This document shows positions 1 through 64,000 of a stretch of DNA of 64,000 nt, one piece after another. The position numbers and the translations under genes were made by a program. Within the stretch, counting starts at the first letter, position 1. Every line of letters begins with the position of its first letter. The DNA lies in assembly GCA_019694615.1 (NCBI GenBank), contig JAIBBP010000264.1, positions 958-64,957 on the forward strand. Reading direction: 5' to 3'. Source of the stretch: Microthrixaceae bacterium (GTDB taxonomy: Bacteria > Actinomycetota > Acidimicrobiia > Acidimicrobiales > Microtrichaceae). The notes below the pieces were generated by a model, which saw only the letters and a list, made by a program, of their open reading frames with translations, made no database searches and was not told where the DNA came from.

Positions 1-84
1 GAGCTCGCCGCGCACCCCGACGGCGCCCGCCTCACCACCGAGTTCGACGCCCTCGCCGCCAAGCCCGCCGAAGCCCTCACATGA
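1..84 (+). CDS. 3' end of an upstream CDS (partial, product unknown)
   Basis: Open frame from the window edge to TGA at 82-84. The stop overlaps the next start (ATGA), as in coupled operon genes. Confidence 0.3.
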   Translation, partial: ELAAHPDGARLTTEFDALAAKPAEALT

Positions 85-272
85 GAGTCGTCGTCGACGC
101 CGAGCGCTGCCAGGGCCACAACCGCTGCCACGCGCTCGCCCCCGTCCTGTTCGACATCGACGACCTCGGCTACGCCACCGCCGCACCCGGGTCGGTCCCC
201 GCCGACCTCGAAGCCGCCGCCCGGCTCGCCGAAGCCAACTGCCCCGAACACGCCATCACCATCGACCCCTGA
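81..272 (+). CDS. small ferredoxin (P450 redox partner type)
   Basis: 63 aa with CQGHNRC ... CP cysteine pattern typical of actinobacterial 3Fe-4S ferredoxins. Lies immediately upstream of a P450. Confidence 0.8.
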   Translation: MRVVVDAERCQGHNRCHALAPVLFDIDDLGYATAAPGSVPADLEAAARLAEANCPEHAITIDP

Positions 273-285
273 CCGGAGACCAGCG

Positions 286-1488
286 ATGAACCGACCACCC
301 GTCACCGACTGGACCGCCGACTTCGACCACCTCGATCCCACCTTCGTCGCCGACCCCTACCCGATCTACGAGCAGCTCCGGACCGACTGCCCGATCGCGC
401 ACACCGACCGGTACCACGGCGTGTGGATCCCCACCCGCTACGAGGACCTCGCCGCCATCGCCCACGACCACCACCATTTCTCCTCCCGCACCATCCTGGT
501 CACCGACCGCCCCGAATCACCCCACGACCTCGGATTCCACGCCCCGCCCATCACCGAGGACCCCCCGTACCACACCGACATCCGCCGGCTCCTGCTCCCA
601 GTCTTCTCCCCGAAGGTCGTCGCCGACTACGAGCCCATCACCCGGGCCATGGCCAACGACCTCATCGACGGGTTCATCACCGACGGCGGATGCGACGCCG
701 CCACGGACTTCGCGCAGCACGTCCCCATCAAGGTCATCACCCGCATGCTCGGCATCCCCGACAGCGACCACGCCCAGTTCCGCGACTGGATCCACCGCCT
801 CATCGAAGAAAGCCCCATCGCCGGTGACGCCACCTTCGAAGCCATCTTCGAGATCGGCGGCTACCTTGCCGGACACGTCGACCAGCACCGGACCAGCCCC
901 CGCGACGACATCATCACCCACCTCCTCGAGGCCCGCATGCCCGACGGCCGGCCACTCACCGACGAGGAGATCCTCGGCGTGTGCATCCTGCTGCTCCTCG
1001 CCGGCATCGACACCACCTGGTCGGCCATCGGCTCCTCACTGCTGCACCTCGCCACCAACCCCGACGACCGCCGCCGCCTCCGCGACGAACCCGATCTCAT
1101 CAACTCCGCCACCGAGGAGTTCCTCCGCGTGTTCGCGCCCGTGACCATGGCCCGCGAAGTCATCGAAGACACCGAAGTCGGCGGTTGCCCCATGCGCAAA
1201 GGCGACCGCCTGCTCCTGCCGTTCCCCTCGGGCAACCGCGACCCCGAGATCTTCGACCGCCCCGACAACGTCGTCCTCGACCGCGAAGCCAACCGGCACT
1301 TCGCCTTCGGTGTCGGCATCCACCGCTGCCTCGGCTCCAACCTCGCCCGAATGGAACTACGAGTCGCCCTGCAAACCTGGCTCGAACGCATCCCCGAGTT
1401 CACCCTCACCGACCCCGACGCCGTCACCTGGTCCGCCGGCCAGGTCCGCGGCCCCCGCACCCTGCCCTTCGCGTTCACCGCCGGGTAG
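286..1488 (+). CDS. cytochrome P450 monooxygenase
   Basis: Heme-binding loop FGVGIHRCLG, I-helix LLLAGIDTTW, K-helix EEFLR. 400 aa. Confidence 0.95.
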   Translation: MNRPPVTDWTADFDHLDPTFVADPYPIYEQLRTDCPIAHTDRYHGVWIPTRYEDLAAIAHDHHHFSSRTILVTDRPESPHDLGFHAPPITEDPPYHTDIRRLLLPVFSPKVVADYEPITRAMANDLIDGFITDGGCDAATDFAQHVPIKVITRMLGIPDSDHAQFRDWIHRLIEESPIAGDATFEAIFEIGGYLAGHVDQHRTSPRDDIITHLLEARMPDGRPLTDEEILGVCILLLLAGIDTTWSAIGSSLLHLATNPDDRRRLRDEPDLINSATEEFLRVFAPVTMAREVIEDTEVGGCPMRKGDRLLLPFPSGNRDPEIFDRPDNVVLDREANRHFAFGVGIHRCLGSNLARMELRVALQTWLERIPEFTLTDPDAVTWSAGQVRGPRTLPFAFTAG

Positions 1489-1543
1489 GGAGCGACGACG
1501 GCTGATCACCCGTGCTCACACGGGGACGGAACGGAGTAGCGCA

Positions 1544-1951
1544 GTGACGAGCCTTGATCGACCCGATAGTGGATCAAGTGCGTCTCGACCAATTGGCATC
1601 GCGGCGATCGCAGGCGCCGCGTTCGCCTCCGCAGTTGTCGCTGTGTTGATGGCGACGCTCACGATCGCGACATCGCGCCCAAGCGACCACGAGCTGCAGC
1701 GGGCCGCAGCTCAGGAGATCGGCGTGCCAACGGTGCTATTCAGGGTTCCCGGTGTTCAAGCGCTCGTGGACGAAGTGAGCGACCGTGTCGCCGGGCGCGT
1801 CATCGTGGAGTCCAAGCCAAGCATCGGCCTAGGAGTGGTTGTCGGGCTGCTCTCGGGAGCTCTGGCAGCTGTCGCATCGGCGACCGCTCTCGGGCGTTTC
1901 GTGCAACGCCGCCGGCAGGGCCGGCGCGATACCAGGAGCAATGTGACGTGA
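1544..1951 (+). CDS. hypothetical membrane protein
   Basis: In-frame GTG just after the P450 stop. Two hydrophobic segments (IAAIAGAAFASAVVAVLMATL and GLGVVVGLLSGALAAVASA). No recognisable family. Confidence 0.35.
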   Translation: MTSLDRPDSGSSASRPIGIAAIAGAAFASAVVAVLMATLTIATSRPSDHELQRAAAQEIGVPTVLFRVPGVQALVDEVSDRVAGRVIVESKPSIGLGVVVGLLSGALAAVASATALGRFVQRRRQGRRDTRSNVT

Positions 1952-2065
1952 TCGGCCTGAGAGACGCCTCGGAGGTCGCGGACGGCATCCAGATCCACCC
2001 GCTCAACACGCAGCCACGCGTTGATTCCCGACCAGCTGAGCTGAGCACTCGGCGGTGACCAGGTG

Positions 2066-2689
2066 TCAGGGAGGTGGTTTGAGGGTGGGGACGAGCACCT
2101 CGGCGAGGAACGTGCCGAGGTCGCCCGGCGGTGGGGCGAGGATCAAGGTGATGCCCAGCCGGACCAGGGACTCGGCGAGCAGATCGGCGTCCCGGGTGGC
2201 GATCTGGCTCGTCGCCATCGCCGCCTGCAGCAGCGGTGCGAGGGCGGACTTGATGCGGGCGATGACCTCGGGAAGGTCGGAGGCAAGGAATGGTCCGATC
2301 ACCTCGGGTTCGTCGGCGAGGACCTTGGCCAGCACCGGGTGCTTGGAGGCATAACCGATGATCGCCGCCATCAACTCGACCACGGCCCGAGGTCCGCTCT
2401 TGTCAGCAAGCGACGCTGGCAGCTCGGCGAGCAGCCGATGCAGGTCGCGGGCGATCAGGAGGCGGATCTGATTGTCGATCGTGCCGACCTGGCGGTAGAC
2501 CGTCGTGCGATTCACGCCCAGCTCGGTCGCGACGTCCTGCACCGAGGTTCGCCGCACGCCATAGCGCACGAAACACCTGGCTGCGGCATCGAGGTACGGG
2601 TCGAGCTCCGCGCTCGGAGCACTCGGGATCCCTTGGTGGTCCACGGGCAGGGTGAACAACGACAACGTCGTCGCGGAGCTGGACTCCAT
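2066..2689 (-). CDS. TetR-family transcriptional regulator
   Basis: N-terminal HTH RRTSVQDVATELGVNRTTVYRQV. Start trimmed to the ATG at 2689 (MESSS...), divergent from the next gene. Confidence 0.85.
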   Translation of the reverse strand: MESSSATTLSLFTLPVDHQGIPSAPSAELDPYLDAAARCFVRYGVRRTSVQDVATELGVNRTTVYRQVGTIDNQIRLLIARDLHRLLAELPASLADKSGPRAVVELMAAIIGYASKHPVLAKVLADEPEVIGPFLASDLPEVIARIKSALAPLLQAAMATSQIATRDADLLAESLVRLGITLILAPPPGDLGTFLAEVLVPTLKPPP

Positions 2690-2695
2690 CCCGGC

Positions 2696-2710
2696 CAGTG
2701 TGCCACACTG
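2696..2710. promoter_or_regulatory. candidate TetR operator (palindrome CAGTGTG-C-CACACTG)
   Basis: Perfect 7-bp arms in the 55-bp divergent intergenic region between the TetR gene and the ABC1-kinase gene. Confidence 0.4.
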
Positions 2711-2744
2711 CGACAGATTCGTCGAGTTGTTGCACGGAGAGGGC

Positions 2745-4088
2745 ATGTCCAGTCCCGTCAGCGAGATCACTTCTGCACGTGTCGGGCGCACCGCAACCGC
2801 CGCCCGCGCCGCGACCACCGTGTTGATCGCCGGTCGCCATGCGGCTCGAGCGGCGGTTGGCCCGATTGTGCACCGAGGGTTGCTCTCGCGGCCGGACTGG
2901 AGTCCGACCGCGGCGCGTGAAGCCCGTCGTGCCTTCACCGAGTTGGGGCCCACCTATGTGAAGTTGGCGCAGCTCATCGCGTCGAGCCCCGGGCTGTTCC
3001 CCGAGGTGCTGTCCGACGAGTTGCGGACGTTGCTCGACCGTGTGCCGCCGCTCGCGCCGGTCGATGTGGATCACGTCATCCGCCGCGAGCTCGGCGGCGC
3101 CCCCGGTGACGTCTTCGGGCGGTTCGATCCGGTTCCGTTGGCCTCGGCGTCGATCGCACAGGTGCATGCGGCGACGCTGCACGACGGCACCGACGTCGTG
3201 GTCAAGGTGCAACGTCGCGGCATCCGAGCCCGACTCGCCGCCGACCTGTCGATCCTTGCCGGCGCTGCCCACCTGTTGGAGCGGCGGTCGGCCCGGGCAA
3301 GGATGGCAAACCCCGTCGCGGTCGTCGAGGACTTCTCAGCGACACTCGCCCATGAGCTCAACTTCGTGCTCGAAGCCCAGGCAATGGAACGCTTTGCCGA
3401 CAACCTCAAGACCTTCGGCGAAAACTCTGGCGTCCGTGTCCCCGCGGTGCATTGGCGGTTCACGACGCCGCGGGTGCTCACCATGGAGCAGATCCATGGC
3501 CACAGCATCGACGACACCGAGGCGCTCCGGGCCACCGGGTTCGATCTTGCCGAACTGTTGAAGCGGGGCGTGCGCGCTTGGATGGAAGCTGCGCTGCACC
3601 ACGGGTTCTTCCACGGCGACGTCCACGCCGGGAACCTCATGGTCGACACCGCCGGCAACGTCGTGTTCTTGGACTTCGGTATCGTCGGCCAGCTCGACGA
3701 CCGCACCAAGGCCATCATCCGCAATGGGCTCCCCGCTCTGCTCATCGACGGCGACTTCGTCGAAGTCGCCAAGTCGATCTATGACCTCGGCGCCGTCCTC
3801 AAGCCGGTTGACCTCGACCAGGCGTCGGCCGACATCGCCGAGATCGTGGAACCGATCCTCGCCAAGCCGCTGTCGGAGATCTCCTACGGCCAGGTGCTCA
3901 TCGACATCGTCCGGATCGGTACACGCTACGAGGTGCGCCTGCCCCGTGAGCTCGTCCTCGTCGCGAAGCAGCTTCTCTACTTCGAGCGTTACGCCAAGCT
4001 CATGGCCCCCGACTGGAACATCCTTGACGACCCCGAACTCATCGGCTTCCTCTTCGAGAGCGTCCACGCCGAACGGCCCGCCTCATGA
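2745..4088 (+). CDS. ABC1/UbiB-family atypical protein kinase
   Basis: LGPTYVKLAQLIASSPGLFP, ASASIAQVHAATL, VVKVQRRGI, HGDVHAGNLMV: signature blocks of the ABC1/AarF kinase family. Confidence 0.85.
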   Translation: MSSPVSEITSARVGRTATAARAATTVLIAGRHAARAAVGPIVHRGLLSRPDWSPTAAREARRAFTELGPTYVKLAQLIASSPGLFPEVLSDELRTLLDRVPPLAPVDVDHVIRRELGGAPGDVFGRFDPVPLASASIAQVHAATLHDGTDVVVKVQRRGIRARLAADLSILAGAAHLLERRSARARMANPVAVVEDFSATLAHELNFVLEAQAMERFADNLKTFGENSGVRVPAVHWRFTTPRVLTMEQIHGHSIDDTEALRATGFDLAELLKRGVRAWMEAALHHGFFHGDVHAGNLMVDTAGNVVFLDFGIVGQLDDRTKAIIRNGLPALLIDGDFVEVAKSIYDLGAVLKPVDLDQASADIAEIVEPILAKPLSEISYGQVLIDIVRIGTRYEVRLPRELVLVAKQLLYFERYAKLMAPDWNILDDPELIGFLFESVHAERPAS

Positions 4089-4957
4089 GCAACACGGCGA
4101 CGAGGATGACCCTCGAAGGGACCGACGGTGTCCGGCTCGCGGCTGACCGGCGAGGCGACCCGGACCAGCCCGTCGTCGTCCTGCTCCACGGTGCCGGGCA
4201 GACCCGCCACGCGTGGCTACGAACCACCGAACGGCTCAGCAACGAAGGGTTCTGCACCGTCGCCGTCGACTTGCGGGGCCACGGGGACAGCGACTGGGCG
4301 CCCGACGGTGACTACCGCCGACGGGCGTTCGCCGCCGACATCGAATTGATCCGCTCCCAGCTCGGCCCGATCGCCGCGGTCGTTGGCGCGTCCCTAGGTG
4401 GGATCACCGCGCTGCTCGCGCACGACCAGCGCCCTGGCGGGATCACGAACGCGCTCGTCCTCGTCGACATCGCGCCCCGCATCGAGCAAACCGGCGCCGA
4501 CCGGATACTCGCCTTCATGGCTGACCGACCCGAAGGCTTCCAATCGGTCGAAGAAGTCGCCGAAGCGGTCGCCGCCTACAACCCGCACCGCCCCGCCCCC
4601 AAAGACCTCGACGGTTTGAAGCGCAACCTTCGCCTCGGCGACGACGGTCGCTACCGCTGGCACTGGGACCCAAAGCTCATCGACGGCCCCACGAGCCTGA
4701 TCAGCGCCCGAGACCCCGAAGCCCTGCACGCCGCAGCGCGACGACTGCGCGTGCCATGCCTGCTCGTGCGGGGCCGCCACAGCGACCTGCTCACCGAAGA
4801 CGGCGCAGCGGAGTTCCGCCGGGCCGTCCCCCACGCGGAGTTCGTGGACATCAACGGTGCCGGCCACATGGTCGCCGGCGACACGAACGACCCCTTCACC
4901 GAAGCTGTTGCCGCGTTCCTCGCCCCTCTCGCACAACGCCAGCGCGAGAGCGCATGA
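4085..4957 (+). CDS. alpha/beta-fold hydrolase
   Basis: HG oxyanion (VVVLLHGAGQ), nucleophile elbow GASLGG, C-terminal GAGHMV. ATGA overlap with the upstream gene. Confidence 0.85.
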   Translation: MSNTATRMTLEGTDGVRLAADRRGDPDQPVVVLLHGAGQTRHAWLRTTERLSNEGFCTVAVDLRGHGDSDWAPDGDYRRRAFAADIELIRSQLGPIAAVVGASLGGITALLAHDQRPGGITNALVLVDIAPRIEQTGADRILAFMADRPEGFQSVEEVAEAVAAYNPHRPAPKDLDGLKRNLRLGDDGRYRWHWDPKLIDGPTSLISARDPEALHAAARRLRVPCLLVRGRHSDLLTEDGAAEFRRAVPHAEFVDINGAGHMVAGDTNDPFTEAVAAFLAPLAQRQRESA

Positions 4958-5001
4958 CCAGAGTCCACCCTCGTCGTTCACGCCTCCCAAGGAGCCCCAA
5001 C

Positions 5002-6108
5002 ATGACCACCACCTCCAACCAGGACCTCATTGGCCGCGAGGGCGTCAACGACCTCGACGCCATCCTGGCCATGACCAACACCGACATCGACTCGGCGGTG
5101 CACGCCATCACCGACAACGCGGAAGCCATCTTCACCTGGGATTACGAGAAGGGCGCTCGGCCCGGGCTCAACAAGCTCTACGAGAAGGCCAAGACCGCGC
5201 AGTGGAACGGTGAGACCGACCTTCCGTGGGACACCGACGTCGACCTCGAGCAGGTGGCCAAGCTGCTGCTGCCATCGTTCGGGCCCGACCAGATGGACGT
5301 CGCCAACACCCCGCTGGCCACCTGGGGAGACGCCGAATGGTTGCAGCTCGGCATGGAATCCCAGGTATGGGCGCTCAGCCAGTTCATGCACGGCGAACAG
5401 GGCGCTCTGCTCTGCACCGCGAAGATCGTGGAGACCGTCCCCTGGATCGACGCCAAGTACTACGCCGCCACCCAGGTCATGGACGAAGCCCGCCACGTCG
5501 AAGTGTTCGCGAAGTACCTCGACACCAAGCTCGAGGGCTACTACCCCATCAACACTCATCTCGGCATGCTGCTCGACGACATCGTCGCCGACGCCCGGTG
5601 GGACATGACCTACCTCGGCATGCAGATCATGGTCGAAGGCCTCGCCCTCGCCGCGTTCGGGTTCATGCACATGCTCACCGAGGAACCCCTCCTCAAACAG
5701 CTCCTCCGCTACGTCATGGCCGATGAAGCCCGCCACGTCGCCTTCGGCGTGCTCAGCCTCAAGGAGTACTACGCCGAGCTCACCGACAACGAGCTTGCCG
5801 AACGCCAAGAGTTCGCGTTCGAGGCCGCCGTCCGCATGCGCGACCGGTTCCTCCAACAAGAGGTCTGGGACCGCCTCGGCATCGACCCGAAGGTCGCGAT
5901 CCCGCTCACCCAAGCCTCGCCCATCCGCAGCGAGTTCCAGAAGATGCTCTTCACCAAGATCGTCCCCAACTGCAAGAAGCTCGGCCTGCTCGACGCCAAC
6001 AATGCATGGCTCCGCCGCCGCTTCGAAGAGCTGGGGGTCATCCAGTTCGAGGACTGGGTCGACACCGAAGCAGAATACGAAGCATTCGCGCTCGCCGAGA
6101 TCAAGTAG
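5002..6108 (+). CDS. ferritin-like diiron oxygenase (AurF-like family)
   Basis: Two E-x-x-H motifs (DEARHVEVF and DEARHVAFG) with upstream acidic ligands. AAGGAG Shine-Dalgarno 8 nt before the ATG at 5002. Confidence 0.7.
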   Translation: MTTTSNQDLIGREGVNDLDAILAMTNTDIDSAVHAITDNAEAIFTWDYEKGARPGLNKLYEKAKTAQWNGETDLPWDTDVDLEQVAKLLLPSFGPDQMDVANTPLATWGDAEWLQLGMESQVWALSQFMHGEQGALLCTAKIVETVPWIDAKYYAATQVMDEARHVEVFAKYLDTKLEGYYPINTHLGMLLDDIVADARWDMTYLGMQIMVEGLALAAFGFMHMLTEEPLLKQLLRYVMADEARHVAFGVLSLKEYYAELTDNELAERQEFAFEAAVRMRDRFLQQEVWDRLGIDPKVAIPLTQASPIRSEFQKMLFTKIVPNCKKLGLLDANNAWLRRRFEELGVIQFEDWVDTEAEYEAFALAEIK

Positions 6109-6220
6109 CACCCGGGGACGTGGATGACCCGACCTGTCGAAGTGGCCCCCAACAGCATTCCTCGATGGTGGCAGGGGGAACCCACCCAGCGGATCGCATT
6201 CACTACGTGAGGAGCGCGCC

Positions 6221-7252
6221 ATGAAGCTCGACCTCATGACCGGCGGCACGCGCCTAAACACCATCCAGCAGCTCGCCCGGCACGCCGCCGAGAGCGGCCA
6301 CTCCGGGCTCGTCATCACCGAAGCCGGCCGCACCGCCTACCTGTCGTGCGCGGCCGCCGCCCTCGCCGCCGACATCGACCTGCTCACCGGGATAGCCGTC
6401 GCGTTCCCCCGCAGCCCCATGGTCACCGCCCAGATCGCCTGGGAGCTCGCCGACGCCACCGACGGCCGGTTCCGCCTCGGGCTCGGCACCCAGGTCCGCG
6501 CCCACATCGAACGCCGCTACAGCGCAACCTTCGACCCGCCCGGCCCCCGCATCCGCGACTACATCGGCGCCGTCCGGGCGTGCTTCGACGCGTTTCGCGG
6601 CGCCTCCCCGCTCGACTACCACAGCGACCACTACGAGCTCACCCTCCTGCCACCCATCTGGTCCCCCGGGCCCATCAGCGCGCCGGACCCGCCCATCGAC
6701 CTCGCCGCGGTCAACCCGTGGATGCTGCGCCTCGCGGGCCGGGTCGCCGACGGGGTCCACGTCCACCCCCTCAACACCCGCACCTACCTCACCGACACCG
6801 TCGCACCGCAGCTCGCCGCCGGCGCGCAGCTCGCCGGCCGCCACCTCGACCACTTCGAGATCATCGTCCCCGCCTTCCTCGTCGTCGGCGACACCACCGA
6901 CGAACGGGACAGATGGCGCGAGCTCGCCCGCACCCAGATCGCCTTCTACGGCTCGACCCCCAACTACGCGTTCATCTTCGATGACATCGGCCACCCCGGC
7001 ACCACCGCCGCGCTGCGCGACCACCAGCGCGCCGGCGACATCGCCGGGATGAGCGCCGTCATCACCGACGACATCCTCCGCCACTTCGTCACCGAAGGAA
7101 CCTGGTCCACCATCGCTGACGCCATCGCCGACCGCTACGCCGGCCTCGCCACCCGCGTCGTCAACTACTTCGGCGCCATCGCCTGGACGGAGGACCCCCA
7201 GCACCTCTCCCGCTGGAAGCCCATCGCCGAATCGCTCGCGGCCATCCCCTGA
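6221..7252 (+). CDS. LLM-class (luciferase-like) F420-dependent oxidoreductase
   Basis: TIM-barrel LLM signature blocks (GHSGLVITE, FRLGLGTQVRAHIERRY, VNPWMLRLAGRVADGVHVHP). Confidence 0.75.
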   Translation: MKLDLMTGGTRLNTIQQLARHAAESGHSGLVITEAGRTAYLSCAAAALAADIDLLTGIAVAFPRSPMVTAQIAWELADATDGRFRLGLGTQVRAHIERRYSATFDPPGPRIRDYIGAVRACFDAFRGASPLDYHSDHYELTLLPPIWSPGPISAPDPPIDLAAVNPWMLRLAGRVADGVHVHPLNTRTYLTDTVAPQLAAGAQLAGRHLDHFEIIVPAFLVVGDTTDERDRWRELARTQIAFYGSTPNYAFIFDDIGHPGTTAALRDHQRAGDIAGMSAVITDDILRHFVTEGTWSTIADAIADRYAGLATRVVNYFGAIAWTEDPQHLSRWKPIAESLAAIP

Positions 7253-7277
7253 CGGCGCGACCCCAACGGCGCCCCCC

Positions 7278-8141
7278 ATGTCGCACCGACCATCGCCACC
7301 ACCACCCCAGGTCATCGACCTCCCCGGCCAGTCCGGCATCACCATCCGGGCACTCGACTGGGGCGGCGACGGGCCACCGGTCGTGCTGTTGCACCCCAAC
7401 GGCTTCTGCGGCGGGCTGTACGAGCCCATCGCCCACTGCATCGCCGCGGCCGCCCGCCCCATCGCCCTCGACCTGCGCGGCCACGGCGGCAGCACCGCGC
7501 CCGACCACCCCGGCGCCTACCGATTCGAGAACCTCGCCATCGACGTCCTCGAGGTCCTCGACCACCTCGACCTCCCCACGGTCGCCGGCGTCGGCGGATC
7601 TCTCGGCGGTGCCGTTGCCATCCTCGTGCACCGCCTCGACCCCCAACGCTGGACCCGGCTACTGCTCGCCGAGCCCGTGGCATTCCCCACCGACGCCTTC
7701 CCCCACCAACACGAGAACCCCATGGCCGCAGCGGCGCGGCGCCGGCGACCCACCTTCGCAACACGCGCCGAGATGACCGGCACCTACCGCAGCAAGGAAC
7801 CGCTGTCCCAGCTCGCTCCCGAAGCCCTCGACGCCTACATCCGGTGGGGAACCACCGTCGACGCCAGCGGTGTGCACCTCGCGTGCCGGCCCGAGATCGA
7901 AGCGACGATCTTCGAGGTCTCAGCCGCCGCAGGCGGCGCCGCCCACGCCTGGGACCACCTCCCCGACCTGACCTGTCCCACCACGATCGTCGCCGGCGAG
8001 CACACCTTCCTGCCCGACATCTTCGCCGCCCAGGCGAAGCGAGCCCGTGCCGACCTCATCACCGTCCCCGGCGGCCACTTCGTCCTGCACGAGAACACCA
8101 CCCGCGGCGCCGACCTCATCGCTCGCGAAGCACTTCCATGA
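7278..8141 (+). CDS. alpha/beta-fold hydrolase
   Basis: VVLLHPNGF, nucleophile elbow GGSLGG, C-terminal GGHFVLHE. Confidence 0.8.
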   Translation: MSHRPSPPPPQVIDLPGQSGITIRALDWGGDGPPVVLLHPNGFCGGLYEPIAHCIAAAARPIALDLRGHGGSTAPDHPGAYRFENLAIDVLEVLDHLDLPTVAGVGGSLGGAVAILVHRLDPQRWTRLLLAEPVAFPTDAFPHQHENPMAAAARRRRPTFATRAEMTGTYRSKEPLSQLAPEALDAYIRWGTTVDASGVHLACRPEIEATIFEVSAAAGGAAHAWDHLPDLTCPTTIVAGEHTFLPDIFAAQAKRARADLITVPGGHFVLHENTTRGADLIAREALP

Positions 8142-8253
8142 CGAGAGACCGGATCGAGTCGACCGGTGATCACTCGACGCCCAGCGGTGGAAGTCCCTGG
8201 TCACGGCACCAGCAGGCTCGTCGGGTTGGTCCCGAAGTGGCCAAGCTCGGGCG

Positions 8254-9393
8254 ATGGCCTACATCATCGAACGCAAGGACCGCTTCTACGTCGTCGCCTA
8301 CGACGGCCTCGACCCGCTCACGGGCAAGGAGCGACGCCGATGGCACCCCGCCGGCGGTGACCGCCACGAGGCCGAAGCCATGGCGGCGCGCATCGAACGC
8401 GATGCCGCCGGCACCGCTCCACGCCGCGGCGGACCCGTGCACCTCGGCGAGTTCCTCACCGACACGTGGCTACCGACCAAGCGTCGCCACGTCCGGGCAT
8501 CCACCTCGTACCGCTACTCGTGGATGGTGGACAACTACATCAACCCTTCCATCGGGCACGTCCCGCTCCGGCGCCTGCGCGCCGACCACCTCGACGGCCT
8601 CTACGACCAGCTGGCCACCACCGGCGGACGTCACCGCACCGGCCTCGCTCCCAAGACCGTGCACGAAGTCCACGTGATCGTCCGGTCCGGCCTCGACCTC
8701 GCCCGGCGCCGCCAGCTCGTCGACAGCAACGTCGCCCATGCTGCCAACGCCCGCCACAAGCGCCAGACCCGCACGGTTCCCCGGTCCTGGACCGCCGCCG
8801 AACTGGCGTCGTTCCTGGCCTCGGCTGGCCACCACCGGCTCTACCCGGCGCTGCACCTCACCGCCTGCACCGGCATGCGCCGCGGCGAGGTCGCCGGGCT
8901 CCGCTGGTCGGACCTCGACCGGGCCAACCAGCGCCTCTCGATCAGCCGCACCCTCCAGAGCATCGCCGGTCAGCCTGTCGAGGTCCCCGTCAAGACCCGC
9001 ACCAGCCGCCGCTGCATCGACCTCGACGACGCCACCATCGACGTGCTCGCCCGCTGGCGGCGACGCCTCGCCCGAGAAGGACTGCCCCACGGCGCAGATG
9101 ACTGGATGTTCGTCAACACCGGCGGCCGGTTCGTCAACCCCGAATCGCTCAGCCAGCTCTTCGACCGCCTCCAGCGAGCCATGCCCGACCTGGCCCGCAT
9201 CCGGTTCCACGACCTCCGCCACACCCACGCCTCGCTGCTCATCATGGACGGCGTACCGGTCAAGGTCGTCAGCGAACGGCTCGGCCACGCCAACGTCGCC
9301 TTCACCATCCACACCTACCAGCACCTGCTCCCCGGCATGAGCGCCGCCGCCGCGCAGCAGTTCGCGGCGCTCCTCGCCGCCCACGCCCGGTAG
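8254..9393 (+). CDS. int: tyrosine site-specific integrase (int-1, outside the ICE repeats)
   Basis: Catalytic blocks MRRGEVAGLRWSD (Arg), HDLRHTHAS (H-x-x-R), LGHANVAFTIHTYQHL (Tyr). Homologous end to end with the integrase at 58639-59868. Confidence 0.9.
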   Translation: MAYIIERKDRFYVVAYDGLDPLTGKERRRWHPAGGDRHEAEAMAARIERDAAGTAPRRGGPVHLGEFLTDTWLPTKRRHVRASTSYRYSWMVDNYINPSIGHVPLRRLRADHLDGLYDQLATTGGRHRTGLAPKTVHEVHVIVRSGLDLARRRQLVDSNVAHAANARHKRQTRTVPRSWTAAELASFLASAGHHRLYPALHLTACTGMRRGEVAGLRWSDLDRANQRLSISRTLQSIAGQPVEVPVKTRTSRRCIDLDDATIDVLARWRRRLAREGLPHGADDWMFVNTGGRFVNPESLSQLFDRLQRAMPDLARIRFHDLRHTHASLLIMDGVPVKVVSERLGHANVAFTIHTYQHLLPGMSAAAAQQFAALLAAHAR

Positions 9394-9470
9394 ACGTCTA
9401 CCGGCACGACTCCAGCGAACGCCCAGGTCAGCGGGCCAGGTCCCGCCGAGCCGGTAGATCACCCGGTAGA
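9387..9470 (+). promoter_or_regulatory. arm-type repeat array (CCGGTAGA x4, including an 18-bp perfect palindrome)
   Basis: CCGGTAGACGTCTACCGG at 9387-9404 overlaps the int-1 stop codon. Direct copies lie at 9451-9458 and 9463-9470, 12 bp apart. Confidence 0.5.
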
Positions 9471-9490
9471 CGTCACCCCAGACAAGCAGC

Positions 9491-9516
9491 AGGCCCCACT
9501 CCGAAAAGTGGGGCCT
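9491..9516 (+). terminator. stem-loop after int-1 (AGGCCCCAC-N8-GTGGGGCCT)
   Basis: Perfect 9-bp stem with an 8-nt loop, between the arm repeats and the att core. Confidence 0.45.
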
Positions 9517-9530
9517 GACCTGCACATTCA

Positions 9531-9609
<79 letters not shown>

Positions 9610-9706
9610 TCGTCCTAGCCCGTCCCAGATCGTCCCGCTGACGTGGAGGTTCGGCGGGGCGAGGTCCGCCAGCATGCCCACCCATCATCGGCTGTAACGC
9701 GGGGTT

Positions 9707-9726
9707 CGGTAGAAGGTCCGGTAGAA
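9707..9726 (+). promoter_or_regulatory. arm-type repeats (CGGTAGAA x2, 12 bp apart) at the ICE left end
   Basis: Copies at 9707-9714 and 9719-9726. Same motif and phasing as at 9451-9470 and 62939-62958. Confidence 0.45.
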
Positions 9727-10115
9727 CTTCGGCGTCGCTTCTCGCGCGCGTCGAGAAGCCGGTTGGGGTCGGAGGGAGCGATGCATCGGTGACCTTCGGG
9801 TCCCAGCGACGGCCTTCGACGCTCGGATCATCGGTGGTGGAAATGATCGACCGCCGTTGCCGCACAACCGTGGGCCGGGTAGACGGCCGCGCGGTTGCCC
9901 CAGACCTCGGCGAGCACCTCGCAGCGGGCGGTAAGGGGCGGGTGAGCCGCTGAACAGAGGCGTTCCTCGTCGATCGCGACGATACGCTCGGGGCCCATAG
10001 GTCGGTATTTTCTCCGACCGTAGACGGCGACCGACGCGCCCACTCGAACTTCGACGACCGCGGGGGCCCTCACGCGCTTTTGGCTGACCCACAACGCCAA
10101 CCCCTGCAGGTCTGA

Positions 10116-10934
10116 TCAATGCCGGTGATTCGCCAAGTAGCGCTGCCTTCCTCGTTCGCCGATTCGATTCACGATGGGGAGAAGCTTCGGGGTGAGCGCA
10201 GGGAATGCGTTGAGCAGCCGAGTGGTCAGGCTGTCGGAATAGGGCACGTAGTTCTCGAGCCGATGGCTCTCGATGGCGCGTTCGTACGCGTCGGCCACCT
10301 CATCGATGCTGCGAACAGCACCGAAGAAGTTCAGCGGGCTCCCACCTCCCTCCGCTTCCTTGAGCAACATCGGGGTGTCGACCGCGCTGGGGTAGATGCC
10401 GCTCACGTGCACGTTCGTCGCGTAGACCTCCGCGTTCACCGCCGCGAGAAAGGCTCGCAGTCCGGCCTTAGATGCTGAGTACGTCGCAGAGGTGGGAAGC
10501 GCGATGATGCCACCCATCGACACGGTCGCGAGCAGGTGGCCGCGATCCCGTTCGAGGAACTGCGGCAGTACCGCACGCGTGAGGTGGATGACACTTCGCA
10601 GCATGACGTCGAGCTGAAGGTCGATGGTGGCCGGGTCGACGTCAACGAGGTCGCCAGGGGCGATCACGCCTGCGTTGCACACGACCACATCGAGCGATTC
10701 TCGCCACGTCGTAGTGAGCTCACCAATGAGTAGTGCCAGCTGAGCCGGATCGGCGAGGTCGCAATCGATCGCGACCGTGTCGCCACCAATACGACTTGTG
10801 GCTGCCTGGAGCTGAACCGCGTTGCGGTCGACAGCGATAACTTCGTGACCCCGTCGATGGAGACGAGTGGCGACCTCGAGCCCGATGCCGCTCGCAGCAC
10901 CAGTCACCACGGCAGTAGATCTCCGCGGGGTCAT
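10116..10934 (-). CDS. short-chain dehydrogenase/reductase (SDR)
   Basis: VVTGAASGIG cofactor motif, NAG, catalytic YSASKAG. Confidence 0.9.
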   Translation of the reverse strand: MTPRRSTAVVTGAASGIGLEVATRLHRRGHEVIAVDRNAVQLQAATSRIGGDTVAIDCDLADPAQLALLIGELTTTWRESLDVVVCNAGVIAPGDLVDVDPATIDLQLDVMLRSVIHLTRAVLPQFLERDRGHLLATVSMGGIIALPTSATYSASKAGLRAFLAAVNAEVYATNVHVSGIYPSAVDTPMLLKEAEGGGSPLNFFGAVRSIDEVADAYERAIESHRLENYVPYSDSLTTRLLNAFPALTPKLLPIVNRIGERGRQRYLANHRH

Positions 10935-12379
10935 CGGCCGGCGACCGAGCGGTGTCGCAGTATCGAACCCACGGCCCCTCGACGAGGCTCGGCGGCCATG
11001 GACAACCCAACCCCATCTTGGACCTGCGCTTTCACCTGAGCGATCGTGCGCAGGTAGGCATCGACGTCGACGTAGTTGGCGTGGCGTTCGGAGTTCACGT
11101 AGTGGTGACTGCCCTTGAGATCGGGGTGATGGTTCGCCTTGAGGTCGGCGAATCGGCGCTGCACGGTTGACCCGTTGGCCGCTGTGGCATCCGCGACGAT
11201 CAGTTCGGCCATTGCCGCGTAGTTCGCGTACGCAGCGGATGCGAACTCGATGAAGCCGAGCACGGCGAGGTTCGGATGGTTGCGTGCGAACATGCCGAGA
11301 TAAAGGTCGGGTCGACCGTTTCGCATCTCGAGCACTCCTTCGTCCAGATACGGACTCGCGTGGTGGTATCCCGTCGCTGTGATGACCAGATCGATCCGTT
11401 CACGGGAGCCGTCGACGAACAGGACTTCCGGCCCGTCGAACGACGCGATGTCGGGCTTGGCGATGCAGTCGCCGTGTCCGAGGTAGTGGAGGATCTGTGT
11501 GTTCATAAGCGGATGCGATTCGAACACTCGATGGTCAGGTTTGGGGAGCCCGAGGCGAGTGAGGTCGCCGTTCATCAACCTGAGCATGACGCCGAACGCC
11601 CGCACCTCAAGCCAGTGAGGCAGTTTTGGGCCGTTGTGGGCGAAGACGTCCGCCGGAGTGCCGAAGATGTGCTTCGGGATGAAGTGGTACCCGCGCCGCA
11701 CGCTGAGGAACGCCTGGTCCGCGGCGAAGGCTGCGTCGCAGGCGATGTCGACACCGGAGTTGCCGGCCCCGACGACAAGAACGCGTTTGCCGGCGAACTC
11801 ACTCGCATCGCGATAGGTGACGGAGTGGCGGATCTCGCCGTCGAAACGGCCAGGCCATGAGATGACGTTGGGTTCCCAGGTGACGCCGTTGGCGCACACC
11901 AGGTAGCGAGCGCGGACTCGTCGGCCATCGGTCAGTTCGAGTTGCCAAGATCCGTCCTGATCGAGCGCCGCGTGGACGACGCCGGTGTCGAACTGGATGT
12001 GGCTGCGCAGATCGAACCGGTCGGCGTACGAGCGGATGTAGGCGAGGATCTGGCGGTGGTTGGGGTAGTCCGGGTAGTCCTCGGGCATCGGCAGATCGGG
12101 GAAGCCCGAGAGCGTCTTCGACGAGATGAAGTGCGCGGACTCGTACATGGGTGAACCTGGCGCGTCGATGTCCCAGATCCCGCCGACGTCCGCGTTCCGT
12201 TCCAGCACGGTGAACCGGGCGTCGGTCTCGGCCAGGCGCCGAGTCATGCAGAGCCCGGCTGGGCCCGCACCCACGACCACCACGTCGAGCAGTTCCGGAT
12301 CGGCTGTATCTGGAGTGTCCAACTCAAACCCCTTCCATACGTGAGATCTCCTCACGTATGGGACGTGAAGATACCTCAC
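10931..12379 (-). CDS. flavin-containing monooxygenase (FMO-type, FAD/NADPH)
   Basis: VVVVGAGPAGL, GGIWD, second Rossmann motif VLVVGAGNSGVDIA. The exact start is uncertain because operator palindromes overlap the annotated 5' end. Confidence 0.8.
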   Translation of the reverse strand: MRYLHVPYVRRSHVWKGFELDTPDTADPELLDVVVVGAGPAGLCMTRRLAETDARFTVLERNADVGGIWDIDAPGSPMYESAHFISSKTLSGFPDLPMPEDYPDYPNHRQILAYIRSYADRFDLRSHIQFDTGVVHAALDQDGSWQLELTDGRRVRARYLVCANGVTWEPNVISWPGRFDGEIRHSVTYRDASEFAGKRVLVVGAGNSGVDIACDAAFAADQAFLSVRRGYHFIPKHIFGTPADVFAHNGPKLPHWLEVRAFGVMLRLMNGDLTRLGLPKPDHRVFESHPLMNTQILHYLGHGDCIAKPDIASFDGPEVLFVDGSRERIDLVITATGYHHASPYLDEGVLEMRNGRPDLYLGMFARNHPNLAVLGFIEFASAAYANYAAMAELIVADATAANGSTVQRRFADLKANHHPDLKGSHHYVNSERHANYVDVDAYLRTIAQVKAQVQDGVGLSMAAEPRRGAVGSILRHRSVAGR

Positions 12380-12382
12380 GTC
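12335..12382. promoter_or_regulatory. two operator-like palindromes sharing CTCACGT
   Basis: CCATACGTGAG-ATCTC-CTCACGTATGG (12335-12361, perfect 11-bp arms) followed by GACGTGA-N7-TCACGTC (12362-12382), between the divergent FMO and TetR genes. Confidence 0.55.
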
Positions 12383-12402
12383 TTCTGTATGGTCAAAGAG
12401 CC

Positions 12403-13020
12403 ATGGCTAATGACCGCCCGAGACGCCGCCGGCCCGAGCAGGCGCGTAGCCGCCAGCGAGTGCAGGCGATCCTCACCGCAGCGACCGAGCTCATCGCCGA
12501 GCGCGGCACCGAGCCCCCATCAATGACCGAGATCGCTGAACGCGCGGGCATGGGCCTCACGGCGCTCTACCGGTACTTCCCGAACAAGCAGTCGATCCTG
12601 CGAGAGCTGTCACTTCAGGTGCTTGAGTTCAACCGGCAGAGCTTCGTCACTCCGCTGGTCGACTCCGATGCTCCGATCGAGGAGCTCATCCGCGACTCGA
12701 TCACCGCCTACTGGCACCTCCACCGCGACGAACCATTCCGACTCCGCCTGCGCGTTGCCATCCACGGCGACGCGGAACTGAGCGCCCTCGACCTCGCTGA
12801 CAGCCGGCAGAACGCACTGCTCTTCGCCGACCAGATCAGTCAGGACGGCACAGACGGTTACTCCAGCACCGTGCGTCACGTCTTCCTCATCATCTCGCTG
12901 CTCGACAGCCTGATGCTCACAGCGATCCAACTCAGCCGAGAGGAGGCGGACGCCCTCGTGGATGACTTCGCAGACATGGCCGTCTCCTTGCTAGGCGGCG
13001 CTAGTCGCAAGTCTCCATGA
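12403..13020 (+). CDS. TetR-family transcriptional regulator
   Basis: HTH PPSMTEIAERAGMGLTALYRYFPNK. Start set at MANDR. Confidence 0.85.
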   Translation: MANDRPRRRRPEQARSRQRVQAILTAATELIAERGTEPPSMTEIAERAGMGLTALYRYFPNKQSILRELSLQVLEFNRQSFVTPLVDSDAPIEELIRDSITAYWHLHRDEPFRLRLRVAIHGDAELSALDLADSRQNALLFADQISQDGTDGYSSTVRHVFLIISLLDSLMLTAIQLSREEADALVDDFADMAVSLLGGASRKSP

Positions 13021-13133
13021 GGGACAGCCCGTCAGAACAAAGGCCGACCGAGCATCTTGGGGCACACCCTTCGGCGTGGGTCTCCGTTGACAGGGTGCTG
13101 TCGCGGCGGCAGCCGTGACTTGGATGACGTCCC

Positions 13134-14090
13134 TCAGCAGAACGAAGTGACCGTCTGCCGCACGAGGTCCTCGATGGTCGCGATGAGCACCTCGGGTGCC
13201 TCGAGCGGCAGCATGTGGCCGTAGTCGGGAAGTACGTCGAGTCGCGCTGCTCGGATGCCGTCGTTGAGCTCACGGGCCCGTCGCGGCGGAGTCAGCGCGT
13301 CTCTTGTACCGACGAGGAGGCGTGTCGGCACTTGGATGTTGTCGAGGGTGGGCCGATAGTCCATACGGCTCATCGCGACGAGAAATCCGGCGCGAGCCGC
13401 GCCACTGGTCGCGAGCATCGCGGCCTGCGTGGCCTCGAGGTGGCTGCGGTGTACCTCGGCACCGACGACACGTCGATCGGACGACACCGGGCGCTTGGCC
13501 AGTCGGCGAGACCGCGCTTCTCCGAGAAATGCCTTGGCCGCGAGTGGGGGGACCCGGAGGTTGCCGGTGTGCGCGGCGGTGGAGGCCAACACCACACCAC
13601 TGACTCGACCGGCGAGCACATCGGATCTCACCTTGGCGAGTGCCTGGATCGTCATGCCCCCCATGGAGTGGCCAGCGAGTACAACATCGTTGACGTCGAG
13701 CCGCTCAAGCACGACGGCGAGGTCGAGCCCAAGGCGATCAATGGAGATAGGGCCGGTCCCAAGGGTCGAGCTGCCGTGACCGCGCTGGTCGTACAGCACT
13801 ACTCGGTGACCGCCGGCGACCAGCCCGCGGGCGACCGGAGCCCAGATGCTCATCCCGCCGGTCCAGCAGTGAGGCAGCACCACCACCGGCCCATCGCCTG
13901 CGACCAGCACGGCCAGATCTGCGCCGTCATCGGTGTGAAGAGTGAACAGCTCACCCTCGGGGAGGGTGAGCCCTTCTGACCCACAAGGATCGTCGAGGAT
14001 CGACCAGCGAATCCTCCGGCGACGAATCGCGACAGCGGCGCTCACGCCGAGTGCGACCGCGAGCACGCGACCACCCGTGTTCACCCGCAT
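13134..14090 (-). CDS. alpha/beta-fold hydrolase (esterase-like) with N-terminal hydrophobic segment
   Basis: VVVLPHCW, nucleophile elbow GHSMGG, C-terminal YGHMLPLE. Confidence 0.85.
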   Translation of the reverse strand: MRVNTGGRVLAVALGVSAAVAIRRRRIRWSILDDPCGSEGLTLPEGELFTLHTDDGADLAVLVAGDGPVVVLPHCWTGGMSIWAPVARGLVAGGHRVVLYDQRGHGSSTLGTGPISIDRLGLDLAVVLERLDVNDVVLAGHSMGGMTIQALAKVRSDVLAGRVSGVVLASTAAHTGNLRVPPLAAKAFLGEARSRRLAKRPVSSDRRVVGAEVHRSHLEATQAAMLATSGAARAGFLVAMSRMDYRPTLDNIQVPTRLLVGTRDALTPPRRARELNDGIRAARLDVLPDYGHMLPLEAPEVLIATIEDLVRQTVTSFC

Positions 14091-14292
14091 CCCCCTCCTT
14101 CCTTCCCGACGTCAGGTCGGACTCGAACGACGAGCCCGTCCGTCAGTGGCCTGACGACCAGCGCGGCGGACGAACTGTCGAGCGTCGAAAACCTGAACTC
14201 GTCGGCGGGACTCCGGTCGCCAAAGGCAGCTCGATCCGCGTGGGTGGCGGCACCGAAGTCGGAGCGATAGAGCCGGGAACCGGCTACGCCGC

Positions 14293-15135
14293 TCATCCCT
14301 GCTTGGCGGCGCGTCGTTCGGCCTGGCGTGCTCCGAAGGCGAGCGGCCCTTGGTAGATCGCGGCGGGGAGCCGGCTGAGCAGGTCGATGATCTTCCCGTC
14401 GGTGCCGATCACGACGCGTCGCTTGTCGCGCTCGACGGCGCGGAGGATCGTCTGGGCGGCCTGGTCGGGTGTGGTGCGGGCGATCTTCTCGAACGCGGCG
14501 GCGGGATCGGTGCCGGGGGCGATGCGGGTCTCGTCGTGGCGGCCGTTGCGGACGATGTTGGTCTTGACGCCGCCGGGATGCACCGTCGTGCAGGACACGG
14601 TGCTGTGGGCGCCCTTGAGCTCCATGCGCAGCGACTCGGTCATGCCGCGCACTGCGAACTTGGCGGCGTTGTAGGCCGACTGGCCGGGCACGCTGATGAG
14701 CCCGAACACGCTCGACAGGTTGACGACGTGGCCCTCGTCGGCCGCGAGCAGATGGGGGAGGAACGCCTTGGTCCCGTGCACCACTCCCCAGAAGTTGATG
14801 CCCATGAGCCATTCGAAGTCGTCGTAGCTCATGGCCTGGAAGTCGTAGCCGAGCGAGACGCCGGCGTTGTTCACCACGAGGTTGACCTTGCCGTGCTCGG
14901 ACGCGACGTCCTCGGCCCAGGCGAACACCGCATCGCGGTTGGCCACGTCGACGGGACAGGACGTCACCTTGACGCCGTGACCCTCGCACAGCACGACGGT
15001 CTCGGCGAGCGACGCCTCATCGATGTCGCTCAGAGCCAGGTGGCATCCACGTCGTGCGAGCTCGAGGGCGAGGGCACGGCCGATGCCCGAGCCCGCGCCG
15101 GTGATCGCGGCGACCTTGCCGTTGAAGTGCTTCAT
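14293..15135 (-). CDS. short-chain dehydrogenase/reductase (SDR)
   Basis: ITGAGSGIG, NNAG, catalytic YNAAKFA. Confidence 0.9.
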   Translation of the reverse strand: MKHFNGKVAAITGAGSGIGRALALELARRGCHLALSDIDEASLAETVVLCEGHGVKVTSCPVDVANRDAVFAWAEDVASEHGKVNLVVNNAGVSLGYDFQAMSYDDFEWLMGINFWGVVHGTKAFLPHLLAADEGHVVNLSSVFGLISVPGQSAYNAAKFAVRGMTESLRMELKGAHSTVSCTTVHPGGVKTNIVRNGRHDETRIAPGTDPAAAFEKIARTTPDQAAQTILRAVERDKRRVVIGTDGKIIDLLSRLPAAIYQGPLAFGARQAERRAAKQG

Positions 15136-16664
15136 CTCGGTCTGCTCCCGGTGAGGGCGGGCCCGGCCGGAGTGGCCGAGGTGTGGATGGGTGTCGGGTT
15201 GGACAGTCGGAGGACGTCGTCCTCGAGACCCTTGAGCCGCATGGCGCGGTAGTCACGCAGGTAGTTCTGGTGCACCTGCCACGGGAACGCGTCCCCCTGC
15301 TTGGGGAAGCTCTGGACCGACCGCTGGACGTAGCCCGAGGTGAGGTCGACGAACGGCAGGGGCTCGACCTCGGTGCCACTGTGCACCGGGGTGCACTGGC
15401 GGAGCCCCGTCTCCCGCATGCGCGTGAGCACGCGCGTGACGTAGTCGCAGGACAGCTCGCACTTGAGCGTCCACGAGGCGTTCGTGTAGCCGAACGCGAA
15501 CGCGAGGTTGGGAACGCCTTCGATCATGGTGCCCCGGTAGGTGAGGCGCGTCGACGGATCGACCGCCTCGTCGTCCACGGTCAGCTCGATGCCACCGAGG
15601 AAGAGCATCTCCAGTCCCGTGGCAGTGACGATGACGTCGGCCTCGAGCTCCTCGCCCGACGCGAGCCGGATCCCGGCGGGGGTGAAGGTCTCGATGTGGT
15701 CGGTGACCACCGACGCCCGACCCTCGGAGATGGCCGTGAACAGGTCGCCGTCGGGGACCATGCACATGCGCTGGTCCCACGGGTCGTAGGCGGGAGTGAA
15801 GTGGGTGTCGATGTCGTAGCCCTCGGGCAGGCGCTTCTCGACGCCCTTGCGGAGCAGCTTGCGGACCGTCTCTGGCCGGCGTCGGCTGAACTGGTATCCG
15901 GCGACCCCGCCGATGGCCAGCGCCCATCGCAGCCCCGACCGGGCCCATCGACCGTTCGGCCCGCCCCGGTTCAGCGGGTTCTTCGCCGGTGCGGATGCGA
16001 TGTAGGTCGGCGAGCGCTGGAGCATCGTGACGTGGCCGGCCGTCTCGGCCATGGCCGGGACGAGGGTGACGGCGGTGGCGCCGCTCCCGATGACCACCAC
16101 CCGCTTGCCCGCGTAGTCGAGGTCGTCGGGCCAGAACTGGGGGTGCACGATCGTGCCGTCGAAGTCGTCGTAGCCCGGGAACTCGGGGAGGTGGCCGCGG
16201 TCGTAGCGGTAGTAGCCGGTGCACGAGTAGAGGAAGCGGCACGTCAGCTCGACCGACTCGCCCGTCGACACCAGCTCGGCGGTGACGTGCCACAGGGCGT
16301 CGTCGCTCGACCAGGCCGCGGTGCGGACCTTGTGTCCGAAGCGGATCCGCTGGTCGGTGCCGTCCTCCGCTGCCGTCTCCCGGATGTAGTCACGGATCGA
16401 CGCGCCGTCGGCGATCGAGTTCTCGCCGTTCCACGGCCGGAAGCCGTAGCCGAGGGTGAACATGTCGGAGTCGGACCGCACCCCGGGGTAGCGGAAGAGG
16501 TCCCAGGTGCCGCCGATGGCGTCGCGGCCTTCGAGGATCGCGAAGGTCAGCCAGGGGGTCTTCGTGGCGATGTGGTGCGCGGCACCGATGCCCGACAGGC
16601 CGGCCCCGACGATGAGGACGTCGACGTGCTCGACCGCTCGATCCACGCCGGACGCGACGCTCAT
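15132..16664 (-). CDS. Baeyer-Villiger-type flavin monooxygenase (EthA-like)
   Basis: VLIVGAGLSGIG, GGTWDLFRYPGVRSD, BVMO fingerprint FDGTIVHPQFWP (F-x-G-x3-H-x3-W-P), VVVIGSGATAV. Start trimmed to the ATG at 16664, which overlaps the upstream stop. Confidence 0.85.
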   Translation of the reverse strand: MSVASGVDRAVEHVDVLIVGAGLSGIGAAHHIATKTPWLTFAILEGRDAIGGTWDLFRYPGVRSDSDMFTLGYGFRPWNGENSIADGASIRDYIRETAAEDGTDQRIRFGHKVRTAAWSSDDALWHVTAELVSTGESVELTCRFLYSCTGYYRYDRGHLPEFPGYDDFDGTIVHPQFWPDDLDYAGKRVVVIGSGATAVTLVPAMAETAGHVTMLQRSPTYIASAPAKNPLNRGGPNGRWARSGLRWALAIGGVAGYQFSRRRPETVRKLLRKGVEKRLPEGYDIDTHFTPAYDPWDQRMCMVPDGDLFTAISEGRASVVTDHIETFTPAGIRLASGEELEADVIVTATGLEMLFLGGIELTVDDEAVDPSTRLTYRGTMIEGVPNLAFAFGYTNASWTLKCELSCDYVTRVLTRMRETGLRQCTPVHSGTEVEPLPFVDLTSGYVQRSVQSFPKQGDAFPWQVHQNYLRDYRAMRLKGLEDDVLRLSNPTPIHTSATPAGPALTGSRPR

Positions 16665-17545
16665 ACTGCCGTGGAGCCCACGAGCCGGTCGTTGAGCGTG
16701 CCCTCGTCGCCGAAGAGCCGCTCGCGCCACTCGTCGAGCAGCGCCGTGGTGTCGCGTTGCTCGGGATGGAAGTCCTCGCGCTCGAAGTCCTTGATCGCCT
16801 CCCACATCTCCTTCCGCATCAGCGACGTCGACCGGAATCGGCGGACGCCTCGGCGCAGCACGCCAGGCCGGCGGGCGGCCGGATCGGTCACGAACACCTG
16901 CACCGGAATGAGGATGGCTATCAGGACAAGTGCCCAGCGCGTCAGCTTCATCGACCAGATGCGATTGCGCTCGCTGCCACCCATCGCGCGGTACACGTCG
17001 AAGGCGACGGCCTTGTGCTCGGATTCCTCGAGGGCGTGCCAGACGTAGATGTCCTGGACGGCCTGGTGGCCGAGGACCGCCCGGAACGACTCGTCGGTCA
17101 GCACGAGCTCGGCGAGGAGCGCGGTGAAGTGCTCGGCAACCACCGTGCTGGCGAGGTTCGTCTCCGGGCTGCACAGCCGCTCCTGGAGCGCGTTCATGCG
17201 CCGGTGCAGCCTCTCCATCCGCTCGACCGGATAGCCGAGTGCCTGAAGGCATTCGTTGAAGACGCGGTGTTCCCGACCGTGCATCGCCTCCTGGCCGATG
17301 AAGCCGGCGACCTGCCGCTTGAGCACGGGGTCGGTGATCTGATCGCGGTAGTGGCGGACCGACCGGACGAAGAAGTCCTCGCCCTCAGGGAACGACGCCG
17401 AGAGGATCGCCCAAAAGTGGCTCATGAGCACGTCGCCGTCCTCCGCGAAGTGCTTCGGAACCTGGGCCAGGTGCTCGTCGAAGGCCATCCGACGGGTCGG
17501 GACGGTCCGCGTGGGGTTGCTCGACTGACTCATGTCGGGCAACAT
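16661..17545 (-). CDS. predicted metal-dependent hydrolase family protein
   Basis: FPEGEDFFVRSVRHY ... FIGQEAMHGREH ... ALEESEHKAVAFDVY blocks resemble the predicted metal-dependent hydrolase family (PF10118-like, recalled from memory). Confidence 0.6.
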   Translation of the reverse strand: MLPDMSQSSNPTRTVPTRRMAFDEHLAQVPKHFAEDGDVLMSHFWAILSASFPEGEDFFVRSVRHYRDQITDPVLKRQVAGFIGQEAMHGREHRVFNECLQALGYPVERMERLHRRMNALQERLCSPETNLASTVVAEHFTALLAELVLTDESFRAVLGHQAVQDIYVWHALEESEHKAVAFDVYRAMGGSERNRIWSMKLTRWALVLIAILIPVQVFVTDPAARRPGVLRRGVRRFRSTSLMRKEMWEAIKDFEREDFHPEQRDTTALLDEWRERLFGDEGTLNDRLVGSTAV

Positions 17546-17585
17546 ACCGGTCGATCACTTTTTTCGCAAGAACCGGTCGATCACT
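17546..17585. repeat. tandem direct repeat ACCGGTCGATCACT (x2, 26-bp period) abutting a start codon
   Basis: Copies at 17546-17559 and 17572-17585, each followed by a T-rich tract and CAAG. Lies in the divergent region shared with the TetR gene at 17825. Confidence 0.4.
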
Positions 17586-17824
17586 ATTTTCAAGTCCCAT
17601 GCCCCTGCGGCTGGCATGACACGGAAGATGAGCAGCTGTTGCTCGGAGGTAGACCCCGACCATGATCACGACCCACGCCGCTGACCTGCCCGAGCCAGAC
17701 CCCAGGTTGCTGCAGAGGCCGCCGTGGGCAGGCCGATCGGTCGACGTGACTTCGCCGCTCAAAAGGCAAGTCCTGGCAGGCCACGTCTCGTCCTCTGTCA
17801 TCGCCCACACCGGGAACTGAATCG

Positions 17825-18418
17825 ATGGGACGCAGAGCCGGTGTGACCGCCGAGCAGACCCGGTCGACGTTGCTCTCAGCTGCCGCGGACATCTTTGCGG
17901 CGAAGGGGTACGACGGGGCGAGCATTTCGGACATCTGTACCGCCGCCAGCCTGACCAGCGGGGCGCTGTACACCCACTACAGCTCGAAGGCAGAGCTGTT
18001 CGTGGCAGTGCTCGAAGCCCATGGCCAACGCCAATTCCAGGATCTGGTCTCAGGGGCCGGGGATGTCGCCAGCTTCTTGGCGACCGCTGGTGCCGCCTAC
18101 GGTCGGCGCCAGACCGACTCATCACTCATGATCGAGGCCATTGTCGCCTCGAAGCGCCACCCCGAGGTCGCCCAACTCGTCGCCTCGTGGCTCGACGCCG
18201 ACGAAGACCTGCTCGCCGCGTCCATCCGCGAGGCGCAGCAGTCCGGAGCTCTCGCAGAAGGGCTGGAGCCCGAGGCGATCAGCCGACTCGCGACGATGAT
18301 CAGCCTGGGTTCAATCCTGATCTCTGAACTCGAGGTTCGGAACCTCGACTCCGAAGCGTGGGCGAATCTGATCGACCAGCTCGTCGACATCGTGCGCGTG
18401 ACGCGCCCAGGCGAGTGA
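17825..18418 (+). CDS. TetR-family transcriptional regulator
   Basis: HTH YDGASISDICTAASLTSGALYTHYSSK. Confidence 0.85.
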   Translation: MGRRAGVTAEQTRSTLLSAAADIFAAKGYDGASISDICTAASLTSGALYTHYSSKAELFVAVLEAHGQRQFQDLVSGAGDVASFLATAGAAYGRRQTDSSLMIEAIVASKRHPEVAQLVASWLDADEDLLAASIREAQQSGALAEGLEPEAISRLATMISLGSILISELEVRNLDSEAWANLIDQLVDIVRVTRPGE

Positions 18419-18423
18419 CCCGA

Positions 18424-18879
18424 ATGGTCTCGCAGTCTGAGCTGGCCGATCCATCCGAGAACGAGTCCGAACCCAGCGAGGTCTTGCGGCTCCGGGCACT
18501 ACCTGCCGCATCCCAGCCGGCCTTCCCGCTCGAGCACGACTACTTCGAGATCGTGTACACGCCTCTCGTTGGCCCGACAGCGGTGCTCCTTGCCCGAGCG
18601 ATGGCACGCCACCTCGATGCGGCAGGCGGCCCGACCACCGTGTGTCCGATTGAGCTGGCGCAGGAGATCGGCCTCCGTGCGAGCAGCGCGAAGCCGCTCG
18701 GCAAGAAGTCACACCTCGTCCACGCCATCGACCGCCTCGCGCACGACCACATCGTCTCCCGACTCGAAGACCGGATTCTTGGGGTGCGAGTGGCAATCCC
18801 GCCCGTGAGTGCTCAGACTCTCGCCAAGCTTCCGGTCACTGTCAGGGATGCTCACAGACGGTTGGTATCGGTCGACTGA
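18424..18879 (+). CDS. hypothetical DNA-binding-like protein, paralog of 49917-50462
   Basis: Aligns with the other ICE protein across shared blocks (Y-F/V-E, VGP-T/S, LL-x-R-x-M, EL-x4-GL, R-L-V/A). Start set at the ATG at 18424. Confidence 0.55.
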   Translation: MVSQSELADPSENESEPSEVLRLRALPAASQPAFPLEHDYFEIVYTPLVGPTAVLLARAMARHLDAAGGPTTVCPIELAQEIGLRASSAKPLGKKSHLVHAIDRLAHDHIVSRLEDRILGVRVAIPPVSAQTLAKLPVTVRDAHRRLVSVD

Positions 18880-19128
18880 ACGACCCACGAAACCCGCGAA
18901 GACCCTGTCCTGGCACCAGCTGCCACTGACATTGGCGGACATCTATCCACGCTGTCGAGTCGCTGCCGGATCTCGCCGAGGACTCGGCAGATGACGCTCT
19001 CCCGAGCGACATTTCCGCCCCGCGGTGATCCACTGCGCCGAGCTGCGGGGCAGCCGTGCCTCGGATGCCGTATGTCTCAGTCATGCCGACCCCGGGCTAG
19101 TTCGATGAACCCAGCTCCCTCGGTCTTG

Positions 19129-22100
19129 TCACAGCTCGACTCCTGGTGTGGTCGTGCTCGCCCGGTGCTGGACGATGTCGAGCCGGGCCGCTATCCGCGC
19201 TGCCGCTGCCCGGTCCGCTGCTGAGCCACCAGGCGGCGCCGATGGCGGAGTCTCGGTCGACCCGGCCCGAGGGGCCGACGTTGCTTGGTCGATCGGTGGC
19301 TCGGTCGTGGCAGCCAGCTGTTCCTCGACCTCCTGCTGGTGGCGGCGCAGGTCGACCAGCTCTTCGGTGCGGTCCCACGGCACACCGATCCGGGCCGCTG
19401 CTCGATCGGCCTCAGCCTTCGCGGAGCTGGCTTCCTGGTTCAGGTCGGCGATGGTATCCGGGAGTCGTTGCAGATGGCGCTCGAGGCGAGTGATCAGGCT
19501 GGCAGCGTCGTGCCGGGTGAGGTCTTTTGCGAGGTAGCTGACTTCGATGTGCGCGTCGGGGATGGCGACGCGGATTTCGTCCTCGATCGTGGTGATGGCT
19601 TGGGCGGTGACGGCCAGGCCGCCGAGGCGGCCGATCTCAGTTGTCGGTCCGGTGGTCTCGGGTGCCGTCTGGCCCAGGCGGCGTCGGAGCAGGCTCTGGA
19701 CATGTTCGCCGGCATCGACCCGCTTGGAGTGGGTGCGCCCGTCGATGGTCATGGCGAAGCGTTCGCCGCGGGTGTCGGTCACACGACCGACCACGGTCTG
19801 AAGGTCACCTGCACGGTGCTCGGCCTTCTCGGCGCGGAGTGTGGCGGTCTCGTAGGTGCGGCGGAGTCGGTGCTGGTCGTCGTGGTGGGCGCGTTCGAGC
19901 CGGGTGAGACGGGCGACGTCTGCGTCGACGGCGGCCTTCTCCAACACGAGGGGGTCGCCGGTGGCGAGCGCCTTCACCTCGGCGAAGGAGAGGGCTTGGT
20001 CGCCGATGTCGTCGACATCGCGGTCGGGCAGGTCGCCGCGGGTGACCTGGGCGATGAACGCGGCCTTCCTCTCCAGCGTCTGCCACATGTAGGTGTCGAA
20101 GCTGCCCTCGGTGACGTAGCGCAGCACGCGGACTTCCGGGTTCTGGTTGCCTTGTCGGAGGATTCGGCCGTCTCGTTGTTCGATGTCGGCGGGTCGCCAT
20201 GGCGCGTCGAGATGGTGCATGGCGATGGCGCGCGTCTGGACGTTGGTTCCGACACCCATGGTCTCGGTTGATCCGATCAGGACCGAGACGGTGCCGTCGC
20301 GACACGCGGCGAAGAGCTTGGCCTTGGCGACGTCGGTCTTGGCGTCTTGCATGTAGCGAATCGAGCCGTGGTCGACACCGCGGCGGACGAGCAGGGCGCG
20401 GAGCTCGTCGTAGGCGTTCCATCCGTCGGCGGCGGGGGTGGAGACGTCGCAGAACACGAGCTGGAGCGCGCCCGGGCGGAGGGTGAGCTGGTTGGTCTCG
20501 TCGGTGTAGCGATGGTCGCGGGTGGCGTGATGGATCGCGGCGATTCGCTGTGCGGCCACAGTCAGCTTGCCGCTGTCGGTCGGCGCGTCTTCGCCGACGA
20601 GTCGGAGGTCAAGCGCGGCCCGCCGGCCGTCGCCGGTGACCTTGAGCATGTTGTCCTCGCTCGGGTCGACTGCCCGATTGCGGATTCGTTCGGCACGCGA
20701 GGCAAGGTCGGCCACGTAGTCGACGAGGACGTCGCTGGGTTCCACGACGACGGTCTCGGCCTGGCCGCCGGCGAGCGATGGGACCGGAAGGTCGAGGTCC
20801 TCGTTCGTGCGGACGTCCGCGACTTGCCGGTAGAGGGTGAGCAACTCGGGGACGTTCTGGAACCGGGCGAACCGCGTCTGCATCCGGTAGGAGGCGCCGT
20901 CGGGTGCGAGCTCCAAGGCGGTGTGGGTGCGACCAAAGTTCGCCGCCCAGGCGTCGAAGGCGCGGAGGTCGACGCTGGCGAGGAGGTCGGGGTGGAGGTA
21001 GCTCTGCATGACCCACAGCTCTGCCATCGAGTTCGCCACCGGAGTGGCGGTCGCGAAGGTGACGACGCGAGGCCCGTGCAACCGACGGAGTGCCCACAGC
21101 TTGGAGTCGAGGTCCTGGGCGCGCTGGGAGCCTGTGTTGGCGACGCCGTCGATCGAGGAGTCGACGCGGCGGTTCTTGTAGGCGTGGGCTTCGTCGACGA
21201 AGAGATAGTCGATGCCGGTCTCCTCGAACCTGACGCCGTCGTCCTTGGTGTGCTCGGAGAGGAGCCGCTTGTAGGTCTCCTCCATCTGGGCGATGCGCCG
21301 CTCAAGCTTCTTGATCGAGAGTCCCTTGCCGTCCTTCGAGCCGTCGAGGGCGGTGCGAGCGGTGGCGATCTCTTCGCCGAGATAGTCGGTCATGAGGTCG
21401 CGGCCGAGAGGAAGCCGCGCAAACCCGGACTGGGTGAACACGATGCCGTCCCAGTCTCCGGTCGCGGCCCTGGCGACGAACTCCTTGCGTCGGGCTTTGG
21501 AGAGCCGATCTCGGTCGGCGACGAGGATGCGAGCGGTCGGGTAGAGCTGGAGCCACTCGCGGGAGAACTGGTCGAGCATGTGGTTCGGGACCACCACCGC
21601 GGGCTTGGACGCTGAGCCGAGTCGGCGTAGCTCCATCGCGGCCATGACCATCGTGGCGGTCTTGCCGGCGCCGACCGCGTGGGCCAGCAGGGCGCGGCCG
21701 TCGGTGAGGATGCGGGCGACCGCGGCGCGCTGGTGGTGGCGAGGGGTGAAGGTGCCGGCGAGGCCGGGCAGGGTCAGGTGGTCGCCGTCGTGGTTCGGGA
21801 GGACGGTCGAGGAGAACAGCTCGTTGTAGCGGCCAGAGAGACGGCTCGCGCGTTCGGGGTCCTCCCACACCCAGGTCGAGAACCTCGATGTGAGGGCCTC
21901 CTGCTTGTCACGGGCAGCCAGGGTCTCGGCGTCGTTGCGGACCCGCTTGCCGTCGTCGGTGACGTCAGTGACGGTGTGGAGCCGCTGGTTGAGCGCGGCA
22001 TCGAGGAGCGTGATCGCGTCGGCTCGGCCGGTGCCCCACTCCGAGGAGAGCGCGACGCTGCGGCGGCTGCCGTCGCGCAGCCGGGCTGACCAGTTGCCGA

Positions 22101-24165
22101 GCTGTGGAACGTGCTCGACATCGACGCTGGCGTCCAGCACTTCGCGGCAGAACTGTTCGATGTCATGGCTCCGTATCCACGGTGCGCCGAGCCGGGCGGT
22201 GATCTCGGTCGGTTCGAGCTGACGTGGGAGCACCCGCTCCAGCGCCGCGATGTTGGGCCGGTATCGACCATCGGGATCTTCGGTGGTGCGGCAGGCGTCG
22301 AGCTTGGTTCGGACGTTGCCCGACAGGTACTCCGACGCGGGGACGAGCCGGTTCGTGCCGGGCTCGTCGTAGACCAGTTCGCCGAGTTGCTCGCGAGCAT
22401 GGGCCGGGTCGGTGCCGAGGAGTTCCGCGACGCGGTCGACGGTGACCGTCCCGATCTCGTCGAGACACACCGCGACGGCTTCGTCGGAGCTGTCGACACC
22501 GTGTCGCTCGTGGGGTGGGTCGATGACCCGCCCATGGAAGATCGCCGCGGGTCGAGCTTGTTGGCTCTCTTCGTCGAACGCCTCCAGCGCCGCGACGAGC
22601 GGCCAGTCGGGATCTTCTCGAAAGCCGCCCATGCGCGGTCGAACCCGGCGCATGATGTCCTCGCCCGTGTCAGTGTTGCGGCGACCGGTGCGAGCCTCAC
22701 TGGACCGGTTGATCGGTCCGTAGACGCGCACATAGGTCCGGTACAGCTCACCGAGTACGCCTTGGGCAGCGTCGAGTCGTTCGTCGCTGCCGCCGTCGAT
22801 CTGCACCGCCAACACCCGGCGAGCAGCGTCACGCAGGCCGACGAGCCGTACCAGTTCGCTCTTGTCCTTCGCGACACGTGGCTTGTAGGTGACTGGGGTG
22901 CCGCCCTGGAGTTGGGCGACGTCGCCACGCTGGTTGACGACGAAGCTGCCGTCCTGAGCGTGCTCGAGGAAGAAGTCGCCTCGTGCTGCACGTCGCTCCG
23001 GGCGGTGTGCCTCGGCGTCGCGGCTGACAGCGACGTAGGTGAGGCCGCGCTCGGCCGCACCGGCGGCGAGGTCTGCGAGCGCGGCAGGGAGTTGCTCGTC
23101 AAGGTCTCCCGTCGGGGTGACGGTCAGCTCGTGGTCGCGATACATGCCCCGTGCCGCAGCGAGGTCGCCAAGGACGTGTTCGGGGTGGGCGAGGTAGTAC
23201 TCGTTGACCTCCAACGGAGCCGCGTCGGCGGCGGCCTCGATGGGCGCGGCGCCGACGCTCTCCCACGCTGGACCGGAGGCTTCGGCCCCCGGTGGACGGC
23301 GACGAAGGATCACCATGTCGACGACGACGTCGGTGCCCGACGAGCGGGCGAAGGCGCGCTCCGGCAGTCGGATCGCGCCGACGAGATCGGCCATCGAAGC
23401 CATCTCTCGGCGAGCTGCGGCGTTGCGGGCATCCAGGGTGTAGCGGGAGGTGAGCGCGACGACGAGCCCGCCAGGCCGGGTCAGGTGCAGCGACTTGATG
23501 AGGAAGTAGTTGTGCAGGGCGTGGCGTCCACGATTGTGTCGTGGGTCGTGCGGTGTGACCTTGGCGAAGGGCACGTTGCCGATCACCGTGTCGAACGCGC
23601 CGTCCTCGACACGCAACTCCTCGAACGCAGTGGCGTGGATGGTGGCCCGGGCTCCGTAGAGATGCTGAGCGATCTCGGCGGTGGTCTGATCGAGCTCGAC
23701 ACCGGTCACGCGCGCGCTGTCCGGTGCGAAGCCGATGAAGTTGCCCGACCCGCAGCCTGGCTCCAACACGCGCACCCCTTCCCCCGCGACTCCGAGTTGC
23801 TGGGCGGCGTGCCACATGGCCTTCACGACCGGAGCCGACGTGTAGTGGGCATTGAGCGTCGTTCGCCGGGCCTGCGCCCAGCCCGTCTCAGTGCGCAGTA
23901 GTTGCCGCAGCTCGGCGCGTTCGTCCGCGTAGCGATCGTCAGCGGTATCGAAGACCTGCGGGATCGCACCCCAACCCGACCAGCGGGCAAGGACTGCTTG
24001 CTCGTCGGGGGTCGCCCATCGCCCGCCCTCGTCTCGGCACCGATTGAGGACGGTGAGCGCGTCGAGATTCGCTCGCAGCTTCGCCCCTGCGCCCGCTGGG
24101 GCGAGGTCATCAGAGCTAGCCGGTCGGAACGGCTCCAGCCGGGCTGGAGGCGGGGATGGCTCGCT
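19129..24165 (-). CDS. giant N6-adenine DNA methyltransferase / SNF2-family helicase fusion
   Basis: SAM motif VLEPGCGSGNF, catalytic GNVPFA, helicase motif I AHAVGAGKTA, DEAH box FVDEAHAYKN, motif VI QRDGRILRQGN. The 5' end is unresolved (see findings), so the given start is only the first codon clear of the upstream gene. Confidence 0.8.
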   Translation of the reverse strand, partial: SEPSPPPARLEPFRPASSDDLAPAGAGAKLRANLDALTVLNRCRDEGGRWATPDEQAVLARWSGWGAIPQVFDTADDRYADERAELRQLLRTETGWAQARRTTLNAHYTSAPVVKAMWHAAQQLGVAGEGVRVLEPGCGSGNFIGFAPDSARVTGVELDQTTAEIAQHLYGARATIHATAFEELRVEDGAFDTVIGNVPFAKVTPHDPRHNRGRHALHNYFLIKSLHLTRPGGLVVALTSRYTLDARNAAARREMASMADLVGAIRLPERAFARSSGTDVVVDMVILRRRPPGAEASGPAWESVGAAPIEAAADAAPLEVNEYYLAHPEHVLGDLAAARGMYRDHELTVTPTGDLDEQLPAALADLAAGAAERGLTYVAVSRDAEAHRPERRAARGDFFLEHAQDGSFVVNQRGDVAQLQGGTPVTYKPRVAKDKSELVRLVGLRDAARRVLAVQIDGGSDERLDAAQGVLGELYRTYVRVYGPINRSSEARTGRRNTDTGEDIMRRVRPRMGGFREDPDWPLVAALEAFDEESQQARPAAIFHGRVIDPPHERHGVDSSDEAVAVCLDEIGTVTVDRVAELLGTDPAHAREQLGELVYDEPGTNRLVPASEYLSGNVRTKLDACRTTEDPDGRYRPNIAALERVLPRQLEPTEITARLGAPWIRSHDIEQFCREVLDASVDVEHVPQLGNWSARLRDGSRRSVALSSEWGTGRADAITLLDAALNQRLHTVTDVTDDGKRVRNDAETLAARDKQEALTSRFSTWVWEDPERASRLSGRYNELFSSTVLPNHDGDHLTLPGLAGTFTPRHHQRAAVARILTDGRALLAHAVGAGKTATMVMAAMELRRLGSASKPAVVVPNHMLDQFSREWLQLYPTARILVADRDRLSKARRKEFVARAATGDWDGIVFTQSGFARLPLGRDLMTDYLGEEIATARTALDGSKDGKGLSIKKLERRIAQMEETYKRLLSEHTKDDGVRFEETGIDYLFVDEAHAYKNRRVDSSIDGVANTGSQRAQDLDSKLWALRRLHGPRVVTFATATPVANSMAELWVMQSYLHPDLLASVDLRAFDAWAANFGRTHTALELAPDGASYRMQTRFARFQNVPELLTLYRQVADVRTNEDLDLPVPSLAGGQAETVVVEPSDVLVDYVADLASRAERIRNRAVDPSEDNMLKVTGDGRRAALDLRLVGEDAPTDSGKLTVAAQRIAAIHHATRDHRYTDETNQLTLRPGALQLVFCDVSTPAADGWNAYDELRALLVRRGVDHGSIRYMQDAKTDVAKAKLFAACRDGTVSVLIGSTETMGVGTNVQTRAIAMHHLDAPWRPADIEQRDGRILRQGNQNPEVRVLRYVTEGSFDTYMWQTLERKAAFIAQVTRGDLPDRDVDDIGDQALSFAEVKALATGDPLVLEKAAVDADVARLTRLERAHHDDQHRLRRTYETATLRAEKAEHRAGDLQTVVGRVTDTRGERFAMTIDGRTHSKRVDAGEHVQSLLRRRLGQTAPETTGPTTEIGRLGGLAVTAQAITTIEDEIRVAIPDAHIEVSYLAKDLTRHDAASLITRLERHLQRLPDTIADLNQEASSAKAEADRAAARIGVPWDRTEELVDLRRHQQEVEEQLAATTEPPIDQATSAPRAGSTETPPSAPPGGSAADRAAAARIAARLDIVQHRASTTTPGVEL

Positions 24166-24167
24166 GG

Positions 24168-24524
24168 CTACAGCGGGGTGTTGATCGCCTCGTTGATCTC
24201 CGCCAGATCCTGGTAGTGGCGGGCCAGGTCCGGCTCGTCGCTCCAGTCCTCGGTCTCCTCGGAGGGGTCCGGTTGGAGCAGCGGGTGGTCCGCCAGTGTC
24301 AGCTCCTCGGCCGTTGCCAACGCCTGGTAGCTGCGGAGCCGGTACTCCTCCGGCGTCTCGCCGGCCTTGGGCGGGCCGAGGATCTCGTCGCGCAGCTGGC
24401 TCACCGCCGCCGCGATCTGCTCCCCGGTCTCGGCGAAGAAGCCGGCGGGGTCCGGGATCTGCGAATAGGCGTCCGGCCGGTGCTTGCGGTTGTGGTCGAG
24501 CGCCATCTGACCGTATCGGTTCAT
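24168..24524 (-). CDS. conserved small hypothetical protein (118 aa)
   Basis: Strong AGGAGG 7 nt before the ATG and very high third-position GC. Overlaps the open N-terminal extension of the giant ORF in another frame. Confidence 0.7.
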   Translation of the reverse strand: MNRYGQMALDHNRKHRPDAYSQIPDPAGFFAETGEQIAAAVSQLRDEILGPPKAGETPEEYRLRSYQALATAEELTLADHPLLQPDPSEETEDWSDEPDLARHYQDLAEINEAINTPL

Positions 24525-24682
24525 GGGTCACCTCCTGGGTCGATGCCTCGTCGGCATCCTCGGGAGGGAGCGCTAGGTCGAACAGCGAGAGTTGTTCGGA
24601 GGGATTGCTGCGAGCGCTCCGAGCGCGTGCCATCACGCTACCCCCACCATCTCGCGGCCACCGAGCACCGACGGTGCCCGCA

Positions 24683-25006
24683 TCACAGTCCCCGGCCCTG
24701 CGCTTGGACCGCCTTGGGTGTCGCGTCGATCGACACGACACGACCCGGTGCCTGCAGAGCGGCCTCGGCGGCGCGGTTCCGCACCCACATCTCCTGCTGG
24801 CCATCGACTGCCAGGCGACGGAACCCCTCCCCCGCCAAGACTGCGCGGGTCGTGTCACCCGGCTCGTTGAGCACCATCACGATCTGGTGCTGCCGCGGGT
24901 CGAAGACGACCTCGACCTGGCGGCCTGCCCAAGTTCCCGCTGGCTCCGCGACCCATCCCACCGGAGCGAGCCGAGCGCGGTCGGTGGCCCGGAGGAACGG
25001 CTTCAT
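24683..25006 (-). CDS. hypothetical protein (107 aa)
   Basis: The start overlaps the coupling-protein stop (ATGA). Balanced amino-acid composition. Confidence 0.5.
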   Translation of the reverse strand: MKPFLRATDRARLAPVGWVAEPAGTWAGRQVEVVFDPRQHQIVMVLNEPGDTTRAVLAGEGFRRLAVDGQQEMWVRNRAAEAALQAPGRVVSIDATPKAVQAQGRGL

Positions 25007-26838
25007 GCCGTCCGCCCCTCTTCGCCGGCGGCCGTCGCGGCCCGCTTCGCCAGGTGCCGGTTGCGATAGAAGGGCCGCGTGCGCACGTGCGCTGGCGGCA
25101 GGGTGCCGTGCACCAGCAGCGCGTCACCGGGTCGCATCTGCCGCAGCACGTGCGCGGGGGCGAGGGGCACACGAGTGGTGGAGAACTGGTCCGAGCCGCC
25201 GCTGATCCGCTCGGCCGCCGAGTGGGATCGGGTGTCGACCTCGGCCTCGCCGAGCACACGATCGACGTATTGGATCGACGCCGGGTCCGACAGGCCCGCG
25301 TAGAACACCTTCGTCAGGTGGTTGGTGAGGATCGTGTCCGACGCCTTGCCGTAGGCGACCTCGATCTGCGCGAGCGACTGCCAGATCGTCACCAGCAACA
25401 CCCCGAGCCCGGCGAGGGTCGAGGCGTACTCCGGCAACGATCGCAGCGGCGTGTTCCCGGCCTCGTCGATCACCACCAGCAGCGGCGGGTCGAGGGCCTT
25501 CCCGGTGGCGGCGACGTGTCGGTACGCCTGGTTGATGAGGTCGTTGAGCAGCCCGCCGAACGCCGGGGCCAGACGGCGTTGGTCCTCGATCGGCGAGCAG
25601 AGATACACCGTGTTGGACCCCGACAGCAGCCACGGCAGGTCGACCCCGATGAATCCGCTCTTCGCGTTCTTGCCCTTCGGTGACCGCGCTGACGCGGCCA
25701 CACCGGGATCGGTCCAGGGCCAGATCACGGTCTGAGCTGTGGCGTAGATGGAAGAGCGAGTCCTCTCCTCCATCTCCCACACCGACACCAGGCCCTTGGC
25801 GACCTCGACCGCACCTCGGGAGACCGCTGCGTTGTTCGAGAGGTTCAACGAGTCGAGCGCGGCGCGGACCTCACCGGGGCCGAGCTCGCCAGGCCGGTCC
25901 TGGGTGAGCACCCACTCGCAGACCGCGTCCATGTCCCGATGGGCGTTGTGCGCAACGAACAGCAGGCCCGACAACAGGATCTCGGCCTGCGCCAACCAGA
26001 AGTCCATCCCGCCCTCGACGCCACCCCGAGGGGCGGCATCGCATAGCGCCCTCGCTGCCCGCTGCGCGCCCACGACGGTCCCGGCCTGTTGCAGAGGCGA
26101 CCACAGGGCCGAGGTGCCTTTCGGTGTGGTCGATGACGTTGGGTCGTAGACGCGAACGTCGCCGAGGGTTGAGCGCCACCCCTGTGTTGTGGACAGCAGG
26201 TCGGCCTTGACCGACGACAGCACCGCGGGACCGTCCCACTCGAGGATGCCCGCGACAGCAGCAGTGGTCTTGCCCGACCTGGACGGTCCGACCAGCGCCA
26301 CTGCACCGCGATCTCCCCGACGGGAGCGACGCGCCGACCTACCAGCTCGGCCCTGAGTTCGAGGCGGCGGCGACTCGGTGGCGACCAGGCGTCGGCCGAA
26401 GCGAGCAAGGATCAGCCGACCTGGCGTTGGACCCGACACAAGCAGCGGGTCAAGGTCTCGGCGCTTCGCGAACTTCGTCCTTCCATCGACGCCGAGGGGG
26501 CGACGCTTGGCGGTCCCCACCTTCGAACGGGTCAGCCACCGGACGACGAGCGCCACCGCGCCCCCGATGGCGATGGCCGCCAAGACGGTGCAGAGCCAGT
26601 AGAGCGGCGCACCCGGCAGGGCCTCGGCGTAGGGCTCGGCCCAGGCTTCAGCAGGCGCGCTCAAGTTCGCCGGAAGGCGCGGTGCAGCATCAGCAGCGGC
26701 GGCGAACGGCAGGTGCCCACCGCCCGAGACGGCGAGCGCCAGCCACGCGCCCGCCCACACCGCACCAACCAGCGCCAGCGCGATGCCGGCGACGATGATC
26801 ACGAGCAGCTCGAAGCCGCCGACACCTTCGCGTTCCAT
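25003..26838 (-). CDS. type IV coupling protein (VirD4/TraG/TraD family)
   Basis: Two N-terminal TM segments, Walker A GPSRSGKTT, Walker B LLVVIDEAGN. The ATG at 26838 is two codons inside the GTG used by the ORF track. Confidence 0.9.
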   Translation of the reverse strand: MEREGVGGFELLVIIVAGIALALVGAVWAGAWLALAVSGGGHLPFAAAADAAPRLPANLSAPAEAWAEPYAEALPGAPLYWLCTVLAAIAIGGAVALVVRWLTRSKVGTAKRRPLGVDGRTKFAKRRDLDPLLVSGPTPGRLILARFGRRLVATESPPPRTQGRAGRSARRSRRGDRGAVALVGPSRSGKTTAAVAGILEWDGPAVLSSVKADLLSTTQGWRSTLGDVRVYDPTSSTTPKGTSALWSPLQQAGTVVGAQRAARALCDAAPRGGVEGGMDFWLAQAEILLSGLLFVAHNAHRDMDAVCEWVLTQDRPGELGPGEVRAALDSLNLSNNAAVSRGAVEVAKGLVSVWEMEERTRSSIYATAQTVIWPWTDPGVAASARSPKGKNAKSGFIGVDLPWLLSGSNTVYLCSPIEDQRRLAPAFGGLLNDLINQAYRHVAATGKALDPPLLVVIDEAGNTPLRSLPEYASTLAGLGVLLVTIWQSLAQIEVAYGKASDTILTNHLTKVFYAGLSDPASIQYVDRVLGEAEVDTRSHSAAERISGGSDQFSTTRVPLAPAHVLRQMRPGDALLVHGTLPPAHVRTRPFYRNRHLAKRAATAAGEEGRTA

Positions 26839-26844
26839 ACCCAC

Positions 26845-26860
26845 GTAGGCCCCTCGGCGA
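26845..26860 (-). promoter_or_regulatory. conserved motif TCGCCGAGGGGCCTAC-N6-ATG (instance A)
   Basis: Read on the minus strand, the motif ends 6 nt before the coupling-protein ATG. The same motif and spacing occur at 36149-36157 and 49896-49910. Confidence 0.45.
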
Positions 26861-26972
26861 GGCGAAACTTCGCGGGCGAGATCAGCCGTTGTGGATGAGT
26901 GTCATGAGGACGAATCGCGCGGCGCCTACCGCTGTCGGCCCGTGCGGAGGGGCTTGTCCGGCGCCGGGACTA

Positions 26973-27671
26973 TCAGAGGCGCCGAGCCCCGTAGACGTCG
27001 ATCACCTTCTGGCGTGAGCTGGCGTCCCTCAGGAGTGAGCTCGTTTCGAGCAGCGCCCGTCCCAAGTCCTTCATGGCCAAGGTGATGCTTGGCACCACCA
27101 ACATCAGCGGGCCCATCGTTCCCAGCGGCGGGCGATGGTCTAGCGCGGCGTATGCCCCGTCGGAGGGGAGAGCGTCGAGGTAACCGGGTACGTCGGCGAA
27201 CACGTACGGACCGTGGTGATGGCTGACGTGAAACGGGCGCCCGGCGCGTAGTGAAGAGCTGCGGTGCTTCCAGGTGTGGTTGATGAACGCCATCAGCGGC
27301 TCAGTTGTTGAGAGCTTGCGCTTGGTCGGCTTCCCAGTCTTCGCGGCGCCTCCGATGATGCGGAGGTCGGCGACGAGCTCCTCCCAGAGCAGGAACACGA
27401 TGCCGTAGTAGCGGAAGACCATCTCTGCTTCGTCGCTGTCGTCGGTCCAAGCCGTGAGTTCCACGTGATCGCACCAGGTGCCGAACCGGAGGAGGTCATC
27501 AAGGGCCTGCAGGTGGGAGAGCACGTTGCAGTACGGGGCGACATGTGACGCCTCGCGGTATTGCTGCCAGACACACGGACGCCACTGACCGACGCGGGTT
27601 CTCGACCAACGGTCGAGCTCCGAGACCGCATTCTCTCGGATCGCCTCGAAGCAGACAGGCTCGTCCCTCAT
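26973..27671 (-). CDS. hypothetical protein (232 aa), no recognisable family
   Basis: Clean ORF with Cys/His/Trp-rich N-terminal half. Has visibly more A/T-ending codons than its neighbours. Confidence 0.55.
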   Translation of the reverse strand: MRDEPVCFEAIRENAVSELDRWSRTRVGQWRPCVWQQYREASHVAPYCNVLSHLQALDDLLRFGTWCDHVELTAWTDDSDEAEMVFRYYGIVFLLWEELVADLRIIGGAAKTGKPTKRKLSTTEPLMAFINHTWKHRSSSLRAGRPFHVSHHHGPYVFADVPGYLDALPSDGAYAALDHRPPLGTMGPLMLVVPSITLAMKDLGRALLETSSLLRDASSRQKVIDVYGARRL

Positions 27672-27761
27672 CCGACTTGAGGCTAGGTGCGCACGAGGCG
27701 CTCAGCGGTCCCGGTTCCGGCGTCGTGCCACGACGCTGGAGCCGCGCCAGTCGCCGGTTCG

Positions 27762-27787
27762 GGGTAGGCCCGCAGCCGGGCCTACCC
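27762..27787. terminator. stem-loop GGGTAGGCCCG-CAGC-CGGGCCTACCC
   Basis: Perfect 11-bp stem located 55 nt downstream of the Shedu-like gene stop. It also contains the GGGCCTAC core in both orientations. Confidence 0.4.
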
Positions 27788-27842
27788 AGCCCCTCGATCG
27801 GGCGTCGTCACCCCTGATTTCTTCCCGTGGCCGCGCGCCGAC

Positions 27843-29108
27843 TCAGTCGGCGAGGAACTCGAGGTCGGGCTGCAAGCGAGCGTCGCGTTGGAACAGCGCC
27901 GCGTTGGCCGCTGGAACCCCTTGGAACGTGATGGCAGCACGGAGCCTGTTGAGGAAACGGTCGTAGGTCATGACCTCCACACGACTCTCCACTGCGATGG
28001 TCTGCCTAACCGCACTGGCGTTCTCGTTCAGGAGGTGCTCGCGTCCGACGATGAGGTAACCGTCAGCACGAGGACTGATGTCGTACAGACCAAGTCCGCC
28101 GGCCGACCGCGGGGATTGGGCCTTGTGCAGGTTGCGTTCGAGCCACGTACGCCAGTCCTGGATCTGAGCGAGCCCGATCCGTGCGTGTTTCTCCAGAAGG
28201 TTCTGCGACTTGACCGTTGTCGAAGATCGAGGCGTTTCAATCTCGACAAGCACCCAGCGGACGCCGTTGGAATCGGCGTCAGCAACGACGAAGTCGGGTA
28301 CGTACTCGTCGCCGAGCCGGGGCTGGCCAACGACATACCGATCGGGTCCTCGGACGAGCGACGCCAGCAGTTCTGGATGGCCCTCCAAGAACGCCTGGAT
28401 CGGCTTCTCGTCCTTCGCGGTTTCAATGGTGAGTTCAAGTTCATCGACTTGGTCGATCGTTGCTCCCACAGGGGTGTGGAAAGGCGCGAGGTCTCTGTGC
28501 TTCGCCAGGGACCACGTTCGTCCCGGCCGGCCGATCGAACGATTGAGGGCCGCCTGCCTCTTCGCCTCCGCGTTCACGCCCTGCCTTGAGGCTCGTAAGG
28601 CCATCTCGATGAGGTCGGGGTAGGCCCATCGCCCTCGCCCGTGAAACCACACGCGTCCGTGTCGGTCGACCGAGCTGACCATCTCCAGCCAGTCGTCGCC
28701 TCGGTCAGGTCGTCGGACAAGGTCGCCTGGTTCAGGCTTCAGCCGCTTCAGGTTCGCTGATCGGCGGCGCATCAGGAAGTACGACACCCACGCATGCAGT
28801 TCCTCGGCCGATCGCGGGGATGGGGTCTTCCGGCCGGAGGCACTGGCGAGATCTTCGAGCCATTCAAGTGCGCCATCCCCCTTGATCGGGCGAGGCTGCG
28901 TCTGCAGAGACTCTCCGAGCGCGTCTCGCAGGCGCGCCGCTGCCACCACGAAGGGGAGACCCCTCAACGACACGCCAGCAATCGCCGCAAGCTTCTGCTG
29001 CTCGGGTGTTGCGGTGCCGATGGCGCGATCGAGGTTCTGCACTGCCGCGAGCCAGGTCCCACCCGTCATGCCAAGACCATACGAGGCAGCAACGCCTTGG
29101 CTCTTCAC
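27843..29108 (-). CDS. Shedu-like (DUF4263-like) PD-(D/E)xK-fold protein
   Basis: The C-terminal half has IQAFLEGHPELL ... YVPDFVVAD ... WVLVEIETP ... AQIQDWRTWLERN, which parallels the SduA/DUF4263 core as I recall it. The expected E-x-K reads E-I-E-T. Confidence 0.5.
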   Translation of the reverse strand: MKSQGVAASYGLGMTGGTWLAAVQNLDRAIGTATPEQQKLAAIAGVSLRGLPFVVAAARLRDALGESLQTQPRPIKGDGALEWLEDLASASGRKTPSPRSAEELHAWVSYFLMRRRSANLKRLKPEPGDLVRRPDRGDDWLEMVSSVDRHGRVWFHGRGRWAYPDLIEMALRASRQGVNAEAKRQAALNRSIGRPGRTWSLAKHRDLAPFHTPVGATIDQVDELELTIETAKDEKPIQAFLEGHPELLASLVRGPDRYVVGQPRLGDEYVPDFVVADADSNGVRWVLVEIETPRSSTTVKSQNLLEKHARIGLAQIQDWRTWLERNLHKAQSPRSAGGLGLYDISPRADGYLIVGREHLLNENASAVRQTIAVESRVEVMTYDRFLNRLRAAITFQGVPAANAALFQRDARLQPDLEFLAD

Positions 29109-29138
29109 GGTTCAGTGAGCCGGGCGTAGCATCAAGCT

Positions 29139-29720
29139 ATGGATGCGACGTGGAGTCGCGGCGACGGCGGCAGCGAGTGGACCGCCGCAACCGACCTGGC
29201 AGGGCACATTGCCGCCGGTGGGGAGTTGCCGAGCATCCCGAGCCCAGTGCTGATGGATGCGGGCGAGGTGCTCCATGCTGACCTTCCTGCTCAGGGTTGG
29301 CGGTTCCACGGCGCGGACGTCACGTATGTCGCGCCTCACGTCGTCGCGATCGGCGGTCCGCTCATGTTCGGGCTCACCGCGGCGGGCAGCGCCGTCGCTC
29401 GTCGCCGGGCGCGCCACGAGGCCGAGGCGTTGGCCGCACCGCAGTGGCGACCGTTGGGTGCGTTGCGCATCCTCGTGACCGACCGACGTTTGCTCGTGTG
29501 GCACAAGGGCGCCTGGGCGTCGGTTTGGTTCAGCGTGATCCGTGAGATCCGACCGGACCTGGCGGTGGGTCGTCTCGACATGACCTTCGAGGACGATCCG
29601 CCGTACTGCCTTGCTGGGCCGTGGGTGCCGTACCTGACGGTGATCGTGACCACGCTGCTCGCTGGTATCCGAGGTGTCCGTGCGGTCGAGGATGCTCTCG
29701 CTGTCCCGCACGGTGCCTGA
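29139..29720 (+). CDS. hypothetical membrane-associated protein (possible bacterial PH-like domain)
   Basis: The only plus-strand gene in this block. Has a hydrophobic segment (VVAIGGPLMFGLTAAGSAV) and an ILVTDRRLLVWHKG pattern. Confidence 0.4.
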   Translation: MDATWSRGDGGSEWTAATDLAGHIAAGGELPSIPSPVLMDAGEVLHADLPAQGWRFHGADVTYVAPHVVAIGGPLMFGLTAAGSAVARRRARHEAEALAAPQWRPLGALRILVTDRRLLVWHKGAWASVWFSVIREIRPDLAVGRLDMTFEDDPPYCLAGPWVPYLTVIVTTLLAGIRGVRAVEDALAVPHGA

Positions 29721-30785
29721 TCATCGGCTGACGCTGAACCCTGCTGCCGTGTACCTCACGGCGAGGTTGACCGAGCGTCCCATATCGTGGGTCCAGTCGT
29801 CGGAGCGGCGCATGGCGTCGTTCAGGTCGCCGCTGCCCAGATCGAGCACGACCGGTGGGTGTTGGCGAGCTTCGAGGAGCGATGCGAGTCGATGGGAACC
29901 AGCGTGTCCGGCGTCGTCGGCGTCGAACGCGATGACCAAGGGGTGTGGGAGCTTGGCGAGGGCGGTGGCGACGGCTTCGTCGCCGTAGGTGGCGCTCAGC
30001 ACGGCGACGGCTCGATAGCCAGCCGCGGCGGCTGAAAGCGCGTCGATGGCTCCTTCGGTGACGACGACTTCCGGATGGCGTGTCTCTACTGGTCGTGCTC
30101 GGGCGAGGCGTGGGTTGGTGGCGAGGTCCGCGGTGGGGTTGAGGTACCGGGGCCGGTCGGCCCGGGGATGCGGTACCCGGAGCTGTGCGTAGACGGCGTG
30201 GCCGTTCTCGATGGCGGGGAGGACGATGCCTGCGGCACGGGGCATGCCATCGGGGCGCGGTTGTGCGTGTGGACCGACGTCGGCGCCGATGCGGTTCTCC
30301 ACGAGGACGTCGTGTGGGAGTCCACGGCTGTTGGTGAGCCACCGTTGCATCGCTTGTCCGCCCGGTGTCCAGAGTCGTGTCGCGCAATCGTCGATGTAGC
30401 GGGCGAGTCCTTCGGGGTCACGACAACCTGCCGGGGGCAACGTCCGAGGTGGCGCGGCTCGACGTGGGGGATGCCAGTCGTCTGGTTGCTCACGGTGGCC
30501 GGAACGATCGGCGAGGTAGGTCATGGCGTCGCGTGGTGTACCGCCCCGGACGGCGAGGACGAGGTCGATGGCCGTTCCGCCATCACCGCAACCGTGGCAG
30601 CGCCAACGCTGCTCGCCGCGACGGCTGGTGAAGATGCTGACGGGAGGGGTGCGGCCGGTCTGGGCATGCTGTGCGCTGGGGCAGGGCCACATCGGGGATC
30701 TTCCGCCGCCAGACGGAGGACCAAGGAGGTCGTCGGCGAGGGCTCGAAGGTCGACGGCGGCCAGGAGTGCGTCGCGGTCGAACAT
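29721..30785 (-). CDS. DNA primase (CHC2 zinc finger + Toprim)
   Basis: CPSAQH ... RCHGCGDGGTAIDLV zinc finger. Toprim VVVTEGAIDALS and AFDADDAG. Confidence 0.85.
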   Translation of the reverse strand: MFDRDALLAAVDLRALADDLLGPPSGGGRSPMWPCPSAQHAQTGRTPPVSIFTSRRGEQRWRCHGCGDGGTAIDLVLAVRGGTPRDAMTYLADRSGHREQPDDWHPPRRAAPPRTLPPAGCRDPEGLARYIDDCATRLWTPGGQAMQRWLTNSRGLPHDVLVENRIGADVGPHAQPRPDGMPRAAGIVLPAIENGHAVYAQLRVPHPRADRPRYLNPTADLATNPRLARARPVETRHPEVVVTEGAIDALSAAAAGYRAVAVLSATYGDEAVATALAKLPHPLVIAFDADDAGHAGSHRLASLLEARQHPPVVLDLGSGDLNDAMRRSDDWTHDMGRSVNLAVRYTAAGFSVSR

Positions 30786-30788
30786 GGC

Positions 30789-32093
30789 TCACGCCGCCTC
30801 GGTCCGATCGGTCGGGCCGTTCATGCGGGCGTCGGTGTCGACGATGGGCTGCTCGCCAGGGCCGAGGATGTGGTGGACGACGGCGGTTCGGCCACCGAGC
30901 TTCCACAGCGCGCGACCGCGGGTGAGCTGGCCGACGATGGACGCTTCGGGCCCGGTGAGTCCGAAGTGGGCGACGGCGGCGTCGAGCTGGTCGGGGGCTT
31001 GGCGAAGGATGATCTTCGTGGCCGAGTCCGCGAGGAGACCGGCGGCGATCTTGCTCGTGGCGGTGCCGTCGTCGGCCTGGGCCACGAGGTCCGAGGCGCG
31101 GTGGGTGATGCAGAGGTTCGCGACGCCGTAGGTGCGGCCAAGCTTGAAGCAGCTCTGGAGGTAGGCGGCGGTGTGGCGGTTCGCGAGGAGCGCCCAGGCT
31201 TCGTCGAGGACCTGCACGCGCTGGGGGCCGGGGCAGGCCATGAGCTGTTGGAACCAGCCTGCGGCAGCGACCATGACCAACGGGAGCGCGTCGGAGTCGG
31301 TCGGCACAGCGGAGAGGTCCATCACGACACCTGGGCCGTCCCAGCGCAGCGGGACGGTGGACCGTCCGTCGAACATGCCGCGCAACGATCGGGAGAGCAG
31401 CTTGTCGAGGGCGTACGCGATCGTGCTCATCTCAGCGGCGAGATCGTGATCCGTGCCGCGAAGCCGTTCGGTCATCGCGTCGGTCGGGTTGGCGACGAGA
31501 CGGGCGACATCCGCGAGCGTGGGCTCGTCGAGCGGAGCGGCGGTGACCTGTTCGATCGCCGCGAACACCGCTGCGTCCTCGAGCTGGGTAAGTGGCCGCT
31601 CGAGCACCGTGCCGACGAGCGCGATGCACATCTCAGCTCGGCGGAGGATCTGGCGATCTTCGGGCTCGTGTTCCGCCGCGGGACCCGGGGCAAGAGGGTT
31701 GATGGTGGCCGTGCCGCCGGGGCTGAGCTTCACCGTGGTGAAACCGAGGTGCTCGGCGAGGGTCGCGTACTCCCCCTTCGGATCCGCGATTCCGACCCAC
31801 CTCCCGCTCGAGCCGGTGCCGTAGATCGCGGCTTGTCGCCACAGGAGGCACTTGACGAGCGCCGACTTGCCGTTGCCGGGCTCGCCGAGCACCCATCCGT
31901 TCGGGTTCGTGACGAGCCCGGCGGCGTAGGCCTCGAAGGGGTCCCAGCAGAACTCACTGCCACCGGCGAGGAGATCGAGACCGACGTAGGTGCCTCGGTG
32001 TCCGAAGGAGCCTTGGACCGAGAAGGGGTAGATGCTGGAGACGTGGGCGGTGGTGCCTTGGTGGTAGCGGAGCCGCAGTGATGGCCGGGTCAT
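30789..32093 (-). CDS. VirB4-like conjugative ATPase (C-terminal ATPase domain type)
   Basis: Walker A GEPGNGKSA, Walker B VQVLDEAWALL. ATGA overlap with the upstream membrane protein. Confidence 0.85.
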   Translation of the reverse strand: MTRPSLRLRYHQGTTAHVSSIYPFSVQGSFGHRGTYVGLDLLAGGSEFCWDPFEAYAAGLVTNPNGWVLGEPGNGKSALVKCLLWRQAAIYGTGSSGRWVGIADPKGEYATLAEHLGFTTVKLSPGGTATINPLAPGPAAEHEPEDRQILRRAEMCIALVGTVLERPLTQLEDAAVFAAIEQVTAAPLDEPTLADVARLVANPTDAMTERLRGTDHDLAAEMSTIAYALDKLLSRSLRGMFDGRSTVPLRWDGPGVVMDLSAVPTDSDALPLVMVAAAGWFQQLMACPGPQRVQVLDEAWALLANRHTAAYLQSCFKLGRTYGVANLCITHRASDLVAQADDGTATSKIAAGLLADSATKIILRQAPDQLDAAVAHFGLTGPEASIVGQLTRGRALWKLGGRTAVVHHILGPGEQPIVDTDARMNGPTDRTEAA

Positions 32094-33580
32094 GACGCCA
32101 GGAGGGTCGAGGGGGCGAGGCCGAGCGGGAGCGCGGCGGCCCAGCCGAGGTCTTGGCGGGCGTCGAGGACGCGCAGGTCCATGCCGCTCTCCCGTGCGAG
32201 TTGCTCGATGATCTCGGAGTGTTCGTCGAGGTCGTCGAGGCTGCGGGCCGAGACGGTGACGAGTCCGGCGTAGCCCATCTCGGGGTAGCCGGCGACGAGC
32301 TCCTCCTCGCGGTCGAGCAGCGCTTGGGTGGCGCGGCGGTGACGGGCGTCGATGCGCCGTCCCTTCTCCTCCTTCGTGACGGCATCGGATTCGAGCTTCA
32401 CGAGGTCACGTTCGATGCGTCGCCGGGACTGGTGGGTGGAGACGGGCTGGAAGTAGACGGTCATCGATCTGGTGACGCCGCCGCCGGAGAGGAACGGTTC
32501 CAGCCATGCCGGTGGCACGGCGAGGCGGGGCCAGGTGCCGACCCACCAGGTGCGGTGGAACGCTCCGTCGACGCGTAGGTGCCGCCAGTCGGTCTCCAAC
32601 GCGAGCGGCCCGGCGGTTCCGGCTCGGACGAGCGCGAGGCGTTCGACGAGACGTCCTCGGCGGGGACGGGGCTTCTCACCGACAGGGTCGATGCGTGAGC
32701 GGACGAGACGTTGCAGCCCGGTGGGGTCGAGCGGGTTGGATGCGGCGAGGTCCGCTGAGCGCAGGCCGCGAAGGAGCGCCTCGACCGAGGTGACGAGCGC
32801 TCGGCGGAGTTGCTCGTCGACGCCTCCCATTCCGGTCCGGCGGCGCGAGAGGCGCTCGCGGGCAACGGTGATCGTGACGACCGCTTCGTGGTTGATGGCT
32901 GACGCGGTGCCGACTTCGAGGAGGTCGCGGTAGGACGTCGCTGCCGGTTCGTTGGGGATGCCCCTTGATTCGGAGTTCAGCCAGGCGATGTGGTCGGCCA
33001 TCCCGGACGGTTGGGCGAGGTCTGACCACGACAGGTGGGAGACGACGCCCCGTTCGACGGCGTACTGGCCGAGCAGGTCGCCCCATCCAGTGAGGAGGCG
33101 CTCCTGCTCGCCGCGGGGTTCGACCACGAACTGCGGCCCCGACGCGGGAACGACTGCGGTGAGGGTGTGACGGTGCCGGTCACGAATCGCTCCGAGGGCC
33201 ACACCGCCGCGCCAGTCGAGGCCGACGATGTCGAGCCCGTCGAGGCACGGCGGCATCGGCGCTGGGCCCTCGGCGGTGGACCACAGCGGGAGCGGGGCGT
33301 TCCAGCGTCGACCGCGTCGCAGGCGCGTCCAGGACCAGCCTGCCAGCAGGGGTACCCACTCCCAGGTGGCGTGGCCGCCGATGCGGGTGAAGCTCACCGC
33401 GGCACCGACGAATACGGGGACCGCTGCAACCGGTAGCGGGGCTCCTCCGCTGAGGGTGACGACCGCCAGGCCGATGCCACCGCCGAGGAGGATGCACTGG
33501 ACCAAGCCGAGACCGAGGAAGATCCCTGAGCTGTCGAGTGGTTCGAGCCGGTAGGACCGGTCGACGCGCTCAGGAGACAT
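32090..33580 (-). CDS. conjugation membrane protein (possible VirB3/VirB4 N-terminal equivalent)
   Basis: Two N-terminal TM segments followed by a ~400-aa soluble domain. Translationally coupled to the ATPase. Confidence 0.55.
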   Translation of the reverse strand: MSPERVDRSYRLEPLDSSGIFLGLGLVQCILLGGGIGLAVVTLSGGAPLPVAAVPVFVGAAVSFTRIGGHATWEWVPLLAGWSWTRLRRGRRWNAPLPLWSTAEGPAPMPPCLDGLDIVGLDWRGGVALGAIRDRHRHTLTAVVPASGPQFVVEPRGEQERLLTGWGDLLGQYAVERGVVSHLSWSDLAQPSGMADHIAWLNSESRGIPNEPAATSYRDLLEVGTASAINHEAVVTITVARERLSRRRTGMGGVDEQLRRALVTSVEALLRGLRSADLAASNPLDPTGLQRLVRSRIDPVGEKPRPRRGRLVERLALVRAGTAGPLALETDWRHLRVDGAFHRTWWVGTWPRLAVPPAWLEPFLSGGGVTRSMTVYFQPVSTHQSRRRIERDLVKLESDAVTKEEKGRRIDARHRRATQALLDREEELVAGYPEMGYAGLVTVSARSLDDLDEHSEIIEQLARESGMDLRVLDARQDLGWAAALPLGLAPSTLLAS

Positions 33581-35039
33581 TGCCAGGCCCCTTTGGTGGT
33601 GCCGAGTCGGAGCCGCCAGATGGGCGCGAGGAACCGGACGGCCGCTCCGGCGGCGGAGATGGATCCGGTGTCGGGCGACCGCCCGCGGGGTGGTCCGAGC
33701 GGGGTGTGCTTCTGGCCGGTGGTCTCGCGCCCCGGGTGGACTCGGCGGTGTCGGTCGCTTCGCTGGCGGTCTCCGCCGCGACGCGCGCTCCGGTGTCGAT
33801 ACCCTTCTTGGTCGTCTCGACGACCTTGGCGGCGGCTACCACTGCGGCGCCCACCCCTGTTGCTGCCGCGCCCGCACCTGCCGCCCCGGCTCCAGCGCTG
33901 CCAGACCCGCCGGCGGTGGGTGCGCCAGCTCCCCCTGGTGGAGCGCCTCCTTGTGGTCCGGCACCCGCTCCTCCTGCTTCGCCGCCGCCGGCACGGCCGC
34001 TGGCGAGCTGGCTGTATCGGCGGCCGGTGACCATCTGCAGGGTGTTGGCCATCATCAGGCCCTGGTGCCCGGCACGGACTGGGGAGCCGGGGATGCCCTG
34101 GGCGACGAGCGCCGCCTCGGTGAGGGGCAGCAGGCGGGCGACGAGCAGCGGGGAGAACGCGGCGACGCCAAACGCAGCCGCGGCGGTCAGCAGGATGCCG
34201 ACGGCCTGGGTGACCGACCCGCCGGGATCTTCGGCGAACACCTCAGGCTCGGGAAGCGAGGTCACCTCGCCGCCCGAGCCCGTGCCGACCGCGGCCGCCG
34301 CTGCGACCGAGAGGGCGACGGCGATGACGAGCTTGGAGACGATGAGGGCGACGAGTAGGTCGAGGAGCTTGCGGCTTGCTCCCTTGGTGGCTGGCCACAG
34401 ACGAGTGGCGAAGACGATCGGGGCGAGCGCCACGACGATGTAGATCAGCGCGGACCGCACGACGAGCACGGCGACGAGCACGAGCCCAGCGAGCACGGCG
34501 ACGAGTCCGAGGACGAACACGACGAACGCCGTCGACGTGCCACCGGAGAGGTGGCTGAGCGTGAGGATCACCGCTGTGAAGTCGGAGATGTCGTCTTGGA
34601 AGTTGCCGATGATCTCGCCGGACAGCGCGTCGGTGAGCCGGATCAGCACTTGGATGATGGTCACGAGCCCGACCATGCCGAGCACCGACACCGGCAGCTC
34701 GAGGGCCATCCGGCGGAGCATCCCGCCGACGTCGCCGCTCAAGGTTCCTTGGACGATCCCTGCGAGGACGAACAGCAGCAGGAGTGTGGCGCCGATGCTG
34801 ACGGTGGTGGCGTAGGGGCCGGTGCCGGTGATGAACCAGTCGGCTTGGACGTTCGGGTCGGTCGAGTCGATGAAGAAGTTGAAGACGCCACCGACGACCC
34901 AGATCACCGCGTCGACGACCCAGGCGACAAGGCCGCCGATGATCACTTCGAAGCCCGCTGTGGCGACATCGCCGACGAAGCCGGTGACCTTGTCGATAGC
35001 CCAGCCGACCGGGTTGGGAAAGCTGATGCCGAGGATCAC
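33570..35039 (-). CDS. polytopic T4SS membrane protein (VirB6/TrbL-like) with G/A/P-rich tail
   Basis: At least six hydrophobic helices. GTGA start-stop overlap at 35036-35039. Low-complexity C-terminal tail. Confidence 0.55.
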   Translation of the reverse strand: MILGISFPNPVGWAIDKVTGFVGDVATAGFEVIIGGLVAWVVDAVIWVVGGVFNFFIDSTDPNVQADWFITGTGPYATTVSIGATLLLLFVLAGIVQGTLSGDVGGMLRRMALELPVSVLGMVGLVTIIQVLIRLTDALSGEIIGNFQDDISDFTAVILTLSHLSGGTSTAFVVFVLGLVAVLAGLVLVAVLVVRSALIYIVVALAPIVFATRLWPATKGASRKLLDLLVALIVSKLVIAVALSVAAAAAVGTGSGGEVTSLPEPEVFAEDPGGSVTQAVGILLTAAAAFGVAAFSPLLVARLLPLTEAALVAQGIPGSPVRAGHQGLMMANTLQMVTGRRYSQLASGRAGGGEAGGAGAGPQGGAPPGGAGAPTAGGSGSAGAGAAGAGAAATGVGAAVVAAAKVVETTKKGIDTGARVAAETASEATDTAESTRGARPPARSTPRSDHPAGGRPTPDPSPPPERPSGSSRPSGGSDSAPPKGPGNVS

Positions 35040-35758
35040 GAGACCGGCTCCCCATCCATGCGGGTGAACCCGTCGAGCGCGCTGTCGAACGGCTCCGCGT
35101 CCCACGGCTGGTCCTTGGGGCCGGTGATCGGCGTCGGCCCCGGTGTGTCGCGTACGCCGTCGACTCGCCAGTCACCGTCGACCCACGAGAGGTCCAAGGT
35201 AACCGTGAGGAACTCCGACTGCGGTGCCGCCACGCTCGCAGCGGACAGGATCGTGACGGTCCACACGGACACTCGGGCCTCGGTGTCGCGGTAGTCGTCG
35301 ACGCGCCAGGCGAGTGGGCGGACGAGCCACCAGATCCGCCCGGAGGATTGGGCGAGCTGCTCGCGGGCCATCGACACATCAGCGACCACGTCCTCGGCCA
35401 GCCGTGACGCGGCAACTGGGGTCGCGATCTCGGCGATCGCAGCTTCGATCTCCTCGTCGGTGAAGTAGAGCCACCGCTGCGAAGCCGTCGCGTAGGCGAC
35501 CGCCGCTGCGACCGCGCCGGGTTCGTCGGCCGAGAAGCCGACCGGAACACCAGCGGCGTCGCCAGCCGGTCCGGCCACGCCAGCGGGCACGGTCGGCCGG
35601 GGTGCCTCCGCGGCCGACGGGGTTTCGTTGCCGTCATCGCTGGGTCGGCTGCCTTGGCCGAGGCGGACGAGGAGCACACCGGCGACGAGGGCGACGACGA
35701 TGACCGTCGCGATGATCGCGGTGCGCCGGGATGGAGGTGCGCTGTCGTGGCGGCTCAT
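35036..35758 (-). CDS. membrane-anchored conjugation protein (VirB8/TcpC-like role, tentative)
   Basis: Single N-terminal TM segment (IIATVIVVALVAGVLLV), a proline-rich linker and a ~150-aa globular domain. The role is inferred from position in the T4SS operon. Confidence 0.4.
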   Translation of the reverse strand: MSRHDSAPPSRRTAIIATVIVVALVAGVLLVRLGQGSRPSDDGNETPSAAEAPRPTVPAGVAGPAGDAAGVPVGFSADEPGAVAAAVAYATASQRWLYFTDEEIEAAIAEIATPVAASRLAEDVVADVSMAREQLAQSSGRIWWLVRPLAWRVDDYRDTEARVSVWTVTILSAASVAAPQSEFLTVTLDLSWVDGDWRVDGVRDTPGPTPITGPKDQPWDAEPFDSALDGFTRMDGEPVS

Positions 35759-36048
35759 CAGCTCGCCGCCTCGAACAGCATGTTGACCGCCGTCGGCGCG
35801 ACGCCGGCGAGGATCGCGCCGACGACACCGCCGAGGGCGAGGGTCTTGCCGCGGCTGGCGCCGCCGTAGCTGCCACCTTCACGGGCCAGGCCGTACATGG
35901 CGGCACCGATCAACAGGGCGGCGAGGCTGCCCCACAGGGCGAGCATCTGGGCCCAGTTCAGCAACTGCTGGATCAGGTCGGCGCCGGGCATGCCGTCGGT
36001 GCTCGGGTCGACCTCGACCTGGGCGAGGACACCGGGGATGCGGATCAT
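35758..36048 (-). CDS. small two-TM protein (VirB2/TrbC-like, tentative)
   Basis: GAGGAGG 8 nt before the ATG at 36048. Two hydrophobic helices (MLALWGSLAALLIGAAMYGL and LALGGVVGAILAGVAP). Confidence 0.5.
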   Translation of the reverse strand: MIRIPGVLAQVEVDPSTDGMPGADLIQQLLNWAQMLALWGSLAALLIGAAMYGLAREGGSYGGASRGKTLALGGVVGAILAGVAPTAVNMLFEAAS

Positions 36049-36091
36049 GAGGGAACCTCCTCGGAAGCGGTGAGACGTTGTCGTCACCCCC

Positions 36092-36107
36092 GTAGGCCCC
36101 TCGGCGA
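36092..36107 (-). promoter_or_regulatory. conserved motif TCGCCGAGGGGCCTAC (instance B)
   Basis: Same 16-mer as instance A, here 37 nt upstream of an SD-led ATG. Back to back with instance D in a 115-bp divergent region. Confidence 0.45.
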
Positions 36108-36148
36108 TCGAAAACTCTCCACGCGTCCGCGAAGAATCCGCGCGTCAC

Positions 36149-36157
36149 GGGGCCTAC
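36149..36157 (+). promoter_or_regulatory. conserved motif GGGGCCTAC-N6-ATG (instance D)
   Basis: The motif ends 6 nt before the wall-hydrolase ATG at 36164. Confidence 0.45.
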
Positions 36158-36163
36158 CTGGGC

Positions 36164-37300
36164 ATGAAGCTCCCAGCAGCGGCCGCACTCGCCTGCCTCG
36201 TGACCATCGGGGGGTTCACCTCCCTGCCGATCCTCGCCATCGGTGTCGGCGGCACGTCACCACCCGGTTGTGGGGAGGTCGGCGAGGTCGCCGACGACGG
36301 CACCCCCAGCATCCTCGGCCCCTCAGCCCTGAGGGTGAGCGGCCTGCGCGCCTGGTGGAACAGCACCGGCCGCGGCCAGCCGCCGCGCCTTCGCATCGCC
36401 ATCGAGGACCTCATCGCGCTCTACGTCACCGAAGGCGACGCCGAAGGAGTCCGAGGCGACGTGGCCCTCGCCCAAGCGGTGCTGGAGACGGGCCACTTCA
36501 CCAACAGCGACACCGCCATCAACAACTTCGCCGGAATCGCCCACTACGACGGCACCGCGTCCGGGTCCGGGTTCGCCGATCCGATCATCGGCGTGCGCGC
36601 GCAGATCCAGCTGCTGAAGAAGTACGCACTCGGCAACGACGCTCCGCTCGCCAACCCCAACGTCGCGCCGCGGGCTGGGGCATCCGCGACGACGTGGGGT
36701 GGCCTCGCCGGGACGTGGGCGTCAGCAACGACCTATTGGACCTCGCTCAGCTCGGTGTACGAGTCGATGCTCACCCACGCAGGCTCGACGCCCGACCCAG
36801 CCGACCCCTTCGCGTCACTCGGTCCACTGACGTGTGGAAGCGGGGACCTCGCCGTCAGCGGCGACTATGCCCTACCGGTCGAACGGCGCTGGTACGACGA
36901 GAACCCCCGCTGGTTCACCAAGCCCCACCACGACTACCCGGCCGCCGACATCCCCGTGCCCGTCGGGACACCGCTCTACGCCGTCACCAACGGCGTCGTC
37001 GTCGGGACGCCGACGAGCGGGAAGTGCGGGATCGGGGTCATCTTCAACGGCGACGACGGAGCCCAGTACACCTACTGCCACGGCAACCCCGGCACCCAAG
37101 CTGTCGCGATCGGTGACCGCGTCAACGTCGGGCAGCGCCTCCTCGACAGCGCCTCCACGGGCAAAAGCACCGGACCCCACCTCCACTTCGGCATCCGCAT
37201 CGACGGCACCCAACGTTGCCCGCAGCCGTTCTTCGTCGCGATCGCCGACGGTCAACCCCTCGCACCGCAGGGTCTCCCCACGAGCGGCTGCTCCTACTGA
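36164..37300 (+). CDS. secreted cell-wall hydrolase (glucosaminidase-like domain + M23 peptidase)
   Basis: Signal-like N-terminus, LETGHFTNSDTAINNFAGI (glucosaminidase-like), M23 motifs HHDYPAADI and GPHLHFGIRIDG. Confidence 0.85.
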   Translation: MKLPAAAALACLVTIGGFTSLPILAIGVGGTSPPGCGEVGEVADDGTPSILGPSALRVSGLRAWWNSTGRGQPPRLRIAIEDLIALYVTEGDAEGVRGDVALAQAVLETGHFTNSDTAINNFAGIAHYDGTASGSGFADPIIGVRAQIQLLKKYALGNDAPLANPNVAPRAGASATTWGGLAGTWASATTYWTSLSSVYESMLTHAGSTPDPADPFASLGPLTCGSGDLAVSGDYALPVERRWYDENPRWFTKPHHDYPAADIPVPVGTPLYAVTNGVVVGTPTSGKCGIGVIFNGDDGAQYTYCHGNPGTQAVAIGDRVNVGQRLLDSASTGKSTGPHLHFGIRIDGTQRCPQPFFVAIADGQPLAPQGLPTSGCSY

Positions 37301-37375
37301 CGGGATCCGTAAGAGTTCCGTGTGCAGAGGTGCCCTTCACCGCATCGCTGCGCTGCGACGTTTAGGTTCCCAGCT

Positions 37376-38245
37376 ATGCCAACACCGCGATGGCCCTGGT
37401 GGCACCAGACCGATGGCCCGGATGACTACCGCATCAGAGAGTTGCTGCGCGCAGTATGGGATCTGCACGCGCTCTACGGCCAGCACACCTGGCTTTGGAG
37501 GGGACAGCCGAACTACACGCACGATCTCACGGCCGGCATACACACACGAGTAGCTGCAGGCGGCCTCGCGAACGAGTGCGTCGTTGAGTGCACGACTGAC
37601 CTGATCGGTGCGGCGCGAGATGCTCGACTCGACCTGCACGAAGATGCCCGACTACCGGACCTCGCACTGTTGGCGATGCTGCAGCACCACGGTGCGGCAA
37701 CGCCGCTCCTAGACGTTTCACTCGATCCGCTCGTGGCGTTGTACATGGCCGTCGTCAGCCCGAACCCAGCAGATGACGACAACGACGGAGTGCTATTCGC
37801 AATCCGCCGCCCGCAGTCGACGTTGATGGCGTTCGACAGCGGGCCCTTCAACGAGGTCTACAACCAGTTGCCAGACGATGCCGCCGTGCTCTACACCGCC
37901 CCTGATGTGAGCGAGCGACTGCGGATTCAGCGCGGCCACTTCTTGTTGGCAAAGGTGGCGGACAAGTTTCGGACCACCCTCCCCCTCACGATCGACAACC
38001 CGAGTCAGGGCCTCGCCAACGCGTGGATCTACAAGCTGATGGCGGCGCGGGGAGTTCAGGGACAGCCGGCAGTTACTTCCGACGTCGCCGTGTTCCGGGT
38101 GACGGCGAAGTTCAAGTCAGCCCTCCGCGGGTGGCTTGAGGCGCGGTCAGGCCTCACACCTGCCTTCGTGCTGCCGACCGCCTGGCATCGTCCACACCTC
38201 GATGCCTTCTGCTCGGCTCACGGTCGTGGTGCCACTTGGCCGTAG
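37376..38245 (+). CDS. FRG-domain protein
   Basis: LWRGQ and LAMLQHHGAATPLLDVSLDPLVALYMAV match the FRG-domain signature (FRGQ ... QHYGxPTxLLDxT). Confidence 0.7.
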   Translation: MPTPRWPWWHQTDGPDDYRIRELLRAVWDLHALYGQHTWLWRGQPNYTHDLTAGIHTRVAAGGLANECVVECTTDLIGAARDARLDLHEDARLPDLALLAMLQHHGAATPLLDVSLDPLVALYMAVVSPNPADDDNDGVLFAIRRPQSTLMAFDSGPFNEVYNQLPDDAAVLYTAPDVSERLRIQRGHFLLAKVADKFRTTLPLTIDNPSQGLANAWIYKLMAARGVQGQPAVTSDVAVFRVTAKFKSALRGWLEARSGLTPAFVLPTAWHRPHLDAFCSAHGRGATWP

Positions 38246-38252
38246 GAACCCT

Positions 38253-41200
38253 TCACATCGAAGCCCTGAGCTCGATCCGCAACTGTTCGATGGCATCGGC
38301 CGGATCACCGAGCTTGGCTTGGACGAGAGCGTCGGTGTGTTCTTTGTAGACCTTCTCGGCTCCGACGCGGTCGTCGGCGGCGAAGTGCGCCCGCATGAGC
38401 GACTCGACCACCCCGCTGTTGAGCGGGATCGCATGGACAATGCGGCGAAGCATGGAGATCGCTTCCGCGGGTTCGCCGAGGTCGAGGTGCATGGCGGCAC
38501 ACGCCTGCGCGACCCCCGCGACTCGTTGCTCCCAGGTCGTCGCGTAGTGCTCGAAGTCGACCCAGCCGTAGGAGTTCCGAGCGGCGTTCGAGTAGGTGAA
38601 CGGTTTGCCGGTGACCAGGTCGAGCGCGGCGCGGTAGTGAACGATCGCCTCAGCCGGTTCAAGGTTGGCGGCACGGTGGACGTGCCAGTCGAAGACCTCG
38701 AGGTCGGTTCGTAGGCGCGGTCCGGCGACATAGGTGCCCTTGCGGTTGGCCGGTAGGTGCTGGGACCCGATCGCTGCGCGAGCCTCGGTCATGGTGTCGT
38801 GGAGTCGCTTGATGTGGGAGGCCCCGTCGGAGCCGAACCAACACGCCTCCTCGAGGCGCTCGGTGCTGACAGATCGCTTCAGTGCGATGTAGGCCACGAC
38901 CGCTGTCGCCTTCGGCTTGACGGGTCGGTCGCCATCGACGGCGACGTCGCCGAGCAGTCGAACGAGCACGTCGAAGTCCGGCGGTGAGTCGTCGTGCTCC
39001 TCATCGGCGTCGTCGCTGGTGGCTTTGTGCGCAGATGTCGTGGAGCCGTTCGACGACACGAGGCTTTCGTACTCGCCGAGCAACTCCTCCATCACGAGTT
39101 GTTCTTCGGGGCTGTCAGCAGCGACGACGATCCGGCTGAGGTCGGCGAGCTCGTCGCCGTCGAGGACTTGGGGTGTGCAGGCGAGGTCGACGGAGTCGAA
39201 GTTGAGCGTGTCTGGCTCGCACCGCAGGTTCGCCACGGCCGCGTCGAAGTCGCCGACGACCACCACAGCAACCGCTGAGGGCTGGCACGAGCGCAGCTCG
39301 TCGGCCAGTTCCGGGGGAGGTGGCCGGTCGGCCACGATGGCGATAGGGACGAGTGCGTCGTGGTCCGGGTCATGTCCGCGGCCGACGAAGGCGTTCGCCC
39401 AGTCGGAGTCCGCCAACGCGTCATGCGATTGTCTGGCCCATGCCCGGACGTCCTCGGCGATGCCGTCCCAGGAGTCGACCACGGTGAGGTGCTCCAGGAC
39501 CTTCGCGTCCTCGTTCACGACTTCGCCGATGCCGATGACCCGCAGGGTCTCAGCGAGGGGACTGAGCGTCAGCTCCGTGAGGATGGAGCGCGCGAGGTCC
39601 TCAGCGGTCGCCCGGTCGCCGGTCAAGGCGGTGAGTCCGTCAGCTTCGAGGTCGAGGTACATCTGCGCGTCATCTTCGGGTTGGCCGACGGTCACCAGGA
39701 GCGGCGCGGGGGTCAGCGGCCCCTCATACTGGTCGTCTGGGTCTGGAGGCTCGGCGAGGCTCCAGACGGTGCCATCGTCGGAGCTGACCCAGCCGGAGGG
39801 TGCGTTGGTGTCGGGCTGGTCGATGAGGACTTCGAGGCTGTCGGCGGCGTGGCGGACCATGCGGGGCCGTCTGTCGGAGGCAGCTGTGGCGAGAGCGGCG
39901 GCGAGCCGACCGAGCGCTCCTTGTAGATCGTCGATGCGCTCCTCGTCGGCCTGGGCGACGATCGCCTGGTGCAGCTCGCGTCGATCGAGCTGTGTGCGGC
40001 CGGGGAGTTGGCCTTCGTGGTTCTCGATGTAGTGGCGGCGGCGGCGGTCGATGAGGCGTTTGAGCCCGACGGCGAGCGCGATGCTCGTGAGCCCTCCGAG
40101 CGCTACCGCGATCGGCAGGGTGTCAGACGACTCCCGATCGTCCGTGTCGTCGGCCGCGGCCGCGGCCGGTGTCGCCGTGGTCGGCGACACTGTCGGAGTC
40201 GACGTCGGCGCAGCGGTGGTCGGTGTCGGGGTCGTCGTGGATGAGGTGGGCGGCTCTGGTGCCTGCGCTTCGGGTTCCGCTTCTATGGGCAGTTCGACGG
40301 GGACCGGGGTCTCCTCGGCTTCAGGTGGGGCGAGTGGTTCGTGGCCCGTGGGCGGAAGGTCGATGACCTGGCCGGGAAGGATCAGGCTGGGGTTGCCGGG
40401 TTGGACGTAGCGGTCCTGGTTGGTGTCGATGACCTCTTGCCAGTAGGGGGCTACTTCTGCGTCGGTCGCGTCTCGGCCGAGGTCGTCCTCGAGTCGGTCC
40501 TCGGAGATGTCCCAGAGGTTGTCGCCTCGCTCCACCACGATGCTCGAGCGTTCCGTGGCCGCCGATGTTGGCTGGCCAGGATCTGCCACCGGGTCCGGTG
40601 ACGCGGGTTCGCCGGTCGCGTCGGCGGGCAACAGGAGGACCCAGCCGGTGTGGAGGGTGTCGTCTCCGGCGGTGATGACACTCCCGTCGGGAAGGACGCG
40701 TCCAGCGTTGAGGTCGAGGATCTCCTGCCATCGGAACCCGTCGCCGAGCGTGCGTTCAGCGATGGCCCAGTAGCTGTCGTGGCGCTGCACGGTGACGGTC
40801 GGATGTCCGGTACCCGGTGTGGGCGCTGGCGTGTCGACTACGTGTCCGATGAGCTGGATCTGGTGTCCGTCGACGCTGTTCAGGAACGGGGACTGCGTGT
40901 GGACGGCGGCGTCGACCATCGCTTCGGCGACGACCGGTATCGGTTGGGGTGCAGAGGCGTGGGCGCGGACTGGCTGCACGGTGGAAGCGATCATCAGCAC
41001 ACCGGCAACGAGTCGGGCAGCGGTGATCTGGAAGCCGGGAACGACTGGCAGGCGGATCGCCTGGCGTCCTCGGGCCACGGCGAGTACCTCGACCGCGAGC
41101 GCGAGGGCGAGCTGCGCCCAGGCGAGCCATGCGATGACGGCGAGGGTGTTGACGACGACCTGGTCGCTCACGCCGGTGCGGGCAGCGCTTTCCAAGGAGT

Positions 41201-41336
41201 CGACGCTCGGGAGGCTGGCGGGGAGCGGCCAGCCCACGAGGGTTGCCAGCAGGACGGGCACGCCGACGAGCAGGAAGAGGGTTGCGGCCAGCGAGGTGAT
41301 GCCTCGTAGGAGCCGAGCGGATCGTCGGCCGGTCAT
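38253..41336 (-). CDS. large membrane protein with LysM-like repeats and C-terminal BTAD/TPR-like domain
   Basis: N-terminal TM helices, two LysM-like blocks (HDSYWAIAERTLGDG ... LLLP and VERGDNLWDISE ... LPGQVIDLP), a Thr/Pro linker, a further TM segment, and a C-terminal SARP-type BTAD-like helical region. Confidence 0.7.
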   Translation of the reverse strand: MTGRRSARLLRGITSLAATLFLLVGVPVLLATLVGWPLPASLPSVDSLESAARTGVSDQVVVNTLAVIAWLAWAQLALALAVEVLAVARGRQAIRLPVVPGFQITAARLVAGVLMIASTVQPVRAHASAPQPIPVVAEAMVDAAVHTQSPFLNSVDGHQIQLIGHVVDTPAPTPGTGHPTVTVQRHDSYWAIAERTLGDGFRWQEILDLNAGRVLPDGSVITAGDDTLHTGWVLLLPADATGEPASPDPVADPGQPTSAATERSSIVVERGDNLWDISEDRLEDDLGRDATDAEVAPYWQEVIDTNQDRYVQPGNPSLILPGQVIDLPPTGHEPLAPPEAEETPVPVELPIEAEPEAQAPEPPTSSTTTPTPTTAAPTSTPTVSPTTATPAAAAADDTDDRESSDTLPIAVALGGLTSIALAVGLKRLIDRRRRHYIENHEGQLPGRTQLDRRELHQAIVAQADEERIDDLQGALGRLAAALATAASDRRPRMVRHAADSLEVLIDQPDTNAPSGWVSSDDGTVWSLAEPPDPDDQYEGPLTPAPLLVTVGQPEDDAQMYLDLEADGLTALTGDRATAEDLARSILTELTLSPLAETLRVIGIGEVVNEDAKVLEHLTVVDSWDGIAEDVRAWARQSHDALADSDWANAFVGRGHDPDHDALVPIAIVADRPPPPELADELRSCQPSAVAVVVVGDFDAAVANLRCEPDTLNFDSVDLACTPQVLDGDELADLSRIVVAADSPEEQLVMEELLGEYESLVSSNGSTTSAHKATSDDADEEHDDSPPDFDVLVRLLGDVAVDGDRPVKPKATAVVAYIALKRSVSTERLEEACWFGSDGASHIKRLHDTMTEARAAIGSQHLPANRKGTYVAGPRLRTDLEVFDWHVHRAANLEPAEAIVHYRAALDLVTGKPFTYSNAARNSYGWVDFEHYATTWEQRVAGVAQACAAMHLDLGEPAEAISMLRRIVHAIPLNSGVVESLMRAHFAADDRVGAEKVYKEHTDALVQAKLGDPADAIEQLRIELRASM

Positions 41337-41731
41337 GGTTGGGCCTCGTCGACGGCGGTGGCGGTCTCGCGAACGACGATGGTCCGGTCTGCGCCGGGGA
41401 TGATCCGCATGGGTTGGACGCGGGTGACCGTCACGGTGATCGACGCGTCGGTGACGGTTGCGGTTCCGGTGGCGCCGACGCGCTGGAGGTAGGCGACCGC
41501 AGCGGCTTCGGCGGCGACGGGATCAAGTCGTGGTTCGTTCGCGGAGCGGAGGTGGTCGAGGTCGATCTGCTGGGCACCAGCTCGCGCAGCTCGCTCGGCG
41601 TCGTTGCGAGCGGCGTTGTGTGCAGCGATGACCTGGCCGCCGTCGTAGGCCATACCTGCGACCAGGACGAGTGCAGTGGCGACGACCGCGACGAAGGCGG
41701 TGATGCTTCCTCGCTCGTCGCGGGGGTTCAC
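41333..41731 (-). CDS. TadE/TadG-like pseudopilin
   Basis: N-terminal RDERGSITAFVAVVATALVLV prepilin-like segment. GTGA overlap with the upstream gene. Confidence 0.7.
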   Translation of the reverse strand: MNPRDERGSITAFVAVVATALVLVAGMAYDGGQVIAAHNAARNDAERAARAGAQQIDLDHLRSANEPRLDPVAAEAAAVAYLQRVGATGTATVTDASITVTVTRVQPMRIIPGADRTIVVRETATAVDEAQP

Positions 41732-42153
41732 GATCCGCTCCGGTAGGTGTCGATGACCTCGGTGGCCGTGGCGGTGAAGGTGCGTCGTCCGGGAACGCCG
41801 AGCAGCGTGACGTCGGCCATTGAGGCTTCGCAGGCGACGGTGACGGTGACGGTGCCGCCTGGGGCGAAGTCCGTGGTGTCGACGGTGGTGGTGAGGGTGA
41901 GGCAGGGCACGCCGGCGGCGGCGAGGTTGGCGGTAGCGGACGCTTGTGCGTCGTCGGTGGCGTCGGCGGGGTGTTGGCGGAGGGATGCGGCGCGGGCGGC
42001 GTCGGACGCGGCGCGTTCGACGTTGCCGTCGGCCTCGGAGACCTTGCCCGCGTAGACCACGAGGAGCACGAGGAACAGCAGAGCGGGTGCGATGACTGCG
42101 ACCTCGACAGCGATCGATCCTCGTTCGTCGCGGAGTCGTCCTCGCAGGGTCAT
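41728..42153 (-). CDS. TadE-like pseudopilin
   Basis: N-terminal RDERGSIAVEVAVIAPALLFLVLL. Confidence 0.75.
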   Translation of the reverse strand: MTLRGRLRDERGSIAVEVAVIAPALLFLVLLVVYAGKVSEADGNVERAASDAARAASLRQHPADATDDAQASATANLAAAGVPCLTLTTTVDTTDFAPGGTVTVTVACEASMADVTLLGVPGRRTFTATATEVIDTYRSGS

Positions 42154-42536
42154 CGTTCTGGCTCGGGGATGAAGCGTTCGACCGGGGCGGTGCTGCGGGC
42201 GGTGACCGCCCACTCAAAGCCAGGGACGAGCTGGGGTGCGTCACCGTGGACTTCGACGGTGACCGCGGTTGGCTCGCGGGACACGGTGATGGTGACGTTG
42301 TCGAGGTTGCCTGACTGCGCGAGGTACGACGACGCGGCGTCCTCGCCGTCGCGGGCGGTGCCCGACGAGACCTGGGCGGCGTCGACGGCCTCGGCCGCGG
42401 CGGCGTTGGCGACCTGCTTGGCATGCCACCACAGCCCGTACTGGACGATGAGCATGATCCAGAACAGGACGACCGGGAACAAGATGGCGACCTGGATAGT
42501 CGTCATCCCTCGTTCGTCACGCGCCCTGTGGCCCAT
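42150..42536 (-). CDS. TadE-like pseudopilin
   Basis: N-terminal RDERGMTTIQVAILFPVVLF. Confidence 0.75.
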   Translation of the reverse strand: MGHRARDERGMTTIQVAILFPVVLFWIMLIVQYGLWWHAKQVANAAAAEAVDAAQVSSGTARDGEDAASSYLAQSGNLDNVTITVSREPTAVTVEVHGDAPQLVPGFEWAVTARSTAPVERFIPEPER

Positions 42537-42542
42537 GGGGGC

Positions 42543-42752
42543 TCAGCCGCCGGGCTGCTCGGGTGTCGGGATGTTGTCGGCGTTGCCCTTCGCGGCGTTG
42601 TAGATGATGCCGAGCACGACGATGGCCGCGCCGACGAGGAGGAAGGTGATGACGGCGACCTCGGTGGTCGTCATCCCTCGTTCGTCGTGCGGGTCGATGC
42701 CGAGCCTCGCGCAGCAGTAGGCGAAGAGGATTCTGGGGTCGGGTACGGGCAT
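42543..42752 (-). CDS. flp: Flp-type prepilin
   Basis: 69 aa with leader ...HDERG followed by MTTTEVAVITFLLVGAAIVVLGII (Gly cleavage site, Glu at +5, hydrophobic helix). Confidence 0.7.
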   Translation of the reverse strand: MPVPDPRILFAYCCARLGIDPHDERGMTTTEVAVITFLLVGAAIVVLGIIYNAAKGNADNIPTPEQPGG

Positions 42753-42777
42753 GGTGGCCTCCTTGTGTTGGCTCCGT

Positions 42778-43689
42778 TCAGGGCTGGGGTCCGCTGACCG
42801 AGGTGATCTGGACGACTGCCGGGTAGGCGATGAACACGAGGAACCCGAACAGCAAGACGGCCACCGGGACCGTCATGCGCTCGGTGGCCGCTTCCGCGGC
42901 TGCTTCGGTTTCGGCCACTTGGTGACCTCGGAGGGTGTCGGCCTTCGCGGCGAGGGAGGCCCGAATGCGTGCGCCGTGGGATCCGGCGAGCGACACGCTG
43001 GCGGCGAGTTCGGCGAGTTCGTTGATGCCGAGGCGCGCGTCGAGCTGGGCGAACGTGTCCCATGGAGACTGGCCGGTGAGCCGGGCGCGTCGCAGCTCCG
43101 CGCGGATGGTCTGGTAGCCCCAACCATCCCCGGCGTCCGCGGCGGCGTGCAGCGCTGTCTCGATGCCCGCTCCTCCGGCGAGCAGCACGTTCACGAGGTC
43201 CAGGTAGGAGGACAGGGTGTGGCGGAAGGCTCGCCTGCGCTTGTCGGCTTCGTCACGCAGCAACATGTCAGGCAGGAGGAACCCGGCGACGGCGGTGACC
43301 AGGGAGAAGATGGCGATGAGTCCGAGGGGAGCAGGGATCCCCATGACCACCAGGGCAGCGGCGGCGAGGTTGGGGACGAGGAGTCCGGCGACGGCTCCGA
43401 GGAGCTTGTCGAACGCGTGCCGTTCCGGTGTGCGCCCGACCAGCTCGAGTTCTTGGTGGTGGCGTTCGGTGTCGTAGCCGAGCGATTCGACCAGGCGTCG
43501 TGCCGTGCTGCCGATCCGGTCGAACTCGTCGCGCGTTGTCGGTGCCGCCGTGTCGATGGCGATGCCAGGCCGAGCGAGTCCGGCGAGGACCGCGTCGATG
43601 CTCGGAGGCCGGGGGGCGAGCGCTCGCCACGTGAGCAACACGCCGAGCCCGACACCGGCGCCGAGCAGGACCATGACCACGGCCGTCAT
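42778..43689 (-). CDS. tadC: Tad platform protein TadC (T2SS-F family)
   Basis: Polytopic protein with T2SSF-like helices. Overlaps tadB. Confidence 0.8.
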   Translation of the reverse strand: MTAVVMVLLGAGVGLGVLLTWRALAPRPPSIDAVLAGLARPGIAIDTAAPTTRDEFDRIGSTARRLVESLGYDTERHHQELELVGRTPERHAFDKLLGAVAGLLVPNLAAAALVVMGIPAPLGLIAIFSLVTAVAGFLLPDMLLRDEADKRRRAFRHTLSSYLDLVNVLLAGGAGIETALHAAADAGDGWGYQTIRAELRRARLTGQSPWDTFAQLDARLGINELAELAASVSLAGSHGARIRASLAAKADTLRGHQVAETEAAAEAATERMTVPVAVLLFGFLVFIAYPAVVQITSVSGPQP

Positions 43690-44549
43690 GTCTCTGCTCC
43701 GATGCTGGTGGGCCCTCCGGCCCGTGCGGTGAACCGTTCGGGCAGCTCGATGTCGGCCATGCGGGTGAGGAGCCAGCCGCCGGCAGCGAAGATGCCACCG
43801 ACGATCGCCAGCATGACTTGGCCGCCAGCGCTGTCGTAGACGGTGAGGTAGTCGCGGTTGGCGATGGCGAGGAACACCACGGCGGCGATGACGACGCCGA
43901 CGATCACCTTCGTCGCGGTGCGGACGCGAGTCCGACCGACCTCCACTCGGATGCGCATCCGTGCGTCTCCTCGGGTGGCCTCGGCGAGGCGGGACAGAAG
44001 CCCGGAGAGATCAGCGGCTTCCATGCGGGATGCGATCACGAGGGCCGCGACGACAAGGTCGCCGGAGGGGTGGTCGAGATCCTCGCCGAAGGCGACGAGT
44101 GCCTCGGGGAGTCGTTCGTGGTCGAGGCGTCTCACCATCGTGCGTACCTCGCTGGAGATCGGTGGTGGCGCGACAGGGGCGGTGGCGACGATCGCCTCTT
44201 CGAGGCCGGACGCGGCGACGATCGAGTCGCGGATCATCTCGGTCCACGAGGCGATGGCCTCGGTGCGGTCGATGGCCTGCTGTCGAGCGGCCTTGCCGCC
44301 GAGGATTCCAGGCAGGACGAGGACGGCTACGGCGGCCAGGATCCCGCCGACGAGCCACCCGGTCGCGGCCATCGCCAGAAGCGCCGCCACGGCCGCAACC
44401 GTGACCTTCGGCAGAAGCGAGCTGGAGCGCACGCGCTGGACATAGCTCGACGGTGCGTCGAAGAGTCGGCGACCGGTGAGGCCAGCGAGGACCAAGAGCA
44501 GCCCCAGGGCTACGCCTGCGGCGAGGGCTGCGAAGACGAGTGTGCTCAT
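43686..44549 (-). CDS. tadB: Tad platform protein TadB (T2SS-F family)
   Basis: Start trimmed to MSTLVFAAL (ATGA overlap with the tadA stop). T2SSF-like topology. Confidence 0.8.
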   Translation of the reverse strand: MSTLVFAALAAGVALGLLLVLAGLTGRRLFDAPSSYVQRVRSSSLLPKVTVAAVAALLAMAATGWLVGGILAAVAVLVLPGILGGKAARQQAIDRTEAIASWTEMIRDSIVAASGLEEAIVATAPVAPPPISSEVRTMVRRLDHERLPEALVAFGEDLDHPSGDLVVAALVIASRMEAADLSGLLSRLAEATRGDARMRIRVEVGRTRVRTATKVIVGVVIAAVVFLAIANRDYLTVYDSAGGQVMLAIVGGIFAAGGWLLTRMADIELPERFTARAGGPTSIGAET

Positions 44550-45898
44550 CGCCACCACCCCTGCGCGGCGGCGTGGGCGGTCGCGTCGAAGCCGTGCACC
44601 TCGAGCTGCGCGGCGAACTCCGGTGTGGGCGGCGCGGCCGGGACACCCGATCCGGATGCGTCTGGTCGCCACAGTTCGTTGGAGACGACCTGGCCACCCT
44701 CGACGGCGCCGACGACCTGACGCACGCTGGTCACGCGGCGCTCGCCGTTGACCCAACCGAGGTGCACGATCAGATCGACGGCGTTCGCTACCAGCAGGTT
44801 GGTGACATCGGGGACCAGTCGCTCGGGGGTCATGGCCGCATACATGGCGAGGCGTCCGAACACGCCCTTGGATGAGTCAGCGTGGATCGAACACATCGAT
44901 CCGTCGTTGCCCTGGCTCATGGCGAGGAGCATCGGGAGGACCTCGGCGCCGCGAACCTCGCCGACGATGACCCGTTGCGGGTCCATGCGCAGCGCCGAGC
45001 GGACGAGCTCGGCGAGGCTGAAGGACCCGACGCCTTCGGTGTTGGCTTCACGGGCTTCGAGCGTCTCGTGGTCGGGGTGGAGGTCCTCGAAGCGCTCGAG
45101 TCCGATCTCCAAGGAGTCCTCGACTGTGATGAGGCGCTCGTCGGCTGGGATCTCGTTGATCAGGCACCGCAAGGTCGTGGTCTTCCCGGTGCCGGTTCCG
45201 CCGGCCACGATGATGTTGGCCCGAGCCCGCACCGCAGCAGACAGGAAGCTGGCCGTCAGGTCGTCGCACACGCCGAGCTCGACGAGTTGGGACACGCGGT
45301 GGATGTCGAAGTCGTGGCGGCGGATCGTCACCGTCGGGCGACCCGACACCGCCATGAGGGCATGAAGGCGATCACCGTTCGGGAGCTGCAGGTTCAGCTC
45401 CGGGTGCGCGTGATCCCAGCGACGCTCGCTGCGACCGATGCGCCGCGCCGCGGTGGAGATCAGCTCGACGAGATCCTCGTCGGAGTCCGCCACGGCGGGC
45501 CCGCGGACCTTCGTGCCGTCGCGCAGGTTGAGCCAGACCCGCAGCGCGCCCGAGATGTGGATGTCCCGGATGTCTGGGTCGTCGAGCAGTGGTTGGAGGC
45601 GGGCGAGCCCGTGGATGCGGTCCAGGACAGCCGCGGTGACCTTCGCTTCGGTGGCCTCGTCGAGAGGCACGCGCCCGTCCGAGTACGCGGACGCTGCCAA
45701 CTTGCGAAGTTCGTCGGTCACCAACTTGCGAGCCAGCGCACGTTCATCGGCTGGAGAGAACCGCCCCCGCCCAGCCTCCTCGTGCGCCACATGGGCCGTG
45801 GTCAGTGCCTCGCCAACGCGGTGGTGCAGGTCGGCAACCAGCGCAGGATCGATCCCGTCGCGCTGCCACGCCCCCGAGCCGTTCAGTGCCGTGGTCAT
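44546..45898 (-). CDS. tadA: Tad secretion ATPase TadA/CpaF
   Basis: Walker A GGTGTGKTT, Asp box ERLITVEDSLE, Walker B VIVGEVRG, His box. Confidence 0.95.
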   Translation of the reverse strand: MTTALNGSGAWQRDGIDPALVADLHHRVGEALTTAHVAHEEAGRGRFSPADERALARKLVTDELRKLAASAYSDGRVPLDEATEAKVTAAVLDRIHGLARLQPLLDDPDIRDIHISGALRVWLNLRDGTKVRGPAVADSDEDLVELISTAARRIGRSERRWDHAHPELNLQLPNGDRLHALMAVSGRPTVTIRRHDFDIHRVSQLVELGVCDDLTASFLSAAVRARANIIVAGGTGTGKTTTLRCLINEIPADERLITVEDSLEIGLERFEDLHPDHETLEAREANTEGVGSFSLAELVRSALRMDPQRVIVGEVRGAEVLPMLLAMSQGNDGSMCSIHADSSKGVFGRLAMYAAMTPERLVPDVTNLLVANAVDLIVHLGWVNGERRVTSVRQVVGAVEGGQVVSNELWRPDASGSGVPAAPPTPEFAAQLEVHGFDATAHAAAQGWWR

Positions 45899-46605
45899 GA
45901 CGCCGCCACCGCTGTCGTCGGCTCAAGCAGCACCGAACTCAGCGCAACTCCGAGGGCACCCACCGCACGAGCGAGCTGTGAACGGGCCAGATGGGAGCGA
46001 GAGCCGCCCACCCGCAGCACCTCGGCGGCATCGGGGTCGTTGGGCAGCTGACCGATCACCGAAACCCCAACGGCCCGCTCGACATCTTCCACCCCGTAGG
46101 GGCCGTCGCCGACGAGCACGACGGCCACCCGACCCCGGACCGCCTGGCGCAGTGTCGGCACGAGATGGGTCAACGCGACGAGCTGATCGGCGACCGGGTT
46201 CACGAACACCGCCAGGAGATCGGAGGCGGCGACGATCGGTACCGGTGAGCGGAGACGTCCAGCGTCTACGATCGCGACTCCGTCAGCCGCAACGAGCTTG
46301 TGAGTGATCCGCTCTCCCGCGGTCCGCCACACCGACGTGCTCGCAGCGGGGGCATCGGGACCCACCAGCACGGGGACGCCACCGGCATCCTGCGCGTGTG
46401 CTCGCCAACCGCCGTCAGCGTCGGGCCCGTCGGCCGCGAACGTCGTCAGGCCAGGTTCACGGCCGAGCCCGTATCGCACCGCGAGAACCCCGCCGTCGAG
46501 GTCAGCCTCGACCACCAGGGCATCGGTGAAGGTCGACGCGAGCAGGATCGCGGTGGTCGTCACACCGGGTGCGCCCCGGACCGAAGCCAAGCTGATGACC
46601 TTCAT
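45895..46605 (-). CDS. TadZ/CpaE-like degenerate ParA/MinD-fold protein
   Basis: N-terminal VISLASVRGAPGVTTTA replaces a canonical deviant Walker A. Position and operon coupling match TadZ. Confidence 0.55.
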   Translation of the reverse strand: MKVISLASVRGAPGVTTTAILLASTFTDALVVEADLDGGVLAVRYGLGREPGLTTFAADGPDADGGWRAHAQDAGGVPVLVGPDAPAASTSVWRTAGERITHKLVAADGVAIVDAGRLRSPVPIVAASDLLAVFVNPVADQLVALTHLVPTLRQAVRGRVAVVLVGDGPYGVEDVERAVGVSVIGQLPNDPDAAEVLRVGGSRSHLARSQLARAVGALGVALSSVLLEPTTAVAAS

Positions 46606-47273
46606 GGCGAGACCAGCACCAACCTCAGCCCACCAGCACTCGCCGCGGCCGCGACCGCCTCAGCGTCAGCCTCGGTTGCGAGTACCGACACCAAGAGCCG
46701 GTCACTGGCCAGCTCATCGACGGCGAACACGGTCGCATCTCGGGCGATGACCGCAGGATCCGCCTCGAGCTCGGCGACGTCGGCCGAGCGAACGACGTTG
46801 ACCCGATCGCCCGGGGCCAGGCCACGTGCCGGGTACGCACCAGGGTCGAGCGAGAGGCCGACCACGCCGTCGCCGTCCTGGACCGTTGCAGCATCGGCGA
46901 TCACCGAGGTCGTGAGGAGCGTGCCCTCGGCCAGGTCGACCAGCGCCACGCGACCCACCACTCGGTCGAGCTGGGAGCCGTCGAGCCGAGCCAACGCATC
47001 GTCGCTCGACACGTACGCCACCTTCACGTCGTTCGCGTCGATCACCTCGCCCCGCTCAACGCTCGACACCAAGACCAATGCAGGAACCTTCTCGACAGCG
47101 CTCAAGTGCCAGAGCACCGCGCCCAGCGCGAACACGGCCATGACCAACACGCCGACGACAAGCTCAGGCACTCGCACTCGCCTACCGGGCGGGCGAACGT
47201 CAACGCTGCGCCGAGCACCTTGGCCGTTGGACGACGGCGCATCGGGCCGAGTCGCGGTTCGAGGAGCGGCCAC
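46602..47273 (-). CDS. CpaB/RcpC-like SAF-domain pilus assembly protein
   Basis: N-terminal TM anchor followed by a SAF-like block VLVSSVERGEVIDANDVKVAYV. Confidence 0.65.
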   Translation of the reverse strand: MAAPRTATRPDAPSSNGQGARRSVDVRPPGRRVRVPELVVGVLVMAVFALGAVLWHLSAVEKVPALVLVSSVERGEVIDANDVKVAYVSSDDALARLDGSQLDRVVGRVALVDLAEGTLLTTSVIADAATVQDGDGVVGLSLDPGAYPARGLAPGDRVNVVRSADVAELEADPAVIARDATVFAVDELASDRLLVSVLATEADAEAVAAAASAGGLRLVLVSP

Positions 47274-47275
47274 TG

Positions 47276-48151
47276 CTACCGGCCTCCCCGCGTCCCGATC
47301 GCTTGGATCTCACCGACCTCGACATCGAGCGTCGACGAGCGCGTGATCGCCGGGAGCGCGCCGCCACCGGCGGCGTTCGACGTCCACGACACCTCGAGCG
47401 TCACCGTCGCCTCCAGGTTGAAGGTGCCACCCGGCCGCGTCGCTGACGAGCTGCGGTAGGTGTGGGTGCAAGACGACGCGCCCTCCGACGAGCCAGGTCG
47501 CCACGGGGTGCCCGGACCGCGACACGACACCGACCCGCCGTCGCCGAGTTCCCAAGTCGTAGCGACCGGTGTCGCTCGCACCGTGGACCAAACACGACCG
47601 GTGTTGGCTGTCGCTTCGTAGGTCTGCCACCACGTCGAGTCCAGCCACAGCCAGGTCGGCACCTGGACGTACAGGCGCCCGTTCTCCGACGGGCTCGTGC
47701 GGATCGCCGGTGGCGCGATCTGAACCGAGGCGAGCGCGTCGAGCGCGAGCTGGTGGGGATCGACCAACCCACCTTCGGGGATGAGGAAGAAGCCGTCGAC
47801 CGCTACGGCTCCGACTCCGGGGCACCACCGTTCCAACCATCGGCCGGTCGCCGAGTGTTGGGTCTCAAGTGTGTCGACGTCGTAGATGCCGAACTCGAAG
47901 TCATCTTCGATCACCACGTGCCACTCGCAGGGGTCCTCTGAGCCCGATCCGCCACCGCCCGACCCTCCGCCACCACCAGACCCGCCTTCCTCGGCGACTG
48001 CGGTCGGATCTCCGTCAGGGTCGACAAACGCGCCACCGTCGCCGTCCGGTCGTTCGCCGGCTCCGGCCTGACCCGCCGAGACGACCACGATTGAGAGCGC
48101 TGTGAGTAGCGCGACTACGAGGCGTGTGCGCATCCCGCGACTCCTTCCCAC
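47276..48151 (-). CDS. secreted hypothetical protein of the Tad operon
   Basis: Signal peptide LVVALLTALSIVVVSAGQAGA, a Gly/Ser linker and a Cys-containing beta-rich domain. Confidence 0.5.
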   Translation of the reverse strand: MGRSRGMRTRLVVALLTALSIVVVSAGQAGAGERPDGDGGAFVDPDGDPTAVAEEGGSGGGGGSGGGGSGSEDPCEWHVVIEDDFEFGIYDVDTLETQHSATGRWLERWCPGVGAVAVDGFFLIPEGGLVDPHQLALDALASVQIAPPAIRTSPSENGRLYVQVPTWLWLDSTWWQTYEATANTGRVWSTVRATPVATTWELGDGGSVSCRGPGTPWRPGSSEGASSCTHTYRSSSATRPGGTFNLEATVTLEVSWTSNAAGGGALPAITRSSTLDVEVGEIQAIGTRGGR

Positions 48152-48783
48152 TGTTGAATGAGGCGGGCAGAGGACACTCGCCAGGCACCGTCGACGTGCT
48201 GCAGCTCTCCTCTGATGTTCTGTGTGTAGACCTCGCCGTCAACGACCTCGCCTGTGTTCCGGCGGTAGATCACCCCGTCCGTGACAACGCACTCCTGCAC
48301 CACGGCGTGATCGCCTTCCAGATCGATGACGTCGACGCGCTGGATGTCGCTCGGGTTCGCCGCAGGCCGGAACGCGAGACCGTTCTCGAGGTTGCTGCGT
48401 GTCTCCGCGATCACCGCGTCCAATTGGGCACCAGTGGCGAAGTCCCGGAGCGCTGGGTCATCCGGGTTTGGGGTGCCACTGTTGGCGGCGAAGCGAGCGT
48501 CCCAGTAGCCGATATAGCGGGCGACGATCTCTTCTTCGGCGGTCTGGCCGTTCGGCGTCGACGCCGAGGTGGTGGAAGCGGTCGACTCGGGGGTCGATGT
48601 CGAGCTCGTCGTGTCGGTGGTGGTCGACGATCCCCTCGGCTCGGTCGTACTGGTCGAGGTTGTCGCTGCGTCGTCGGAGCATCCGACCACGCCGAGACCG
48701 ATGAGGATGGCGAGCGCGATCGTCCAGCCGCTGACATGCCGCCGGTGTGCTGCTGCTCGATCGATCCGATCGGACCTGACCAT
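48115..48783 (-). CDS. lipoprotein of the Tad operon
   Basis: Lipobox LGVVGC after a TM-like leader, followed by a Ser/Thr-rich linker. Start trimmed to MVRSD. Confidence 0.55.
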   Translation of the reverse strand: MVRSDRIDRAAAHRRHVSGWTIALAILIGLGVVGCSDDAATTSTSTTEPRGSSTTTDTTSSTSTPESTASTTSASTPNGQTAEEEIVARYIGYWDARFAANSGTPNPDDPALRDFATGAQLDAVIAETRSNLENGLAFRPAANPSDIQRVDVIDLEGDHAVVQECVVTDGVIYRRNTGEVVDGEVYTQNIRGELQHVDGAWRVSSARLIQQWEGVAGCAHAS

Positions 48784-49037
48784 GGTCACGCCTCCTCGTT
48801 CGGGACGACCCCCTTCCGGCATCGCTGAGTTGGGCACCCAGCGAATCCCGCAGTTCCACGTCGGCGCGACGATCGCACTGCGAGTCAGGTGGAGGAGGTC
48901 AGCCCCGTAACGGTCGGGCAGACGAGACCGGGCATCGACGAGTCGATGTCGCACACAACGGTAGCGAGCCTGTGTCGATCTTGCTCGACGAGCACGGGCA
49001 ACGCGCGGGAGTGACAGCGGCCGCATGGCGGGTCGGT

Positions 49038-49715
49038 TCAGCTCGCTAGGGGGAGTTCACGGAGGCGAGCCTCGGCGCGCCACCGGCGATGCCACAGCAC
49101 TTTGAGCGACACCTGCTGCTCGGCGGCGAGCTCGGCCATGGACTCTCCACCAACCCGGCTGCGCAGGATCGTCGCGAGGACCTCGTCGGATATCCCCGAC
49201 GAGGAGCTTGCGGTGGCGAGCTCTTCGAGGAAGGCGTGGCTGACGAACTGCTCCTCTGCGGAGGGCGCCTCTGTCGCCACACACGATCCGATCTGGCGCC
49301 TAGCCTTGTCCTGCTCGCGGCGGTAGCGCTTGCGGACGTCGAGCAGGACGTTGGCCGACACCGATCCGGGTCGGCTCGCGGGGTAGGTGCGGATGCGTTC
49401 CCATGCGAGCCTGACGATGTCGTCGATCGCGTCGTCGTCGCGCCCGACACGGTGGGCAAGGTTGCACAGACCGCCGAGCAGTCCTTGGAGCAGAGTTCGG
49501 GCCGCGAGATGATCAGCGGGCGCCAAGGCTGCGAGTGCCCGTCGGACCGCTGGCCCATCGTCGGGGTTGAAGCCGAGGTCGATCACGTCGTCGAGGTCTG
49601 CGGCTGACGTGAGCACTGGGTGGGTAGCCGACCAGCGCATCAGCGCTCGCCTTGCGGATGGAGAGCCGGCGATCGCCGACCACTCCCTGTTGAGGGATCG
49701 CAGGATCTCTGCCAT
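49038..49715 (-). CDS. sigma-70-family-like (ECF-like) factor
   Basis: AGGAGG 6 nt before the ATG. Region-2-like IVRLAWERIRTY and region-4 HTH ESMAELAAEQQVSLKVLWHRRWRAEARLREL. Confidence 0.55.
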   Translation of the reverse strand: MAEILRSLNREWSAIAGSPSARRALMRWSATHPVLTSAADLDDVIDLGFNPDDGPAVRRALAALAPADHLAARTLLQGLLGGLCNLAHRVGRDDDAIDDIVRLAWERIRTYPASRPGSVSANVLLDVRKRYRREQDKARRQIGSCVATEAPSAEEQFVSHAFLEELATASSSSGISDEVLATILRSRVGGESMAELAAEQQVSLKVLWHRRWRAEARLRELPLAS

Positions 49716-49760
49716 CGGAAGCCTCCTGGTGTCGTTGAGCACCAGCAGGGTCCGCGTGGC

Positions 49761-49855
49761 ACCTCCCGTGCGACCTCCCGTTCGACCTCCCGTTTCGAAG
49801 ATTTCTGGTCGGTTGCCTCCCGTCCGAGGGGTCCGGCCTCCCGTTCGACCTCCCG
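49761..49855 (+). repeat. iteron cluster 1: six copies of (A/G)CCTCCCG, mostly 12-bp phased
   Basis: Copies start at 49761, 49773, 49785, 49815, 49836 and 49848. Longer consensus CGACCTCCCGTT. Intergenic, between the sigma-like gene and 49917. Confidence 0.8.
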
Positions 49856-49895
49856 TCCACGGGATTTCGCTGCTGCCAACGCGCGCTATCGACCC

Positions 49896-49910
49896 CGCCG
49901 AGGGGCCTAC
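49896..49910 (+). promoter_or_regulatory. conserved motif CGCCGAGGGGCCTAC-N6-ATG (instance C)
   Basis: Ends 6 nt before the ATG at 49917. Confidence 0.45.
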
Positions 49911-49916
49911 GGGGGC

Positions 49917-50462
49917 ATGGAACGTGATCGGATACTGAGGTTCACCCCCGTCGACCACCCCGACGACCGGGTGCAACGTGTCGGCTTCGATCTGACCGAC
50001 CCCTACGTCGAGCAGTGCTGGTCGGCTGTCGTCGGGCCGAGCTCGACCTTGCTGCTCCGTCGGATGCCGGACCTGTGGGCCGTCAACTCGCCCCGCGAGA
50101 TCCAGGCCACTGAGCTGTCTCGTTCGCTCGGCCTCGGTCGCGGTGTGGGCGAGCGCAGCCGCCTCATGAGCACCATGAATCGGCTCGTCCAGTACCGGCT
50201 TGCCCGGCCAGCTCCGGACGGCGCCGGGCTGGAGGTCTTCCGCCAGGTCTCACCACTCACCCCCCATCAGCTCGACCGGGTGCCGCAGTTGACCCGCGAC
50301 ACCCACGAACGGCTCTTCGGCACCCACCTCGAGCAGATCGACGACCTGGCCCAGCACCAGGCGAGCGTCGCGTCGATCACGGCTCGTCTCGACCGCATCC
50401 AGAACAGTTCCGGCCGACCAACCAACGGGCTCGCGCCTCAGGGCAAGGCGCTCGGGCGATGA
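49917..50462 (+). CDS. hypothetical DNA-binding-like protein, paralog of 18424-18879
   Basis: Shares blocks with the 18424 protein. First gene of the relaxase operon, directly downstream of the iterons. Confidence 0.6.
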   Translation: MERDRILRFTPVDHPDDRVQRVGFDLTDPYVEQCWSAVVGPSSTLLLRRMPDLWAVNSPREIQATELSRSLGLGRGVGERSRLMSTMNRLVQYRLARPAPDGAGLEVFRQVSPLTPHQLDRVPQLTRDTHERLFGTHLEQIDDLAQHQASVASITARLDRIQNSSGRPTNGLAPQGKALGR

Positions 50463-50552
50463 GCTTCACTCGCCGGAACGGCTCTCCCGGAACACCCGTC
50501 GGCCCGGTCCCGTTCATCGGTGCCGAACAGCAGATCCGGCGCGCACACATTT

Positions 50553-50577
50553 GCAGGTTTCCCTCCGGGAAACCTGC
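50553..50577. promoter_or_regulatory. oriT candidate hairpin GCAGGTTTCCC-TCC-GGGAAACCTGC
   Basis: Perfect 11-bp inverted repeat 25 nt upstream of the relaxase GTG, followed by iteron-like GTCTCCCG at 50581-50588. Confidence 0.5.
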
Positions 50578-50601
50578 TGCGTCTCCCGTTGGCGGTCTCC
50601 G

Positions 50602-53600
50602 GTGAAGTTCACGGTCACTCCGCTGGGCGGAGGCCGGGGGGACGCTGCGCGTGTGGTGGACGCGATCGTGCGCTACCTCCAGCCGCCTCCGAAGGCCGCC
50701 CCGTCGAGCAGCACTCCAGCGCCGGACGCTGGTGGTCCCGAGCGGTACTACGCGGATCGCGGGGAGGAGCCGGGGCGGTGGCTCGGTCGCGCTGCTCACG
50801 GTGCCGGGCTCACGGGGGCGGTGCTGCGGCCGGACTTCGCATCGGTTCTGGCTGGTCGGGACCCTTACACCGACGAACGGCTCATCACTGCCCAGGGCTC
50901 TGCGGGGCGGCGACCGACGTTGGGTTCGGGCGCCCACACCAAGGTCGGAGCCGATGGGGAGCAGCTCTATGACGTGGCCGACGCTGCTGCGGCCCTCGGG
51001 TTGTCGCACCGGGAGGTCGAGCGGATGCTCGACGTCGGCACGGCGGTCGCTCTCGGCACCTTTACACAGGCCGTGGGTGTCCAAGCCACGCCGGGAGACG
51101 AGGCAGGACCTCCCGCGCGACCTCCCGACGCGTCTCCCGAATCGGTGGGACCTCCCGTTCCACCTCCCGCGCGACCTCCCGTTTGGTCTCCCGTTGGCGC
51201 TGTGACCAGGCAGTTCTGGCAGCCGGGAGGTTCCTACCTCGTGCCCTTGGTCGAAGGTGACGGGTCGCGGTGGGTGCGGGCCGGCGAGCTGGCCCGTTGC
51301 GCCCATGCCCGCGACGCGGGAATCGACCCCGGGGACATCCGATCGCTGGGAGCACCCGACGACCAGCTGAGCCTGGCCGAAGCCGCCCGGCTGGTCGGCC
51401 TCACCAAGCAGTACCTGCGCGGCCTCGCCCGCTACCACGAGAACTACCAGGTGGAGATCGAGCGATCCCTCGCGGCCGGGCGGCACCCGCGCCGGGCGTT
51501 CCTGGTCGCTCACCGTGGCACCAAGGGCCGGTGGTTGGTCACCCGTGAACACCTGGCCGAGTTCGTGGAACGGCGCCGCCCTCCGGCGGTGCGAGTCGGC
51601 TACGACCTGACCTTGACCACAGAGAAGTCCCTCGGCGTGCTCGCGCTCCTCGGCGACGCGACGACCCGTTCCGCGGTGCTGGGGTCGATCCAGGCCGGGA
51701 ACGACTGGGCGCTCGGCTGGCTCGAAGATCACGCCGCGGTCGGCCGGGTCGACGGCAAGCCAGTGACCGGTGAGGGGTGGATGGTGGCGTCCTTCCGGCA
51801 CCTCACCTCCCGCGCGCTCGACCCGTTCCCGCACCATCACAACGTGATCGCCAACACCGTCCGCCTCTCCGACGGCACCAACCGGGCGCTCGACGCCCGT
51901 GCCCTGTATCGCCACGCTCAGGCCGCCTCCGCGCTCGCGACCGCCGAGATGCGCCACCAGCTCACCAACGACCTCGGCGTGAGGTGGCGTCCGGGCCGCA
52001 AGTCCGGTTGGGAGATCGAGGGCATCACCAACCAAGTGGTCGGCGAATTCTCCAAGCGCCGCAACGAGATCGACGACGCCCTACGGGAGCTCGAAGAAGA
52101 GATCGGTCGAGGCGCGCATCCTGGCGAGGTCGAGCACATCGTGCTGCGAACGCGCCCGGCCAAGAACCACACGCCCGCGGATGACTTGATCGCTTCGTGG
52201 CGTGACCGCGCCGCCCGCCACGGCCTCACCCCCGACACGCTCGCCGACCTCTCCGGGCACGACACCCAGGCCCAGGCGGTTGATGAGGCGGCGTTGTTCG
52301 AGTCGCTCGCCGGGGCAGAGGGAATCTGCTCGGGTGGATCGGTCTTCTCGCGGTCCGAGGCACTCGTCGCCATGGCGAACCATCCCGTGCCTGGCGCCGA
52401 TGGCGAACAGGCGCAGCCGCTGCTGTGTGGCGCGTCTCGATTGATCGAGCTGACCGATCAGTTCCTCGCGTCGGAGCAGGTGGTCGCGCTCACCGACGCC
52501 GACGAACCGCTCTACACGACCGTGGAGATGCTCGGCGTGCAGGACCGCATCGCGGCCCGCTTCACCAAGGGACTTCATCGGGGCGCGCACCTCGTCCCCG
52601 ATGGCCACGTCGAGGCCGCGCTCGAACGGCACGCGCACCTCACCGGCGAACAGCGGCGGCTTGTCACGGAGTGGTGCCAACGCGGGCATCGCTTCCAAGC
52701 CGCCATCGGACGCGCCGGGGCTGGCAAGACCACAACCGTCGCCGCGTGCGCGGATGCGTGGACTGCCGCCGGCTACCGGGTCCTCGGTGCAGCCGTGAAG
52801 GGCGAAGCGACGCGGACCCTGGCCGCGGCGACCGGGATCGACTGCGAGACCGTCGCTTGGTATCTCGTCCACACCGATCCCCAGTCGTTGCCGCTGGACT
52901 CGCGGACGATCCTCGTCGTCGACGAAGCCTCCACGCTGTCGGACCGTGACCTCGACACCTTGATGGAGATGGCCGCGACCACCGGGGCGAGCCTCCGGCT
53001 GATCGGCGACCCAGCCCAGCACGGTGCCATCGCTGCGGGGGGCATGTTCCGCGTCCTTTGCGAGCGCCACGAACGCGACACCCCCGAGTTGGTGACCACC
53101 CACCGGCTCCAAGACCCCCACGACCGTGCGGCGGCCCAGGCACTGCGCGAGGGTCGGATCGACGAAGCGTTCGACCAGCTCGCTGCGGCCGGTCACCTCC
53201 ACATCGTCGCCGACGACCTCGCCATGTACCGCGAGGTGCTCGGCCGCTGGTGGGACGCCCACCGCGACGGGCTCGAGCATCCGATGGTCGACCGGCGCAA
53301 CAGCACCCGCCGCCAGCTCAACCGTCTCGCCCACCTCCTCCGACGCGTGAACGGCGAACTCGACGGCGACGAGATCACCGCCAGCGGAGACCGACACTTC
53401 GCCGTCGGCGACCGGATCACCGCCCGCGCCCCCAACCGCGACCTCCACGTCGACGGCGACCGGCACGCGTATGTCCGCAATGGTGCGCTCGGCACGATCG
53501 TCGCCGTGCGCCCCGACCGACGTGACCCAGCCGACGACACGCTGACCGTCGACTTCGACGGCATCGGCACGATCGACATCCCGAGGTCGTTCTTCGATCA

Positions 53601-53952
53601 TCACCGCACCCCCGCTGGTCGACCCGAGGTCGGTATCGACCACGCCTACGCCCTCACCTCCTACGCGGTGCAGGGTTCGACCCGCGACGTGTCCACCAGC
53701 CGCGTCGACGCGACCGCCACCCGCTCGGAGACCTACGTCGACATCACCCGCGGACGCCACGCCAACCACCTCTACCTCACCGCCTCGGTCGACCCCCTCG
53801 ACGGCGAAGCCCTCCCACGCGTCCCAGCCGCACCCGCAGACCTCGCCGTCGCCGAACGCCTCCAACGCTCCACCGGCGAACTCACCGCCTGGGAACTTGC
53901 CCACCCCGCCGACCAAGCGCAGTCCGTGGCAGACCAAGCCGTCGGAATCTGA
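50602..53952 (+). CDS. MOBF-type relaxase/helicase (TrwC/TraA-like)
   Basis: N-terminal TrwC-like block (ERYYADRGEEPGRWLG...LAGRDP), His triad FPHHHNVIAN, Walker A GRAGAGKTT, Walker B LVVDEASTL, C-terminal UvrD-like YALTSYAVQGST. Confidence 0.9.
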   Translation: MKFTVTPLGGGRGDAARVVDAIVRYLQPPPKAAPSSSTPAPDAGGPERYYADRGEEPGRWLGRAAHGAGLTGAVLRPDFASVLAGRDPYTDERLITAQGSAGRRPTLGSGAHTKVGADGEQLYDVADAAAALGLSHREVERMLDVGTAVALGTFTQAVGVQATPGDEAGPPARPPDASPESVGPPVPPPARPPVWSPVGAVTRQFWQPGGSYLVPLVEGDGSRWVRAGELARCAHARDAGIDPGDIRSLGAPDDQLSLAEAARLVGLTKQYLRGLARYHENYQVEIERSLAAGRHPRRAFLVAHRGTKGRWLVTREHLAEFVERRRPPAVRVGYDLTLTTEKSLGVLALLGDATTRSAVLGSIQAGNDWALGWLEDHAAVGRVDGKPVTGEGWMVASFRHLTSRALDPFPHHHNVIANTVRLSDGTNRALDARALYRHAQAASALATAEMRHQLTNDLGVRWRPGRKSGWEIEGITNQVVGEFSKRRNEIDDALRELEEEIGRGAHPGEVEHIVLRTRPAKNHTPADDLIASWRDRAARHGLTPDTLADLSGHDTQAQAVDEAALFESLAGAEGICSGGSVFSRSEALVAMANHPVPGADGEQAQPLLCGASRLIELTDQFLASEQVVALTDADEPLYTTVEMLGVQDRIAARFTKGLHRGAHLVPDGHVEAALERHAHLTGEQRRLVTEWCQRGHRFQAAIGRAGAGKTTTVAACADAWTAAGYRVLGAAVKGEATRTLAAATGIDCETVAWYLVHTDPQSLPLDSRTILVVDEASTLSDRDLDTLMEMAATTGASLRLIGDPAQHGAIAAGGMFRVLCERHERDTPELVTTHRLQDPHDRAAAQALREGRIDEAFDQLAAAGHLHIVADDLAMYREVLGRWWDAHRDGLEHPMVDRRNSTRRQLNRLAHLLRRVNGELDGDEITASGDRHFAVGDRITARAPNRDLHVDGDRHAYVRNGALGTIVAVRPDRRDPADDTLTVDFDGIGTIDIPRSFFDHHRTPAGRPEVGIDHAYALTSYAVQGSTRDVSTSRVDATATRSETYVDITRGRHANHLYLTASVDPLDGEALPRVPAAPADLAVAERLQRSTGELTAWELAHPADQAQSVADQAVGI
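51108..51193 (+). repeat. iteron cluster 2: seven copies of (A/G)(C/T)CTCCCG inside the relaxase ORF
   Basis: Copies start at 51108, 51120, 51132, 51150, 51162, 51174 and 51186. In frame, the stretch encodes GPPARPPDASPESVGPPVPPPARPPVWSPV. Confidence 0.8.
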
Positions 53953-53980
53953 GAATCCCCGCGAAGTCCTGGCCCGTCAA

Positions 53981-53989
53981 AGGGCCTAC
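53981..53989 (+). promoter_or_regulatory. conserved motif AGGGCCTAC (instance E)
   Basis: One-mismatch copy 37 nt upstream of the SD-led ATG at 54026. Confidence 0.35.
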
Positions 53990-54025
53990 ATAGGCAGACC
54001 CCACCCACCGACCGAGGAGGACCCG

Positions 54026-54235
54026 ATGTCCACCACCGAGACCGACGCCCCGGCAGAAGTCCTCACCATCGACGAAGCCGCAGCCATCCTGCGCATCAGC
54101 CGCAACGCCGCCTACGCCGCGGCCCGCGAGTGGCGAGCCACCGGCGGAAAGGTGGGTATCCCCTGCATCGAGATCGGCCGCACCCTCCGAGTCCCCCGCG
54201 CCGAGTTCGAACGGCTCCTTGGCCGCCCGGCGTGA
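54026..54235 (+). CDS. excisionase-family / MerR-like HTH DNA-binding protein
   Basis: 69 aa. LTIDEAAAILRISRNAAYAAAR ... IPCIEIGRTLRVPR is the excisionase-type HTH pattern. GAGGAGG SD upstream. Confidence 0.7.
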   Translation: MSTTETDAPAEVLTIDEAAAILRISRNAAYAAAREWRATGGKVGIPCIEIGRTLRVPRAEFERLLGRPA

Positions 54236-54289
54236 CCATCGTTGCCTCGACGTCGACCGTCTCCACGGCCCGCTCGGTCCCCGGTCCTG

Positions 54290-55042
54290 TCAGTTGAGCT
54301 GAACCACTAGCTCGCCTACCGCGAGCAAGTCGGATCGCTCGACATCCGACACCGCCGATCGGCTGTCCATACGAAGCCACCGAAACGAGCGATCGACTTC
54401 ATCAACGAAGTACCGTTTGCACATCGTCGCGGTGCTCGAGACGAGGATCCGTGGAGCGGTCCTTCTCAGTTCGGCAGCAATGGAGGCGGCACCGAATGCC
54501 CCGACAATGCGGACCACGTCGTAGATGTCGCCGCTGCGCTTGTCTGGTCGCGAGTCACGGCGGCCCTCGACCGAATGAAGCTTCATTGCGACGATGGCAG
54601 TCGGAGTTGCGACTGGGACTGTCACCTCAACCAGCGTCTCTCGAGAACTCGAGCTCACGACGCGCAGCAGACGGTTGACAGCCGTCTCGAGCGCGAACGA
54701 GTGAGCGAGGTACGCACCGCTGTGCGGGTCCCCACCGGACACGTCAATGATGTCCACGTCGACGAACGTCGAGCCCGATGCGATCGTGACTCCATTCCTC
54801 GACTGCTGCGCACCTTGCTCGACAAGGAGCTCCAGCGCACTGTCAGCGTCAATCGACACTGTGTCGAGATCGCCAGTTGGCCGGTGGAACCCGTTGAGGT
54901 TCACGGCTACAGACACACCACCGACGAGTGCCCATGTGGGCAATCTGGCTGGAAGCGCTCCTAGAGCTGAGAGGGCCTTGACGGCGAAGGCGTCCGGTGT
55001 GGTGGCGACGAAGACGACCGCCGCCCTGTCAACGCCAGACAT
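54290..55042 (-). CDS. AbiEii/AbiGii-like nucleotidyltransferase (toxin-type)
   Basis: N-terminal ALVGGVSVAVNLNGFHRPTGDLDTV (GG ... R-x-T-x-D-x-D) NTase motif. Overlaps the upstream gene by 14 nt. Confidence 0.6.
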   Translation of the reverse strand: MSGVDRAAVVFVATTPDAFAVKALSALGALPARLPTWALVGGVSVAVNLNGFHRPTGDLDTVSIDADSALELLVEQGAQQSRNGVTIASGSTFVDVDIIDVSGGDPHSGAYLAHSFALETAVNRLLRVVSSSSRETLVEVTVPVATPTAIVAMKLHSVEGRRDSRPDKRSGDIYDVVRIVGAFGAASIAAELRRTAPRILVSSTATMCKRYFVDEVDRSFRWLRMDSRSAVSDVERSDLLAVGELVVQLN

Positions 55043-57425
55043 CGCGGTATCCGACGAGTTGGGCCGGAAATTCTGGGTATTCCGGAGGCTCCGATTCGGG
55101 TTCATGGGCCTTGGCGTCGGCGCCCTGTCGTTGTCGCCATGCTGTCTCGGTTCTCGCTTCACTTACGAACAACGCGGCAAGTTCGAGGCTCCCGTCGCGG
55201 AGTGCCGGCCACGCTCCCATGGCCAGATAGCCCTCAAGCGCATTGCCCTCGTCTCCGGCTACCCGTCGAAGCCCCTGGAAGACACGACGGAGTTCAGCGG
55301 CCATGTCACTGCTCGCGAGCATCCGGACGAGCGGAAGAGTGCTGTCACCACCAGAGTGGAACATCATTCGCCGGTCACGCCGACGTTGTTTCCTGTCGCC
55401 AGCGTCGTCTTCGGCGCCGACCCATCTCAGCCATGCGCTGGTTGCCTCCTTCAGCGCGGTTCGCCGGAACTCACCGTCTGCCTCGTCAGCGACCTCGAGC
55501 AGGCCGCGGATGCCGCCGGGCTCAGGCCCGCCCAGCAGGCTGGGCCCCGGTTGTTCGACGGCAGCTCGGGCGGCTACCAAGGCCTGGTCGAGCAGGACTT
55601 CGCGTCTGCGTGCATCGCCGTAGCGGCTCGCGACCGCTAGAACCTTGGCCCTCACGTGAAGGTCGGCGACAGCAGGCGCGGATTGCTCGATGCCGGCCAG
55701 CGCTCGTTCGAGCGCGTCGCCATCCAAGACGGGGAGGAGCTCGGCTATCGGCATGGCTCGGCCGTCGATGTCGGCGGTCAGCAATTCGTTCAGGAGCCTT
55801 CGGCGATCCGCCGGCGAGTTGTCAACGCTCGATCGTGCCCGGGAGCAGAATTCGTACCACCACGGGTCGTCGCCGGAAGACCACTCCGACCACCGACGCG
55901 TGCCCTCATGGTGCCAGACCGGCTTCGGCCGGCGAACGACCTCTTCGAGATGCGCCCTGACGGGTCCCTCGTACACGGCGATCGGATCGAGCCTGAGCAG
56001 GTAGTGCGCCTCTCCAGCTGTCGCCCAAGCGTCCCGCTCGGGCTCGTCTGTCTCCAGCCATTCCTGCGCGATGTCCCGAAGGACCGATCGAGGTGCCCCC
56101 GAACGAACCGCTTCCTCGACAGCGCTACGCAGACCGGAGTCTGGCGGGTCAATGTCGCGAGACCGGACCGGTTCCTCCAGGAGGAGACTTGGGGCGTAGT
56201 CGACAAGACGACGGAGTCCCCACCGTCCCCGAGACTCCATGGCGCCGATGACGTCGAGGAGTCGCCGTCGCACTGTGACGCGTAGGTCATCCGGGCAGCC
56301 TGGGTGCTGATAGAGCACGGCAAGGCCCTCGGCATGCGAGTCCCAGCAGGCCGCCGCTGCAGCGCGCCACAACGGCTCTGGCGTTGCATCGGTAAGAATG
56401 TCCTCGAGCCAGTTCGCCTGAACCCAACCCGCACGTCGATAGACCTCCAGTACCGCGAGCGTTCCCAGCTCCGTGCTCGCAGGGCGCCAGACTTCGACCG
56501 TTTCACGGCCACGTTGATCCTCGGCGAGATCGAGCGCCACGACGACCGGGTGAGCGAACCGCACACCCGACACAGGGTTGGTGATCACGACGCTCTCGAA
56601 GTTCGACTCAACACGGACGGCGACTTGACTGCTATCGGGGTCGAGAGCGCCCGCCTTGCGGGATTTGGAAAGCCGCCGGAGCAAGGCCTCGGACCCGACA
56701 ATCAGGTTGATCGGTCCACCCGCACCAAGGAGGACCGGCGCACCCAGTGCCTCAGCAGCGCCATTGCCCGTTGCCACGGCAACGCCGTCGAGTCTCAGAT
56801 CCTCCAGCGCGTCATCGACCTGCATCCACTCGCCAGGCCACGCATCCGCGAGAGCCCAGAACAGCTCGGGAAGGAGAGGCTTCCCATCGGCCCGAAGCAG
56901 TCCATCCTCCTCGAGACCAGCGAGAATCGTGGAGACATACCCTGCTGAGCGGTCGACGCTTCGGGCCAGAGCGCGAGGCGAACCCGACTCATCTGGCCTC
57001 AAGAGGAGGCCGAGTACCACGTCGCGCACGGCAGGAGTGAACGAGCGTGGCGCGCGCCTGTCGGGCAAGCCGTAGCCCGGATTGAACGAGACATCCAGTC
57101 TCAGTCGCTCGGTCCAGATCCGTACGCTTCCGCGCCGATCCAGCCAACCGATCCCGAGCGAACGGAGCGCAGCGCGTGCCGCGTCGCTGAGGCGATCAGA
57201 AACGACGACCGCTATCTCCCCTTTGTCGACTGGATCGAGTGCTGCCAGCTCTGCGGGGGTCGGGTGCGCTCGGTTCACCAACCTCACATCGATGGATTCC
57301 CCGTCCACCACGAGACGCCGCGGACCAAGGACCGTCGTAGGGATGCCTGACTCTGTCAGGGCGTCAGCCAGCTCCTCGAGCGAGGCGTTTGGCGATTGGG
57401 ACGGCACAGACACTGATGGTACCAC
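55029..57425 (-). CDS. 798-aa protein with an internal AbiEi-like antitoxin region and a long helical C-terminal extension
   Basis: wHTH-like SPRALARSVDRSAGYVSTILAGLEEDGLL followed by ...FAHPVVVALDLAEDQRGRE, resembling AbiEi. About 470 further residues have no recognisable motif. Confidence 0.5.
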   Translation of the reverse strand: MVPSVSVPSQSPNASLEELADALTESGIPTTVLGPRRLVVDGESIDVRLVNRAHPTPAELAALDPVDKGEIAVVVSDRLSDAARAALRSLGIGWLDRRGSVRIWTERLRLDVSFNPGYGLPDRRAPRSFTPAVRDVVLGLLLRPDESGSPRALARSVDRSAGYVSTILAGLEEDGLLRADGKPLLPELFWALADAWPGEWMQVDDALEDLRLDGVAVATGNGAAEALGAPVLLGAGGPINLIVGSEALLRRLSKSRKAGALDPDSSQVAVRVESNFESVVITNPVSGVRFAHPVVVALDLAEDQRGRETVEVWRPASTELGTLAVLEVYRRAGWVQANWLEDILTDATPEPLWRAAAAACWDSHAEGLAVLYQHPGCPDDLRVTVRRRLLDVIGAMESRGRWGLRRLVDYAPSLLLEEPVRSRDIDPPDSGLRSAVEEAVRSGAPRSVLRDIAQEWLETDEPERDAWATAGEAHYLLRLDPIAVYEGPVRAHLEEVVRRPKPVWHHEGTRRWSEWSSGDDPWWYEFCSRARSSVDNSPADRRRLLNELLTADIDGRAMPIAELLPVLDGDALERALAGIEQSAPAVADLHVRAKVLAVASRYGDARRREVLLDQALVAARAAVEQPGPSLLGGPEPGGIRGLLEVADEADGEFRRTALKEATSAWLRWVGAEDDAGDRKQRRRDRRMMFHSGGDSTLPLVRMLASSDMAAELRRVFQGLRRVAGDEGNALEGYLAMGAWPALRDGSLELAALFVSEARTETAWRQRQGADAKAHEPESEPPEYPEFPAQLVGYRDVWR

Positions 57426-57484
57426 CGTTTGGCGTTTGTGACGGCACCCAACACCACCGACAGCCCCTCGAACCGCGACTCACC

Positions 57485-58192
57485 TCAACCGTCCACGACC
57501 CACGTGTGCCAGTCGACCCCGTGGCCGGTAACTACGGGACGCTCCGCGAGAGTGGGGTCGCCTGCGTCGATCCGGGCCAGCGCTTCGTCGATCCATCCTT
57601 TGCTCAGCGCCGGGTCGATGGCCTGGTAGGCGTCGTCGGACATGACGTGCACGACGGCGTTCACGACGTAGGTCTGGGATCGGAACCCGCGGCGGCGCAG
57701 GTGCTTGCGGGTGGACCGCCGCACCGACTCGAGGTGCTCGCCTGGGACGCCGGTGATGTGGGCGGAGCCGAACGTCTCGACGGTGTCGGCAACGACCGAG
57801 GCCAGCAGCTCGACACCGCGAGGCGCTTCGGTCGTGGGGAACCAGGCATCGACAAGTCGTAGGCACGATCGGCAGGTCGGTGCCAAGGCGACCTCTTGCC
57901 AGCGCCGGAACGTCCCGCCCTCACCGGCAGTCATCTCCCACCAGGCCCGGCCGCACAACGTCGACGGCGCCCACCGCCGAGCGAGCAGTGCTCCTTGGTC
58001 GTACCCGGCGGCAACAGCTCTGCTCGCCGAGTCGGTGCGACCTTCGGCGAGGGCAGCCCGCGCGGTCGGCTGGTCGTCGGTGGCGGCGAGGTGCGTCTCC
58101 GCGCCGCCACCGACATCGACCAGCAACAGTTCACGGCCGAGCACCGAGACCGAGTTCACGCCCACGTCGGGCATCACAACCTCCTCGGCCAC
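57485..58192 (-). CDS. hypothetical protein (235 aa)
   Basis: Clean ORF with possible Cys cluster (C-x30-C-x2-C). Same strand as its neighbours. Confidence 0.45.
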   Translation of the reverse strand: MAEEVVMPDVGVNSVSVLGRELLLVDVGGGAETHLAATDDQPTARAALAEGRTDSASRAVAAGYDQGALLARRWAPSTLCGRAWWEMTAGEGGTFRRWQEVALAPTCRSCLRLVDAWFPTTEAPRGVELLASVVADTVETFGSAHITGVPGEHLESVRRSTRKHLRRRGFRSQTYVVNAVVHVMSDDAYQAIDPALSKGWIDEALARIDAGDPTLAERPVVTGHGVDWHTWVVDG

Positions 58193-58252
58193 ATCGTGTC
58201 ACTCAGACCACCGCGACGCCCGGAGGCCGCCAGCGGATCACCGGTCGTCAGG

Positions 58253-58642
58253 TCACCTCGGGGCCAAGCGGGAGACGGCCCCCTGCGCACAGGCCAGACG
58301 GTCACCCGCCCGCTCTACCGTGGCCTGGGCCTCGCGAAGCGACCCGGCTGCAAGGGCAACCAATTCGTCTGGGGCCGTCTCGGTGGCGGCGTCGCAGCGG
58401 TAGCCGTCGCCTTCTGGGTGTTCGAGGTGCTGCGCCAGTTGGCCGAGAGCCTGGGGGAGGCGCTCGGCCAGGAGACGGAGTTCGGTGAGCACCCCATAGA
58501 GGTCAGCCACGTCCTCCCAGCCCGGCGTTCCCGGAGACGGTCGGCTGAGCGTGAGGTGGTTGAGCGTCCGAACCGCGTCGGCGGCGTGCTCCGCAGCGAG
58601 GTCCGGACCCCGCCCATCCTCCCCGCACAGGGCGGCGGTCAC
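58253..58642 (-). CDS. hypothetical helical protein (129 aa)
   Basis: The GTG start overlaps the integrase stop (GTGA). Confidence 0.4.
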   Translation of the reverse strand: MTAALCGEDGRGPDLAAEHAADAVRTLNHLTLSRPSPGTPGWEDVADLYGVLTELRLLAERLPQALGQLAQHLEHPEGDGYRCDAATETAPDELVALAAGSLREAQATVERAGDRLACAQGAVSRLAPR

Positions 58643-59868
58643 TGGTCCTCCTCGGGCGAGTCGCTCTCGTCGGTCTCGTCGGAGTCCGAGGTCGCCTCCG
58701 AGCGGGCATTGCGGATCAGGAGGGAGAAGGTGTCCGCGGCTGCGGCCTGCATGCCGGGCAGGACGTGCTGGTACACGTTCATCGTGAAAGCGACGTTGGC
58801 GTGCCCGAGCCGCTCGCTGACCACCTTCACGTGCACACCAGCCTTCAGCAACAGGGTGGCATGGGTGTGGCGGAGATCGTGCAGCGAGATCACCGGGACC
58901 TTGATCCTGGCGACCGTGCGGTCGAAGAGCTGGCTGAACGTGTCCGGGTGCAACCACGACCCGTCGTCCTTGGTGAACACCAGATCATCCGCCGCCGGTT
59001 CGGTGCCCTCGCGTTCCTCGGTGCGAGTCTTGAACCAGTCCCGCAGCACCCCGACGACATCGGCGTCGATGTCGATCGTGCGACGGCTCGTCCCCGTCTT
59101 CACGTCCGAGATCGACACCTCGTACGCGACCGACACCAACGCCTGTCGGACCGCGACACGGTTGGCATCCAGGTCGAGATCACGCCACCGCAACCCGAGC
59201 ACTTCGCCCCGGCGCATCCCGGTGTGAGCAGCAAGGAAGAACGCCGGCGACAGCCGGTGCGGGGCGATCGCGCCGAGGAACGTGACGAGCTGATCGATGT
59301 CCCACGCCTTGATCTCGTTGCGCTTGCGGGCCTGCAACGACGGGGGATCAGCCAACGCGACGACGTTGCGGACGACAGTGCCCTTGCGGGCGGCGTCGCT
59401 GAGTGCCTTGTTCAGCATCACGTGGATGTTGTGCACGGTCTTGGGTGCCAGGCCCTTGGCGTCGACCTTCTCGCCAGGGCTCTTCTTCTTGCGTCCCTCC
59501 TTCAGCAGCGACGCGTAGAACAGGTCGATGTCCTCCGCCGTCAGTCGGTCGAGGAGTCGCTCCCCCAGGGCCGGGATGACGTGCAGGTCGATGTTGCGCC
59601 TGTAGGAGTCGTACGTGCTCGCCCGCAGCCGGCTCTCCTGGACGGGCAGCCACCGCGTCGTCAGGTACTGGCCCAGCGTCAGCTTCTCGCTCACCACCGT
59701 CTCGCCACGGTGGCTCCGCTTGGTCAGCTCGGTCACGAGCTTGTCGGCGTCGTCGCGCCGGTTGCCAGCGGCGACCCAGCGCCGCTTCTCCTTGCCCGTC
59801 GCCGGGTCGATGCCGTCGTAGATGACGACGTAGTACTTCTTGCCCTTCTTGGTCACGTAGCCGCGCAT
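58639..59868 (-). CDS. int: tyrosine site-specific integrase (int-2, ICE integrase)
   Basis: MRRGEVLGLRWRD, HDLRHTHAT, LGHANVAFTMNVYQHV. The N-terminal KKYYVVIYDGIDPATGKEKRRW block is shared with int-1. Confidence 0.9.
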   Translation of the reverse strand: MRGYVTKKGKKYYVVIYDGIDPATGKEKRRWVAAGNRRDDADKLVTELTKRSHRGETVVSEKLTLGQYLTTRWLPVQESRLRASTYDSYRRNIDLHVIPALGERLLDRLTAEDIDLFYASLLKEGRKKKSPGEKVDAKGLAPKTVHNIHVMLNKALSDAARKGTVVRNVVALADPPSLQARKRNEIKAWDIDQLVTFLGAIAPHRLSPAFFLAAHTGMRRGEVLGLRWRDLDLDANRVAVRQALVSVAYEVSISDVKTGTSRRTIDIDADVVGVLRDWFKTRTEEREGTEPAADDLVFTKDDGSWLHPDTFSQLFDRTVARIKVPVISLHDLRHTHATLLLKAGVHVKVVSERLGHANVAFTMNVYQHVLPGMQAAAADTFSLLIRNARSEATSDSDETDESDSPEEDQ

Positions 59869-60262
59869 GATGCGGGTCCCTTCGAATCACAGGTTCAGAA
59901 GGGACGCCGACGCAGCCACGAAGGCCGGACCCGGGGCGTCAACGGGAGGACCGGCGCTGCGACGACCACTCTAACCCCACCGAATCCCGAAGGTCGATCG
60001 CCCCATCCACCTAAGACCACTGAGATCCGGCGCGACACCACCACCAGCGTGAGGCACCTCTGACTGGCCGCCGTAGACGCGGCGGAGAGCGTGTACGAGC
60101 TGAAGGCTTCGGAAGCACGTTCGCGCTCCGCGCCAACCTGCGCTCGAAGCGTCTGGTTCCCCCACGCACCGCCAGAGGTGCGAAGATCAACCCGACGAGC
60201 GCAGGCGCGTACAGGAACTCGCCCGTCAAGGTGCCGGGCGTCGAGGTGAGAGGAGGGACCCG

Positions 60263-61186
60263 ATGACCAAGGAGATGACGGTCGTCGCCTCGCGCCGCTA
60301 CGGCACCCTATCCCCGCTGCGCTACCCCGGAGGGAAGGCCTCGCTGGCTGGGTTCTTCGCCGACATCATCGAGCACATCGGCATACGCGGTGCCCGCTAC
60401 GTCGAACCCTACGCAGGAGGAGCTGGCGCCGGTATCGCCCTCCTGCGACAGGGACTCGTCGACCACCTCGTGATCAATGACATCGATCCAGCTGTCTACG
60501 CGTTCTGGACCTCTGCCGTGCACGACAACCGACGCTTCATCCGCCTCGTCGACAAGACACCGCTCACGATCGAGGAGTGGCGACGTCAGCGAGCGATCTA
60601 CCAAGCCGGCGACACAAGCGACCTGCTCCGGCTTGGGCTTGCGTTCTTCTACCTGAACCGGACCAACCGATCCGGCATCCTGAACGCCGGGGTCATCGGC
60701 GGCCAGGCGCAGAAGGGCAAGTACCTCATCGACGCACGGTTCAATCGGGCGACGCTCACCGAACGCCTAACTGCCCTCGGCGACCTCGCCGACCAGATCA
60801 CCGTCTCTGACCTAGACGGTCGCAGCGTCATCCAAACCTACGCAGACGATCCCTCGACGTTCATGTACATCGACCCGCCCTACGTACACGCTGGCTCTCA
60901 GCTTTACCTCAACGCCTTCGACGGACGCGACCATCAAGCCCTCGCCGCCGTCGTGACCGCTGTATCCAAAGCGCACTGGCTCGTGACCTACGACACCGCA
61001 CCGCTCATCGAACGAACCTACAAAGGCCAGTTCCAGTGCAAGCTCGCCATCAGCTACTCGGCTCGTCATCCCGGCAAGGCGGAGGAACTCCTCATCGGGT
61101 CTCCCGCCGTCGCCACCGCGATCAAGGAACAGATGAAGCGCCGGAAGCAGGGGCCTGCCGCAGCAGGTGCCGCAGCAACGGGTTGA
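60263..61186 (+). CDS. D12-class (Dam-family) N6-adenine DNA methyltransferase
   Basis: LRYPGGK, EPYAGGAG, FYLNRTNRSG, catalytic DPPY (YIDPPYV). Confidence 0.9.
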   Translation: MTKEMTVVASRRYGTLSPLRYPGGKASLAGFFADIIEHIGIRGARYVEPYAGGAGAGIALLRQGLVDHLVINDIDPAVYAFWTSAVHDNRRFIRLVDKTPLTIEEWRRQRAIYQAGDTSDLLRLGLAFFYLNRTNRSGILNAGVIGGQAQKGKYLIDARFNRATLTERLTALGDLADQITVSDLDGRSVIQTYADDPSTFMYIDPPYVHAGSQLYLNAFDGRDHQALAAVVTAVSKAHWLVTYDTAPLIERTYKGQFQCKLAISYSARHPGKAEELLIGSPAVATAIKEQMKRRKQGPAAAGAAATG

Positions 61187-62744
61187 TCAGGTCCCACGCC
61201 GCCCGCACCTCGGACTCTGATGGGGCAGCGTCGCCATCGTGCACGATCCCGTTGAACCAGGTGATCGAACCCGGCTGACTTGCACCACCTGAATCAACCT
61301 TGCCGATCGCCGACTTGAGTGCCTTGTCCCCGGAGTAGTCGGCCTTCACACGAGCAAACACCTGCTTCAGCTCCCCATGGGCGCGGGTTCCTGATGCCTC
61401 GTAGTGCCACTTGATAGTCGACTCCAACACTGACCGCATCACCATGGCTGCTGCGATCGGGACCACTCGCACCTCCAGCTTCCGCAGCTCCTGATATCGA
61501 CGGTTGAGGTTCACGTGTGTGTCGCCGTACGAAAGTCCCGAGAGGTCGAGCGTGGGCTTCGTGTCGGGGTGGTTCGGGCCACGTTCGCCAGACCCGGTCC
61601 CACCGGATCCGCTCCCACCCTCGGAGCCATCACCGTTTCCACGGCCGGATGACCCGGCCCCGCTGTCACCGCCACCGGAGCCACCCTGGGCGCCGGCCGA
61701 CCCACTAGTGCCGGCGCTCCCGTCGCCATCGCCGTCTTTCGGATCGGGGTCTGAGGATCGCCCTTCCAGCCGAGCGATCAGCGAAGCCTGTTCGGATGCA
61801 CCACGCTTGAACTCAGGCGAGCGGGTGTTCAAGCGCTCCGCACGGAACTCGCTCACAAGGTGCTCGAGCGCGACTAGCTGGTCACCTCCGAGCGCCTTGC
61901 CGATCCGCTCCGGAGTCTTTGTCCGCGGTTCGATCAGCCCGTCACGATCGAACGACAGGCCGATCGCTGCAGCGATCTCCTTCACCTTGTAGGCGTACTC
62001 GAACGCTGACATCTTGAGCTCGCCGTCGACCCCGCCGCCCTGACCGCTCACCCACGACCGCAAGCTGCGGTCGGTGAACTTGGCATTCGCCACGAACCGG
62101 CGCACGGCCGCCATCTTCAGCAGACGCGTCACGTTCACGTCCGGGTAGTGCGCCCGAACATCCTCAGGCGTCGTGGACGCATCGAGTAACGAGTAGTAGA
62201 AGGTCGCCTGCTGGTCGAGCGACCATGCCTTCTTCGAACGACCGGTGTGCAGTCGGGCGATTCGAGGTGCCACCTGGCTGCGGCTCTCGGCGACCATCAC
62301 CCGGATGCGAGCCGGCAACTGTTCGGCCTCCACTGCGAATCGCTTCAGCAGGCCCCGCATGTCGGCGTCGTGCCCAGGGATCACTGTGGGGTCCAGTAGC
62401 GCCTTCAGGGCGCTGACCCGCCGGTTCCCTTCCAACACCACATACCCGCCGGGGTCATCAGCGACCACGACCGGTACCTCGTTGTCGAAGTATCCGTCTC
62501 GAACGATCATGCGCGCCGCGCCGAGCACATCCTCGGACGCGAACAGGTACTTCAGCGCCGCCTCCTCATCGTCGCGGCGAGTCGGGATCCGGTAGTTGTC
62601 GAGGTCCAACCGAAGATCATCGACGTCGACCTCAACGATCGGCAACGGCTCGTACCCCACCCAACACCCCTTCGTCCCGAGGCCACCCACCCGGGCAGAA
62701 CGGGGACCGACAGCCCCGCCACCGTAGCGAGCAGTGGGATCCAC
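61122..62744 (-). CDS. ParB N-terminal (ParB/Srx-fold) domain protein with G/S/D-rich linker and unknown C-terminal domain
   Basis: YVVLEGNRRVSALKAL is the ParB-box GxxR motif. Low-complexity linker at about 61560-61740. The 3' end overlaps the methylase 3' end by 65 nt (convergent). The true start is probably internal. Confidence 0.65.
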   Translation of the reverse strand: MDPTARYGGGAVGPRSARVGGLGTKGCWVGYEPLPIVEVDVDDLRLDLDNYRIPTRRDDEEAALKYLFASEDVLGAARMIVRDGYFDNEVPVVVADDPGGYVVLEGNRRVSALKALLDPTVIPGHDADMRGLLKRFAVEAEQLPARIRVMVAESRSQVAPRIARLHTGRSKKAWSLDQQATFYYSLLDASTTPEDVRAHYPDVNVTRLLKMAAVRRFVANAKFTDRSLRSWVSGQGGGVDGELKMSAFEYAYKVKEIAAAIGLSFDRDGLIEPRTKTPERIGKALGGDQLVALEHLVSEFRAERLNTRSPEFKRGASEQASLIARLEGRSSDPDPKDGDGDGSAGTSGSAGAQGGSGGGDSGAGSSGRGNGDGSEGGSGSGGTGSGERGPNHPDTKPTLDLSGLSYGDTHVNLNRRYQELRKLEVRVVPIAAAMVMRSVLESTIKWHYEASGTRAHGELKQVFARVKADYSGDKALKSAIGKVDSGGASQPGSITWFNGIVHDGDAAPSESEVRAAWDLINPLLRHLLRQAPASGASSVP

Positions 62745-62938
62745 CGCCGAACGACTTCATGCGTTGGGCTCCGCGCGAGCGGTCACGCCGTCCAACTCAT
62801 TCCGGGTGTCCTTGCCATGAGCCTCAAGAGCCTTCGGGACCACGAACCCGAAGGTCACCTCAGACCATGCCCACCGAAGCGCCTCGTGCCCGCTCGACCG
62901 GCTCTGTGGCGACCCGGCGTCGGCTGTCCCAGACGACT

Positions 62939-62958
62939 CGGTAGAAAACCCGGTAGAA
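62939..62958 (+). promoter_or_regulatory. arm-type repeats (CGGTAGAA x2, 12 bp apart) at the ICE right end
   Basis: Copies at 62939-62946 and 62951-62958, followed by a hairpin at 62979-63011 and then the att core. Same layout as next to int-1. Confidence 0.45.
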
Positions 62959-63025
62959 GAATCGCCGAAAACGTGGGAACGGCCCTCTCCGAATCTCTCG
63001 GAAAGGGCCGTCCACCAGGGTTTTC

Positions 63026-63104
<79 letters not shown>

Positions 63105-63174
63105 GCGGAGAGGCCACCATATCGCGGGCCCCACAAGCCCTTCCAGTCAGTATCGCTCAGTAGCCTCGATCGCC

Positions 63175-64000
63175 ATGACGATGCCTACACCGTCCGACGC
63201 CGAGGCGGTGCTCGACCTCCTCTCCCCGGGCACCAACGTCGTGGTGCCGCTCGCCAACGGCGAGCCCGTGTCCGTCCTCAACGCCATCGACTCTGCTGCT
63301 GACCGCCTCGTCGGAATCCGTGTCCACCAGATGCACGCGCTCCACGACCATCCGTACCTCCACCACACCGACCGGGGCCGGCTCGATCACGTCTCCTACT
63401 TCCTCTCCGACACCACCCGCGAGCCGTTCCGTCGCGGAACCGTCGACCTCGTGCCCACCCATTTCAGCGAGATGCCGCTCCTCCTCCGACAACTCGAGGG
63501 TCCGCTGGTCGTGACCGCAAGCGTCTCGCCGCCTGACCATCACGGCTACTTCACCCTCGGCACCAACGCCGACTACGCCGCGAGCCTGATCGGCACGGTG
63601 CCGTTCTTCGTCGAGGTCAACGCACGAATGCCCCGTACCAACGGTCGGAATCAGATCCACGTGAGTCAGGTGGCCGGATGGTGCGAGGCCGACTACCCGC
63701 TGGTCGAAGTGCCGGTTCCCGATCCCACCGATGTCGAGCGGCACATCGGAGAACTCGTCGCCGAACGCATCGACAACCGGTCGACGATCCAGGCCGGGAT
63801 CGGCGCTGTGCCTACGGCTGTGCTCGAGTTCCTCGGCGGCCACACCGATCTCGGCATCCACACTGAGGTCATGTCCGACCCGATGATCGATCTCATCGAG
63901 TCAGGGGTGGTCACTGGCGTTCACAAGGTGCGTGTGGCGTCCAAGGCAGTCGCGACCTTCGCGCTCGGGACACGCCGGCTCTACGACTTCCTGGACGAGC
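63175..64000 (+). CDS. acetyl-CoA hydrolase/transferase family protein (4-hydroxybutyrate CoA-transferase-like), 3'-truncated by the window
   Basis: Open frame from the ATG at 63175 to the window end (absent from the ORF track because it has no stop). Family-typical blocks VVVPLANGEP, GYFTLGTNADY, IQAGIGAVP, HTEVMSD. Confidence 0.7.
   Translation, partial: MTMPTPSDAEAVLDLLSPGTNVVVPLANGEPVSVLNAIDSAADRLVGIRVHQMHALHDHPYLHHTDRGRLDHVSYFLSDTTREPFRRGTVDLVPTHFSEMPLLLRQLEGPLVVTASVSPPDHHGYFTLGTNADYAASLIGTVPFFVEVNARMPRTNGRNQIHVSQVAGWCEADYPLVEVPVPDPTDVERHIGELVAERIDNRSTIQAGIGAVPTAVLEFLGGHTDLGIHTEVMSDPMIDLIESGVVTGVHKVRVASKAVATFALGTRRLYDFLDE

Follow-up and report, generated by a model that had tools for sequence, protein, structure and literature searches.

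Co-varying 12-bp repeat arrays in Acidimicrobiia ICEs: candidate operator and relaxosome-organising sites near a putative MOBF oriT

Introduction

The StbA protein of plasmid R388 (IncW, MOBF) acts as a repressor, a conjugation regulator and a DNA-positioning factor and needs no NTPase, and its 9-bp units with 2-bp spacers form an 11-bp cycle that places the sites on one face of the helix (bioRxiv 10.1101/2022.04.29.490116). In the type III partition system TubR/tubC of pBtoxis, seven 12-bp repeats are arranged in two sets, and in the type II systems ParR/parC of R1, pB171 and pSK41 two clusters of 10-11-bp iterons flank a promoter, where cooperative binding represses and forms a higher-order complex (bioRxiv 10.1101/2022.04.29.490116; the latter in part general background). 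By analogy, we regard these three as the closest known systems to the locus described here.

Repeated sites near nic are also bound by TrwA of R388 (the sba sites) and by TraM (sbmA-C) and TraY of F, all of which autoregulate; the TraM sites are 12 bp apart. Repeats inside or next to genes are likewise known. RepA_N plasmids have iterons embedded in an ORF, their origins lying inside repA, and the 8-bp clt/TRS repeats of Streptomyces are recognised by TraB; in these cases the direct repeats occupy a variable, tolerant part of a DNA-processing gene or lie beside one. We know of no experimental work on the oriT and control region of the T4SS/Tad-type ICEs of Acidimicrobiia, and our literature searches turned up none. 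In this study, we analysed a stretch of 64,000 nucleotides (hereafter the window) that carries phased short repeats at such a locus.

Repeat arrays and the oriT-like hairpin

A sequence-only reading had placed six same-strand copies of a short motif in the intergenic region between two divergent genes. The copies were found exactly as claimed, on the plus strand with starts at 49761, 49773, 49785, 49815, 49836 and 49848, and the divergent location was borne out, 201 bp separating the two start codons (ATG at 49715 on the minus strand, ATG at 49917 on the plus strand). These six (A/G)CCTCCCGT units (49761-49859) constitute array 1, which has a 3 + 1 + 2 layout with a period of 12 bp and ends 58 bp upstream of the winged-helix gene. 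The conserved core covers 7-9 bp of each 12-bp unit, and Tandem Repeats Finder reported 49761-49794 with a period of 12 and 95% matches. The features of this region are as follows.

49038-49715, minus strand: ECF-sigma-like gene (225 aa), first in the Tad-pilus operon
49718-49757, minus strand: conserved leader stem-loop of the sigma-like gene, in which the anti-SD CCUGCUGGUG pairs with the SD CACCAGGAGG; abuts cluster 1a
49761-49796, plus strand: cluster 1a of array 1, contiguous 12-bp units ACCTCCCGTGCG, ACCTCCCGTTCG and ACCTCCCGTTTC
49800-49806, strand not assigned: GATTTCT, a conserved A+T-rich element with a unit cluster on either side
49815-49826, plus strand: isolated unit 4 of array 1, GCCTCCCGTCCG, less conserved than the other units
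49836-49859, plus strand: cluster 1b of array 1, two contiguous units GCCTCCCGTTCG and ACCTCCCGTCCA
49917-50462, plus strand: gene of a 181-aa winged-helix protein, unannotated, located between the sites; candidate binder of the units

A second array, absent from the earlier reading, comprises seven units (51108-51197) within the ORF of the MOBF relaxase and has a 3 + 4 layout, again with a period of 12 bp. The features from the end of the winged-helix gene onwards are listed below.

50485-50489 and 50508-50512, plus strand: two degenerate unit cores TCCCG, just past the stop codon of the small gene (50460-50462)
50528-50577, minus strand: putative oriT core, consisting of the perfect hairpin GCAGGTTTCCC-TCC-GGGAAACCTGC (50553-50577) and a near-invariant flank (50528-50552)
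50581-50592, plus strand: hairpin-adjacent unit GTCTCCCGTTGG, three bases past the hairpin and identical to the last unit of array 2
50602-53952, plus strand: relaxase-helicase of the MOBF (TrwC) type, 1116 aa, matching TrwC and NF041492 MobF
51108-51143, plus strand: cluster 2a of array 2, units ACCTCCCGCGCG, ACCTCCCGACGC and GTCTCCCGAATC, codons 170-181 (50602 being in codon 1)
51150-51197, plus strand: cluster 2b of array 2, four units ACCTCCCGTTCC, ACCTCCCGCGCG, ACCTCCCGTTTG and GTCTCCCGTTGG

Read on the minus strand, the hairpin is followed by AAATGTGT/GCGCGCC, which is the putative nic region. The sequence matches the MOBF oriT pattern, in which an inverted repeat is followed after about 8-9 nt by nic with a TGTnT/R-like sequence and the MOBF relaxase is adjacent. 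The substrate of the R388 relaxase is GCGCACCGAAAGGTGCGTATTGTCT/ATAG (PMC4814116), and the base 3' of nic is, as a rule, a purine (PMC4176350); the hairpin is followed by AAATGTGT/G here versus TATTGTCT/A in R388. The nicked strand would be the minus strand. The flank of the hairpin is kept in all of the loci, regardless of their repeat class. Degenerate copies had also been proposed at 50482-50489 and 50581-50588, and both are present: the copy at 50581 proved to be a full unit that is conserved in relatives, and the degenerate cores within 50485-50512 are only partially conserved and represent weak sites at most.

Clustering and phasing of the repeats

The clustering and phasing of the units far exceed chance. 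RCCTCCCGT occurs 8 times in the 64 kb, against 2.79 +/- 1.68 in shuffled sequences, and all eight copies fall within two clusters. The phased pair TCCCG-N7-TCCCG is also found 8 times, compared with 0.68 expected, a count that was reached in 0 of 100 shuffles, and every one of these pairs lies inside the same two clusters, namely arrays 1 and 2, which in addition produced the two top peaks of lag-12 autocorrelation in the whole window. The plain 7-mer CCTCCCG is not enriched in the window (23 overall vs. 27.5 expected), although 11 of its 14 plus-strand copies are located in the two clusters.

Co-variation of three sites among relatives

Related Acidimicrobiia ICEs and plasmids retain all three sites, that is, array 1, the hairpin-adjacent unit and array 2. 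Since the loci were retrieved via the small protein, the way they were chosen accounts in part for finding it together with the arrays; for the metagenome loci, the start of the sigma-like gene was read by eye, automatic start detection being unreliable. The repeats belong to the classes CCTCCCG, nnTCCCGYT, TCACAAT (L021), TCGGATACGACG (L023), GGTCGTG (L020, L033, L063, L065, L067, L070 and L078) and TCCCGG (L073, L077 and L081), and at least five of these classes switch together across the sites. In 11 of the 14 loci compared, the dominant 6-mer of the relaxase linker is present in 2-6 copies within 160 bp ahead of the sigma-like gene, where the background is 0.03-0.15 per 160 bp, and the same 6-mer occurs once in the 32 bp between the hairpin and the relaxase start (again 11 of 14). 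The position next to the hairpin carries the repeat core of its own locus in 11 of 14 cases, for example CACAATC in L021, GGTCGTG in L063, L065, L067 and L078, and TCCCGG in L073 and L077. In L023, the sigma-upstream and relaxase-linker arrays agree, and the hairpin-adjacent unit does not match them. Comparison of these loci shows, at the level of sequence, that array 1, the hairpin unit and array 2 co-vary.

Among 15 aligned loci, the TCCCG cores are invariant and the spacers are free, and for this reason the repeats can be read as a selected array of the protein-binding type, an interpretation that the alignment supports. The array of L001 has exactly one unit more than that of the window, indicating that copy number shifts in exact 12-bp steps. 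The position of array 2 is shared by L002, L004, L005, L009, L013, L014 and L016. In L031 and L032, the displayed array-1 sequence is that of the window, and the array-2 spacers differ with every core retained.

The coding context of array 2 also bears on selection. The relaxase has an insertion of about 190 aa with two HTH_17-like motifs, and the linker joining them is encoded by array 2, clusters 2a and 2b being translated to GPPARPPDASPESVGPPVPPPARPPVWSPVG. Codon position 3 is a T in 7 of 7 units of this array, against a background of 7.4%. Between repeat classes, the linker peptide is replaced completely (GPPARPP, GHPV, HNLG, SDTT, DRAR). Because the linker peptides of different classes are unrelated and rare codons are used, it is the DNA that is under selection at array 2, and the comparison among classes shows such DNA-level selection inside the relaxase ORF.

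The winged-helix protein as candidate reader

The 181-aa protein belongs to no family in Pfam, NCBIfam or PHROGs. Its AF2 model (pLDDT 86) consists of a winged helix and a long C-terminal helix (residues 124-163), and the best fold matches in Foldseek were the DnaD-like N-terminal domain of the primosome protein DnaB (probability 0.96) and MarR, with weak similarity to solved structures (best E = 0.018, TM 0.40). TubR, ParR and StbA were absent from the Foldseek matches, a PDB profile search returned only a marginal MarR match (E = 0.5), and a BFVD fold search gave nothing useful. The family of this protein comprises 2016 clusters (about 2000 at 50% identity) without annotation. Its exact sequence is indexed in 472 assembly-collection blocks, and the contigs examined include activated-sludge metagenomes. 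In two distant relatives, P0340 and P0387, the winged-helix domain is joined to Prim-Pol as an N-terminal module, a fusion that suits a DNA-targeting role of the domain.

Position 85, in the helix predicted to recognise DNA, is occupied by S, T or N in all TCCCG-class loci examined, and the examined loci of the other classes have R or H there, a correlation that is confounded by phylogeny since the non-TCCCG loci are also the most divergent. The binder of the units would most likely be the 181-aa winged-helix protein. Two paralogous small proteins, encoded at 18424 and 49917, had been put forward as binders; the 49917 protein, with its predicted winged helix, remains the best candidate, and the 18424 paralogue lost its standing, no array having been found near it. 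In the class-B loci L015, L017, L019 and L026, the small gene is separated from array 1 by 0.7-1.1 kb and is not preceded by any units, and because of this arrangement autoregulation is not general.

Other proteins were considered as binders. The 69-aa HTH_17 (Xis-like) protein was rejected because the CCTCCCG and TCGGATACGACG classes have the same recognition helix in it, LRISRNAAYAAAR, and the TCGTG class has nearly the same one. The BTAD (SARP-like) regulator was also rejected; this 1027-aa protein has BTAD at its C-terminus only and no wHTH domain. The sigma-like protein is an unlikely reader of the units, being ECF-type by fold and having a region-4 helix that differs between classes A and B, which share TCCCG.

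The sigma-like gene and its control region

The gene flanking array 1 on the minus strand had been called sigma-like, and fold comparison places it in the ECF type: with an AF2 model of pLDDT 80, its top 20 PDB fold matches are all sigma factors, 18 of them ECF-type (SigE, SigH, SigL, SigK, AlgU), and NCBIfam gave a weak sigma match. The stem-loop in its leader has compensatory changes (GGTG/CACC, GTGTC/GACAC, CGTG/CACG), and single-sequence folds of six divergent loci yielded minimum free energies of -16 to -22 kcal/mol with z of -2.7 to -4.8. RNAalifold on a MAFFT alignment of the leader found no consensus structure, the arms probably being misaligned.

Most repeat classes have an A+T-rich element in this place between the unit clusters, its sequence differing among them (gatttct, gattctt, gaaatct, agaaatc); L023 and the Iamia plasmid L033 have no evident counterpart. 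The element may belong to the core of the sigma-like/Tad promoter; a scan of the array region for sigma-70 promoters and terminators gave zero matches. Where cargo is inserted between the two divergent genes, array 1 remains with the sigma-like gene. The array had been offered three functions from the letters alone. Because it stays with the sigma-like gene and a matching unit abuts the hairpin, the operator of the divergent promoters and the oriT accessory region fit best. The replication origin found no support.

A possible mechanism

We favour, with modest confidence, the explanation that an ICE-encoded sequence-specific DNA-binding protein has three sets of sites that evolve together, the array being one of them, with an operator and relaxosome-organising role. 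In this model, copies of the 181-aa protein would bind head-to-tail every 12 bp and so assemble into a nucleoprotein filament, with help from the long C-terminal helix. On array 1 (49761-49859), the filament would lie over the region controlling the ECF-sigma-like gene, the first gene of the Tad-pilus/conjugation operon, and the array would act as an operator, probably a repressing one, in a parC/stbS-like design with repeat clusters on either side of a conserved promoter-like A+T element. The hairpin-adjacent unit and array 2, about 530 bp apart, would place sites on both sides of the putative nic. Because the sites flank it in this way, the same protein could organise, bridge or mark oriT as an accessory or positioning factor of the relaxosome, comparable to StbA, TrwA and TraM near MOBF oriTs. 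We infer both the repression and the bridging by the 181-aa protein.

A bolder version of this model, which we put forward only tentatively, is a lineage-private 'address code', in which one DNA word with its own winged-helix reader is used at the promoter of the conjugation sigma factor, at the border of the nic hairpin and over a tolerant linker of the relaxase ORF, filaments on the two arrays bridge oriT, expression of the transfer genes is coupled to relaxosome assembly and co-resident relatives are mutually blind. If true, a switch of code would force a new tetrapeptide repeat into the relaxase linker, which would be a clear natural case of DNA-binding specificity dictating protein sequence, and related co-resident elements would be exclusive in regulation and mobilisation.

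Comparison with known systems

In common with centromere and operator arrays, the locus has several short repeats in the same orientation, spaced by about one helical turn and grouped in two clusters, in a promoter region beside the gene of a small DNA-binding protein (in class-B loci, with the sigma-like gene instead). The repeat changes at the three sites together in five to six classes, which position 85 of the small protein tracks, the link being confounded by phylogeny. The 181-aa protein, however, has no homology to StbA (PadR-like), TubR or ParR detectable by PDB profile or Foldseek searches. A partner NTPase (ParA, ParM or TubZ) was not found among the 32 window proteins scanned; the StbA type needs none.

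The likeness to StbA with stbS and stbDR of R388 consists of two sets of short repeats by a MOBF oriT, upstream of a small wHTH gene, and of the reuse of the same repeat at several places in the element. The two differ in that the cycle is 12 bp here and 11 bp in R388, StbA is PadR-like whereas neither sequence nor fold searches link the 181-aa protein to it, the relaxase ORF here has an array written over it and a unit sits at the nic hairpin, and the element is a Tad-pilus ICE whose host is a member of the Acidimicrobiia. Array 2 resembles tubC in its 3 + 4 units of 12 bp, but no TubZ or tubulin-like GTPase occurs among the scanned window proteins, no sequence or fold match to TubR was obtained, and the arrays are tied to oriT and the sigma promoter. 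ParR is a ribbon-helix-helix protein with a ParM partner, and neither is present here. With TrwA and its sba sites and with TraM and TraY, the locus shares a small gene by oriT and upstream of the relaxase gene, the candidate binder being similarly placed; those proteins form ribbon-helix-helix tetramers and have a few sites in a stretch of about 200 bp, whereas here a winged helix is accompanied by arrays of 6-7 units reaching 0.8 kb from the hairpin. The RepA_N and clt repeats are replication origins or dsDNA loading sites of an FtsK-like translocase, unlike the present arrays, which accompany the HUH relaxase of a T4SS-type ICE.

Alternative explanations

The arrays might instead be a centromere-like or positioning site for StbA-like segregation of the excised ICE or plasmid without an NTPase partner, promoter control being secondary. 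The stbS-like layout of two short direct-repeat sets by a MOBF oriT upstream of a small wHTH gene agrees with this, as do the finding that StbA requires no plasmid NTPase (bioRxiv 10.1101/2022.04.29.490116) and the presence of the module on a 77-kb Iamia plasmid. However, no ParA, ParM or TubZ was detected among the 32 window proteins scanned, the small gene of the Iamia plasmid is truncated by IS3 and the plasmid still persists, and array 1 follows the sigma-like gene rather than the small gene, so we consider segregation unlikely. It and the preferred operator and relaxosome explanation are not mutually exclusive. We likewise doubt that a vegetative replication origin is present, in which the arrays would be iterons and the 181-aa protein the initiator, possibly together with the Toprim protein or host factors. 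The DnaD-like domain of primosome DnaB is the best fold match of that protein, distant relatives have its winged-helix domain joined to Prim-Pol replicase domains, and many ICEs replicate once excised. The proposal of an origin nevertheless found no support, as no Rep, no DnaA boxes near array 1 and no AT-rich unwinding region were seen. With one mismatch allowed, no DnaA box lies within 1.7 kb of array 1, the nearest one (51613) being about 0.4 kb downstream of array 2, and matches in the window are at chance (6 vs. 7.5 expected); the lowest GC in any 60-bp window is 0.60-0.63. The earlier remark that no replication initiator is recognisable agrees with our scan of 32 window proteins, a subset of the ORFs, in which no Rep, ParA or TubZ domain was found. 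Replication iterons typically measure about 17-22 bp and mostly follow one another at a distance close to two helical turns; the units here are of 12 bp. In addition, relaxase and oriT could already provide rolling-circle replication, the plasmid with the truncated small gene is still maintained, and array 1 is tied to a promoter and a leader hairpin.

Another doubtful alternative, which we rate no higher than the origin, is that the two HTH_17-like motifs in the relaxase insertion allow this enzyme to read the units, the arrays being extra docking sites for autoregulation and oriT specificity. Phased direct repeats are typical targets of HTH_17/Xis-type proteins such as lambda Xis, P2 Cox and 186 Apl, a unit abuts the hairpin that the relaxase must recognise, and array 2 encodes the linker between the two motifs. 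Yet HTH1 is near-identical in loci with different repeats (TRSEVVRML in L021 with TCACAAT, TRSEVGRML in L033 with TCGTGC), HTH2 varies inside the CCTCCCG class, and a 120-kDa protein is hard to fit on seven sites 12 bp apart. Action at the RNA level, with CCUCCC as an anti-Shine-Dalgarno mimic in the plus-strand leader or GGGAGG as SD decoys in the sigma-like leader, is highly improbable. The minus-strand reading ACGGGAGGU is SD-like and a genuine SD-sequestering hairpin adjoins array 1, but such mimicry was rejected because TCACAAT, GGTCGTG and TCGGATACGACG, the words that other lineages have at the same three places, are neither SD-like nor anti-SD-like; moreover, units are also present inside an ORF and at oriT, and the start region of the small gene, ggcctacgNgggcATG, varies without matching changes in the repeat. 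We give just as little credence to neutral slippage products, or to the coding of a proline-rich peptide, without a function at the DNA level. Short tandem units and the one-unit copy variation in L001 would be expected of slippage, but the comparative data refute it: cores and positions persist in loci whose proteins are only about 45% identical, the sequence changes at all three sites together, and array 2 is written in rare codons, its peptides being unrelated from one class to another.

Implications

If the operator and relaxosome-organising explanation is true, the superfamily of the 181-aa protein would acquire a function as a repeat-reading DNA-targeting domain, and an oriT and control region would be defined for the T4SS/Tad-type ICEs of Acidimicrobiia. 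The relatives would then offer a natural set of matched protein and site specificity classes in which the switching of DNA recognition can be studied, and array 2 would illustrate strikingly how regulatory DNA repeats can be superimposed on the coding sequence of a linker. The arrays could serve as practical markers for locating oriT and for predicting cross-talk between co-resident elements. The element family is abundant.

Phased repeats in the divergent gap and in the relaxase gene

The DNA belongs to a Microthrixaceae/Iamia-like member of the Acidimicrobiia, and within the window lies an integrative conjugative element (ICE) with the following genes.

Features of the ICE
25003-26844: type IV coupling protein
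29721-30785: Toprim protein
30789-32093: VirB4-like ATPase
36164-37300: cell-wall hydrolase
38253-49715, minus strand: Tad-pilus operon (TadE, T2SSF, T2SSE, SAF; BTAD/LysM protein at its end)
49917-50462 and 50602-53952: gene of the 181-aa protein, followed by the MOBF relaxase-helicase gene
54026-54235: 69-aa HTH_17 protein
About 54290-55162: AbiE genes (AbiEii, weak Pfam match, read from the near-identical locus L029)
58639-59868: tyrosine integrase

The gap 49716-49916 separates a minus-strand ORF (ATG 49715), whose AGGAGG Shine-Dalgarno (SD) sequence sits just upstream on the minus strand, from the plus-strand ORF of the 181-aa protein (ATG 49917). The former is the first gene of the Tad operon, and its label "sigma-like" in the sequence-only reading was justified by an AF2 model (pLDDT 80), of which the top 20 PDB matches were all sigma factors, 18 of them ECF-type. 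In the gap, ACCTCCCGT or GCCTCCCGT starts at 49761, 49773, 49785, 49815, 49836 and 49848, always on the plus strand, exactly where that reading had placed six same-orientation copies of (A/G)CCTCCCG. We refer to these units as array 1. Equal density of the word throughout had been named as evidence against the array, and within the 64-kb window its copies proved to be clustered: RCCTCCCGT occurs 8 times (2.8 expected), and the phased pair TCCCG-N7-TCCCG also 8 times (0.68 expected; 0 of 100 shuffles reached 8). The bare 7-mer CCTCCCG showed no overall enrichment (23 copies, 27.5 expected), but 11 of its 14 plus-strand copies lie within two clusters, array 1 and a second array, which ranked first and second window-wide in a lag-12 self-similarity scan. 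A second GATTTC at 49864-49869 directly follows the last two units of array 1, 64 bp from the central GATTTCT, so that the same A+T-rich word trails each unit cluster; it is kept in the closest relatives only.

The second array, overlooked in the earlier reading, consists of seven units at 51108-51197 (three units, a 6-bp gap, four units) inside the relaxase ORF (GTG 50602 to 53952). Its reading frame, xxT-CCC-Gxx-xxx, encodes GPPARPPDASPESVGPPVPPPARPPVWSPVG; codon position 3 is T in 7 of 7 units, versus 7.4% in ICE genes, and the rare codons GGA, CGA and GTT are also used. Measured from the small gene, array 2 occupies an identical position, +1194 to +1272, in the related loci L002 and L004; in L005, L009, L013, L014 and L016 it is displaced by no more than about 30 bp, and its codon phase is constant among the loci compared. 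In L031/L032, where the small protein and the array-1 sequence shown are identical to those of the window, the array-2 spacers differ and encode different amino acids, while every core TCCCG is kept.

Two inverted unit-like words, (A/C)CCTCCCGG, on the minus strand at 51008-51016 and 51222-51230, lie on either side of array 2, about 100 bp and 25 bp away; they fall in codons for HREV (HTH1 helix) and PGGS, the latter with the rare Gly codons GGA and GGT, and could be extra sites or coincidence. In L017, four further 12-bp units, inverted and reading GTCCCGTTCGGTAGCCCGCTGGGTGGCCCGTTCGGTAGCCCGTT on the minus strand, lie further into the relaxase gene, near codon 530 (8279-8325). The TrwC relaxase domain is itself split at 50902-51600 (residues about 105-330) by an insertion of about 190 aa, present in all relatives, which contains a conserved module, PGGSYLVP...DGSRWV, besides two HTH_17/excisionase-like motifs, LGLSHREVERML and LVGLTKQYLRGLARY.

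Co-variation of the repeat word at three sites

A third site adjoins the oriT-like hairpin: a full unit, GTCTCCCGTTGG, at 50581-50592 begins three bases after the perfect hairpin 50553-50577 and is identical to the last unit of array 2. On its opposite side the hairpin is bordered by a sequence (50528-50552) that hardly varies, whatever the repeat class. To our knowledge, there is no close precedent for a unit touching a nic hairpin, for a twin array overprinted on a relaxase linker, or for a clean set of specificity classes.

The comparison covered 28 loci from genomes, 64 from metagenomes and the plasmid NZ_CP050949 of Iamia sp. SCSIO 61187, all fetched as encoding relatives of the 181-aa protein, which biases any co-occurrence with that protein. 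An alignment of 15 intergenic regions showed invariant or nearly invariant TCCCG cores in units 1-3 and 5-6, with drifting bases between them; array 1 of L001 has exactly one extra 12-bp unit. Across lineages the repeat word differs, and it switches together at the three sites.

Repeat classes (word; loci; linker peptide)
Class A: CCTCCCG; window and close relatives; GPPARPP
Class A2 / B: nnTCCCGYT; L013, L016, L025; L015, L017, L019, L026; GHPV
Class C: TCACAAT; L021; HNLG
Class D: TCGGATACGACG; L023; SDTT
Class E: GGTCGTG / ATCGTGC; L020, L033, L063, L065, L067, L070, L078; DRAR
Class F: TCCCGG; L073, L077, L081

In L021, TCACAAT forms five linker units and one unit that follows the hairpin, and CACAATC-like copies lie upstream; the class D word is present in the linker and upstream. 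Class E linkers hold 3-4 units, and their word is shared by the post-hairpin and promoter units where the contig reaches, except at the post-hairpin position of L033 and L071. The linker of the class F locus L077 contains 10 units. When 6-mers were counted blind, the most frequent one of the linker was found again within 160 bp upstream of the sigma-like gene, with 2-6 copies in 11 of 14 loci (background 0.03-0.15 per 160 bp); a single copy also lay in the 32-bp stretch from hairpin to relaxase start, likewise in 11 of 14. The linker peptides are unrelated between classes; together with the codon usage of array 2, this shows that the DNA word is under selection and that the peptide merely tolerates it. 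Judged from sequence comparison, the three-site co-variation is the signature of a sequence-specific DNA-binding protein co-evolving with its sites. Neutral slippage was removed as an explanation by the class-wise co-variation, and an RNA-level anti-SD role by the finding that most alternative words are not SD-like.

The protein that may read the units

The 181-aa protein had no family match in Pfam, NCBIfam or PHROG, and its superfamily comprises 2016 clusters at 50% identity without annotation. In its confident AF2 model (pLDDT 86), a winged helix is preceded by an N-terminal strand and followed by a C-terminal helix of 40 residues; the best fold matches, all weak, were to primosome DnaB (its DnaD-like N-terminal domain; probability 0.96, E = 0.018) and to MarR regulators. 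The remote relatives P0340 and P0387 are Prim-Pol (PF09250) proteins in which the winged-helix domain forms the N-terminal module, as expected of a DNA-targeting domain. Residue 85, in the putative recognition helix, tracks the repeat class among the loci examined: those of the TCCCG classes have S, T or N there, all others R or H. This is suggestive but confounded by phylogeny.

Other candidates fared less well. The 69-aa HTH_17 protein was excluded because its recognition helix is essentially unchanged across classes with different words, and the BTAD protein because it has no DNA-binding domain. The HTH motifs inside the relaxase track the classes poorly; this protein, bulky for 12-bp packing, is a possible but less likely reader. 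The sigma-like protein, a sigma factor by predicted fold, more plausibly reads the A+T-rich element than the units. The sequence-only reading had also proposed a paralogue at 18424 as binder, and no array was found near it; this gene (18424-18879, plus strand; product 28% identical to the 181-aa protein) lies directly behind a TetR gene, at what appears to be the left end of the ICE.

Operator, relaxosome site or replication origin

Same-orientation short repeats about one helical turn apart, in two clusters flanking a promoter-like element, adjoin a small winged-helix protein gene and a MOBF oriT-like site; a promoter scan located no promoters in the region. R388 stbS/StbA likewise has short direct repeats by a small winged-helix gene next to a MOBF oriT: in stbS, 9-bp repeats recur on an 11-bp cycle in two sets of five, and other promoters carry further repeats; StbA acts as a repressor, regulates conjugation and, with no NTPase, positions the plasmid (bioRxiv 10.1101/2022.04.29.490116). 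The same work describes tubC/TubR, in which seven 12-bp repeats in two sets are bound by a wHTH filament, and names parC/ParR as a comparable system. Because this architecture is shared with stbS/StbA, we read the array as an operator or relaxosome-organising site, whose units the 181-aa protein would bind cooperatively. The likeness to the StbA, TubR and ParR systems is best taken as functional analogy, not family membership, as no homology of the 181-aa protein to any of the three was found by any test run.

A replication origin, an option raised by the sequence-only reading, would accord with the DnaD-like fold of the 181-aa protein and the Prim-Pol fusions of its winged-helix domain, but the hallmarks are absent: the units are only 12 bp, no DnaA box or A+T-rich unwinding region lies near, and the window proteins scanned, a subset of the ORFs, yielded no Rep, ParA, ParM or TubZ domain. 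In addition, the small gene is cut by IS3 in the Iamia plasmid. We thus regard an origin as quite improbable.

At the hairpin, the minus strand reads hairpin, AAATGTGT, then G, with the putative nic between the last two. This resembles the R388 TrwC substrate, in which hairpin and TATTGTCT are followed by A at nic (PMC4814116), and the G satisfies the rule that the base 3' of nic is a purine (PMC4176350). For these reasons we favour a nick on the minus strand, which would place the class-specific unit distal to the hairpin, make the relaxase gene the last to be transferred and put one array on each side of nic.

Probable control region of the sigma-like gene

In L015, L017, L019 and L026, cargo of 0.7-1.1 kb is inserted between the divergent genes; the first three-unit cluster, the A+T-rich element and two inverted units remain beside the sigma-like gene, and the small gene retains only a short conserved leader. 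Because the units stay with the sigma-like gene despite the cargo, array 1 probably serves first of all to control the sigma-like/Tad operon. Next to it lies a conserved stem-loop (49718-49757, minus strand), in which an anti-SD, CCUGCUGGUG, pairs with the SD, CACCAGGAGG, of the sigma-like gene. With compensatory changes across more than 15 loci and a folding z of -2.7 to -4.8, this leader may provide translational control of the ICE sigma factor or be a palindromic operator. In L002 the SD-hairpin segment is tandemly duplicated upstream of the sigma-like gene (5771-5830; two copies of cctggtgtcgttgagcaccaggagggtcc).

The Tad/Flp-type pilus operon is complete (two TadE genes, a 69-aa Flp-like gene, T2SSF, T2SSE/CpaF, SAF/CpaB-like and a C-terminal-BTAD/LysM protein) and, with its own ECF-like sigma at the head, is built into a T4SS-type ICE beside the coupling protein, VirB4-like ATPase and MOBF relaxase, which suggests that Tad pili are used for mating in Acidimicrobiia. 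Defence or anti-defence cargo comprises a 1909-aa methyltransferase and SNF2/ResIII helicase protein (19129-24858), a Shedu (SduA_C) gene (27843-29108) and the AbiE toxin-antitoxin pair (54290-55162), and the relaxase-adjacent cargo varies between otherwise near-identical copies (L029/L030 versus L031/L032). IS3-family insertions struck this module independently in the Iamia plasmid L033 (NZ_CP050949.1, 18143-22159), where they truncate the small gene and adjoin the BTAD gene, and in L005 (4613-5838), where IS3 stands in place of the sigma-like gene.

Follow-up and report, generated by a model that had tools for sequence, protein, structure and literature searches.

Direct-repeat sites shared between a MOBF relaxase gene and the flanks of its likely transfer origin in an Acidimicrobiia conjugative element

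Why should a relaxase gene carry, in its own reading frame, a tandem array of a motif that recurs upstream of it, and does this array serve the protein or the DNA? The question arises in a 64,000-nt stretch of DNA (the window) containing a ~53-kb T4SS conjugative element (ICE) of an Acidimicrobiia bacterium, which is integrated between 63-bp att repeats; the window also encodes a VirD4-type T4CP (T4SS-DNA_transf, 2e-29) and a VirB4-like ATPase. The gene (50602 to 53952, + strand) encodes a relaxase-helicase of 1116 amino acids counted from the GTG at 50602. Pfam matched TrwC (1e-60), AAA_30 (2e-51) and HTH_17, with TrwC found in two stretches of which residues 288-539 were the best, and the NCBIfam model MobF matched at 2.4e-54, over its cutoff of 100 bits. 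The protein has the TrwC domain with a His triad (HHH, residues 411-413, invariant) and the C-terminal SF1B helicase that mark the MOBF class. An insert of two HTH_17-like modules splits the TrwC domain, and the array, hereafter cluster 2, encodes the loop of the first module. This loop is predicted to be disordered, with AF2 pLDDT below 50 for residues 159-202.

Cluster 2 (51107 to 51193, + strand) consists of seven copies of (G)RYCTCCCG with a 12-nt period and one 18-nt step, reading gGACCTCCCGcgc GACCTCCCGacg cGTCTCCCGaatcggtgg GACCTCCCGttc cACCTCCCGcgc GACCTCCCGttt gGTCTCCCG. Copies of RYCTCCCG start on the + strand at 51108, 51120, 51132, 51150, 51162, 51174 and 51186 (spacing 12/12/18/12/12/12), exactly to the base where the initial annotation had placed them in the relaxase frame. 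The array is in frame with the ORF 50551/50602-53952 and is translated as GPPARPPDASPESVGPPVPPPARPPVWSPVG, and the disordered loop that it encodes, GPPARPPDASPESVGPPVPPPARPPVWSPV, spans residues 169-199, between the TrwC-like N-terminal block and the His triad, again as annotated. Tandem Repeats Finder returned a period of 12 for this array and for the upstream one (cluster 1).

The total number of RYCTCCCG copies in the window is ordinary (28 seen, 26.1 expected from shuffles); the 86 nt of one strand that form cluster 2 hold seven, for an expectation of about 0.0175 (Poisson 1e-16, or about 1e-11 when corrected for all window starts). Between 49761 and 51812 there are 15 copies on the + strand, with 0.42 expected. 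The 9-mer GACCTCCCG occurs seven times as an exact + strand copy in the 64 kb, every time in cluster 1 (49772, 49784 and 49847) or cluster 2 (51107, 51119, 51149 and 51173). Three inverted copies on the - strand flank cluster 2 (51010-51017, 51092-51099 and 51224-51231), and two of the three use the rare Gly codons GGA/GGT. Scored as presence or absence across relatives, inverted copies were seen at the same offsets in close relatives, mainly those of the CCTCCCG motif class, and are not established as a general feature.

Cluster 1 (49760 to 49855, + strand) has six copies in a 3 + 3 layout, starting at 49760, 49772, 49784, 49814, 49835 and 49847, in the divergent intergenic region between a sigma-like gene and the gene for a 181-amino-acid protein (p181). 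In relatives, too, it lies at -840 to -750 relative to the start of the relaxase gene. A third location, site H (50580 to 50602, + strand), contains the copy CGTCTCCCG (50580-50588), which starts 3 nt past the end of a hairpin, and a degenerate copy, GTCTCCGG (50595-50602), which overlaps the GTG start of the relaxase. The logo GGACCTCCCGTT is common to both clusters and to the copy next to the hairpin, which bears out the earlier claim that the two clusters consist of the same motif. Seen from the hairpin, cluster 1 lies about 780 bp away on one side and cluster 2 about 530 bp away on the other, and the three groups together span 1.4 kb and comprise up to 14 direct repeats. No further arrays of the motif were found elsewhere in the ~53-kb element; this confinement to the origin and relaxase region argues for a local role as opposed to that of a global regulator or sigma factor. 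We rejected a TCTCCCG at 50483 as a site, since its stretch, GGCTCNCCNGGAA, is kept regardless of motif class (by eye, in five relatives).

The hairpin itself (50553 to 50577) is a perfect inverted repeat, GCAGGTTTCCC-tcc-GGGAAACCTGC, with 11-nt arms that are 100% complementary and a 3-nt loop, and it ends 25 nt before the start of the MOBF relaxase. Across 80 distinct related loci it is conserved at 1.76 bits per column, with compensatory changes in the arms. The 16 nt adjoining it on one side, within the flank CCGGCGCGCACACATTT (50536 to 50552, - strand), reach 1.30 bits per column, whereas the other flank, which faces the relaxase and carries the element-specific site H, reaches 0.5. Because CCGGCGCGCACACATTT follows the hairpin on the - strand, it is a candidate nic region; on the model of MOBF origins (inverted repeat, about 8 nt, nic), the relaxase is predicted to nick the - strand within AAATGTGT/GCGCGCC, about 8 nt beyond the 3' end of the hairpin. 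The hairpin is thus likely to be the transfer origin, and the repeats lie where accessory sites of an oriT would, beside it and the relaxase gene. Searching 49000-52000 against Rfam with a permissive cutoff returned no RNA family, and a scan of 49600-51300 for sigma-70 promoters and terminators found nothing.

To follow the motif beyond this element, we compared about 150 related loci. The linker peptide at the position of the array differs by clade: it is built of PPxR, GHPx, VPGS, GRAx/GREx, GHNL or DRAx, or there is no linker. The best self-match of the linker DNA nevertheless fell at lag 12 in 29 of 36 distinct linkers. We found the motif classes CCTCCCG, TTCCCGG, GTCGTG and TCACAA, and each is common to the linker, cluster 1 and site H of its own elements. 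Related elements occur in the cultured hosts Iamia majanohamensis and Iamia sp. SCSIO 61187, and plasmid NZ_CP050949.1 of the latter is an example of the GTCGTG class. Within 23 genome loci, 7-mers repeated in the linker matched the cluster-1 region of the same locus 9.96 times on average; control regions gave 0.2-1.0 matches and the reverse strand 0.78, and the matrix of linker against cluster-1 matches fell into blocks by motif class. With metagenome sequences included, 41 distinct loci gave 10.98 own matches versus 0.81 (Wilcoxon p = 1e-7; this and the other pooled p-values overstate independence because the loci are phylogenetically related), and own cluster-1 matches exceeded all six controls in 31 of them. 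The repeats are therefore short, about one helical turn apart and element specific, and they co-vary across at least four motif classes, between which the motif has switched independently only three or four times. When motifs were called de novo in the cluster-1 regions, the GC-rich DNA made the result too noisy for an analysis of motif distances.

The two arrays differ in how widely they occur. Cluster 1-type arrays were present in all of the roughly 18 distant relatives examined, whereas the in-gene array is limited to a subclade; roughly half of the relatives further away have none, which means that the system can do without it. Cluster 1-type arrays are family-wide, and we infer that the array inside the gene was added later, in a single subclade. 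The initial annotation had expected loci without cluster 1 to lack the linker as well, and this held in part: the in-gene array is indeed missing from many loci, but the distant relatives that lack it keep their cluster 1-type arrays. Two loci, L009 and L010, have the largest in-gene arrays yet lack cluster 1 and an intact p181, while retaining site H. Linker length ranges from 30 to 225 nt among relatives, and neighbouring units can be identical, as with the three copies of GGACATCCCGCT in L009, showing that slippage contributes to array size.

Consistent with a function of the DNA, conservation in the linker is limited to the motif cores, and the spacers diverge freely. Among three orthologs, none of 42 core columns varied, compared with 22 of 64 outside the cores (p = 3e-6), and none of 14 third codon positions varied inside cores, compared with 44% in the flanking gene (p = 3e-4). 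Pro-Pro was written as CCT-CCC in 50 of 66 linker cases but in only 3 of 49 elsewhere in the same genes (p = 9e-15), and GC3 across related genes was 0.55 in the linker versus 0.84. In the window, the linker is the stretch of lowest GC3 in the gene (0.48), contains rare codons, and has a codon choice that is improbable given its peptide (p = 5e-5). A Pro-rich coding repeat would keep its peptide and let its codons drift; here the peptide varies and the synonymous sites of the cores are invariant. The initial annotation had proposed that selection acts on the DNA over the peptide, and had named as contrary evidence orthologs that keep a Pro-rich linker in unrelated codons and without the motif. 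We observed the opposite, since orthologs keep a 12-nt repeat matched to their own cluster and replace the peptide, and these comparisons support a DNA-level, cis-acting reading of cluster 2. As a disordered loop tolerates almost any peptide, the DNA would dictate the peptide and not the reverse. We also considered an anti-Shine-Dalgarno role, as CCTCC resembles the 3' end of 16S rRNA, and rejected it because GTCGTG, TCACAA and TTCCCGG show no such resemblance within the same architecture.

What, then, do the arrays do? We think it probable, from the comparative evidence, that cluster 2 is a cis-acting array of double-stranded DNA sites for a sequence-specific, element-encoded protein, which would find the same site in cluster 1 and at site H, with p181 as the likeliest reader. 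The third location of the motif, adjoining the conserved oriT-type hairpin, points away from replication iterons and makes a role as relaxosome or operator sites the most likely. The reader would coat each array, with one bound unit for every 12 bp (9-bp box, 3-bp spacer), and may assist in relaxosome assembly or in regulation, including that of the p181-relaxase operon. It may also bridge both arrays, so that the origin would be held in a loop of about 1.3 kb; such looping, which the initial annotation had raised, is plausible. The array would be tolerated inside the gene since the segment it occupies encodes the disordered loop of the HTH_17-like insert.

Known systems offer partial parallels for this proposal. 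At MOBF origins, the sites of TrwA (R388) and of TraY, TraM and IHF (F) adjoin the inverted repeat and nic, and MOBF accessory proteins both stimulate nicking and repress the transfer operon. As in R388 and F, a MOBF relaxase gene here stands beside an inverted-repeat origin with element-specific sites alongside; however, the accessory proteins of R388 and F are of the ribbon-helix-helix or TraM type and their sites are few and intergenic, whereas one group here lies in the relaxase ORF. Auxiliary operators within ORFs, such as lac O2 in lacZ and gal OI in galE, act by looping with a promoter-proximal site. As proposed here for cluster 2, they place a second site for the same protein within a downstream ORF. 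The lac and gal sites are single operators under ordinary coding constraint, whereas cluster 2 has many units and sets the peptide sequence. The clt loci of Streptomyces are 8-bp direct repeats that are plasmid specific, read by TraB and co-vary with it (PMC4447253). They are likewise short, element-specific direct repeats forming a cis-acting transfer locus, but clt serves double-stranded DNA transfer by an FtsK-like TraB in the absence of a relaxase, whereas this element has a relaxase, a T4CP and a VirB4-like protein.

The favoured candidate for the reader, and the most likely one, is p181 (49917 to 50462, + strand), which is encoded between cluster 1 and the origin and occupies the same position in 51 loci. 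It matched no Pfam or NCBIfam family and had no sequence relative in the PDB. The AF2 model (pLDDT 82.5) predicts a winged-helix-like fold with a 40-residue C-terminal helix, and Foldseek returned weak winged-helix matches, the best being the DnaD-like domain of DnaB (E = 0.06), with MarR-type proteins at E of about 1-3; no match was significant, and the term winged-helix-like therefore refers to the AF2 topology only. One of the two closest analogues of the system is TcpK of the Clostridium perfringens plasmid pCW3, a small winged-helix protein without sequence relatives that is encoded upstream of oriT, binds 9-nt boxes with 3-nt spacers and forms dimers that bridge two DNA molecules (PMC6137059). 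Our element shares with pCW3 the 9-nt box (GACCTCCCG), the 12-bp period and a gene for a predicted winged-helix-like protein just upstream of the hairpin. It differs in that p181 has no sequence or significant structural similarity to TcpK, and pCW3 has another relaxase (TcpM) and intergenic boxes, with no in-gene array described. An alternative candidate reader is the 225-amino-acid protein encoded divergently from p181 (49038 to 49715, - strand), a sigma-70-like protein with a region-4 HTH, which gave a weak NCBIfam sigma-factor match (E = 0.018) and is conserved in 37 loci. The putative recognition helices of p181, of the C-terminal part of the sigma-like protein and of the first HTH of the relaxase (HTH1) all vary by motif class, and three or four independent motif switches are too few to separate these candidates.

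A reader of a different kind, which we hold possible but unlikely, would be the relaxase itself, reading the repeats through its first HTH_17-like module, whose loop the array encodes, with p181 employed elsewhere. The other close analogue supplies a precedent: the iterons of the lambda origin lie in the middle of gene O, and in Stx phages two extra iterons add 13 residues to O that are predicted not to contact DNA (PMC7466680). The resemblance is that repeats for the initiator machinery lie inside the initiator's own gene, in a connector segment that does not contact DNA, and in lambda, too, repeat number changes protein length. The lambda origin differs in serving theta/sigma replication, with 4-6 iterons, an AT-rich region and the O protein as proven reader, whereas the setting here is conjugative transfer, with 12-bp units as opposed to iterons of roughly 19 bp, arrays outside the gene as well and no adjoining AT-rich unwinding element (GC 0.67-0.71 over 48-54 kb). 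Besides this precedent, the placement of the array inside a DNA-binding-type insert speaks for the relaxase, as do L009 and L010, where large arrays and site H persist although cluster 1 and an intact p181 are missing, and the HTH1 helix, which differs between most motif classes. Two loci with different motifs, L026 (TCACAA) and L080 (TCGTGC), have nearly the same HTH1 (TRSEVVRML and TRSEVGRML), however, and distant relatives have cluster 1 arrays and HTH1 with no in-gene array. The HTH1 comparison is ambiguous and leans slightly against this reading. The second HTH of the relaxase is invariant across all motif classes, which excludes it as the reader.

It is improbable that the array is a functionless by-product, its units carried over from cluster 1 or kept uniform with it through slippage or gene conversion, tolerated in a permissive loop and perhaps bound incidentally. 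The variable copy number, the identical adjacent units, the many relatives without an array and the enlarged arrays in the decayed contexts of L009 and L010 would all suit such an origin. Homogenisation should copy whole units, however, whereas conservation is confined to the cores, and homologous gene conversion works poorly on stretches as short as 12 nt. Moreover, the array and cluster 1, a constant 1.3 kb apart, have stayed matched while the motif changed at least three or four times.

Still less probable is the sense in which the initial annotation had called the repeats iterons, namely that the element has a replicating form whose copy number both clusters set by handcuffing. Handcuffing is known from the iterons of plasmid replication, which are also element-specific direct repeats in more than one cluster; the clusters here share one orientation, and relatives occur on a plasmid, too. 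That part of the annotation was not supported: the element is an integrated T4SS element, no Rep-type initiator was found among the part of the window ORFs scanned with Pfam, and neither a DnaA-box context nor an AT-rich stretch was found (none within 50900-51400, at 67-71% GC over 48-54 kb). The units, with a 12-bp period and a 9-bp box, and their setting are those of a transfer origin, with the third site abutting an oriT-type hairpin before a MOBF relaxase gene. Least credible of all is selection for a Pro-rich spacer, either as a rigid polyproline linker or as an EF-P-dependent pause, with the similarity to cluster 1 a coincidence: the tract is Pro-rich, with a PPP, in this element and in close relatives, but other clades have VPGS, GRAx, GHNL, DRAx or no linker, synonymous codon choice is fixed in the cores, and the motif matches its own upstream sites in every class.

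The preferred reading, an array of sites probably read by p181, can be extended, albeit speculatively and with the odds against it, to a relaxosome addressed by an evolvable site code that lies partly inside the relaxase gene. The loop would then serve as a free-coding cassette in which arrays expand, contract and change sequence together with their reader, and the two arrays would clamp the origin in a loop of about 1.3 kb that extrusion of the hairpin and nicking would require. In its boldest form, the split HTH module of the relaxase would read the DNA that encodes its own loop.

To our knowledge, there is essentially no experimental work on conjugation in Acidimicrobiia, and this analysis defines a likely transfer origin and its specificity sites for a family of elements in that class. 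It also presents a coding segment whose sequence appears to be set by a DNA-level function, with the protein following, a relationship evident from comparative data alone. Three candidate readers can be named, one of them from the p181 family, which is widespread and without annotation. The comparison further yields a search rule, matching period-12 arrays in the relaxase linker, the divergent promoter and the hairpin flank, which can predict cross-mobilising elements. If the arrays do bracket and loop the origin, this would be a new architectural principle for relaxosome assembly; and if the relaxase HTH reads the DNA of its own loop, the system would be a conjugative counterpart of lambda O and ori, giving each element a private transfer specificity.

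Within the relaxase reading frame (50602-53952), we found seven copies of the motif RYCTCCCG on one strand in 86 nt (starts at 51108, 51120, 51132, 51150, 51162, 51174 and 51186), against 0.0175 expected (Poisson 1e-16). The copy positions and spacings agree to the base with those in the initial annotation, and Tandem Repeats Finder gave a period of 12. The + strand sequence of this array, hereafter cluster 2 (51107-51193), is gGACCTCCCGcgc GACCTCCCGacg cGTCTCCCGaatcggtgg GACCTCCCGttc cACCTCCCGcgc GACCTCCCGttt gGTCTCCCG; its translation, GPPARPPDASPESVGPPVPPPARPPVWSPV, confirmed that it lies in frame with the long relaxase ORF. The total number of RYCTCCCG copies across the 64-kb window was unremarkable (28 versus 26.1 in shuffles); positions 49761-51812 hold 15 + strand copies versus 0.42 expected. 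All seven exact + strand copies of the 9-mer GACCTCCCG in the 64 kb fall either in cluster 2 (51107, 51119, 51149 and 51173) or in cluster 1, an intergenic array of the same motif (49772, 49784 and 49847). Inverted copies on the - strand flank cluster 2 (51010-51017, 51092-51099 and 51224-51231), two of the three using rare GGA/GGT glycine codons; close relatives have them at matching offsets, but this is not clearly so in other motif classes.

The relaxase ORF, which likely starts at GTG 50602, encodes a MOBF relaxase-helicase (Pfam TrwC 1e-60 in two stretches, AAA_30 2e-51; NCBIfam MobF 2.4e-54). The same DNA encodes a large methylase-helicase (19129-24858), a VirD4-type coupling protein (25003-26844), a VirB4-like ATPase (30789-32093), an M23/glucosaminidase wall hydrolase (36164-37300), a CpaF-type ATPase with Tad-like neighbours (44546-48151) and a tyrosine integrase (58639-59868). 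A 63-bp direct repeat that is 98% identical between its copies (9527-9589 and 63023-63084) and corresponds to the 3' part of a tRNA-Met gene encloses the type IV secretion system (T4SS), relaxase and integrase genes; the two copies are likely attL and attR, and we therefore regard the region as an integrated conjugative element of ~53.5 kb with a T4SS. By its homologues, the element belongs to Acidimicrobiia, among Microthrixaceae/Iamiaceae-like genomes. A second tyrosine integrase (8254-9393) just beyond the left repeat suggests a tandem or remnant element. Between relaxase and integrase, an AbiEii-type nucleotidyltransferase toxin gene (54290-55162, - strand) adjoins a 798-aa ORF without a family match (55029-57425, - strand), the pair probably forming a defence or addiction cargo module. 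ARAGORN called a tRNA-Ala (anticodon cgc, - strand, 24562-24647) inside the methylase-helicase ORF (1909 aa), in its 5' part; either this call is false or the ORF starts further downstream.

Around the candidate origin, a divergent sigma-70-like gene (225 aa, 49038-49715, - strand) is followed by cluster 1, with six + strand motif copies in a 3 + 3 layout (49760-49855), and the gene for p181, a 181-aa protein without a family (49917-50462). A perfect hairpin, GCAGGTTTCCC-tcc-GGGAAACCTGC (50553-50577), then precedes site H, a single motif copy, CGTCTCCCG, 3 nt past the hairpin (50580-50588, + strand), and the relaxase start; cluster 2 lies 505 nt inside the relaxase gene. Every copy in the three site groups is on the + strand, and their separate logos concur on GGACCTCCCGTT. 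Between the cluster 1 triplets, a relatively AT-rich GATTTC/GAAATC element (49793-49813), near-universal in relatives regardless of motif class, may act as a bending site or as the -10 region of a promoter. A palindrome, CTGGTG-N8-CACCAG (49722-49752), in the 5' leader of the sigma-like gene (- strand) overlaps its ribosome-binding site (CCTCCTGGTGTCGTTGAGCACCAGCAGG); by eye, its shape is kept in 18 relatives, where a change in one arm goes with a change in the other (L027, for example, has CTCGTGTCGTTGAGCAACGAG). A hairpin acting on translation and a separate operator are both conceivable roles.

The proposal that selection at cluster 2 acts on the DNA gained strong comparative support from frozen synonymous sites in the motif cores, a changing peptide and a kept 12-nt period. 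In the window, the 31-codon linker encoded by cluster 2 is the lowest-GC3 stretch of the relaxase (0.48 versus 0.785 in reference genes), and, for this peptide, such a choice of codons is improbable (p ~5e-5). Across 14 genes of the CCTCCCG/CATCCCG class, GC3 was 0.55 in the linker versus 0.84 elsewhere, and CCT-CCC coded Pro-Pro in 50 of 66 linker cases versus 3 of 49 in the remainder of these genes (Fisher 9e-15). Among three orthologs with ~88% protein identity (the window, L001 and L003), 0 of 42 columns in the CTCCCG cores varied versus 22 of 64 in the rest of the linker (p = 3e-6); third codon positions varied in 0 of 14 cases in the cores versus 44% (214/487) of flanking codons (p = 3e-4). 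Conserved cores with freely diverging spacers are what selection on binding sites would predict; homogenisation of whole units does not predict this pattern. In an AlphaFold2 model of the N-terminal 560 residues, residues 159-202 have a pLDDT below 50 and form a predicted disordered loop flanked by a strand-helix-helix (121-157) and a hairpin-helix (215-239), a topology that recurs in the second module (255-324, Pfam HTH_17). The array is thus placed where almost any peptide should be tolerated.

We compared 79 genome loci and 78 metagenome loci encoding relatives of the relaxase N terminus, together with one plasmid from a cultured strain. The order sigma-like gene, array, p181, hairpin and relaxase is kept across relatives, with p181 present in 51 and the sigma-like gene in 37 of the 79 genome loci. 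The linker peptide differs by clade (PPxR or GHPx in close relatives; VPGS/IPGS, GRAx/GREx, DRAx or GHNL elsewhere), and around half of the more distant relatives are essentially without a linker. Among the 36 distinct linkers that reach 27 nt or more, the best self-match fell at lag 12 in 29 and at lag 24 in two others. In each element, one motif is shared by the linker, the upstream array and the site beside the hairpin: CCTCCCG for the window and its close relatives; TTCCCGG in L042, L065, L079, L104, L112 and L124; GTCGTG in L027, L101, L105, L129 and the Iamia plasmid L080; and TCACAA in L026. In the genome set, repeated linker 7-mers had a mean of 9.96 matches in the element's own cluster 1 region, versus 0.2-1.0 in control regions and 0.78 on the reverse strand, and the matrix of linker against cluster 1 matches formed blocks by motif class. 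With metagenomes included, the values were 10.98 versus 0.81, with 31 of 41 distinct loci above all six controls (Wilcoxon 1e-7), although these loci are mutually related and the independent events are three or four motif switches. Each switch altered all three site groups together. This tracking between linker and upstream array supports the suggestion that cluster 2 is a cis-acting site matched to cluster 1.

Distant relatives lacking the in-gene array still have cluster 1-type arrays with an 11-13-bp period, often in a 3 + 3 layout, which indicates that cluster 1 is family-wide and cluster 2 a derived addition. Their motifs include CGTTCCG, CTTACCCG, GCTCACCG, GCACGCGG and GCCTCATC, among others, and some (for example, L036, L047 and L048) carry extra copies 60-130 bp upstream of the hairpin. 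The Iamia sp. SCSIO 61187 plasmid (L080; NZ_CP050949.1, 21333-28846) has the same module on 77 kb, with a GTCGTG-type motif both in cluster 1 and in the linker of its relaxase (peptide DRALSRARDRAR); its p181 is interrupted by an IS3 element, and PLSDB typed the plasmid as non-mobilizable. Many database relaxases (P0008, P0012, P0014 and others, ~60% query coverage) start right after the linker, and the one genome contig examined, L038, begins at relaxase residue 216. Short-read assemblies or gene calls probably break at the repeat array, and the family is likely under-annotated at its N terminus.

Across 80 distinct loci the hairpin stays conserved at 1.76 bits per column, and its arms show compensatory changes, for instance GCAGCTTTCCC/GGGAAAGCTGC and GCAGGTGCCCC/GGGGCACCTGC. 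Its p181-side flank (CACACNYTT) is conserved (1.30 bits), whereas the relaxase-side flank, which carries the element-specific site, is variable (0.5 bits). In the MOBF origins of R388 and F, the nic site lies ~8 nt past an inverted repeat on the transferred strand. By analogy, the conserved flank, read on the - strand, is the likely nic region, and the variable site would be an accessory-protein site.

Three protein segments differ between motif classes: a helix of p181 spanning residues 81-92, the sigma-like protein's C-terminal helix and the first HTH of the relaxase. p181 is one candidate for motif recognition. Its model, of good confidence (pLDDT 82.5), combines a winged-helix-like core with a C-terminal helix of 40 residues; structure and sequence searches returned no significant relatives. 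Leaning against p181, large in-gene arrays persist in L009 and L010 (MAG AMX-MBFR-46) despite the absence of cluster 1 and of an intact p181, although these loci look decayed and adjoin unrelated genes. They hold the largest in-gene arrays (at least 9 and at least 12 units at +506 to +700 of the relaxase, among them three identical GGACATCCCGCT units); p181 is deleted or cut to a short fusion ORF, and P450 and TetR genes adjoin. Evidently, slippage can enlarge in-gene arrays when an element is decaying. The first relaxase HTH is another candidate, but two observations lean against it: its helices are almost identical in L026 (TCACAA) and L080 (TCGTGC), and it is also present in distant relatives that have arrays but no in-gene array. 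The second HTH is invariant across motif classes, which excludes it as the specificity determinant.

The initial annotation had called the arrays iterons and raised handcuffing; we found no Rep gene among the ORFs scanned with Pfam, no AT-rich element and no origin context, and a framing in terms of replication, handcuffing and copy number is not supported. The presence of a relaxase and a T4SS rules out a Streptomyces clt/TraB system (compare PMC4447253). The lambdoid phage origin, with its iterons placed mid-way in gene O and with extra iterons adding residues predicted not to contact DNA (PMC7466680), resembles cluster 2 in its coding-sequence location. A close functional precedent for the arrays and p181 is TcpK of pCW3, a winged-helix protein encoded upstream of oriT that binds 9-nt boxes 3 nt apart and whose dimers bridge two DNA molecules (PMC6137059). 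The arrangement seems to work like such transfer-origin accessory-protein sites, including those of TrwA, TraY and TraM. Our literature coverage was incomplete, and that we found no description of relaxase-ORF-embedded arrays co-varying with origin-proximal sites is absence of evidence.

A scan of the window found no motif arrays elsewhere in the element, and this confinement to the origin and relaxase region makes a global regulator, or a promoter element for a sigma factor, less likely. Because p181 lacks a significant structural or sequence relative, it is an inference that the two arrays are bridged and the origin thereby looped; looping between the clusters is plausible. The best-supported reading is that the motif groups are putative binding sites for an element-encoded specificity protein. 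This protein would organise the relaxosome module, autoregulate it, or both, with one site next to the hairpin and arrays ~780 bp away on one side and ~530 bp away on the other.
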